Of a DNA stretch of 37,937 nt, positions 1 to 37,937 are shown one piece after another. Each line of letters starts with the position of its first letter. Within the stretch, counting starts at the first letter, position 1. The notes beneath the pieces were generated by a model. It worked only from the letters and a program-made list of their open reading frames with translations, did not search any database and was not told the DNA's origin. Source of the stretch: a virus (taxonomy: Duplodnaviria; Heunggongvirae; Uroviricota; Caudoviricetes); the IMG/VR virus record IMGVR_UViG_2585427766_000015, one strand, 5' to 3'. Both the position numbers and the translations under genes were made by a program.

Positions 1-1254
1 ATGCTGGAACAAATGGGCATTGCCGCGAAGCAAGCCTCGTATAAATTAGCGCAACTCTCCAGCCGCGAAAAAAATCGCGTGCTGGAAAAAATCGCCGATG
101 AACTGGAAGCACAAAGCGAAATCATCCTCAACGCTAACGCCCAGGATGTTGCTGACGCGCGAGCCAATGGCCTTAGCGAAGCGATGCTTGACCGTCTGGC
201 ACTGACGCCCGCACGGCTGAAAGGCATTGCCGACGATGTACGCCAGGTGTGTAACCTCGCCGATCCGGTGGGGCAGGTAATCGATGGCGGCGTACTGGAC
301 AGCGGCCTGCGTCTTGAGCGTCGTCGCGTACCGCTGGGGGTTATTGGCGTGATTTATGAAGCGCGCCCGAACGTGACGGTTGATGTCGCTTCGCTGTGCC
401 TGAAAACCGGTAATGCGGTGATCCTGCGTGGTGGCAAAGAAACCTGTCGCACTAACGCGGCAACGGTGGCGGTGATTCAGGACGCCCTGAAATCCTGTGG
501 CTTACCGGCGGGTGCCGTGCAGGCGATTGATAATCCTGACCGTGCGCTGGTCAGTGAAATGCTGCGTATGGATAAATACATCGACATGCTGATCCCGCGT
601 GGTGGCGCTGGTTTGCATAAACTGTGCCGTGAACAGTCGACAATCCCGGTGATCACAGGTGGTATAGGCGTATGCCATATTTACGTTGATGAAAGTGTAG
701 AGATCGCTGAAGCATTAAAAGTGATCGTCAACGCGAAAACTCAGCGTCCGAGCACATGTAATACGGTTGAAACGTTGCTGGTGAATAAAAACATCGCCGA
801 TAGCTTCCTGCCCGCATTAAGCAAACAAATGGCGGAAAGCGGCGTGACATTACACGCAGATGCAGCTGCACTGGCGCAGTTGCAGGCAGGCCCTGCGAAG
901 GTGGTTGCTGTTAAAGCCGAAGAGTATGACGATGAGTTTCTGTCATTAGATTTGAACGTCAAAATCGTCAGCGATCTTGACGATGCCATCGCCCATATTC
1001 GTGAACACGGCACACAACACTCCGATGCGATCCTGACCCGCGATATGCGCAACGCCCAGCGTTTTGTTAACGAAGTGGATTCGTCCGCTGTTTACGTTAA
1101 CGCCTCTACGCGTTTTACCGACGGCGGCCAGTTTGGTCTGGGTGCGGAAGTGGCGGTAAGCACACAAAAACTCCACGCGCGTGGCCCAATGGGGCTGGAA
1201 GCACTGACCACTTACAAGTGGATCGGCATTGGTGATTACACCATTCGTGCGTAA
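1..1254 (+). CDS. proA: Gamma-glutamyl phosphate reductase (glutamate-5-semialdehyde dehydrogenase), complete 417 aa
   Basis: Full-length ORF; translation matches recalled E. coli ProA over its whole length ([38 protein letters not shown]...). Host housekeeping gene. Confidence 0.95.
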
Positions 1255-1368
1255 ATAAAACCGGGTGATGCAAAAGTAGCCATTTGATTCACAAGGCCAT
1301 TGACGCATCGCCCGGTTAGTTTTAACCTTGTCCACCGTGATTCACGTTCGTGAACATGTCCTTTCAGG

Positions 1369-1444
1369 GCCGATATAGCTCAGTTGGTAGAGCAGCGCAT
1401 TCGTAATGCGAAGGTCGTAGGTTCGACTCCTATTATCGGCACCA
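1369..1444 (+). tRNA. thrW: tRNA-Thr (anticodon CGT), 76 nt with encoded CCA
   Basis: GCCGATATAGCTCAGTTGGTAGAGCAGCGCATTCGTAATGCGAAGGTCGTAGGTTCGACTCCTATTATCGGCACCA read directly; acceptor stem, D-loop, anticodon loop CATTCGTAATG and T-loop GGTTCGACTCC all recognisable. Sits immediately upstream of the prophage integrase. Confidence 0.93.
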
Positions 1445-1458
1445 TTTAAATCAATAAG
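1400..1458. other. Prophage left junction (attL region) overlapping the 3' end of thrW; exact core not determinable from one junction
   Basis: Integrase stop codon lies 15 bp after the tRNA 3' end. Phages that integrate into tRNA genes carry the tRNA 3' segment in attP. Confidence 0.4.
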
Positions 1459-2622
1459 TTACACATCATTAGTACCTTCTTTATTTTTTGACTGGGACAA
1501 ATTTGGGACCGATGGGTTCAGGATCGAGTCTATTTGCCGTGCGTGTTCGGTAAGGTGATTAGGTGCAAGGTGAGCATATCGACGAACCATTTCGATAGAC
1601 TCCCAGCCTCCCATTTCCTGTAACACTGACAACGGGACTCCGGCTTGAACCAGCCAACTTGCCCAGGTGTGTCTCAAGTCGTGAAATCTGAAATCATCAA
1701 TACCAGCCCGTCTCAGCGCCGCTTTCCAGGCTGTGTTTGCGTCATACCGCATCTTCCTTACTGTTGGCGCTTTCGTTCCGTCTGGTTTGGTACAGCTTTC
1801 CTTGTACACAAATACCCAACGGTGATGATTCCCGATTTGTTTTTTCAATACGCGACATGCAGTATCATTCAGCGCAACGCCAATTGCGCGGTTTGATTTA
1901 CTCTCTTCCGGGTTTATCCATGCCACCCGGCGCTGCATATCTATTTGTTGCCATTCAAGGTTGATGATGTTCGAGCGTCTTAAACCTGTTGCCAGTGCAA
2001 ATTCAACAACAGACTTTAATGGCTCGGGACATTCATCAATCAGCCTTTGTGCTTCATGGGGCTCCAGCCAGCGGATCCGTTTATTCTTTGGTTGAGGCAC
2101 TTTAATAATTGGTGCCTTATCCAGCATTTTCCATTCACGCTCTGCGGCTCTTAGTAGGGCCTTTATAAATGAAAGATGCGTAGCCTTCGTTGCAACGGAC
2201 GCTGGTTTTGGCGTGTATTCTGGAACAGGTTTCCCTTTTTTTCTGCATGCTTCTGCCCTGAGTTTCCAGTTTTCCTCATGACGCCGGTTCGTCATTTTCT
2301 GCATTGCTGAATAAATTTTTGATTCAGTAATGTCTCTTAGTTGCATTCCTGCGAAATGTTGAAGCCAGAATCCGATCCGGCTTTTGTCATCGTCCAGTGA
2401 TTTTTTATGTGCTTTCTCTTCAAGCCACCTGACACACGCTTCCTCGAACGTTATATCAGGTATTTCACCAAGTTTGCTGACCCGCCATGCTTCAGCCTTT
2501 AGCATGTCATGGAGTTCTGTCGCCTGCCTTTTGTCCTTTGTTCCAAGAGACTGTTTAAATCTTTTACCGTTCGGCAATGTGAAACTGGCGTACCATATTT
2601 CACCTCTGCGGAAGAGTGACAT
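1459..2622 (-). CDS. int: Tyrosine-type site-specific integrase (P22 Int-like), 387 aa
   Basis: N-terminus [39 protein letters not shown] and C-terminal catalytic region ([15 protein letters not shown] ... RYAHL) typical of lambda/P22-family integrases; location adjacent to thrW. Confidence 0.92.
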
Positions 2623-2849
2623 TTTCTTTCCTCTGTTATGCCATCACCCGCGCTCACCTGGACAGTATGCAGCGGAGACTGAAGAGCCGCAATGCAGGCT
2701 TGTCGTGTTGTGAGGTAAGGAGATTTATTCTTAGTGGGATCTTTGCGTGTTGCCTGAAGACGCCCTGTGCGTATCCAGTTAATGGCAGTCGGTCTGGATA
2801 TCTTGAGAAAATGACAGGCCTCATCGAGTGTGAGGCTGTATGGCTCCAT
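2499..2849 (-). CDS. xis: Excisionase (Xis), about 116 aa; 3' end overlaps int start
   Basis: Internal ATG giving [32 protein letters not shown] (HTH-like N-terminus); int-overlapping arrangement as in P22; upstream ORF stop overlaps this ATG (TAATG). Confidence 0.75.
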
Positions 2850-3154
2850 TATTTCACCTCTTGCTGTGACATTGTTGAAAAATGGATACCAGCTCGTTGC
2901 TGCCAGACGATCCAACCGAGAGTCATATCCCATGCCATGTATTCGTTATCGCCATTTTTTGCTCTCCGACGATCTACTAAGTCACCGAAACGCTTTTCCA
3001 TGAATAATTCATAAGCTTCGCGTTCATCTGGTTCTACTTCCAGCGATAGGAGTGCGATTTCATAAGCACGGCGCTCAATATCGTCTCGCACGTCAAGGCT
3101 GCTGATACGCTCTTTAATTTCTTTAATCAGTTCTTTGTCGGTAAAAGTGATCAT
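2849..3154 (-). CDS. Hypothetical early-left protein, 101 aa
   Basis: ORF translationally coupled to both neighbours; no family recognised by eye. Confidence 0.5.
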   Translation of the reverse strand: MITFTDKELIKEIKERISSLDVRDDIERRAYEIALLSLEVEPDEREAYELFMEKRFGDLVDRRRAKNGDNEYMAWDMTLGWIVWQQRAGIHFSTMSQQEVK

Positions 3155-3516
3155 TATGCTCCAGCCTCCGGTGCTTTTGGCATTATTGCCCAGTGAGTGA
3201 TATTGACGTTTTCAAGGTCCCCGACCTGAAATGTCCACTGCCATTCTCCGGTTTCTTTTTGTCCCCATGTGTACCAGAGAGAACGCCAGCCAATTAGCCA
3301 GCCTTCTCCGTTAGCATCGAATAACAAAACACTTTCATTTGCTGGTGGCAGTTCAGCTGACACTGGTATTACTTTGTTTTCCTGTGCTGCACATTTAGCT
3401 TCAAGCGCATCGAATTTACGCACCAGGTATTCAGCATCTGTTTCATTTACTTTCAGATCTCGCGGTACACATCTCCCACGAAGAAACCCTTCCATTTCGA
3501 AAACATTCATGCGCAT
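3154..3516 (-). CDS. DUF551-like phage protein, about 118-120 aa
   Basis: C-terminal WxxxxxLPP ... ITHWAIMPKAPE motif resembling the DUF551 signature; a likely start at 3510 forms an ATGA overlap with the upstream stop. Confidence 0.5.
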   Translation of the reverse strand: MRMNVFEMEGFLRGRCVPRDLKVNETDAEYLVRKFDALEAKCAAQENKVIPVSAELPPANESVLLFDANGEGWLIGWRSLWYTWGQKETGEWQWTFQVGDLENVNITHWAIMPKAPEAGA

Positions 3517-4043
3517 TTGCGTAACTCCGATAACTCGTTAAAACGTTCCATAAACATCCCGTAGGCATGGCCCGGTGCCTGTGGAATCACTTTGAACATC
3601 TCTGTTGCCGGGATACCTTCCAGTACAGGCCAGAAAGAGCCATCATCAAGCCCGAGATCGCGGCGTTCGGTTGCCAGCATAATGAGATCGGCATATTTCA
3701 CTGGCGTGCTCATAACAGGAGGTAACCCGTATTTCTCACGGATTACGGCGTCTATTTTTTCTTCCATCCGTTTATAGTCAGGAAGAAGTCGTTTCAGTGG
3801 TGCGGGGATGTCCTGGCAATATGCTTCTGTTGCATCATGCATTAAAGCTTCAAAAGCAAATTCCTGCGGCACCAGCTGGCTGCAAAGCACCGCATGTTGG
3901 GCGACACTGTAGAAGTGTGAAAGATGTCCTGCAAAGCGACAGATATTTGAAAGGGAAACCGCGATATCGTTAATAACGATGTCGTCTTTATTTATCCTGT
4001 CATAATAAAAATGCTTCCCGGAAAAAGTTTTAATAAATGACAT
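3507..4043 (-). CDS. HD-domain phosphohydrolase (YfbR-like 5'-deoxynucleotidase family), about 178 aa
   Basis: His...HD motif (LMHDATEAY) and overall resemblance to HD hydrolases; the ATG at 4043 has a GGAG Shine-Dalgarno 6 nt upstream (the ORF track extends to a GTG at 4070). Confidence 0.7.
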   Translation of the reverse strand: MSFIKTFSGKHFYYDRINKDDIVINDIAVSLSNICRFAGHLSHFYSVAQHAVLCSQLVPQEFAFEALMHDATEAYCQDIPAPLKRLLPDYKRMEEKIDAVIREKYGLPPVMSTPVKYADLIMLATERRDLGLDDGSFWPVLEGIPATEMFKVIPQAPGHAYGMFMERFNELSELRKCA

Positions 4044-4587
4044 TTTGTTCTCCACGTATATGCGCTGCACCGCGCTGAATTCGGGTAAAAGGAAGCCCTC
4101 ACCGTCCGGCGATTATTGAGTCAATTACATTTCCATAAATGCCCCCGTAGGGGCGGTTAGTTTCTCCACAAAACAGAGAAGAACACCTGCGGTGGCAGCC
4201 GCCCGGATGGATTGGGTTATGAGCCCGTCGTCCGGTGATGCTCTTCTCTGTTTTGTAAAAAGGACGGTACCAGCCGGAAGCAAGGGTACAAACTGGTACC
4301 GCCAGGACTACACACAGCATAAAGTTGTGGTGCCGGGTGCCTCCCGGTGCCTGGCGAAGGTTGCACACCAGACGGGTGGGTATCCACAGAAGGTCGACTG
4401 TCAGCCTCAACCTTAACCCGCGTGCGCTGAGCCGCATTCACCACAACGCTAAGAATTCTCTCTGGTTGAAAATACTTAGCTGTTATGTGCCTGCTTTTAG
4501 CCACATCAGGCGAGGTGGACCTGGTTATTCCCCAACAACAAGGATTCGGTTAATCTGGTTATCCCCAACAACGCAAAAGGAAAAGAA

Positions 4588-5022
4588 ATGTCCGGTAATA
4601 TCTATACGCTGTACAAATCCCACTGTGAAAATGTTGGAAAGTATCGGGGCATTGAAATCAGTGGGGTAGTGTCATCAGTCGAAATAAGCAAAGTTGAATC
4701 AAGGGCAACATTACTTACTCTTCTGGACCTTGTCTTACATGAGCACCGGAAGAAATTCGGCACTCCCTATAATCAGTTGAATGGGAAAAAAGCTCTGGTT
4801 CACCTTATTCTGATGAAGCATCACTGGATGCCAAAACAGATTAATGAGATGAAATTTGATGAACTTCTTCTTTCAATTCAGGATGAACTCACGCTTGATA
4901 AAATAAGCGTAACCGCCCAGAAATTTTTAGATTATCGAGACTGGAGATCACAAATTCATCACTTTGATGATTTTGACGAAAATGAATGGGATCCTAATTT
5001 GTCTGCACAATATCTAAAGTAA
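4588..5022 (+). CDS. Hypothetical protein, 144 aa, AT-rich, antisense to the leftward early operon (moron)
   Basis: ATG with AAGGAAAAG upstream; tandem 19-bp direct repeats at 4521-4572; a + strand terminator at 5259-5283; no recognisable family. Confidence 0.6.
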   Translation: MSGNIYTLYKSHCENVGKYRGIEISGVVSSVEISKVESRATLLTLLDLVLHEHRKKFGTPYNQLNGKKALVHLILMKHHWMPKQINEMKFDELLLSIQDELTLDKISVTAQKFLDYRDWRSQIHHFDDFDENEWDPNLSAQYLK

Positions 5023-5200
5023 CATCCTGTGATAAAACCGTGATTTCCTGATCCAGTTTTTTTAAGGAGTCTATTGTTTCCTGTCGATAAGACAGCACTT
5101 CACGAAGCTGGTTTATAGCTGCCAGCTTCTTTGCCATCCACTCGTAAATTTCCTCATTTGTGTATCCGGGTGCGACGATTTTTGGTTCTGTTTTGTGCAT
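4994..5200 (-). CDS. Hypothetical small protein, 68 aa; first gene downstream of the putative PL-like promoter
   Basis: ATG at 5200 preceded by a strong GAGGAGGTG Shine-Dalgarno; predicted helical/coiled-coil; 3' end overlaps the convergent 4588-5022 ORF by 29 bp. Confidence 0.55.
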   Translation of the reverse strand: MHKTEPKIVAPGYTNEEIYEWMAKKLAAINQLREVLSYRQETIDSLKKLDQEITVLSQDVTLDIVQTN

Positions 5201-5258
5201 TTCACACCTCCTCAAGTTATCAGTTACTTGTTGATGGGGACCAGATTGTTAAAGAGCT

Positions 5259-5283
5259 AAGCGTCCTGTAGGGCGCTTTTTTG
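5259..5283 (+). terminator. Intrinsic terminator-like hairpin plus T-tract on + strand (AAGCGTCC-TGTA-GGGCGCTT TTTT)
   Basis: Seen in sequence; would terminate the + strand transcript of the 144-aa ORF after it has run antisense across the 68-aa ORF. Confidence 0.45.
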
Positions 5284-5448
5284 TTGCTAACGAATCATCC
5301 TGGACTTCATATGCCCCAGGCGGCTACTTCGTGGGCGTCCTGCCTGTTCGTTTTTGACATTTACTGACTGCTTACGACACATGCACCGTGTTGCAACCAG
5401 ATTTTGTTGTAATCCTGTAGTTGGTCTGGAACAAAAGATAAAATTAAA

Positions 5449-5485
5449 TTGCGAGATATGCAAGTGATATTTGCGAGATATGCAA
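5449..5485. promoter_or_regulatory. OL-like tandem operators: two perfect copies of palindromic TTGCGAGATATGCAA, with a putative leftward promoter
   Basis: Copies at 5449-5463 and 5471-5485 match the TTGC-N7-GCAA site in the cI-cro intergenic region; minus-strand TTGCAT -35 and TATCTT -10-like elements overlap them. Confidence 0.5.
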
Positions 5486-5491
5486 ATTTAT

Positions 5492-5520
5492 GGGTAATAA
5501 AAAGCCACCTTTCGGTGGCC
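5492..5520 (-). terminator. Rho-independent terminator downstream of the cI-like repressor gene
   Basis: Minus-strand GCCACC-GAAA-GGUGGC hairpin followed by UUUUUAUUA, about 20 nt after the repressor stop. Confidence 0.6.
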
Positions 5521-5539
5521 GATGGATGGGATATTGAGG

Positions 5540-6232
5540 TTAATTATGTCTCTTAAGGGTTTGCGACTGACTGATTAAGACCTTTCCAAAGACCATGAAT
5601 CGGTGTTCGTTTTCGCTAGTAATTCCCCATTCACGGTAAATCTGGTTATCAGAAATCACCAGCAGTTTGTCAGGAATCATTTGAAGTCTTTTAACGTATA
5701 TTTTGTCATCAAAACCAAAGACATATATACCATCACCATCAAACTGATTGATGCTGACATCAACGAAGATGAGATCTCCTGGCTCAATGGTTGGACACAT
5801 ACTGTCCCCACGAACGTTGATAACTTTGATGTGATTGGCTGGTCGTCCGCCGAACATTGATACAGCATTATCAGTTCTGTATTCGATGGCATGAATCACA
5901 TCAATGACATCACCGCCTTGGATAAGGCCATTTCCCGCACTGGCACTGATATCCAGCATTTCAATACGGAACACATCCTTCACCTGCGCAACATCCTCAT
6001 TATTACTGTTTTTATATACAGTATTACTTTTGTGGGCAGAGGTAAAGAGATCAGCAATATCAACACCTAAGCTCTTGGCAATATTACTCAGTGTTTGTTC
6101 GGTAAATTGTTTTTGCTTACCCGTTTCTAAGCGCGAGATGTTCGCCGCATCTACTCCTATCGCTTCAGCGAGATCGGCGATTTTCATGTTCTTCGCTTGG
6201 CGAAGTTGTCTGACTCGGTTTCCTATGTTCAT
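5540..6232 (-). CDS. CI-like prophage repressor (N-terminal HTH, C-terminal S24 LexA-like autopeptidase domain), 230 aa
   Basis: N-terminal HTH (KIADLAEAIGVDAANISRLETG); C-terminal GDSMCPTIEPGDLIFVD with downstream Lys (Ser-Lys dyad); divergent from a cro-like gene. Confidence 0.9.
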   Translation of the reverse strand: MNIGNRVRQLRQAKNMKIADLAEAIGVDAANISRLETGKQKQFTEQTLSNIAKSLGVDIADLFTSAHKSNTVYKNSNNEDVAQVKDVFRIEMLDISASAGNGLIQGGDVIDVIHAIEYRTDNAVSMFGGRPANHIKVINVRGDSMCPTIEPGDLIFVDVSINQFDGDGIYVFGFDDKIYVKRLQMIPDKLLVISDNQIYREWGITSENEHRFMVFGKVLISQSQTLKRHN

Positions 6233-6329
6233 GCGTTTATTACATTTCTTTATTGCGTGATAAGCAAATCAACTTGCGCAAAATAATTGCGTGAAATAAC
6301 ATGCATAACGCGCAATATTTGGAGGGCAT
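6233..6329. promoter_or_regulatory. Immunity switch region (OR-like operators and divergent promoters)
   Basis: Perfect operator TTGCGTGATAAGCAA at 6253-6267 plus degenerate TTGCG-containing copies (TTGCGCAA, ATTGCGTG, CGCGCAAT); GGAGGG Shine-Dalgarno before cro ATG. Confidence 0.6.
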
Positions 6330-6590
6330 ATGCAATCACCATTACGAAATGTGCGTAAGGCGCATGGTTTCACTTTGCAGCATGTTGCTGCGGGTGTTCA
6401 AGTCAATCCAGCGACGTTGAGTCGTATTGAGAGGCTGGAGCAGATTCCATCTATCGAGCTTGCAGAACGTTTAGCCAATTTTTTTAAGGGTGAAGTCAGC
6501 GAAATGCAGATTCTTTATCCGGCACGTTTTCAATCTAGCCAAAACCAGAATGGGTTTAAACCACAGGAACAGGAGGTGAACCGTGGGTAA
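6330..6590 (+). CDS. Cro-like HTH (XRE family) regulator, 86 aa
   Basis: HTH motif FTLQHVAAGVQVNPATLSRIE; position divergent from the repressor. Confidence 0.75.
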   Translation: MQSPLRNVRKAHGFTLQHVAAGVQVNPATLSRIERLEQIPSIELAERLANFFKGEVSEMQILYPARFQSSQNQNGFKPQEQEVNRG

Positions 6591-7134
6591 GCATCACTGG
6601 AAAGTAGAAAAACAGCCTGAGTGGTACGTGAAAGCTGTCAGAAAAACTATCGCGGCGTTGCCGGGTGGTTACGCTGAAGCGGCTGACTGGCTGGATGTAA
6701 CAGAGAACGCATTATTTAACCGCCTTCGTGCCGATGGCGATCAGATTTTCCCGCTGGGATGGGCAATGATTTTGCAACGTGCTGGTGGAACTCACTTCAT
6801 TGCTGACGCTGTGGCGCAGTCTGCAAATGGCGTCTTTGTGTCTCTTCCTGACGTCGAGGATGTGGACAACGCCGATATTAACCAGCGTCTGCTGGAAGTC
6901 ATTGAACAGATCGGCAGTTATTCAAAACAGATTCGTTCAGCAATCGAAGACGGTGTAGTGGAACCGCATGAGAAGACAGCAATTAACGACGAGCTGTATC
7001 TCTCAATTTCGAAGCTGCAGGAGCATGCAGCACTGGTCTACAAAATCTTTTGCATTTCAGAAAGTAATGACGCCCGCGAGTGTGCAGCTCCGGGCGCCGT
7101 GGCGTGTCGTGACTGTGGAGAAACTAACGCATGA
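6583..7134 (+). CDS. Putative regulatory protein (CII/YdaT-like position), 183 aa
   Basis: Positional analogy (gene after cro) and vague family resemblance only. Confidence 0.4.
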
Positions 7135-7489
7135 ACAGTTTAACAACACACTACCGTCGCTCGCAACTGATTGCGCTTCCTGTACCGGGTGGAAAAGCGA
7201 AGGTGGAGTATTGCTATGCAGTGAATGTACCAGGTGACAGGGAAATTGTAACCCACAGCTTTGCAGAGTGGGCTGTGGGTGATTTCAACCGGCAGAAGGA
7301 GACAGTCCTTTGCGACAAGTTAACCGCTGGTTCAAAGATCACTACGGAGTGCCCGTCAGAGTCATTCGTTGGGAGCCGGAAACACAACGGGTTATCTACC
7401 TCCGTGAAGGCTATGAGCATGAGTGCTTCAGCCCGCTCGAACAGTTTCGTCGTAAATTCAGGGAAATAGAGGTCGGTCATGAGCACTAA
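7131..7489 (+). pseudogene. Hypothetical gene with apparent -1 frameshift (N-terminus in one frame from 7131, protein-like C-terminus in the -1 frame from about 7283 to 7489)
   Basis: Annotated-frame C-terminus is Ser/Thr-rich and unnatural; the alternative frame reads [53 protein letters not shown] with no ATG start. Confidence 0.4.
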
Positions 7490-8420
7490 ATTAACCGGCT
7501 ATGTATGGGATGGTTGCGCAGCGTCAGGCATGAAATTATCCAGCGTGGCAATTATGGCCCGCCTGGCTGATTTCAGTAATGACGAAGGTGTGTGCTGGCC
7601 ATCAATTGAAACCATTGCCCGTCAGATTGGCGCGGGGATGAGTACCGTCAGGACGGCTATCGCACGGCTGGAAGCAGAAGGCTGGTTAACGCGTAAGGCG
7701 CGTCGCCAGGGTAACCGCAATGCGTCGAATGTTTATCAGCTTAACGTTGCGAAGCTTCAGGCAGCGGCATTTTCTCAACTGTCAGATTCTGACCCGTCAA
7801 AATCTGACGCATCAAAATCTGACCCGTCCAAATTTGATGCGTCGAAATCTGGCAAAAAAGCGGGTTTTCACCCGTCAGAATCTGGCGGGGATCCGTCAGT
7901 AAAATCAAAACATGATCCGTCAGATAAAAAACCTTCTCGTCCGGACGCTTCGCAACCGGACACGCAGACGGCTGAACAGGATTTTTTAACTCGCCATCCT
8001 GATGCGGTTGTATTCAGCCCTAAAAAGCGCCAGTGGGGGACGCAGGATGATTTGACCTGCGCACAGTGGCTCTGGAAAAAAATCATCGCCCTGTACGAGC
8101 AGGCTGCCGAATGTGACGGCGAGGTGGTTCGTCCCAAAGAACCGAACTGGACAGCCTGGGCAAACGAAATTCGCCTGATGTGTGTACAGGATGGGCGTAC
8201 TCACAAACAAATCTGCGAGATGTACAGCCGCGTCAGCCGCGATCCGTTCTGGTGCCGTAACGTGCTCAGCCCGTCGAAGCTGCGGGAAAAATGGGATGAG
8301 CTTTCCCTGCGCTTATCGCCGTCCGTCAGCACGTACACCGAAAAACGCGAGGACCCGTACTTCAAAGCCAGTTACGACAACGTGGACTACAGCCAGATCC
8401 CGGCAGGATTCAGAGGGTGA
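7479..8420 (+). CDS. Replication initiation protein (O-like, N-terminal winged helix), 313 aa
   Basis: N-terminal HTH/winged-helix region; internal tandem DNA repeats (iterons) encoding the SDxSK repeat; position after the cro/CII block. Confidence 0.75.
   Translation: MSTKLTGYVWDGCAASGMKLSSVAIMARLADFSNDEGVCWPSIETIARQIGAGMSTVRTAIARLEAEGWLTRKARRQGNRNASNVYQLNVAKLQAAAFSQLSDSDPSKSDASKSDPSKFDASKSGKKAGFHPSESGGDPSVKSKHDPSDKKPSRPDASQPDTQTAEQDFLTRHPDAVVFSPKKRQWGTQDDLTCAQWLWKKIIALYEQAAECDGEVVRPKEPNWTAWANEIRLMCVQDGRTHKQICEMYSRVSRDPFWCRNVLSPSKLREKWDELSLRLSPSVSTYTEKREDPYFKASYDNVDYSQIPAGFRG
7785..7935. repeat. Putative origin of replication: about four tandem 15-bp iterons (TCTGACCCGTCAAAA-like) plus further CCGTCAG copies and an A/T-rich tract, inside the replication gene
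   Basis: Direct repeats read in sequence; same organisation as lambda ori within gene O. Confidence 0.6.
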
Positions 8421-8911
8421 TCATGAGTCTGTTAAATGACGTTCAGAAATTCATTGAAGCCCATCCGGGGTGTACTTCCGGAGACATTGCGGATGCTTTT
8501 GCAGGTTACTCACGGCAGCGCGTTCTGCAGTCAGCAAGCAAGTTACGTCAGAGTGGGCGTGTGGCTCACCGTTGTGAAGGGGATACACGCAGACATTTCC
8601 CGCGCCTGACTGAGAGAGCGCAGGAGCCGGAACCACAACCAGTTCGTGAAACCAGACCTGCGCGCAATTTCTATGTCGGCACTAACGATCCCCGGGTGAT
8701 TTTGTGCCTGACCCGCCAGGCGGAAGAACTGGAGTCAAGGGGCTTATACCGTCGTGCTGCAACCGTGTGGATGGCGGCATTCCGTGAAAGCCACTCCCAG
8801 CCAGAACGAAACAATTTTCTGGCGCGTCGTGAGCGGTGCTTACGGAAAAGCAGCAAGCGCGCTGCATCGGGTGAAGAGTGGTATCTGTCAGGGAATTACG
8901 TGGGGGCTTAA
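8417..8911 (+). CDS. Hypothetical protein with N-terminal winged-helix-like region and PerC/ANR-like C-terminal motif, 164 aa
   Basis: AEELESRGLYRRAATVWMAA resembles the PerC-family motif; assignment tentative. Confidence 0.4.
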   Translation: MIMSLLNDVQKFIEAHPGCTSGDIADAFAGYSRQRVLQSASKLRQSGRVAHRCEGDTRRHFPRLTERAQEPEPQPVRETRPARNFYVGTNDPRVILCLTRQAEELESRGLYRRAATVWMAAFRESHSQPERNNFLARRERCLRKSSKRAASGEEWYLSGNYVGA

Positions 8912-9237
8912 TGACGACGTTAACTCAATGCCAGCAGCAGGTGCTGGATATGCTGATTTCTTATCAGAAAGAACGTGGCTTCCCGCCAACCAATCAGGAG
9001 GTGGCAACCATGCTGGGATACCGTTCAGTGAATGCAGCGGTGGAGCATCTTCGCGCACTGGAGAAAAAAGGTGTCATCACGATAAAGCGTGGCGTGGCCC
9101 GGGGTATCACTCTTCATACCGCGGTGAAGGACGACGACAGCGAGGCGGTCGGGATTATCCGCGCACTGCTTGCCGGTGAGGAAAACGCAAGGCTGCGTGC
9201 AACCCACTGGTTACATGAGAGGGGCCTGAAAGTATGA
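8911..9237 (+). CDS. LexA N-terminal DNA-binding-domain-like protein lacking the protease domain, about 108 aa
   Basis: MTTLTQCQQQVLDMLISYQKERGFPPTNQEVATMLGYRSVNAAVEHLRALEKKGVI aligns by eye with the LexA N-terminal domain; ATG at 8911 overlaps the upstream stop (TAATG). Confidence 0.7.
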   Translation: MTTLTQCQQQVLDMLISYQKERGFPPTNQEVATMLGYRSVNAAVEHLRALEKKGVITIKRGVARGITLHTAVKDDDSEAVGIIRALLAGEENARLRATHWLHERGLKV

Positions 9238-9623
9238 AGCTGATCCTGCCTTTTCCGCCCAGCGTGAACACGTACTGGCGACACCCCAACAAAGGGGCGT
9301 TTGCTGGTAAGAGCCTGATAAGCGCGGCGGGGCGAAAATTCCAGAGCGCAGCGTGCGCAGCAATAGTTGAGCAGTTACGTCGTCTGCCGAAACCAACGTC
9401 GGCACCTGCTTCAGTGGAGATCGTGTTGTTTCCTCCGGATAACCGGATCCGCGATCTGGACAACTATAACAAGGCGCTGTTTGACGCCCTGACCCACGCG
9501 GGTGTGTGGGAAGACGACAGCCAAGTGAAAAGAATGTTGGTGGAGTGGGGACCGGTTATCCCGGAAGGGAAGGTCGAGATCACTATCAGTAAGTACGAGA
9601 AACCGGCGGGTGCAGCCGCCTGA
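9234..9623 (+). CDS. rusA: RusA-family Holliday junction resolvase, 129 aa
   Basis: MKLILPFPPSVNTYW... with conserved DxDN (RDLDNYNKALFDAL) characteristic of RusA. Confidence 0.85.
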   Translation: MKLILPFPPSVNTYWRHPNKGAFAGKSLISAAGRKFQSAACAAIVEQLRRLPKPTSAPASVEIVLFPPDNRIRDLDNYNKALFDALTHAGVWEDDSQVKRMLVEWGPVIPEGKVEITISKYEKPAGAAA

Positions 9624-9642
9624 TTAAGAGGAGAAACGAAGT

Positions 9643-10440
9643 ATGAATAATCTGATGGTCATTGATGGTATTGAAGTTCGTCGTGATGCTTATGGTCGTT
9701 ACAGCCTGAACGATCTGCACAGGGCTGCCGGTTCTCTGGATAAGCATAAGCCTGCATTCTGGCTCCGCAATGAGCAAACTGAACGTTTAATAAGCGAGTT
9801 GCAGATTTGCAACTCGGTCAATATAGAGCCAGTTAACGTTATTCGTGGCGGAAATAACCAGGGGACGTATGTCTGCAAAGAACTGGTGTATGCCTATGCA
9901 ATGTGGATCAGCCCGTCATTCCATCTGAAGGTGATCCGTACTTTCGACATGGTAACCAGCGCACCGGAAAAATTATCCGGACAGGCTGCTGACAAGATGC
10001 AGGCTGGTGTGATTCTGCTGGACTTTATGCGCCGGGAATTAAACCTGTCTAACTCTTCAGTGCTTGGTGCCTGTCAGAAACTCCAGGAGGCTGTTGGCTT
10101 ACCGAATCTGGCACCGCGCTATGCCATTGATGCTCCTGCTGACGCGCCTGATGGCTCAAGTCGCCCGACACTGTCGCTGAGTGCACTGCTGAAACAGTAT
10201 GGTATCCGCCTTACGGCTAATCAGGCATATCACCAGATGGTGAAGCTGGGGATCGTTGAACAACGCGAACGATACAGCCGTACCGCGATTAACAACATCA
10301 AAAAATTCTGGTCGCTGACGGCGAAAGGCTGCATGTTCGGCAAGAACATCACCAGTCCTGCAAATCCGCGCGAGACGCAGCCGCATTTCTTCGAATCCCG
10401 ATTCCCTGAGCTGTTAAAACTGCTCGATACCGTTCATTGA
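9643..10440 (+). CDS. KilA-N domain protein (antirepressor-like), 265 aa
   Basis: N-terminal KilA-N-like region (VIDGIEVRRDAYGRYSLNDLHRAAG ... FWLRNEQTERLI). Confidence 0.7.
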   Translation: MNNLMVIDGIEVRRDAYGRYSLNDLHRAAGSLDKHKPAFWLRNEQTERLISELQICNSVNIEPVNVIRGGNNQGTYVCKELVYAYAMWISPSFHLKVIRTFDMVTSAPEKLSGQAADKMQAGVILLDFMRRELNLSNSSVLGACQKLQEAVGLPNLAPRYAIDAPADAPDGSSRPTLSLSALLKQYGIRLTANQAYHQMVKLGIVEQRERYSRTAINNIKKFWSLTAKGCMFGKNITSPANPRETQPHFFESRFPELLKLLDTVH

Positions 10441-10441
10441 G

Positions 10442-11437
10442 GTGACCGTGAGAGCACTACTGACCCCTGAAATTGCCCCGCGTATGGGGATTGTATTGTT
10501 CAGGCCAGGTTCAGAGCTGATGCCCCTGTTTATGCAGGGGCGTGTCCTGCTGGAGCCTGAGCCGGAACGTTATTCATCTTTCGCCAGTGGTGCCGTTCCG
10601 GCGGCATCACAACCGCTGGCGGATGATCCTGCCGTTCGGGCCGTGCTCCGCAATGAGGCAGTGATCCGTCGTGCTGGTGGCGTGGAATGTCTTGAAAGCT
10701 GGTTACTTCGTGAAAAGGGCTGTCAGTGGCCTCATTCCGACTGGCACAGCGAGAACATGACCACAATGCGGCACGCTCCGGGAGCAATTCGTCTGTGCTG
10801 GCACTGCGATAACCAGCTGCGTGACCAGTTCACGGAACGGCTGGAATCAATGGCAACGGATAACTGTGCCCGCTGGGTGTTGTCTGTTGTGCGTCGGGAT
10901 CTCGGTTTTGATGATAGTCACGTTGTGACAATGCCGGAACTGTGCTGGTGGCTGATTCGTAATGACCTGGCGGATGCCTTACCGGAAAGTGCAGCCCGTA
11001 AGGCACTGAGATTACCAAAGCCTGTTGTGCCGTCTGTCACCCGGGAAAGTGACCTTGTGCCTTCGGTTCCTGCCACCAGCATCATCCAGGATAAGGCGAA
11101 AAAGGTGCTGGCGCTGAAAGTGGATCCGGAGTCGCCGGAGTCTTTTATGTTACGCCCAAAACGTCGCCGCTGGGTTAATGAAAAGTACACGCGCTGGGTT
11201 AAGACACAGCCGTGTGCATGTTGTGGAAAGCCCGCTGATGATCCCCACCACCTGATAGGTTACGGTCAGGGTGGAATGGGAACAAAAGCGCATGACCTTT
11301 TTGTGTTGCCTTTGTGCAGAAAGCATCACGACGAGCTGCATGCGGATACCGTGGCATTTGAAGAAAAGTATGGCTCCCAGCTGGAGCTGATATTTCGTTT
11401 TATCGATCGCGCGCTGGCAATTGGCGTGCTGGCCTGA
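10442..11437 (+). CDS. DUF968-like protein with C-terminal zinc-binding/HNH-like motif, 331 aa
   Basis: C-terminal CACCGKPADDPHHLIGYGQGGMGTKAHDLFVLPLCRKHHDELH; start may be the internal ATG at about 10484. Confidence 0.55.
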   Translation: MTVRALLTPEIAPRMGIVLFRPGSELMPLFMQGRVLLEPEPERYSSFASGAVPAASQPLADDPAVRAVLRNEAVIRRAGGVECLESWLLREKGCQWPHSDWHSENMTTMRHAPGAIRLCWHCDNQLRDQFTERLESMATDNCARWVLSVVRRDLGFDDSHVVTMPELCWWLIRNDLADALPESAARKALRLPKPVVPSVTRESDLVPSVPATSIIQDKAKKVLALKVDPESPESFMLRPKRRRWVNEKYTRWVKTQPCACCGKPADDPHHLIGYGQGGMGTKAHDLFVLPLCRKHHDELHADTVAFEEKYGSQLELIFRFIDRALAIGVLA

Positions 11438-11452
11438 TTTTTTCGGAGAAAG

Positions 11453-11818
11453 GTGATGCGTGATATTCAGATGGTTCTGGATCGTTGGGGAGCATGGGCG
11501 GCGAGTGATAGTTCAGGAGTAGATTATTCTCCTATAGCTGCTGGGTTTAAAGGGCTTCTTCCCTATACAAGCAAAACACGTCAGGCTTGTTCAGATAGTG
11601 ATGCATTAATTATTGAAGGTTGTCTTGCACGTCTAAAGCAAAAAAGACCTGATGAGCATTCGCTTCTTGTGGCACATTATTTATACAGAATATCCAAGCG
11701 TAAGATTGCAAAGGCGCGTGGAAAGGATGAGAAACTAATACGCATTGAGATACAGATGGCTGAGGGGTTTATTGATGGATGCCTTTCAATTCTGGATGTT
11801 AAACTTGAAATGGATTAG
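11453..11818 (+). CDS. Putative late-gene antiterminator (phage 82 Q-like family), 121 aa
   Basis: MMRDIQMVLDRWGAWAA ... IAAGFKGL ... resembles the small Q-type antiterminators; sits upstream of the late promoter/terminator region. Confidence 0.55.
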   Translation: MMRDIQMVLDRWGAWAASDSSGVDYSPIAAGFKGLLPYTSKTRQACSDSDALIIEGCLARLKQKRPDEHSLLVAHYLYRISKRKIAKARGKDEKLIRIEIQMAEGFIDGCLSILDVKLEMD

Positions 11819-11823
11819 TGAAA

Positions 11824-11841
11824 CCCCGGCTTAAGCCGGGG
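11824..11841. terminator. GC-rich hairpin (CCCCGGC-TTAA-GCCGGGG) between the convergent Q-like and NYN genes; possible bidirectional terminator
   Basis: 7-bp perfect stem with short T-rich flanks on both strands; the NYN stop codon lies in the loop. Confidence 0.45.
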
Positions 11842-12694
11842 ATGTTTCAGATTGAAGTGTTTTTTTCTTGGGCTCGTTCTTAGATGATTTTGTTTTCTTT
11901 TGACGATTGAGTTTTTTCTCTTTGCGTCTGTCAATATAATCGTCCCACCAATCAGGTTTTACTGTTGGGACGATTCTGCAAATATCAGCAATTGCAACAA
12001 CAATGTTGCTCGATTGCACTCCATCGACGTGCTCTGCCAGTGAGGGAGGAACTTGTTGGTTCATTGGATCGAGGATAAAATCTACACCCTTTATACGGGC
12101 ATGTTTAGCGGCAGGAACGAAATCAGCATCGCCAGCAATCAGGACGATCACATCAACTAGTTTCTCATGAGCAAGGATAGTTATATCCATACCAAGCTTA
12201 ATATCGACGGCTTTTTGTTTATATTCGTAGTAGAAATCGTCGTTAGTTAACTCAGACCATTGAATTTCATTACGTAATAGTTTCTTAAGAGTATGTTCTT
12301 TTATTTGCCAGTTACCGACGTTTGAAAGAATACCCATACGAAGTGCCGTTTTACGATTCTTCCTTAGCTCCTCATGAAGCTTGTTTCGTAAAACATTCGG
12401 AGCATGTGTCTTGAAGTTTTTAGTTGATGGGGTTTTGTTGTCTCCATCAGGCAAAGGATACTTAATCTGTTTATCAAGCGGCGGGCAGTCGTAATAGTAA
12501 ATACGGTAAAGCTCAAGTGGTTCACGGTCAGCGTGAGCACCATGTCGAACCTCTACATGAAATTTAACAATTCGCCAGATTATTTTAACAAGTTGTTGGC
12601 TGTCTAACTCATGCCCAGGGAAATGTTTTCGTAGAAAGTAATCAATCCGACGGATGAAGTAGCCGCCGTCAATCAAGACTGCTGTTTTCTTCAT
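11831..12694 (-). CDS. NYN-domain (PIN-like) putative ribonuclease with Lys-rich C-terminal tail, about 287 aa
   Basis: Conserved acidic motifs of the NYN/LabA fold (LIDGGYF, VDIKLGMD, IAGDADFVPA); start taken at the ATG at 12694 (MKKTAV); the ORF track extends to a GTG at 12706. Confidence 0.8.
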   Translation of the reverse strand: MKKTAVLIDGGYFIRRIDYFLRKHFPGHELDSQQLVKIIWRIVKFHVEVRHGAHADREPLELYRIYYYDCPPLDKQIKYPLPDGDNKTPSTKNFKTHAPNVLRNKLHEELRKNRKTALRMGILSNVGNWQIKEHTLKKLLRNEIQWSELTNDDFYYEYKQKAVDIKLGMDITILAHEKLVDVIVLIAGDADFVPAAKHARIKGVDFILDPMNQQVPPSLAEHVDGVQSSNIVVAIADICRIVPTVKPDWWDDYIDRRKEKKLNRQKKTKSSKNEPKKKTLQSETSPA

Positions 12695-12706
12695 TGAAAA
12701 ACTCAC

Positions 12707-13070
12707 AAAAAAAGCTCAGAACCGTTGAGTAGACCCTAAATATTATCTACGAACAGTGCTGAGCTGGTGACGCAATAATTAACTATTGACATTTGCGTTG
12801 TCAACAAATTTTGCACTGTTTAAATGTAAATTTTTTCTGCTGTCAACATATAGTGTCATCTTTGGCATGTTGACACTATATAAACGCTTACGCGGTCCGC
12901 AAAAATAATTGTATCATGTTAAGAGTGGTTACTTCGACTCCTTCCTTAAAACCGCAGTTGAGCGGTTTTTTTGTACCTGTAAACCTGGTGCAGTACAGTA
13001 AACACGCTGGTGGTCGTGAATACTGGCTTTTTATCTTGCTGGCTTTTTAGACAAGAGTTATTGGTATGTC
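12707..13070. promoter_or_regulatory. Divergent regulatory region: NYN-gene promoter and putative late promoter, with repeated TGTCAACA/TGTTGACA motifs and an 11-bp inverted repeat (ATATAGTGTCA ... TGACACTATAT)
   Basis: Several TTGACA-type hexamers and palindromes read directly; followed by the terminator at 12948-12973. Confidence 0.4.
12948..12973 (+). terminator. Intrinsic terminator (tR'-like) upstream of the late operon
   Basis: AAACCGC-AGTTGA-GCGGTTT hairpin followed by a 7-T run; position analogous to lambda tR', where Q-mediated antitermination acts. Confidence 0.6.
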
Positions 13071-13298
13071 ATGTTAACCAGAAGGGAAAAAGACATGCTA
13101 AAACAGCAAGATATGACAGAAACCGCCGCCGTAGTCCTTCATTTCCTACCTGCTGACAAGTGGGTAACGCCACGCATGATGACGAGAACTACCGGAGTAA
13201 GCGAAGCCCGGTGCCAGTTAATACTGACTCAGTTAGTTCTGGCGGGTCTGGCGAAGGATAACGGCGGGTATGGGAATAAATTCAGACGCTGCCAGTAA
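13071..13298 (+). CDS. Small putative winged-helix DNA-binding protein (PapI/FaeA-like?), 67-75 aa
   Basis: Pattern resembles small winged-helix regulators (TGVSEARCQLILTQLVLAGLA); alternative ATG at 13095 has a better Shine-Dalgarno. Assignment tentative. Confidence 0.4.
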   Translation: MLTRREKDMLKQQDMTETAAVVLHFLPADKWVTPRMMTRTTGVSEARCQLILTQLVLAGLAKDNGGYGNKFRRCQ

Positions 13299-13448
13299 TG
13301 GCGGTTTCCTGCTGTGAAAATGGGCGGCTGGTGGGTGTTGGTAGCACCTGCCAGCCATTCGCTCATGCTTACTGGTCACAAGCGAACCACGGCCCACTGC
13401 TTTAGCGCAAAAGCAGAGTGAGCCTACCAGAGTTACGCTTACTGATCC

Positions 13449-14501
13449 ATGAAAAATACTGTAAAAATAAACAGTGTTGATTTAATCAACGCTGATTGCC
13501 TGCATTTTATTCAGTCCCTGCCTGATGATTCCATTGACCTGATTGTTACCGATCCGCCGTACTTCAAGGTGAAACCCAACGGCTGGGACAATCAGTGGAA
13601 AGGGGACGAAGATTACCTTAAGTGGCTGGACCACTGTCTGGCCCAGTTCTGGCGGGGGTTAAAACCTGCCGGAAGCCTTTACCTGTTCTGTGGGCATCGC
13701 CTGGCATCTGATATTGAGATCATGATGCGTGAACGTTTCAACGTGCTTAACCATATCATCTGGGCGAAGCCGTCCGGACGTTGGAATGGGTGTAATAAAG
13801 AAAGTCTGCGCGCATATTTTCCTGCCACAGAGCGCGTTCTGTTTGCTGAACATTACCAGGGGCCATATCGCGGCAAAAGTGACGGCTATGCGGCAAAAGA
13901 AAGGGAACTCAAACAGCACATAATGGCACCGCTGATATCGTATTTCAGGGATGCTCGTGCCGAACTGGGTATAACGGCAAAACAAATTGCCGAAGCCACA
14001 GGTAAGAAAAATATGGTTTCCCACTGGTTTGGTGCCAGTCAGTGGCAGTTGCCGAATGAGGCTGACTATCGGAAGTTACAGGCACTGTTTTCCCGTATAG
14101 CGGCAGAGAAGTTTCAGGAACAACAACTGGAACAACCACACCACCAGCTGGTGGCATCTTATGATTCACTGAATCGCAAATATTCTGAATTGCTGGATGA
14201 GTTTAAATCTCTCCGGCGCTATTTCTCCGTATCAGTCTCCGTGCCTTATACCGATGTCTGGACGCATAAGCCCGTTCAGTTCTACCCGGGTAAACATCCG
14301 TGCGAGAAACCGGCGGATATGCTCCGGCAAATAATCAATGCCAGTAGTCGACCTGGTGATCTGGTTGCTGATTTCTTTATGGGATCCGGTTCCACAATAA
14401 AAGCAGCAATGGCGCTGGGGCGTCGGGCGTTAGGTGTTGAACTTGAGTCAGAGCGGTTTAATCAGACGGTGAAAGAGGTAAGTGAACTGGTGGGGAAATA
14501 A
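13449..14501 (+). CDS. DNA methyltransferase (N6-adenine/N4-cytosine type, beta-class), 350 aa
   Basis: N-terminal DPPY motif (DLIVTDPPYF) and C-terminal AdoMet-binding FxGxG (FFMGSGST). Confidence 0.85.
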   Translation: MKNTVKINSVDLINADCLHFIQSLPDDSIDLIVTDPPYFKVKPNGWDNQWKGDEDYLKWLDHCLAQFWRGLKPAGSLYLFCGHRLASDIEIMMRERFNVLNHIIWAKPSGRWNGCNKESLRAYFPATERVLFAEHYQGPYRGKSDGYAAKERELKQHIMAPLISYFRDARAELGITAKQIAEATGKKNMVSHWFGASQWQLPNEADYRKLQALFSRIAAEKFQEQQLEQPHHQLVASYDSLNRKYSELLDEFKSLRRYFSVSVSVPYTDVWTHKPVQFYPGKHPCEKPADMLRQIINASSRPGDLVADFFMGSGSTIKAAMALGRRALGVELESERFNQTVKEVSELVGK

Positions 14502-14577
14502 TTCTGGTGGCCACGTTGCGTGGCCTTTTTATTTCCAACACAGCACCCGCAAATATCGCGAGGTGAGAGATGACGAA

Positions 14578-14904
14578 ATGCCTCATAACCCAAATACCTG
14601 GCTGGACTTGGTCCAGAGCTGGTGGCGTGGAGACACACCGCTGGGTGCAGTGATTATGTCGATCGTTATGGCTGGTTTGCGCATCGCCTATTTTGGCGGT
14701 GGTGGGGGCTGGAAACGAAAAACACTCGAAATTCTACTCTGTGGCGCTCTGACGCTGACTTTTGCATCCGCTCTTGAGTATGTCGGATGGCCTAAATCAC
14801 TTTCTGTTGCCATTGGTGGTGGTGTTGGGCTGATCGGTGTCGATGCTATTCGTGGGGCAGCAATGCGAGTAATCGGTAACAAATTTGGTAGCTCGAAGGA
14901 GTAA
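14578..14904 (+). CDS. Holin (lambda S-like family), about 108 aa
   Basis: Hydrophobic helices with Gly-rich segments and charged C-terminus; immediately precedes the endolysin; start taken at the ATG at 14578. Confidence 0.7.
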   Translation: MPHNPNTWLDLVQSWWRGDTPLGAVIMSIVMAGLRIAYFGGGGGWKRKTLEILLCGALTLTFASALEYVGWPKSLSVAIGGGVGLIGVDAIRGAAMRVIGNKFGSSKE

Positions 14905-14907
14905 TTT

Positions 14908-15384
14908 ATGCAGGCACTAAATTCCCAGCGTAAAGCTTTCCTTGATATGGTGGCATGGTCAGAAGGAACGGATAACGGGCGACAACCGACACGTAACCAC
15001 GGTTATGACGTTATTGTTGGTGGTGAACTGTTTACTGATTACTCCGATCATCCTCGCAAACTTGTCACGCTAAACTCCAAACTCAAATCAACAGCCGCCG
15101 GACGTTACCAGCTTCTTTCACGTTGGTGGGATGCTTACCGTAAACAGCTTGGTTTGAAAGACTTCTCCCCCAAAAGCCAGGACGCTGTGGCATTGCAGCA
15201 GATTAAAGAACGTGGCGCTTTACCGATGATTGATCGTGGTGATATTCGTCAGGCTATCGACCGTTGCAGCAATATATGGGCTTCATTACCCGGTGCAGGT
15301 TACGGTCAGTATGAACATAAAATCGGTGACCTGATTGCCCGATTTAAAGAGGCTGGTGGGGTGGTAAATGAAGTTGAGTTATAA
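14908..15384 (+). CDS. Endolysin, lambda R-type lytic transglycosylase, 158 aa
   Basis: Near-identical by recollection to lambda R (NQRKAFLDM(V/L)AWSEGTDNGRQ ... YDVIVGGELFTDYSDHPRKLVTLN ...). Confidence 0.92.
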   Translation: MQALNSQRKAFLDMVAWSEGTDNGRQPTRNHGYDVIVGGELFTDYSDHPRKLVTLNSKLKSTAAGRYQLLSRWWDAYRKQLGLKDFSPKSQDAVALQQIKERGALPMIDRGDIRQAIDRCSNIWASLPGAGYGQYEHKIGDLIARFKEAGGVVNEVEL

Positions 15385-15760
15385 GCTGACTATCTCTGCT
15401 TTCTTCTTTACTGTTATTGGCTCTTTCATCTGGTCAGCGAATCACTACTACAGCAAATATCAGCACGAAAAGAAACGTGCTGATGAGGCTGTACAAAATG
15501 CCAAATCGGCAACTGCCATTACCAATAACGTCCTGCAATCACTGCAAATCGTCAATACAGTACTGGAGGCTAACCAGCATGCAAAACAGCAGATCGCACT
15601 GGAGTCACAGAGAACCCAGGAAGATATCAAAATGGCTGTTGCGGATGATGATTGTGCTTCACGTGCTGTGCCTGCTGCCGCTGCTGACCGGTTGCGGAAG
15701 TACGCGGACAGTTTACGTGAGCGTTCCGGTGGCACCACTGCCACCCAGCCTGACTTCTGA
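15368..15760 (+). CDS. Rz-like inner-membrane spanin (i-spanin), 130 aa
   Basis: N-terminal transmembrane helix, coiled-coil periplasmic region, position after the endolysin, overlapping Rz1 frame. Confidence 0.7.
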   Translation: MKLSYKLTISAFFFTVIGSFIWSANHYYSKYQHEKKRADEAVQNAKSATAITNNVLQSLQIVNTVLEANQHAKQQIALESQRTQEDIKMAVADDDCASRAVPAAAADRLRKYADSLRERSGGTTATQPDF

Positions 15761-15902
15761 TACTCCTGTACCGTTTATACCTAATCCGCTGACGTATGGT
15801 GCCAGTCTGGAGCTGAATGTGAGTCTGTTGTCTGCGCTGGCTAACTGCAATCGGGATAAAGCTGATATTCGTAAAATAGATGCAGAGAGAACTAACCATT
15901 AA
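15645..15902 (+). CDS. Rz1-like outer-membrane lipoprotein spanin (o-spanin), about 85 aa, overlapping the Rz 3' end in the +1 frame
   Basis: Lipoprotein signal peptide with lipobox (MMIVLHVLCLLPLLTGC), Pro-rich mature region. Confidence 0.6.
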   Translation: MMIVLHVLCLLPLLTGCGSTRTVYVSVPVAPLPPSLTSDTPVPFIPNPLTYGASLELNVSLLSALANCNRDKADIRKIDAERTNH

Positions 15903-15923
15903 GCAATAAAATTGTCAAATTAA

Positions 15924-16550
15924 TCAGTTGTCAAATGAATATACGTTAAAGGTATATGTCGACATAATTTCACCAAGTACCTCAATACATACACTTTTTT
16001 TATGAAAATTACTGGGAAATGAACTTAGCTCCTCAAGACATTGCACATAAGTGCTGATATCACTTGCATCACGTTCAAGGAATTTCACTTGACCAAAAGA
16101 AGGAGTTTTAATCTTGGTTCTTTGCTGGATTATATGGATAAAGTGTGTAGTTGGTGAAACTATTACTCTTGAAATATCGGAAATGATGTCTTCTTGAACT
16201 TGCCGATAAAGTAAATCCTTTGGGTAATGGTGTTTAATCTCGATGGTTGCAACATTGCCATTATGTTCAGACGTTAATATCGACTGGTTATAAAGTGATA
16301 TGTCAACAGCGCCGATACCGAGTTTTGGATGCTCACTTAAAGCAGTTAGTGTGCTGATTTGATTGAGTATAACAACTAACTCATCACGTATTTGTGTTTC
16401 ATGTTTGCGATTGTAGAAGTAGCCATTCAGTTCATTTAACTTTTTATGCATCCTATCGTGACTAATTGCTTCGATCAGTAAATCCTGAATCATACTTTTC
16501 TCTAGATAATCCGAACGGTTGTAAGTGACAGTATTGTGCTGGCATGTCAT
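15924..16550 (-). CDS. Hypothetical protein, 208 aa (possibly 189 aa from internal ATG), AT-rich; candidate nuclease-like effector
   Basis: Downstream gene of an antisense two-gene cassette; GAVDIS ... (17 aa) ... ATIEIKHHY has the spacing of a PD-(D/E)xK core (inference only). Confidence 0.6.
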   Translation of the reverse strand: MTCQHNTVTYNRSDYLEKSMIQDLLIEAISHDRMHKKLNELNGYFYNRKHETQIRDELVVILNQISTLTALSEHPKLGIGAVDISLYNQSILTSEHNGNVATIEIKHHYPKDLLYRQVQEDIISDISRVIVSPTTHFIHIIQQRTKIKTPSFGQVKFLERDASDISTYVQCLEELSSFPSNFHKKSVCIEVLGEIMSTYTFNVYSFDN

Positions 16551-16593
16551 TAATATGTAAAGGTATTGTGAATGCCAGAAAGATAACGAAGTA

Positions 16594-16947
16594 TCATCGA
16601 TAGAAAAACTTTACAGCCCACTCGTAAACAGCTTTGTAAATCGGTTCATGGTAAATACTATCGATACTATTCAGATGTGCGATCATCGCCTCCACAGTTG
16701 TAGTGGTTGTTTCTAATATTTCGATTATTGCAGGGCGGTCATCATCTTCATCGAAGTATTCGAACAGCAGTACAGGTTTACCATGCAATTCAGCATCTGA
16801 GACTCTAAGGTTACAACTACCGCTCAACTCAAAGTGAATTTTGTAATTACCTTCTACAGAATGGCCTACGGGGAAAAAGTATAGGGTGTCATCTTTGTTC
16901 AAAAGCCATTCCCATTCATAACTATTCATTTGTGAACTCCTGTTCAT
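16594..16947 (-). CDS. Hypothetical acidic protein, 117 aa, AT-rich; upstream gene of the antisense cassette
   Basis: ORF with acidic cluster (EYFDEDDDRPAIIEILETTTTT); 43-bp gap to the downstream ORF suggests an operon. Confidence 0.6.
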   Translation of the reverse strand: MNRSSQMNSYEWEWLLNKDDTLYFFPVGHSVEGNYKIHFELSGSCNLRVSDAELHGKPVLLFEYFDEDDDRPAIIEILETTTTTVEAMIAHLNSIDSIYHEPIYKAVYEWAVKFFYR

Positions 16948-17079
16948 TGAGTTTCAACAACTATCAACTACATCCAGCGAAGCATAAAAGATCGTTTATG
17001 GCAAAACCGGAATGGAGTGCGATTCGATTCTGAGAAGGGTGCCACGTATCGTACGCGAACCATCCAAGAGGATTATGCA

Positions 17080-17430
17080 ATGCCCCTACGAACCCCAAAA
17101 GCCTGCCGCGTTCGCGGCTGCCGTAATACCACTACAGACCCGTCAGGCTACTGCGAAAGCCACAAAAACGAAGGCTGGAAACAATACAAGCCGGGGCAAT
17201 CTCGTCATCAGCGCGGTTATGGTTCGAAGTGGGACAGTATCCGCGCGCGTGTGCTGAAGCGTGACAAAGGTTTATGTCAATTATGTCTGCATGCTGGTGT
17301 GGTGGGTGAGGCGAAAACCGTTGACCACATCATTCCCAAAGCGCATGGCGGCACCGATGCCGACAGTAACCTGCAGAGTCTGTGCTGGCCGTGTCATAAG
17401 GCGAAGACGGCCCGTGAACGGCTGAAGTAA
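17080..17430 (+). CDS. HNH endonuclease (terminase-associated), about 116 aa
   Basis: HNH motif (VDHIIPKAHGGTDADSNLQSLCWPCH) with Cys pairs; AAGAGGA Shine-Dalgarno before the ATG at 17080; sits upstream of TerS as in HK97-like cos phages. Confidence 0.85.
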   Translation: MPLRTPKACRVRGCRNTTTDPSGYCESHKNEGWKQYKPGQSRHQRGYGSKWDSIRARVLKRDKGLCQLCLHAGVVGEAKTVDHIIPKAHGGTDADSNLQSLCWPCHKAKTARERLK

Positions 17431-17456
17431 GAACCAGTTCCCATTGCCAGAGGGGA

Positions 17457-17516
17457 GGGGCGGGTCAAATCCCTGTGACCTGACGTCTTCCGGACTGCCC
17501 GCCCCATCGTTTTTTT
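17457..17516 (+). other. Strong GC stem (GGGGCGGG ... CCCGCCCC) with 33-nt loop followed by a 7-T run, between HNH and terS; terminator-like or packaging-site-associated
   Basis: Read in sequence; function not assignable without experiment. Confidence 0.3.
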
Positions 17517-17546
17517 ATACCCGCGAAAAATGAAATTTAACCAGGA

Positions 17547-18050
17547 GTGCCGCATATGGCTGGAACGGCGGGGCGTTCCGGGCGTCGCCCCAAGCCAACG
17601 GCGCGCAAGGCGCTGGCCGGAAACCCCGGCAAGCGAGCCCTGAATAAAGATGAACCTGTTTTTACGCCCATCAAAGGTGTTGAGCCACCGGAGTGGTTCG
17701 CTGAAGAAGATCTCCCTCTCGCCACGATCATGTGGCAACTGACAACCAAAGAACTCTGCGGTCAGGGCCTGCTGTGCGTGACTGACCTCGCGGTGCTTGA
17801 GCGGTGGTGCGTGGCCTACGAGTTCTGGCGGCGTGCCGTGAAAAATATTGCCAGACAGGGCAACACCATCACCGGTGCAATGGGTGGCATGGTCAAAAAT
17901 CCGGAGCTGACCGCCAAGAAAGAACAGGAGTCCGAGATGAGCAGCACGGGGGCAATGCTCGGACTCGACCCCAGCAGCCGCCAGCGTCTGATTGGCCTGG
18001 CGGGGCAGAAGAAAGCCACTAACCCGTTTCTGAAAATCATCGAATCATGA
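17547..18050 (+). CDS. Terminase small subunit (P27-family type), 167 aa
   Basis: N-terminus [34 protein letters not shown] typical of P27-family TerS; precedes TerL. Confidence 0.85.
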
Positions 18051-19780
18051 GCCGGAAATCTTACCCCAACGTAAATGCTGCCAATCAGTATGCCCGTGAT
18101 GTCGTGCGCGGAAAGATTGTGGCCTGCCAGTTTGTGATTCAGGCCTGCCAGCGCCATCTTGATGACCTGATGGCGGAAAAAAGTAAGTCGTTTCGTTACC
18201 GCTTCGACAAGGACCTGGCTGAACGGGCCGCGAAATTTATTCAGCTGTTGCCACACACCAAGGGGGAGTGGGCATTCAAGAGGATGCCCATCACGCTGGA
18301 GCCGTGGCAGCTCTTTGTGATCTGCTGTGCGTTTGGCTGGGTCAATAAAGGTACCCGGCTGCGCCGCTTCCGGGAGGTGTATACCGAAATCCCCCGTAAG
18401 AACGGCAAATCGGCAATCTCTGCCGGTGTCGCCCTGTATTGTTTTGCCTGTGATAACGAGTTTGGCGCGGAAGTGTATTCCGGTGCCACGACGGAGAAAC
18501 AGGCGTGGGAAGTCTTTCGCCCGGCGCGACTGATGTGTAAACGCACACCCATGCTGACGGAAGCGTTCGGGATTGAGGTTAACGCCTCAAACATGAACCG
18601 TCCGGAGGATGGCGCGCGGTTTGAACCGCTGATCGGTAACCCCGGTGATGGTTCATCACCCCACTGTGCTGTGGTGGATGAATATCACGAGCACGCCACC
18701 GATGCGCTTTACACCACGATGCTTACCGGGATGGGGGCGCGACGTCAGCCACTGATGTGGGCCATCACCACCGCCGGGTACAACATTGAGGGGCCGTGCT
18801 ACGACAAGCGGCGGGAAGTCATCGAGATGCTCAACGGCTCGGTGCCTAACGATGAACTGTTCGGGATCATCTATACCGTTGATGAAGGTGACGACTGGAC
18901 CGACCCGCAGGTGCTGGAAAAAGCCAATCCAAATATTGGCGTGTCGGTTTATCGCGAATTTTTGTTAAGTCAGCAGCAGCGTGCGAAAAATAACGCCCGT
19001 CTGGCAAACGTCTTTAAAACAAAACACCTCAATATCTGGGTGTCGGCGCGTTCGGCGTATTTCAACCTGGTGAGCTGGCAGAGCTGCGAGGATAAATCAC
19101 TGACCCTTGAGCAGTTCGAGGGGCAGCCGTGCATTCTGGCCTTTGACCTGGCGCGTAAGCTGGATATGAACAGCATGGCGCGACTTTATACCCGCGAGAT
19201 TGACGGTAAAACGCATTACTACAGTGTGGCCCCGCGTTTCTGGGTACCGTATGACACGGTGTACAGCGTCGAGAAAAATGAAGATCGACGGACAGCCGAA
19301 CGCTTTCAGAAATGGGTGGAAATGGGCGTTCTGACCGTTACCGATGGTGCGGAGGTGGATTATCGCTACATCCTTGAGGAGGCCAAAGCGGCGAACAAAA
19401 TCAGCCCGGTCAGTGAGTCAACCATCGACCCCTTCGGGGCGACCGGGTTGTCACATGACCTTGCTGATGAAGACCTGAACCCCATCACTATCATTCAGAA
19501 CTACACCAACATGTCCGACCCGATGAAAGAGCTGGAAGCGGCAATTGAATCGGGGCGCTTTCATCATGATGGCAATCCCATCATGACCTGGTGTATCGGC
19601 AACGTGGTCGGCAAAACCATTCCGGGTAACGATGATGTGGTGAAGCCCGTCAAAGAGCAGGCGGAAAACAAAATCGATGGTGCAGTTGCGCTGATTATGG
19701 CGGTTGGCAGAGCCATGCTGTACGAGAAAGAAGACACGCTGTCTGACCACATTGAGTCCTATGGGATCCGCTCGCTTTAA
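18047..19780 (+). CDS. Terminase large subunit, 577 aa
   Basis: Size, position and ATPase/nuclease-domain features of HK97-type TerL. Confidence 0.92.
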
Positions 19781-19791
19781 CTGAGGTAATT

Positions 19792-19974
19792 ATGATCATG
19801 CTGATTCTCGCGCCTCTGGTGGGCGTGCTGGGGGCGCTTTTGCTGGCGTATGGTGCCTGGCTGATTTATCCCCCGGCGGGGTTTGTTGTTGCCGGGGCGT
19901 TGTGCCTGTTCTGGTCGTGGCTGGTAGCGCGATATCTCGACCGTACACAGCTGTCTGTTGGTGGAGGTAAATAG
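19792..19974 (+). CDS. Small hydrophobic (membrane) protein, 60 aa
   Basis: Two predicted transmembrane helices ([22 protein letters not shown] ... [15 protein letters not shown]); between TerL and portal. Confidence 0.35.
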
Positions 19975-21215
19975 TGTTCTTTTCGGGATTATTTCAACGA
20001 AAAAGTGACGCACCGGTGACCACGCCAGCAGAGCTGGCGGATGCCATCGGGTTGTCCTACGACACCTATACCGGAAAGCAGATCAGCAGTCAGCGGGCCA
20101 TGCGACTGACGGCGGTTTTTTCCTGCGTCAGAGTGCTGGCAGAGTCGGTCGGGATGTTGCCCTGCAATCTGTATCACCTGAACGGCAGCCTGAAGCAGAG
20201 AGCCACCGGCGAACGTCTGCATAAACTGATCTCCACGCATCCCAATGGCTATATGACGCCGCAGGAGTTCTGGGAGCTGGTGGTCACCTGTCTGTGCCTG
20301 CGGGGAAACTTTTACGCCTACAAAGTGAAAGCATTTGGCGAAGTGGCTGAACTGCTGCCCGTCGATCCCGGCTGTGTGGAACCGAAGCTTAACAGTAGCT
20401 GGGAGCCGATCTATCAGGTCACATTCCCGGATGGCTCCACGGATGTACTGAGCCAGGAGGATATCTGGCATGTGCGCACGCTGACGCTGGACGGACTGGT
20501 GGGGCTGAATCCCATCGCCTATGCCCGCGAGGCAATATCGCTGGCAGCTGCGACCGAAGAGCACGGGGCCAGACTGTTCAGCAATGGCGCGGTGACGTCG
20601 GGTGTGTTGCGTACAGAGCAGACGCTGTCAGATCAGGCTTATGAGCGCCTGAAGAAAGATTTTGAGGAGCGTCACACCGGGCTTGGCAATGCTCACCGCC
20701 CGATGATCCTTGAGATGGGGCTGGACTGGAAGTCGATGGCGCTGAACGCCGAGGACAGCCAGTTCCTGGAAACCCGCAAGTTTCAGCTTGAAGAAATCTG
20801 TCGTCTGTTCCGGGTGCCGTTGCACATGGTGCAGAACACCGATCGCGCCACCTTCAACAATATCGAAGAGCTGGGGCTGGGATTTATCAACTATTCACTG
20901 GTGCCGTATCTGACCCGCATCGAACAGCGGATCAACACCGGACTGGTACGAAAAAGTAAGCAGGGCGTTTATTACGCCAAATTTAACGCCGGGGCGTTAC
21001 TGCGCGGGGATATGAAGTCCCGTTTTGAAGCCTACGCCACCGGGATCAACTGGGGAATTTACTCTCCCAATGACTGCCGCGACCTGGAAGATATGAATCC
21101 GCGTCCCGGTGGTGATGTCTATCTCACACCGATGAACATGACCACGAAACCCTCCGATGGCAGTAAAGCCGGTAAGCAGAAGGATAACGCCAATGCAGAC
21201 GAAACAACGTCTTGA
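19974..21215 (+). CDS. Portal protein (HK97 family), 413 aa
   Basis: Size and position after TerL; overall resemblance to HK97-family portals. Confidence 0.88.
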   Translation: MFFSGLFQRKSDAPVTTPAELADAIGLSYDTYTGKQISSQRAMRLTAVFSCVRVLAESVGMLPCNLYHLNGSLKQRATGERLHKLISTHPNGYMTPQEFWELVVTCLCLRGNFYAYKVKAFGEVAELLPVDPGCVEPKLNSSWEPIYQVTFPDGSTDVLSQEDIWHVRTLTLDGLVGLNPIAYAREAISLAAATEEHGARLFSNGAVTSGVLRTEQTLSDQAYERLKKDFEERHTGLGNAHRPMILEMGLDWKSMALNAEDSQFLETRKFQLEEICRLFRVPLHMVQNTDRATFNNIEELGLGFINYSLVPYLTRIEQRINTGLVRKSKQGVYYAKFNAGALLRGDMKSRFEAYATGINWGIYSPNDCRDLEDMNPRPGGDVYLTPMNMTTKPSDGSKAGKQKDNANADETTS

Positions 21216-21843
21216 TGTACCGCTGAGTCTGAAATCTGTCAGTGACTCCGGTGAGTTTGAAGGGTATGGCTCCGTCTTTGGTGTAAAGGACAGCCACGAT
21301 GATGTGGTGATGTCCGGGGCATTTGCTGCTTCCCTGCGGGCGTGGAGTGACAGAAAAGCGTTACCTGCGCTGCTCTGGCAGCACCGCATGGATGAACCCA
21401 TCGGTGTTTACACCGAAATGAAGGAAGACGATGTCGGGCTTTACGTCAGGGGACGGTTGCTTATTGATGATGATCCCCTCGCAAAACGCGCACATGCACA
21501 CATGAAGGCCGGTTCGTTAACCGGCCTTTCTATTGGGTACGTCCTGAAAGACTGGGAATACGACCGGAGCAAAGAAGCCTTTCTGCTGAAAGAAATCGAC
21601 CTCTGGGAAGTCAGCCTGGTGACGTTCCCGTCTAACGACGAGGCGCGGATCAGCGACGTCAAGAACGCACTGGCCCGCGGGGAAATCCCCGAACAGAAAA
21701 AAATCGAAAGAGTCCTGCGTGATGTCGGACTCTCCCGTACCCAGGCCAAAGCATTCATGGCCGGGGGCTATGGCGCACTGTCCCTGCGCGACGCTGAGGA
21801 TGTGGGCTCTGCACTGAATGCACTGAAAAATCTGAACTTCTAA
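21193..21843 (+). CDS. Prohead maturation protease (HK97 family), about 216 aa
   Basis: MQTKQRLDVPL ... EGYGSVFGVKDSHDDVVMSGAF typical of HK97-type prohead proteases; the ORF track starts at 21157. Confidence 0.85.
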   Translation: MQTKQRLDVPLSLKSVSDSGEFEGYGSVFGVKDSHDDVVMSGAFAASLRAWSDRKALPALLWQHRMDEPIGVYTEMKEDDVGLYVRGRLLIDDDPLAKRAHAHMKAGSLTGLSIGYVLKDWEYDRSKEAFLLKEIDLWEVSLVTFPSNDEARISDVKNALARGEIPEQKKIERVLRDVGLSRTQAKAFMAGGYGALSLRDAEDVGSALNALKNLNF

Positions 21844-21857
21844 TCAGGAGAAATACG

Positions 21858-23063
21858 ATGGCGGTTGATATTAAAGATGTCGAACAGGTCGCGCAGGAGC
21901 TGCAGCAGAAGTTTGACGACTTCAAAGCAAAGAACGACAAGCGCGTGGATGCGATTGAGCAGGAAAAAGGCAAGCTTGCCGGGCAGGTGGAAACCCTGAA
22001 CGGGAAACTCAGCGAGCTGGAAAATCTCAAAAGCGACCTTGAAAAAGAGCTGCTTGAGCTGAAACGTCCGGCAGGTGGAGCGCAAAATAAACTGGCCACC
22101 GAGCATAAAGAGGCGTTTGTGGGCTTCCTGCGTAAAGGCCGTGAAGACGGTCTGCGCGATCTGGAGCGTAAGGCATTGCAGGTGGGTACCGATGAAGACG
22201 GTGGCTACGCCGTGCCGGAAGAACTGGATCGCAACATTCTTAACCTGCTGAAAGATGAAGTGGTGATGCGTCAGGAAGCCACGGTGATCACCGTTGGCGG
22301 TTCCGACTACAAAAAACTGGTGAATCTGGGCGGTACGGCTTCCGGATGGGTGGGGGAAACGGATACGCGATCCCAGACTGCCACCTCCAGACTGGAGCTG
22401 ATTGAACCTCTCATGGGGGAAATCTACGGTAACCCGCAGGCCACCCAGAAAATGCTGGATGATGCCTTTTTCAACGTGGAAGCATGGATCAACAGCGAGC
22501 TGGCAACCGAATTTGCCGAACAGGAAGAAATTGCCTTTACTACCGGCGATGGTACCAAGAAGCCGAAAGGGTTCCTGGCGTATGAATCCACTGATGAAAC
22601 CGATAAGGTCCGGGCGTTCGGCAAACTTCAGCATATTGTATCCGGCGAAGCGACGGCGGTGACCGCAGACGCCATTATCAAACTGATTTACACGCTGCGT
22701 AAGGCACACCGCACTGGCGCGAAGTTCATGATGAACAACAACAGCCTGTTTGCCATCCGTCTGCTTAAAGACAGCGAGGGTAACTATCTGTGGCGTCCGG
22801 GGCTGGAACTGGGGCAGCCGTCCTCTCTGGCGGGTTACGGTATCGCTGAAAACGAACAGATGCCGGATATCGCCGCTGATGCGAAAGCCATTGCATTTGG
22901 TAACTTCAAACGGGGTTACACCATCGTTGACCGTATCGGCACCCGCATTCTGCGTGATCCGTACACCAATAAACCGTTTGTCGGTTTTTATACCACCAAG
23001 CGCACCGGCGGGATGCTGGTCGATTCGCAGGCCATCAAACTGCTGAAGATTGCAGCGGCGTAA
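21858..23063 (+). CDS. Major capsid protein (HK97 fold), 401 aa
   Basis: N-terminal coiled-coil delta domain followed by capsid domain; position after the protease. Confidence 0.9.
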   Translation: MAVDIKDVEQVAQELQQKFDDFKAKNDKRVDAIEQEKGKLAGQVETLNGKLSELENLKSDLEKELLELKRPAGGAQNKLATEHKEAFVGFLRKGREDGLRDLERKALQVGTDEDGGYAVPEELDRNILNLLKDEVVMRQEATVITVGGSDYKKLVNLGGTASGWVGETDTRSQTATSRLELIEPLMGEIYGNPQATQKMLDDAFFNVEAWINSELATEFAEQEEIAFTTGDGTKKPKGFLAYESTDETDKVRAFGKLQHIVSGEATAVTADAIIKLIYTLRKAHRTGAKFMMNNNSLFAIRLLKDSEGNYLWRPGLELGQPSSLAGYGIAENEQMPDIAADAKAIAFGNFKRGYTIVDRIGTRILRDPYTNKPFVGFYTTKRTGGMLVDSQAIKLLKIAAA

Positions 23064-23112
23064 TCATTCAGGGGCGCGGAACCGCGCCCCCTGTTCTGAC
23101 GGGTGAAGAATC

Positions 23113-23313
23113 ATGATCCTGAAACAAGATCTGAAATGGTCACCGGACGGTATGCGTGTTGAGGTCATTCGGGCCGGTGAGTATGACGACGGGGCGCTTC
23201 CTGCCCGGGTGCAGGAGATTGCACTTCAGGCCGGGTTAGCAGAGCGCGGAACCAGTGCAAAAAGCAGTAAAGCGGCAAAAGAGAAAAAAGCCACGACCAG
23301 TAAAGAGGGCTGA
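23113..23313 (+). CDS. Hypothetical small head-module protein, 66 aa
   Basis: ORF in the head gene cluster with Lys/Ala-rich C-terminus. Confidence 0.35.
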   Translation: MILKQDLKWSPDGMRVEVIRAGEYDDGALPARVQEIALQAGLAERGTSAKSSKAAKEKKATTSKEG

Positions 23314-23315
23314 GT

Positions 23316-23639
23316 ATGCTTCTGACAATGGAAGAGATTAAAGCCCAACTCCGGCTGGATGAGGATTTCGATGCTGATGACCGCCATCTGCAACTGCTGG
23401 CCTGTGCGGCGCAAAAGCGGACGGAAACGTATCTGAACCGGAAGCTCTATGCACCGGATGAAACCATTCCGGACAGCGATCCGGACGGGCTGCACCTGCC
23501 GGATGATATTCGTCTGGGGATGCTGATGCTTATCAGCCATTTTTACGAAAACCGCTCGTCGGTTACGGAAGTGGAGAAACTCGACATGCCGCAGAGTTTT
23601 GGCTGGCTTGTCGGCCCGTATAGGTACTTTCCGCAATGA
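23316..23639 (+). CDS. Head-tail connector protein (gp6-like), 107 aa
   Basis: Size and position; MEEIKAQLRLDEDFD ... motif typical of gp6-like DNA-packaging/connector proteins. Confidence 0.65.
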   Translation: MLLTMEEIKAQLRLDEDFDADDRHLQLLACAAQKRTETYLNRKLYAPDETIPDSDPDGLHLPDDIRLGMLMLISHFYENRSSVTEVEKLDMPQSFGWLVGPYRYFPQ

Positions 23640-24046
23640 AAATTCGTCAGGCGCAGACCAGCGCAACCTACATTCTGCCGGACCCCGGTGAACTGAATAA
23701 ACGCGTCCTGATCCGCCAGCGGGTGGATATGCCCGCGGATAACTTTGGCGTGGAGCCTCAATACCCGGTTACGTTCCGGACATGGGCGAAGGTTATCCAG
23801 ACCAGTGCCACCACCTGGCAGGAAACCGCGCAGACTGGAGACGCCATCACCCATTACATCACCATTCGCTACCGCCGGGGGATCACCGCTGATTATGAGG
23901 TGGTCTGTGATGACAGTGTGTACCGGGTGAAACGTCAGCGCGATCTGAACGGGGCGCGGCGCTTTCTGCTGCTGGAGTGTACGGAACTGGGCGAATTTAC
24001 GCAGAGTCACGGAGGCAGCAATGGCGACTCCCTTTTTTCACGTTGA
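23636..24046 (+). CDS. Head closure/head-tail adaptor protein, 136 aa
   Basis: Position and size in an HK97-like head-tail joining cluster. Confidence 0.6.
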   Translation: MKIRQAQTSATYILPDPGELNKRVLIRQRVDMPADNFGVEPQYPVTFRTWAKVIQTSATTWQETAQTGDAITHYITIRYRRGITADYEVVCDDSVYRVKRQRDLNGARRFLLLECTELGEFTQSHGGSNGDSLFSR

Positions 24047-24527
24047 TGTTCAGCAGCCCGCGGAGATGCGCTTTAACCGCGCCCGTGTCCGGCGGGCGTT
24101 TGTCACGATTGGGCAGCGTCATATGCGTGATGCCCGTCGGCTGGTGATGCGCCGTGCGCGGTCGGCACCGGGTGAAAACCCCGGTTATCAGACCGGACGC
24201 CTGGCTCGTTCGATTGGTTACATGGTGCCGAGAGCCAGTAAAAAGCGAGCCGGTTTTATGACACGCATTGCCCCTAACCAGCGCAACGGGAAGGGGAACC
24301 GGATGATCTCTGGTGACTTCTATCCGGCGTTTCTGTTTTTTGGTGTCCGGGGAGGAGCAAAACGTCGTCGTAGTCATCATCGTGGTGCATCCGGTGGCAG
24401 CGGCTGGCGGCTGGCTCCACGTAATAACTTTATGGTGGAAACTCTTGAAAAGAACCGCAGCTGGACACGCTATTTTCTGGCGCGGGAATTACGTAAATCA
24501 CTGAAGCCGGAGCGACGACGCAGATGA
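24021..24527 (+). CDS. Neck/tail-completion protein (HK97 gp10-like), 168 aa
   Basis: Position and basic composition; weak family resemblance. Confidence 0.5.
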   Translation: MATPFFHVDVQQPAEMRFNRARVRRAFVTIGQRHMRDARRLVMRRARSAPGENPGYQTGRLARSIGYMVPRASKKRAGFMTRIAPNQRNGKGNRMISGDFYPAFLFFGVRGGAKRRRSHHRGASGGSGWRLAPRNNFMVETLEKNRSWTRYFLARELRKSLKPERRRR

Positions 24528-25084
24528 AACTGACGCCTGTTATTGCTGCGCTGCGTGCCCGCTGCCCGTATTTTGAAAACCGGGTGGCAGGCGCGGCACA
24601 GTTCAAAAATCTGCCGGAGGTCGGAAAGCTGAGACTCCCGGCGGCGTATGTGGTACCGGGGGATGATTCTCCGGGAGAAAACAAAAGCCAGACCGACTAC
24701 TGGCAGGAGCTGAAAGAGGGCTTCTCCGTGGTTGTCATACTGAGTAACGGGCGTGATGAGCGCGGTCAGTTTGCTTCGTATGATGTGGTGGACGATGTCC
24801 GGCAGATGCTCTTTAAGGCCCTGCTGGGCTGGAACCCGGAAGCGTGCGGTAACCCGATTAACTATGACGGCGGCACGCTGCTGGATCTGAATCGTCATGA
24901 GCTGATTTATCAGTTCGATTTTTCGATCATCAGCGAGCTGACCGAAGACGATACCCGCCAGCAGGATGATCTGAACAGTCTGGATGAACTGCAAACGCTG
25001 GCGATTGATGTTGATTATCTCGAGCCCGGTAACGGGCCTGACGGCGATATCGAACATCACACCGAAATAACCCTTCCTTCCTGA
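24524..25084 (+). CDS. Putative tail terminator/completion protein, 186 aa
   Basis: Position immediately upstream of the sheath gene cluster. Confidence 0.45.
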   Translation: MKLTPVIAALRARCPYFENRVAGAAQFKNLPEVGKLRLPAAYVVPGDDSPGENKSQTDYWQELKEGFSVVVILSNGRDERGQFASYDVVDDVRQMLFKALLGWNPEACGNPINYDGGTLLDLNRHELIYQFDFSIISELTEDDTRQQDDLNSLDELQTLAIDVDYLEPGNGPDGDIEHHTEITLPS

Positions 25085-25092
25085 GGATCCTC

Positions 25093-25263
25093 ATGTTTGT
25101 CAAACCTGTTAAAGGGCGGTCAGTTCCTGACCCTGCCCGCGGCGACCTTTTGCCCGCCGAAGGGCGAAATGTTGACGAGAACAACTACTGGCTGCGCCGT
25201 GAAGCAGCGGGTGATATCCGGCGCGTGAATAAAAAGGTGAATACCGATGACGATAAGCTTTAA
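25093..25263 (+). CDS. Small conserved protein preceding tail sheath (DUF2635-like), 56 aa
   Basis: ATG ORF MFVKPVKGRSVPDP ... not in the supplied track (below length cutoff); 3' end overlaps the sheath start. Confidence 0.35.
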   Translation: MFVKPVKGRSVPDPARGDLLPAEGRNVDENNYWLRREAAGDIRRVNKKVNTDDDKL

Positions 25264-26743
25264 CACTATTCCGTCGAATACGCTGGTTCCGTTGTTTTAT
25301 GCGGAAATGGATAACCAGGCGGCGAATACTGCACAGGACAGCGGAGCATCGCTGCTGATTGGTCATGCCAATAACGGTGCAGAGATTGTTGCCAACAGTC
25401 TGGTACTGATGCCGTCGGCAGACTATGCACGCCAGATTTGTGGTGCGGGAAGTCAGCTGGCGCGTATGGTCGAGGCTTATCGCCAGACTGACCCGTTTGG
25501 CGAGCTGTATGTGATTGCCGTTCCTGAATCCACAGGCGCGGCGGCAACAGTTACGCTGACGGTGACCGGGGCAGCAACCGAAACCGGCACGGTGAATGTT
25601 TATGTGGGACGTACCCGCGTGCAGGCACCGGTGACCAACGGCGATAACGTCGCGACGATTGCCAGCAGTATCAAAGATGCCATCAATGCCGTTCCGGCCC
25701 TGCCGTTTACGGCCTCATCTTCGGCTGGTGTGGTTACATTGACCGCTCGCCATAAGGGGCTTTGCGGGAATGAAATTCCTGTCAGCCTCAATTACTACGG
25801 CTTCGGTGGGGGCGAAGTGCTGCCAGCGGGCGTACAGATTGCCGTGGCGACGGGGACCGCCGGAACGGGCGCTCCGGTTCTCACCGGCGCGGTGGCTGCA
25901 ATGGCGGATGAGCCGTTTGATTATATCGGTCTGCCGTTCAACGACACGGCCTCTGTTAACACGCTGGTGACCGAGATGAACGATACCAGCGGTCGCTGGA
26001 GCTATGCGCGTCAGCTGTATGGTCATGTGTATACGGCAAAGGCCGGCACACTGTCAGAACTGGTGAACGCAGGTGACCAGTTTAACCAGCAGCACATCAC
26101 CCTGGCGGGGTACGAAAAAGAGACCCAGACGCCTGCCGACGAGCTGGCAGCCAGCCGTACCGCCCGCGCAGCGGTGTTTATCCGCAACGATCCGGCACGT
26201 CCCACGCAGACCGGTGAGATGGTGGGTATGCTGCCTGCGCCGAAGGGGAAACGGTTCACGATGACCGAACAACAGACCCTGCTGTCTCATGGCGTGGCAA
26301 CGGCGTATGTCGAAAGCGGGGTACTGCGCATTCAGCGTGATGTCACCACGTACAGGAAAAACGCTTACGGGGTTGCGGATAACAGCTACCTCGACAGTGA
26401 GACACTGCATACCAGCGCGTATGTACTGCGCAAACTGAAATCCGTCATTACCAGTAAGTACGGGCGTCACAAGCTTGCCAGTGACGGTACCCGCTTTGGT
26501 CCCGGTCAGGCGATTGTCACCCCGGCGGTGATCAAAGGGGAACTGCTGGCAACCTACCGTCAGCTTGAGCGTGCGGGGATCGTGGAAAACTACGAACTGT
26601 TTAAGCAGTACCTGGTTGTGGAGCGTGATGCCAGCGATCCGAACCGCCTGAACACGCTGTTCCCGCCTGACTATGTTAACCAGTTGCGTGTCTTTGCCGT
26701 GGTTAACCAGTTCCGTCTTCAGTATTCAGAGGAGTCTGCATAA
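25247..26743 (+). CDS. Contractile tail sheath protein (Mu gpL-like), 498 aa
   Basis: Size and gene order (sheath, tube, chaperone, tape measure). Confidence 0.8.
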   Translation: MTISFNTIPSNTLVPLFYAEMDNQAANTAQDSGASLLIGHANNGAEIVANSLVLMPSADYARQICGAGSQLARMVEAYRQTDPFGELYVIAVPESTGAAATVTLTVTGAATETGTVNVYVGRTRVQAPVTNGDNVATIASSIKDAINAVPALPFTASSSAGVVTLTARHKGLCGNEIPVSLNYYGFGGGEVLPAGVQIAVATGTAGTGAPVLTGAVAAMADEPFDYIGLPFNDTASVNTLVTEMNDTSGRWSYARQLYGHVYTAKAGTLSELVNAGDQFNQQHITLAGYEKETQTPADELAASRTARAAVFIRNDPARPTQTGEMVGMLPAPKGKRFTMTEQQTLLSHGVATAYVESGVLRIQRDVTTYRKNAYGVADNSYLDSETLHTSAYVLRKLKSVITSKYGRHKLASDGTRFGPGQAIVTPAVIKGELLATYRQLERAGIVENYELFKQYLVVERDASDPNRLNTLFPPDYVNQLRVFAVVNQFRLQYSEESA

Positions 26744-27099
26744 TGGCCCGTATCGGGGGAACCTGTTATTTCAAAATTGACGGTCAGCAGCTATCGCTGA
26801 CCGGCGGCATTGAGGTGCCCATGAACAGGACGGTCAATGATGACATCATCGGCCTGGACGGTTCAGTGGACCGCAAGGAAACTCACCGTGCGCCCTATGT
26901 CAAAGGGACCTTCAAGGTGCCGAAGAATTTTCCGGTGAGCAAAATCACCTCGTCTGATGAGATGACCATCACTGCCGAGCTGGCGAACGGTCAGGTCTAT
27001 GTACTGTCGTCTGCCTGGCTGCACGGCGAAGCGAACCATAATGCCGAAGAAGGCACGGTTGATCTTGAGTTCCACGGTGAAGAAGGGGATTACCAGTGA
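26743..27099 (+). CDS. Tail tube protein, 118 aa
   Basis: Size and position after the sheath. Confidence 0.7.
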   Translation: MARIGGTCYFKIDGQQLSLTGGIEVPMNRTVNDDIIGLDGSVDRKETHRAPYVKGTFKVPKNFPVSKITSSDEMTITAELANGQVYVLSSAWLHGEANHNAEEGTVDLEFHGEEGDYQ

Positions 27100-27419
27100 T
27101 TGAGCTTGTACTTAAAAAACCGATCATCGCCCACAAAGAAACACTGCATGTGCTGGAAATACGTGAGCCTACGTATGACGAGATTGAGGCGCTGGGGTTC
27201 CCTTTCTCTGTTTCACCTGATGGTGGTATGAAAATGGACAGTCAGGTAGCGCTGAAATATATCCCGCTTCTGGCCGGGATCCCGCGCTCGTCTGCAGCGC
27301 AGATGACGAAGCTGGATATTTTCAAGGCAGGCATGATTGTAATGCGTTTTTTTACCGGCTTGGAGACGGAAGAGACCTCCGGAAGCGATTCTACAATGTC
27401 GCGTGGTTCTGGAAATTAA
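27096..27419 (+). CDS. Tail assembly chaperone, 107 aa (with likely -1 frameshift extension to 27511)
   Basis: Position before the tape measure; T7 slippery run at 27347-27353 with the -1 frame open to 27511. Confidence 0.6.
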   Translation: MIELVLKKPIIAHKETLHVLEIREPTYDEIEALGFPFSVSPDGGMKMDSQVALKYIPLLAGIPRSSAAQMTKLDIFKAGMIVMRFFTGLETEETSGSDSTMSRGSGN

Positions 27420-27503
27420 ACCCCCTTGAACTTCGCCGGACGGCTATTTCCCACTTTGCTGATCTGGAGGCAGAGGCCGTCCGTATAAATGAGGAGATGA
27501 AGC

Positions 27504-29426
27504 ATGGCTGATAATTTTCAGCTGAAAGCCATCATCACCGCCGTTGACAGGCTGTCCGGCCCGCTTAAAGGTATGCAGCGTCAGCTTAAGGGGTTTCAGA
27601 AAGAAGTCTCCAGCCTTGCTCTGGGCGCTGCCGGGGCGGGTACTGCAATAATGGGGGCACTGGCACTCCCTGTAAAATCAGCCATCACCCTTGAATCGAA
27701 GATGGCTGATGTCCGCAAAGTGGTGGACGGTCTGGATACGCCGGATGCGTTTAAGGCCATGACGGAGCAGGTACGCGCTTTGTCTACTGAGCTTCCCATG
27801 TCTGCAGACGGGATCGCGGAAATTGTGGCGGCTGGCGGTCAGGCCGGGATTGCACGTGATGAACTGATGCAGTTTGCCACTGATGCGGTGAAGATGGGCG
27901 TGGCCTTTGATACAACGGCTGAAGAGTCCGGGCAGATGATGGCCCAGTGGCGTACTGCGTTTAATATGACGCAGGATGAAGTGGCCGGGCTGGCTGACAA
28001 AATCAACTACCTTGGTAATACCGGCCCGGCGAATGCGAAGAAAATCTCCGATATTGTTACGCGTATTGGTCCTTTAGGTGGTGTTGCAGGTGTGGCTTCC
28101 GGCGAAATCGCGGCAATGGGGGCAACCATTGCCGGGATGGGCGTGGAGTCAGAAATTGCCGCCACAGGGATCAAGAACTTCATGCTTTCCCTGACCGCGG
28201 GAAATTCCGCGACAAAATCGCAGAAACAGGCATTACGTTTTCTGCGGATCAATCCGAAGAAATTAGCTGCTGATATGCAGAAAGATGCCCGGGGAACCAT
28301 GCTGTCTGTACTGGATGCGATGGCTAAAGTGCCCAAAGAAAAACAGGCAGCTGTGCTGAATGCCCTGTTCGGGAAAGAGTCTCTGGGCGCGATAGCACCT
28401 CTGCTGACTAACCTTGATTTGTTGCGTACCAACTTCAGGCGGGTTGCGGATTCCCAGCAGTATGGCAGTTCGATGCAGAAGGAATATGCTTCGAGGGCAG
28501 CGACGACGGAAAACCAGCTTTTACTTCTGCAAAATCAACTTGATGCCATTTCTTCCACGCTGGGGGAAACGTTTCTTCCTGAGGTTAATGATGGTCTTGA
28601 AGCGGTAAAACCGCTCCTTGAGGAAGTGAGAACGTTTGTCCGTGAAAACCCGGAGCTCGTTAAGACCATTGCTAAAATCGGTCTGGCCTTACTGACGGTG
28701 GGAGCCGCTGCAGGCTCTTTGTCCAGAATTATGAAAGTTCTCGGCGGTGTGATGAATATGACGCCTGCTAAGGGGCTGATTGCTCTTCTGGTTGGTGGCG
28801 CTTACCTCATTATTGATAACTGGGAAACCGTAGGCCCTGTCATAAAAAAAGTCTGGCACGTGGTGGATGAAACGGCGCAGGCGATGGGGGGATGGGAAAC
28901 TGTTCTGAAAGCGATTGCCCTGTTTATGGCAACCAAATGGGTTGCTGACGTTACCAAATCCATTACCGCAGTGACCAGAGAGATGCGTACGCTGGGGAAG
29001 GTATCGGCAGAAACGGGATTGATGGGGAAAGGCCGCGGCTTTATCGGGAAGGCCGGGGTATATGGTTTTCTGGGAACCCTGATGTATGAGCCGGTTAAAG
29101 ATACTCTGGAAAGTGTTGTTCCTGAAGATACGGTTAACTGGCTGGATAATAAAGGGCTGTTTCTGGCTTCAGACTGGACGCCTTTTTTTGATCGTAAAGA
29201 GTACGAGCAGTATCAGGCCAGCCTGAGCCAGTACAAACCCAATGTTCCGCTGTTGAATCCATCTTCTTCCATGACACAGCACAGCGAGCTGAAAGTCACG
29301 TTCGAGAATGCTCCGCCAGGTATGAAGATAATTGATGTACCGGGCAAAGCCGATCCCCTGATGAAAATCACGCACGATGTGGGGTATTCCCCTTTTCGTT
29401 TTCCACGAGAACGCAGTTCTTTTTGA
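27504..29426 (+). CDS. Tail tape measure protein, 640 aa
   Basis: Long Ala/Gly-rich helical protein with hydrophobic segments, in tape-measure position. Confidence 0.85.
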   Translation: MADNFQLKAIITAVDRLSGPLKGMQRQLKGFQKEVSSLALGAAGAGTAIMGALALPVKSAITLESKMADVRKVVDGLDTPDAFKAMTEQVRALSTELPMSADGIAEIVAAGGQAGIARDELMQFATDAVKMGVAFDTTAEESGQMMAQWRTAFNMTQDEVAGLADKINYLGNTGPANAKKISDIVTRIGPLGGVAGVASGEIAAMGATIAGMGVESEIAATGIKNFMLSLTAGNSATKSQKQALRFLRINPKKLAADMQKDARGTMLSVLDAMAKVPKEKQAAVLNALFGKESLGAIAPLLTNLDLLRTNFRRVADSQQYGSSMQKEYASRAATTENQLLLLQNQLDAISSTLGETFLPEVNDGLEAVKPLLEEVRTFVRENPELVKTIAKIGLALLTVGAAAGSLSRIMKVLGGVMNMTPAKGLIALLVGGAYLIIDNWETVGPVIKKVWHVVDETAQAMGGWETVLKAIALFMATKWVADVTKSITAVTREMRTLGKVSAETGLMGKGRGFIGKAGVYGFLGTLMYEPVKDTLESVVPEDTVNWLDNKGLFLASDWTPFFDRKEYEQYQASLSQYKPNVPLLNPSSSMTQHSELKVTFENAPPGMKIIDVPGKADPLMKITHDVGYSPFRFPRERSSF

Positions 29427-29435
29427 GGTCAGTCT

Positions 29436-30812
29436 ATGGATTTATCCTCATTTCCCACCCGACCTTCATTACTTTCGTCGTCTTCAGGCTGGCGTGACAG
29501 ACTTCAGGAGGCGTCATTTCGCGGCGTGTCGTTTAAGGTTGAAGAAGAAAGTGCGGGAACCGGTCGCCGTGTGGAAACACATGAATACCCGAACCGCGAC
29601 AAACCCTATACCGAAGACCTGGGGAAAATCACTTTTTGCCCGTCCATCACGGCTTATGTGGTGGGAGATGACTGCTTTGACCAGCGCGATCGCCTGATTG
29701 ACGCGCTGAATAAACCCGGTCCCGGCACGCTTGTCCATCCGACATACGGTGAGCTGAAAGTCTGTGTTGACGGAGAAGTTCGGGTCAGCACATCGAAAAG
29801 TGAAGGGCGTATTGTCCGCTTTGACCTGAAGTTTGTCGAAGCGGGAGAACTCTCTTACCCCACATCAGGTGCGGCGACGGCGCAGACGCTGATGTCATCC
29901 TGTTCTGCACTGGATGACTGCATCAGTGACAGCTTCAGCGGTTTCAGTATCGATGGCGTGGCGGATTTTGTGCAGAACGACGTCGTTGGTAATGCCGGCA
30001 CAATGCTTGGGTATATTTCTGATGCGATGAAAGTGGTGGATTCTGCCGTATCGGATGCTGCCAGGCTGTTGCAGGGGGATATCTCGGTACTTCTGCCGCC
30101 ACCATCGTCAGGCAAAAATTTCGTTGAGCAGGTGCAGAAAATGTGGCGTACCGGGAAACGCCTTTATGGTAACGCCAGCGACCTGGTCACCATGATCAAA
30201 ACGCTTTCCGGTGTCAGCCTCGGCAGCGATCTGCAACCGCGCGGCGTCTGGAAAACGGACAGTAAAACCACCGCCACGGCGACGCAGCAGCGTAATGTGG
30301 TTGCCAGCACTCTTCGTACGACCGCAATCAGCGAAGCGGCGTATGCCGTCACCCGATTGCCTGCGCCAACAACTTCCGCGGTGATGCAGAATTCCGCAGT
30401 GGGGCAGGCAACAACACCTGCGCAGAGCACTGGTTGGCCTTCCGTCACGCATCCGGCACTGAACAATGCACCGGCGGTGAAAAACACGGTTGACCTGCCA
30501 ACGTGGGAAGAACTGACCGACATTCGCGACACACTGAATACGGCAATTGATAAGGAGTTGTCCCGTACAACCAGTGATGCGCTGTTTCTGGCGCTGCGCC
30601 GGGTGAAAGCAGATCTGAATGCGGATATCAACACGCGCCTTGAACAGTCTGCACGGATCATTCAGCGCACGCCGGATGAGGTTTTACCCGCGCTGGTGCT
30701 GGCGGCGACCTGGTTTGATAACGCGGCGCGTGACGCGGACATTATCCGGCGTAATGCCATTACGCATCCTGGCTTTGTGCCGGTGATCCCTCTGAAGGTG
30801 CCAGTGCAATGA
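29436..30812 (+). CDS. DNA circulation protein (Mu gpN-like), 458 aa
   Basis: N-terminal WRDRLQEASFRGVSFKVEE motif typical of Mu N-like proteins. Confidence 0.75.
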   Translation: MDLSSFPTRPSLLSSSSGWRDRLQEASFRGVSFKVEEESAGTGRRVETHEYPNRDKPYTEDLGKITFCPSITAYVVGDDCFDQRDRLIDALNKPGPGTLVHPTYGELKVCVDGEVRVSTSKSEGRIVRFDLKFVEAGELSYPTSGAATAQTLMSSCSALDDCISDSFSGFSIDGVADFVQNDVVGNAGTMLGYISDAMKVVDSAVSDAARLLQGDISVLLPPPSSGKNFVEQVQKMWRTGKRLYGNASDLVTMIKTLSGVSLGSDLQPRGVWKTDSKTTATATQQRNVVASTLRTTAISEAAYAVTRLPAPTTSAVMQNSAVGQATTPAQSTGWPSVTHPALNNAPAVKNTVDLPTWEELTDIRDTLNTAIDKELSRTTSDALFLALRRVKADLNADINTRLEQSARIIQRTPDEVLPALVLAATWFDNAARDADIIRRNAITHPGFVPVIPLKVPVQ

Positions 30813-31888
30813 ACGACAATGTCACGCTACGGGTAAATGGCCGGGAGTGGAATGGCTGGACATCGGTGCGCATCGGTGCCGGTATTGAACGGCTGGCGCG
30901 GGATTTCAGTGTGGAGATCACCCGCCAGTGGCCGGGAGATGAGGGTATTACCACGCTTCAGCCGCGCATTAAAAACGGTTCAAAAGTGGAGGTGTTGATT
31001 GGTGATGAGCTGGTGATCACCGGCTGGGTGGAGGCGACGCCCGTTCGTTACGATGCCCGTTCGGTCAGCACCGGTATTGCCGGACGCAGTCTGACCGCTG
31101 ACCTGATTGACTGTGCAGCCGAACCGACACAGTTTAACGGACGATCGCTGGTACAGATTGCGCAGGCGCTTGCTGCGCCTTTCAGCATTGAGGTGGTGAA
31201 CAACGGTGCGCCGTCGGGTGTTATTCCTGATGTCCAGCCTGATCACGGTGAAACGGTGATTGAGGTAATCAACAAAATACTCGGTCAGCAGCAGGCACTG
31301 GCTTACGACGACCCGCACGGCAGGCTGGTGATTGGCGGTATTGGCTCAACGCGGGCACATACTGCGCTGGTACTCGGGGAAAACATCCTTTCCTGCGATA
31401 CGGAGAAGAGTATCCGGGAGCGGTTTTCTGTTTACCAGGTGGCGGGGCAGCGTGCCGGAAACGACGATGATTTCGGTGAGGCCACCACCACCGCGCTGCG
31501 GGCCCGCACAGAGGACGCATTTATTGCCCGTTACCGTCCGATGTATATCAGGCAGACAGGGCAGGCTACGGGGGCAGGCTGTATTGCCCGTGCGGACTTT
31601 GAAGCCCGACAACGGGCGGCGCGGACGGATGAAACCACCTATGTGGTGCAGGGCTGGCGACAGGGTAATGGTACGCTGTGGCAGCCCAACCAGCGGGTGA
31701 TTGTTTTTGATCCGGTCTGTGGTTTCGACAATACCGAACTGCTTGTTTCGGAAGTCACGTTTACTCAGGACCATAACGGCACTCTGACGGAAATCCGTGT
31801 CGGCCCACCTGATGCTTATCTGCCTGAACCCGAAGCCCCCGGCGCGCGGAAAAAGAAAAAAGCCAGAGTACAGGAGGACCCGTTCTGA
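30809..31888 (+). CDS. Baseplate hub/tail protein (Mu gpP-like), 359 aa
   Basis: Gene order in a Mu-like baseplate cluster. Confidence 0.7.
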   Translation: MNDNVTLRVNGREWNGWTSVRIGAGIERLARDFSVEITRQWPGDEGITTLQPRIKNGSKVEVLIGDELVITGWVEATPVRYDARSVSTGIAGRSLTADLIDCAAEPTQFNGRSLVQIAQALAAPFSIEVVNNGAPSGVIPDVQPDHGETVIEVINKILGQQQALAYDDPHGRLVIGGIGSTRAHTALVLGENILSCDTEKSIRERFSVYQVAGQRAGNDDDFGEATTTALRARTEDAFIARYRPMYIRQTGQATGAGCIARADFEARQRAARTDETTYVVQGWRQGNGTLWQPNQRVIVFDPVCGFDNTELLVSEVTFTQDHNGTLTEIRVGPPDAYLPEPEAPGARKKKKARVQEDPF

Positions 31889-32436
31889 TGAGGACGATTG
31901 AAGCCATGCAGCGACAACTCCTCGGCCTGATTGGGCGGGCCGTGGTGAAAAGCATCAGTGCCGCCACGAAATGTCAGACCGTGGATGTGTCCCTGATTGC
32001 CGGTGAACCCAAAGCCGGGGTTGAACATCTTGAACCCTACGGTTTTACCGCAAGGGCAAACAGCGGTGCGGAAGCGGTGGTGTTGTTTCCGGATGGCGAC
32101 CGTTCTCATGCGGTGGTTGTTACGGTGTCGGACCGGCGCTACCGCCTGAAAGGGCTGCAGACGGGTGAGGTGGCTGTCTATGACGATCAGGGGCAGTCCG
32201 TGACGCTGACCCGGGAGGGGATCGTGGTGGACGGTGCTGGTAAAACGATCACGTTTCGCAATTCACCTAAAGCACGTTTTGAAATGGACCTGGAAGTGAC
32301 AGGACAGGTGAAAGACCTGTGCGACTCCGGCGGCACCACCATGTCAGCGATGCGGCTTGCCTATAACGGGCGTCGTCACAGAGAGAACGGTCAGGGCAGT
32401 AACACCGACAAACCTGATAAAGCGATGGAGGCATGA
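31888..32436 (+). CDS. Baseplate assembly protein V (spike, Mu gp45-like), 182 aa
   Basis: Family resemblance and position. Confidence 0.75.
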   Translation: MRTIEAMQRQLLGLIGRAVVKSISAATKCQTVDVSLIAGEPKAGVEHLEPYGFTARANSGAEAVVLFPDGDRSHAVVVTVSDRRYRLKGLQTGEVAVYDDQGQSVTLTREGIVVDGAGKTITFRNSPKARFEMDLEVTGQVKDLCDSGGTTMSAMRLAYNGRRHRENGQGSNTDKPDKAMEA

Positions 32437-32861
32437 TGGAACTGTGGCTGACGGTGAACGGTAAACGCACCTGCGCCAGCGCACAGCTGGATCCGCTGAC
32501 CCGCGCCGTGGTGATTTCCCTGTTTACCTGGCGGCGGGCGGAGCCTGATGACAACGCCGACGTCCCGATGGGATGGTGGGGGGATACCTGGCCTGCGGTA
32601 CAGAATGACCGTTACGGCTCCCGATTGTGGCTGCTTCAGCGCAGCAAACTGACCAATCAGCTGGTGCAGACGGTAAGGGGATATATCCGCGAATGCCTGC
32701 AATGGATGATTGATGACGGCGTAGTGTCCCGTATTGATCTGGATATCCGCCGCACCGGGATTAATGAGCTGGGTAACAGTATCACCCTCTGGCGTCGTGA
32801 CGGACCGGTAATGATTTCTTTTGATGATCTGTGGAGTGCGATAACGCATGGCGGACAGTGA
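32433..32861 (+). CDS. Baseplate protein (Mu gp46-like), 142 aa
   Basis: Position and size. Confidence 0.65.
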   Translation: MMELWLTVNGKRTCASAQLDPLTRAVVISLFTWRRAEPDDNADVPMGWWGDTWPAVQNDRYGSRLWLLQRSKLTNQLVQTVRGYIRECLQWMIDDGVVSRIDLDIRRTGINELGNSITLWRRDGPVMISFDDLWSAITHGGQ

Positions 32862-33906
32862 ATTTCAGCGCCCGACGCTGGCAGAAAATATCAGTATGCT
32901 CCGTAACGATTTATTCGCCAGGCTGGACGTCAGCGACACGCTCCGGCGCATGGATGAAGACGTGCGGGCAAAGGTGTATGCGGCGGCGCTGCATACGGTT
33001 TACGGGTACATCGATTATCTGGCAATGAACATGCTGCCTGACCTGTGCGATGAGTCCTGGCTGGCGCGACATGCTGCGATGAAACGGTGTCCGCGCAAGG
33101 GGGCCACGGCTGCCAGCGGGTATATGCGCTGGGAAGGTGTCAGCGATGGCCTGAAGGTGACCGCCGGGAGTGTTATTCAGCGCGATGACCTGGTTCAGTA
33201 TACTGCAACTGCCGATGCAACCAGCTCCGGTGGTGTCCTGCGCGTGCCGATCGCCTGCTCAAATGCAGGCGCGGTCGGTAACGCTGACGACGGTACGGCA
33301 TTAATCCTGGTCACGCCGGTGAATGGTCTGCCGTCTTCCGGTGTGGCTGACACCCTGACAGGCGGATTTGATACTGAAGAGCTGGAAACGTGGCGCGCCC
33401 GCGTCATTGAGCGGTATTACTGGACGCCGCAGGGCGGGGCTGACGGGGACTATGTCGTCTGGGCTAAAGAAGTGCCCGGCATTACCCGCGCATGGACATA
33501 CCGTCACTGGATGGGAACGGGAACTGTCGGTGTGATGATTGCCAGCAGTGACCTGATTAATCCCATTCCGGAAGAATCAACGGAAACGGCGGCAAGACAA
33601 CATATCGGGCCACTGGCCCCGGTGGCAGGCTCTGATTTGTATGTGTTCAGGCCGGTGGCACATACGGTGGATTTTCATATCCGCGTGACGCCGGACACAC
33701 CGGAAATACGGGCTGCCATCACCGCGGAGTTGCGTTCGTTCCTGCTGCGTGATGGTTATCCGCAGGGAGAACTGAAGGTATCGCGTATCAGTGAGGCGAT
33801 TTCCGGTGCGAACGGGGAATACAGCCATCAGTTGCTTGCACCGGCAGACAATATCTCCATTGCAAAAAATGAACTGGCGGTACTGGGGACGATTTCATGG
33901 ACGTGA
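32848..33906 (+). CDS. Baseplate J-like protein (Mu gp47-like), 352 aa
   Basis: Size, position, family resemblance. Confidence 0.8.
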
Positions 33907-34481
33907 CAAACGATGATTACATCCGTCTGTTGTCGGCACTGTTGCCCCCCGGTCCGGCGTGGTCAGCCAGCGATCCGTCGATTGCCGGTGCGGCACCGTC
34001 ATTAACCCGCGTTCATCAGCGTGCGGATGCCCTGATGCGGGAGCTGGATCCGCGCACCACCACTGAACTGATAAACCGCTGGGAGCGTCTGTGCGGTCTG
34101 CCGGGTGAATGTATTCCCGCAGGGACACAGACCCTTCGCCAGCGTCAGCAACGGCTGGATGCGAAGGTTAACCTGGCGGGCGGCATCAACGAGAATTTTT
34201 ATCTTGCACAGCTTGCTGCCCTGGGCAGACCAGACGCTACCATCAAGCGATACGACAAAAGCACGTTCACCTGCTCATCGGCCTGTACTGACGCGGTGAA
34301 TGCGCCGGAATGGCGGTATTACTGGCAGGTCAACATGCCAGCCGCCACAAACACCACCTGGATGACATGTGGCGATCCCTGTGATTCCGCGCTGCGTATC
34401 TGGGGCGACACCGTTGTCGAATGTGTGCTTAACAAACTCTGCCCGTCGCATACCTACGTAATTTTTAAATATCCGGAGTAA
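33897..34481 (+). CDS. Tail protein (Mu gp48/DUF2313-like), 194 aa
   Basis: Position after the J-like protein, before the fibre. Confidence 0.65.
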
Positions 34482-34484
34482 TCC

Positions 34485-35546
34485 ATGCATCGTATAGACA
34501 CGAAAACCGCGCAGAAGGATAAGTTCGGCGCGGGTAAGAACGGTTTTACCCGTGGTAACCCACAGACTGGCACACCTGCCACCGATCTGGATGATGACTA
34601 CTTTGATATGTTGCAGGAAGAACTCTGCAGCGTGGTGGAGGCATCCGGTGCCAGCCTGGAGAAGGGGCGAAACGACCAGTTGCTTACCGCGCTTCGTGCG
34701 CTGCTGTTAAGTCGTAAAAATCCGTTTGGCGATATCAAATCGGATGGCACTGTGCAAACGGCTCTCGAAAACCTGCAATTGAGAGAATCATTTTCTGGCG
34801 TTGTTGGGCAATCGCGAAATGCCAGAATGTTAGTGGCTGCCGCGAGTGTTACAGCGACATTTTCAGCCGATGAGTTGATTGTTGAAGATGGTGATGGACG
34901 CCAGTATCGATTGAGTAATTTCAATAAATCTGTAGATCTGATGAATACTGGGGCTGGTGGTATGGATACGGGGACAGTGCCGGAAACAGGATTTGTTGCT
35001 TTGTATGCGATTTATAATCCGACTACTTATATGTCGTCATTGCTTGCGGTAAACGCAACCACCGCTGGATTGCCAGAGATTTATGGTGGTTCGGCATTAC
35101 CTCATGGCTATACTGCCAGCGCACTGGTAAGTGTTTGGGGTATTTCAAAATCAAAATTCAAAACTGGAATGCAACATGGGCGGGTAATTAACACTGACCG
35201 TCAGATAGCAATAACAACAACCGCAAAAATAAACAATCTAACTGAGTTATCTATTGCCTCGATTGTTCCAAAAAATGCAAGAAAAGTGAGCGGCTATGGT
35301 TCTATCTATGCAACATCAGGTGATGAGAAATCGGGCGGTTTAATTATAGATGTCGCATCCACCAGTAGTGGTGTTGGACGCGTATCAATCGGTGGGTATG
35401 TTGGGAATTATGGTATAGGGGTTTATGGTCAGTTTACAGAATTATTGCTATCAACCCCGCAATCAATTTTTTATGACGTGAATCCAGACGGCACATCAAT
35501 CACGGAGTTTTCTGCATCATTATTTATCAGTGGGTATACGATATGA
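34485..35546 (+). CDS. Tail fibre protein, 353 aa
   Basis: Conserved fibre N-terminus ([47 protein letters not shown]) with divergent, lower-GC C-terminal region. Confidence 0.7.
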
Positions 35547-35707
35547 TTTATGCCGAATTAACACCAGATGAAAAGTCAATTGTTGCATTGTTCTCATGTG
35601 AGCAAGAAAATACTACGCAGATTCATAAAAATGATGTGCGCTATATTGAGTTTTATAACCTACAACCAAAGTTCATTCAGAAGCTACTGCCTACACCGGC
35701 GGTATAA
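35543..35707 (+). CDS. Hypothetical small ORF after tail fibre, 54 aa
   Basis: ATG overlapping the fibre stop; AT-rich; below the track cutoff; weak. Confidence 0.25.
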
Positions 35708-36065
35708 GGAACATGCCAATGACTGACTTGTTTCCCGGAGGCATAGTCCTGGCGGGATTTGATGTATCAACGCGCATCAGCAGATATTGAATAGCACGAT
35801 ATGCTTGTATAGGGAATTCTATCAGATATAATTGATGAGGCTGAACTGTGACACACAAAACGTTGCACTGGAATGTAATGTTTTGAATGCTTCTATGTTG
35901 AGGATGTAACGTGGTTTGAACTATTTACAGTATATATGATTATTCTACATATTGATGTCGATATGTATGAATGTTTTTATAAGTGAAGTGCATGCGAATA
36001 ATTCGCAATATGATTAGAGTCAATGTAATAGTTATTGACTCTAATTTATTACAAAATAACTTTAT

Positions 36066-37133
36066 TTAATGAAATTTAGTTCGGATGAATTGTTGCGATG
36101 GTTTTTCAATGAGTATATATGACATATAGCTAATTGCTATTAATGTAAGCATGAACAAAATGAATACATTGGGGCTGTAAAAAATATCGCGTCCATAGCC
36201 AATCTTGTCAGCTAAATAAACAACAATGATTTGCAAAGGAAAATGTAAAAGATAAGATGAATAACTGATATCACCCAACCATTCAATTTTCTTCCCAAAA
36301 TCGTTTCGTATTGCGCTAATTGATACAAGGAAAAAGATTATGGAGGTAAATCCGAATAAGATAATTGAGAATATGTCTGCTACTTGCAGGGTAAAAATAA
36401 ATCCCCATGAGATCAATAGAAAAACACAAGCAAAAATAAAAAATAATTTTGCACCAATATTTTTTATGACCGCAATCGTAATTTTATAGGTCAGGCCACC
36501 AATAAAGAAAGAGAATGCGCCAATCATTATGGGATTGTTAATTTTGAAAAAGTAGTACGACAATGCAACTATTAAAATTGATATGAATGTTGTTTTTGAT
36601 GTGAACTTGCATAATATAAAAAATATCATGTACATAAGTACTTCAATCGACACGGACCATGTCGGGGCGTTGAAGGACCAACCTCGCTCAAATCCCCATG
36701 ATTGAATCATCAATAAATTCAGAATGGCATGGTAAATGTCATTCATAGGATAAACAAAAAAATAATTATGACTTTTAAAGAAAATAATTTGTAATATTGC
36801 CACGACAGCAAATGTAAATATGTAAAGTGGATATAATCTACTGACACGGTTAACTATAAAAGTTTTTGCTGAGGTTTTATTGCTGTGTATGTTGTCAGCG
36901 TATAGATAAAAAAATATGAATCCAGAAATCATAAAAAACAATTCGACAGCATATAAACCGTAATGATAAAAGACGGAAAAAAATTCATAAAAAGGTTGGC
37001 GGTTTATGATTATGTCAGATGCAGCATTCTTTTTCATAAAAAAATGTTGCCAATGCCATAACACAACGGAAAGTGCGGCAAATCCTCTCAGAACATCCAG
37101 GGTATATATTCTCTTCCCAAAAACATTCGTCAC
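36066..37133 (-). CDS. Acyltransferase family 3 integral membrane protein (putative O-antigen/cell-surface polysaccharide acetyltransferase), 355 aa
   Basis: Multi-pass membrane protein with acyltransferase_3 hallmarks (LDVLRGFAALSVVLWH); very low GC; opposite orientation at the tail-fibre end of the prophage. Confidence 0.85.
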   Translation of the reverse strand: MTNVFGKRIYTLDVLRGFAALSVVLWHWQHFFMKKNAASDIIINRQPFYEFFSVFYHYGLYAVELFFMISGFIFFYLYADNIHSNKTSAKTFIVNRVSRLYPLYIFTFAVVAILQIIFFKSHNYFFVYPMNDIYHAILNLLMIQSWGFERGWSFNAPTWSVSIEVLMYMIFFILCKFTSKTTFISILIVALSYYFFKINNPIMIGAFSFFIGGLTYKITIAVIKNIGAKLFFIFACVFLLISWGFIFTLQVADIFSIILFGFTSIIFFLVSISAIRNDFGKKIEWLGDISYSSYLLHFPLQIIVVYLADKIGYGRDIFYSPNVFILFMLTLIAISYMSYILIEKPSQQFIRTKFH

Positions 37134-37606
37134 AACGAACCTCTTTTAATAAAGTCAAGTGATAATGAAAGATAAATATTGTAAACGAAAAAACACTGGA
37201 CTGGAACATATATCTCTGCCTGTAATTTAACCAAGATAATTTTACTAACGCAGTCATAATTCGTTCATGTATACCAGATGAAAGTACATGTTCTATGAAA
37301 TAGGGTTTTGCCTGGAGTTTGAAGGTTTTTAACGATTATACCTGTTTAATCGACTCCCCATGTTTTTTGACATTATCCACCGCACACGATACTGGATGCC
37401 AGGTAAACTGATTTGCTGGCATAAAGTCACTGAGAATTTTTTACCAACAATATCTTGCCACATCTTTTCCCGCACAGTTTCGGCAATAGAATCAGCGGGC
37501 AGCGGTCATCAATATTCACCAGACATTGATCTGCCGCACTATCTGACCGGTGTCCTGCTGAGAATACTAATTTCTTTTTTTGCAAGTGCTGTCCAATCAT
37601 GATTGG

Positions 37607-37937
37607 GGTGATGCTGCCAACTTACTGATTTAGTGTATGATGGTGTTTTTGAGGTGCTCCAGTGGCTTCTGTTTCTATCAGCTGTCCCTCCTGTTCAGCT
37701 ACTGACGGGGTGGTGCGTAACGGCAAAAGCACCGCCGGACATCAGCGCTATCTCTGCTCTCACTGCCGTAAAACATGGCAACTGCAGTTCACTTACACCG
37801 CTTCTCAACCCGGTACGCACCAGAAAATCATTGATATGGCCATGAATGGCGTTGGATGCCGGGCAACCGCCCGCATTATGGGCGTTGGCCTCAACACGAT
37901 TTTCCGCCATTTAAAAAACTCAGGCCGCAGTCGGTAA
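37607..37937 (+). mobile_element. IS1 insertion sequence, left end (partial; continues beyond window)
   Basis: Terminal inverted repeat GGTGATGCTGCCAACTTACTGATTTAGTGTATGATGGTG followed by insA. Confidence 0.9.
37662..37937 (+). CDS. insA: IS1 InsA protein, 91 aa
   Basis: [91 protein letters not shown] matches recalled IS1 InsA. Confidence 0.93.

Follow-up and report, generated by a model that had tools for sequence, protein, structure and literature searches.

A candidate lysogenic-conversion acyltransferase on a mobile prophage cassette associated with mannose-type O antigens of Escherichia coli

The stretch of DNA analyzed here (hereafter, the window; 37,937 nucleotides) encodes, at positions 36066..37133 on the minus strand, an intact allele of a 355-amino-acid membrane acyltransferase of the AT3-only type. 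Comparison of sequences and gene neighborhoods makes it probable, in our judgment, that this is a lysogenic-conversion gene, lying between the fiber genes and attP, whose product is a stand-alone AT3 enzyme of the inner membrane likely to acylate mannose-configured residues of the O antigen. An earlier note on this DNA had put the gene forward as a candidate for lysogenic conversion, a proposal that draws comparative support from its slot, the phage backbone, the AT3 motifs, purifying selection, the contexts of its relatives and its restriction to certain O types. A point absent from that note is that the gene belongs to a mobile unit, which different phage backbones share and which is tied to particular O-antigen types.

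The acyltransferase ORF begins with a GTG codon (37131-37133), separated by a 6-nt spacer from the Shine-Dalgarno sequence AAGAGG (37140-37145). Its product matches the Pfam family Acyl_transf_3 (PF01757) with an E-value of 4e-25 and 89 bits (cut-off 31), in an alignment of residues 10-336 (of 355) with profile positions 2-322 (of 326), and the PHROG family phrog_3333, 'O-acetyltransferase', with an E-value of 3e-41. The AlphaFold2 model (pLDDT 91.7, pTM 0.90) contains ten long helices, which corresponds to the predicted ten-transmembrane-helix fold of AT3 proteins. Three motifs have been given as conserved or essential in these proteins, and the invariant histidine of TM1 is H25 in OafA (PMC7448272). 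All three are found here: R/K-X10-H in TM1 as R16-X10-H27, FFXISG in TM2 as FFMISG (66-71), and RXXR at the cytoplasmic end of TM3 as RVSR (96-99). Across 49 homologues, R16, H27, F66, F67, S70, G71, R96, and R99 are invariant. By Pfam match, motifs, and fold, the protein belongs to the AT3 (PF01757) family. PF01757 is its sole Pfam match, and the protein stops after helix 10, lacking both an 11th helix and an SGNH domain at the C-terminus. A PDB search by sequence found no match, and PADLOC matched no defense-system family at E<=0.001. Alleles of the gene are under purifying selection (dN/dS 0.10-0.32), and the exact window protein was found on 32 contigs, all from E. coli.

The window opens with proA and a tRNA-Thr(CGU) gene (thrW, called by ARAGORN), after which comes a minus-strand tyrosine integrase gene (1459-2622, tyrosine recombinase match), and thus represents a prophage integrated at thrW, with its left end (attL) at 1369..2622. 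The acyltransferase gene is at the opposite, attR-proximal end of the prophage, and hence adjoins attP in the circular phage. The structural genes share 97–98% DNA identity with the Shigella phages SfIV, SfII, SfI, and SfV and with E. coli phage vB_EcoM-720R4, an identity that marks the backbone as that of an SfV/SfII/SfIV-like temperate myovirus, resident as a prophage in an E. coli chromosome. This similarity breaks off inside the fiber gene, near position 34774. Upstream of that gene, ORF, Pfam, and PHROG evidence identifies baseplate J (32848-33906, plus strand) and YmfQ/Mu gp48 (33897-34481, plus strand). The fiber gene itself (34485..35546, plus strand), recognized by PHROG tail-fiber matches, encodes an N-terminal part of ~97 amino acids common to Sf phages and a rare C-terminal receptor-binding part. 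The best local segments of this fiber tip are 41–56% identical to fibers of BcepMu and of Yersinia and Burkholderia phages.

The acyltransferase gene is convergent with the plus-strand tail genes and has a GC content of 0.319 (0.334 at third codon positions), against 0.556 in the structural genes (17000-34500). The earlier description of a multi-pass membrane acyltransferase of 355 residues, encoded opposite to the structural genes in an AT-rich segment, is therefore accurate; it was right as well about the fiber-end location, but the gene does not directly adjoin the fiber gene, as 519 bp separate the two stop codons. Within this interval lie a 54-aa ORF (35543..35707, plus strand; phrog_20339, E=7e-6), which is weakly similar (E 0.001) to a 60-aa ORF at the same position in Yersinia phage YeP1, a 49-bp relic, and a hairpin. 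The relic (35734..35782), found by megablast, matches the 3′ ends of tail-fiber-assembly (tfa) genes, with 91.8% identity to those of >100 genomes and of P1-like plasmids. The hairpin (36013..36045, repeat search) is a perfect inverted repeat of 12 bp with a 9-nt loop and, placed between two convergent genes, is a candidate bidirectional terminator of a non-canonical kind, not called by the terminator scan. The low-GC tract reaches from the C-terminal half of the fiber gene (GC 0.43) to an IS1 element, whose left end (IRL GGTGATGCTGCC...) occupies 37607..37937 on the plus strand and includes insA (37662-37937; Pfam and NCBIfam InsA matches). Other genomes have a LEM-3-like GIY-YIG gene where the window has IS1 (37607 onward).

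The position of the gene, between the tail-fiber genes and int/attP of a temperate phage, is that of known conversion modules. A 43.7-kb circular record from strain CT01, evidently an excised phage of the window type, has the order fiber, tfa, acyltransferase, GIY-YIG, R-M pair, dinI, int, and a 5′ fragment of dusA at attP. The SfII acyltransferase and gtr genes and the Sf6 oac gene occupy this slot too, and with these three gene orders in agreement, the earlier note was correct to argue from position that O-antigen modification genes of serotype-converting phages lie here.

Phage-encoded AT3 O-antigen acyltransferases are a known class, and the sources consulted name characterized O-antigen acetylases from phages of Shigella, Salmonella, P. 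aeruginosa, and E. coli O157, among others; the window gene would be a candidate new, uncharacterized member on a mobile cassette. Like the window protein, Oac (OacA) of Sf6 is a stand-alone AT3 protein (333 aa, PF01757 E=1e-24), and its gene is likewise convergent to a receptor-binding (tailspike) gene and adjoins int/attP. Oac is a proven O-antigen acetylase that confers superinfection immunity (PMC9558356). Its similarity to the window protein is remote, however (hhalign probability 76%, E 2e-5, 25% identity over 287 columns), and tblastn gave no match at 1e-5. Sf6 also differs as a phage, being a P22-like podovirus, and in the acceptor of its Oac, the L-rhamnose of a Wzx/Wzy O antigen. With so weak a profile match, assignment of the window protein to the Oac/OacA orthologous group was rejected; the two are of the same superfamily but of different subfamilies.

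SfII is closer in its backbone, with structural genes 97% identical to those of the window, and in the same slot and on the same strand, right after the fiber-assembly gene, it carries SfII_25, an AT3 family member followed downstream by ISSfl9, gtrII-gtrB-gtrA, and int. The oacD gene of SfII is responsible for 6-O-acetylation of GlcNAc (PMC9558356), and SfII_25 is presumably OacD. Orthology of the window protein with SfII_25 (the OacD group) was rejected as well (BLASTP E 0.09, hhalign probability 1.4%), the likeness being at the family level only. SfII also carries gtrABC, whereas no gtr genes are visible in the window before IS1. The Yersinia phages YeP1-3 have the module order of the window type (baseplate J, YmfQ, tail fiber, small ORF, AT3, dinI, int); their fiber tip is 44.6% identical to that of the window, and their AT3 protein (hhalign probability 98.8%, E 1e-16) is closer than the Shigella enzymes. 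This AT3 protein, which is uncharacterized, nevertheless differs from that of the window, with 24–26% identity and a gene that is codirectional with the tail genes.

Beyond these phages, OafA and OafB of Salmonella, the latter prophage-borne (BTP1) (PMC9558356), share with the window protein the R/K-X10-H, FFXISG, and RXXR motifs and the proposed acetyl-CoA route. They differ from it in having, besides an 11th helix, an SGNH domain in the periplasm that carries out the final transfer; the window protein ends after helix 10. HGSNAT and GWT1, transmembrane acyl-CoA acyltransferases of solved structure, are 12–14% identical to it, but are eukaryotic, have extra domains, and act on other acceptors. 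A chromosomal parallel is the partly characterized P. aeruginosa gene PA5458, encoding an acetyltransferase for the common polysaccharide antigen (a D-rhamnan), deletion of which shifts the polymer bands (PMC3560663). PA5458 is not phage-borne but sits in a wzm/wzt locus with WbdD-like methyltransferases, and its likeness to the window gene is one of locus architecture; relatives of the window protein in Pseudomonas and Xanthomonas (40–45% identical) lie in loci built in the same way.

By megablast, the acyltransferase gene and both of its flanks form a mobile, low-GC cassette of ~1.63 kb (35974..37606). Of 5,426 complete E. coli genomes, 48 carry it at 95–99% identity, and one further copy is disrupted by IS1. 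O types were assigned with chimeric probes that joined the cassette to an O-type marker, such that carriers ranked first and the number of matching places told whether a carrier had the marker too. The O8 wzt probe came from IAI1, whose sequenced genome has the cassette as well as the O8 locus, and the O9 wzt probe from XJW9B263. These probes took the place of wbdC, a proxy for polymannan O types that over-calls because remnant clusters truncated by IS1 retain it. O8 wzt was found in 35 of the 48 carriers and O9-family wzt in seven, against a background of ~302 and ~205 of the 5,426 genomes, respectively. Among O8 genomes 11.6% carry the cassette, and among O9 genomes 3.4%, as against 0.12% of the rest. 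Fisher's test gives an odds ratio of 74 (p 9e-38), or 80 with obvious duplicates collapsed; clonal relatedness inflates these statistics.

The carriers outside these two groups have related loci. EJN001 and EBJ001 (2/48) are of an ex-O9 lineage in which wbdC, wbdB, and wbdA are intact and IS1 replaces wbdD, wzt, wzm, and manBC; in both, the cassette survives only in an IS1-flanked prophage remnant. PD7 (1/48), the closest relative of the window (98.7%), has an ABC-type, O60-family locus comprising wzm, wzt, a methyltransferase, a 3.1-kb glycosyltransferase, gmd, and an rmd-like gene. The last three carriers, PC-NDM34, CFSAN064035, and 22AR0322, are probably one mannose-containing Wzx/Wzy lineage, judging from the first two: PC-NDM34 has a Wzx/Wzy locus with manC and manB, and CFSAN064035 shares with it the prophage end and flanks. 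On account of this lineage, a strict rule by which only ABC-transporter O antigens would accompany the cassette was rejected. Judged by locus content, the common denominator of the carriers is mannose or 6-deoxy-mannose chemistry, mostly in what are predicted to be Wzm/Wzt-exported polymers.

The cassette is not confined to one phage type. It is found on thrW-type (the window, DS26-1) and dusA-type (PD7, CT01) backbones, and it accompanies two fiber alleles: a common 'StfP-N plus glycine-rich plus tfa' form, seen with it in O8, ex-O9, and Wzx/Wzy-lineage genomes, and the rare form of the window. Strict linkage to a single tail-fiber allele was accordingly rejected. The window fiber tip occurs in only three complete genomes, PD7, B27, and EC6, and these are exactly the three with an O60-family wzt; B27 and EC6 have the tip without the cassette. 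That fiber tips track host O type argues for the O antigen as the receptor of the window-type tip, as it is in Sf phages, and the host of the window prophage was itself probably of O60-family type. The O-type association of the cassette could instead stem from phage host range and clonal structure rather than from the substrate of the enzyme, but the same O-type restriction on differing fibers and integrases favors a functional tie to those O antigens.

The relatives of the acyltransferase offer a view from outside E. coli. Those of 44–85% identity lie either beside the tail-fiber genes of four prophage tail types or in chromosomal Wzm/Wzt O-polysaccharide loci. A Citrobacter relative (85%) occupies the same slot in the same type of phage, a Serratia marcescens relative (50%) lies amid the baseplate and fiber genes of an E217-like prophage, and a Pantoea relative (51%) follows the fiber-assembly gene of a lambda-like prophage. 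In Klebsiella aerogenes and K. variicola (47–49%) the gene adjoins a Gp53-like fiber gene, with beta-helix tailspikes on the other side in K. aerogenes. The fiber or tailspike contexts in Citrobacter, Serratia, Pantoea, and Klebsiella include Mu-like, E217-like, and lambda-like prophages; an S. plymuthica relative adjoins a P2-like remnant, and one in Kluyvera stands alone among host genes. The relatives in Pseudomonas savastanoi, Xanthomonas albilineans, and Massilia (43–44%) are within wzm/wzt O-polysaccharide loci that also hold WbdD-like methyltransferases, double GT4 polymerases, and rhamnose or GDP-sugar genes.

We surveyed the contexts of 80 species representatives (35–49% identity) with small tblastn panels, with which about half of the loci were unclassifiable. 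Both wzm and wzt were within 10 kb in 11 of the 80, related glycan genes in ~9 more, and a phage tail module in one; the count leaves out 11 Pseudomonas loci with a 'wzt' match alone, which we took to be generic ABC ATPases. Taken with the neighborhoods above, the survey indicates that outside enterics the recognizable home of the subfamily is the ABC-transporter O-polysaccharide locus, and that its carriage by phages is a feature of the Enterobacterales.

Turning to the integrity of the gene, alignments revealed a run of seven Ts (37038..37044, minus strand) at codons H30-F31-F32. In DS26-1 and EH09-18-41 the run is shortened to six, which puts codons 1-30 out of frame, with loss of R16 and H27, and a 396-aa annotation corresponds to this frameshifted form. 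In a census of 50 records, 42 were identical at the tract, six had a substitution, and two had the six-T form; in terms of genomes, the frame at the tract is intact in 46 of 48. A frequent phase-variation switch was rejected, since the shortened run is in just two of the 50 records. Further truncated alleles in draft data (288, 226, 283, and 307 aa) map to homopolymer runs and may represent real decay or homopolymer sequencing errors. The 473-bp leader upstream of the gene (37134..37606, minus strand), which includes the Shine-Dalgarno sequence and is cut on its far side by IS1, is kept at 95–99% identity in all copies of the cassette. Promoter and terminator scans around the gene found no more matches than in shuffled sequences, and an Rfam scan of 35400-37937 found nothing meaningful, with no family matched in the leader. 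IS1 lies 473 bp upstream of the gene in the window and ~24 bp upstream in PD7, and may alter its expression.

A different reading of the O-type pattern is that the acyltransferase is a passenger that acts on another envelope glycan, such as ECA, colanic acid or capsule, LPS core, or periplasmic glucans, and that the restriction to O8, O9, and O60 simply follows from the host range of its carrier phages. AT3-only enzymes do include WecH, which acts on ECA, and IcaC, implicated in PNAG succinylation (PMC9558356). The fiber tip also follows host O type without the cassette in B27 and EC6, being present in O60-family genomes only; some of the Klebsiella relatives adjoin beta-helix tailspikes, a type that often targets capsule, and a 2026 Klebsiella study ties prophage acetyltransferases to K loci. 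Against this, the O-type restriction of the cassette is the same on two fiber alleles and two integrase backbones, and the non-phage relatives are found within O-polysaccharide wzm/wzt loci, not in ECA or capsule loci. Moreover, ECA, core, and glucans are made by all E. coli, and so would not explain retention of the gene in about 10% of O types. We therefore regard a passenger role as unlikely.

Even if the O antigen is the target, the window copy might be silent or decaying, an AT-rich, horizontally acquired relic severed from its regulation by IS1 and without phenotype. IS1 at 37607 does stand in place of the GIY-YIG gene, the promoter scan did not rise above shuffled sequences, public alleles include the truncated and frameshifted forms described above (396, 288, 226, 283, and 307 aa), and EJN001 keeps the gene in an IS1-flanked prophage remnant. 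Yet the window ORF is not truncated, retains every motif, has a good Shine-Dalgarno sequence, and is still preceded by 473 bp of conserved sequence. Selection at the level of alleles (dN/dS 0.10-0.32), a T7 tract that leaves the frame intact in 46 of 48 genomes, and the recurrence of the exact protein on 32 contigs likewise speak against decay, which we consider quite improbable. The enzyme could also be functional but transfer a group different from acetyl, such as the succinyl proposed for IcaC, in which case the modification would be charged and not neutral. No feature of the sequence fixes the donor, and the AT3 family includes transferases of groups other than acetyl (PMC9558356). All of the characterized phage-borne AT3 proteins in the same review (Oac/OacA-D, OafB, phiV10) are O-acetylating, however (PMC9558356), and the arginine and histidine set of the window protein fits the acetyl-CoA model of OafB; we hold a non-acetyl donor to be very improbable.

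By analogy with Oac, OafA/OafB, and HGSNAT, the putative conversion enzyme would bind acyl-CoA, most likely acetyl-CoA, on the cytoplasmic side through R16, R96, and R99, and the acyl group would be carried through the membrane past H27 in TM1. On the periplasmic face, it would esterify a hydroxyl group on a sugar of the O polysaccharide, at a stage when this is undecaprenyl-linked or newly ligated. The likely acceptor would be a mannose or 6-deoxy-mannose residue, mostly in Wzm/Wzt-exported homopolymers of the O8, O9/O9a, and O60-family type. An O antigen altered in this way would change serological and lectin recognition, and, given that phages of the SfV-like family use the O antigen as receptor, the phage itself and its relatives would adsorb less well to lysogens. 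In this scheme the acyl donor and the acceptor are inferred, as are prophage expression of the gene and the exclusion of phages.

More tentatively, and with somewhat more doubt than conviction, we propose a specific form of this model, in which a phage-borne module O-acetylates the ABC-exported polymannose antigens (O8, O9/O9a, O60-family) and masks their mannose, its subfamily having been captured by enterobacterial phages from chromosomal wzm/wzt loci. To our knowledge, polymannose homopolymer O antigens are not known to be modified after export. Our literature search found no report linking a prophage acyltransferase to O8/O9-type antigens. The E. coli O-antigen review describes O8, O9, and O9a as linear mannans, the same polymers as Klebsiella O5 and O3, and term searches of it found no passage on O8/O9 acetylation. 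If the proposal is true, the acetyl group would mask mannose from phage fibers and possibly from mannose-binding lectins and amoebae. Polymannose O antigens raise the uptake of E. coli by Acanthamoeba, and we speculate that masking of mannose could therefore pay beyond phage exclusion.

Acetylation of the O antigen by phage enzymes is a classic way for new serotypes and phage resistance to arise, and the Klebsiella O5 and O3 antigens have been proposed as antibody targets. Should the proposed function hold, the cassette would serve as a simple genomic marker, present in ~12% of O8 genomes, and the match of fiber tip to O type in three of three genomes offers a concrete prediction of a phage receptor. 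If O8/O9-type mannans are indeed acetylated, there would be a hidden layer of variation in the model antigens of the ABC-transporter pathway.

The two most closely related alleles of the acyltransferase gene (36066-37133, minus strand), those of the window and of the PD7 genome, each have an IS1 upstream, acquired by independent insertions. In the window the element (37607-37937) lies 473 bp upstream of the gene, and in PD7 (13758-14525 of locus L001, which holds this copy) it lies about 24 bp upstream, immediately ahead of the Shine-Dalgarno sequence; the orientation is identical, with IRL toward the acyltransferase gene.

On the other side of the gene, at its junction with the tail fibre, a 49 bp relic of a tail-fibre-assembly gene (35734-35782) matches the 3′ ends of such genes from over 100 genomes and from P1-like plasmids; it is a leftover of module exchange. 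The same junction holds a 54-aa ORF (35543-35707) that overlaps the stop of the fibre gene and matches phrog_20339, a family without an assigned function. At the equivalent place in Yersinia phage YeP1 lies an ORF of 60 aa that is weakly similar to the 54-aa ORF (E 0.001).

Public E. coli alleles of the acyltransferase include a 396-aa frameshifted form and truncated forms of 307, 288, 283, and 226 aa. Homopolymer runs occur in the gene at 37038-37044 (T7), 36756, 36908, and 36977, and every lesion that could be placed by alignment (the 396-aa form, with T6, and the forms ending after K281-K282) falls at such a run. At 37038-37044, the sole site counted, 2 of 50 records have T6 instead of T7. 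The truncated alleles could reflect genuine decay or homopolymer errors of long-read sequencing.

Among the records of strains CT01 and AH02, two that were deposited as plasmids, NZ_CP081794.1 (43,671 bp) and NZ_CP081704.1, each hold a complete phage of the same type as the prophage in the window, in circular form. Because the acyltransferase cassette is present on the chromosome of both strains as well, this phage appears able to excise and is probably active. In the circular version, the stretch from the acyltransferase to int encodes a Dcm-type methyltransferase together with a type II restriction enzyme. The window encodes a phage DNA methyltransferase at 13449-14501 on the plus strand (PADLOC MTase_II, E=4e-151; PHROG DNA methyltransferase), and no adjoining restriction gene was noticed there. 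Three minus-strand ORFs (11831-12706, 15924-16550, and 16594-16947), set in low-GC islands (0.36-0.41) amid plus-strand phage genes, are candidates for further morons. One is a NYN-domain protein (phrog_5783), with weak PADLOC matches to NYN/HEC-09; the other two (phrog_12494 and phrog_14397) have no assigned function and lie shortly upstream of the packaging genes. Outside the prophage, about 8 kb past its end in CFSAN064035 and PC-NDM34, a P4-like element carries the antiviral reverse transcriptases Drt3a and Drt3b as a pair (22055-26474 of loci L104 and L105).

Many E. coli genomes (e.g., AR Bank #0346, SLDY13, and EJN001) carry IS1-truncated remnants of the O8/O9 cluster beside hisI, which contain wbdC, wbdB, and at times wbdA, and lack wzm/wzt. 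Since these remnants retain wbdC, which is found in 854 genomes as against only about 507 for O8 and O9 wzt together, wbdC is a poor marker for a working polymannan locus. Among complete E. coli genomes, the rare C-terminal (tip) allele of the window's tail fibre (34775-35546) is confined to PD7, B27, and EC6, the last two of which may be related to each other. Exactly these three carry a wzm/wzt O-antigen locus of the ‘O60 family’ (L103 in PD7), and this coincidence yields a concrete prediction of the phage receptor.
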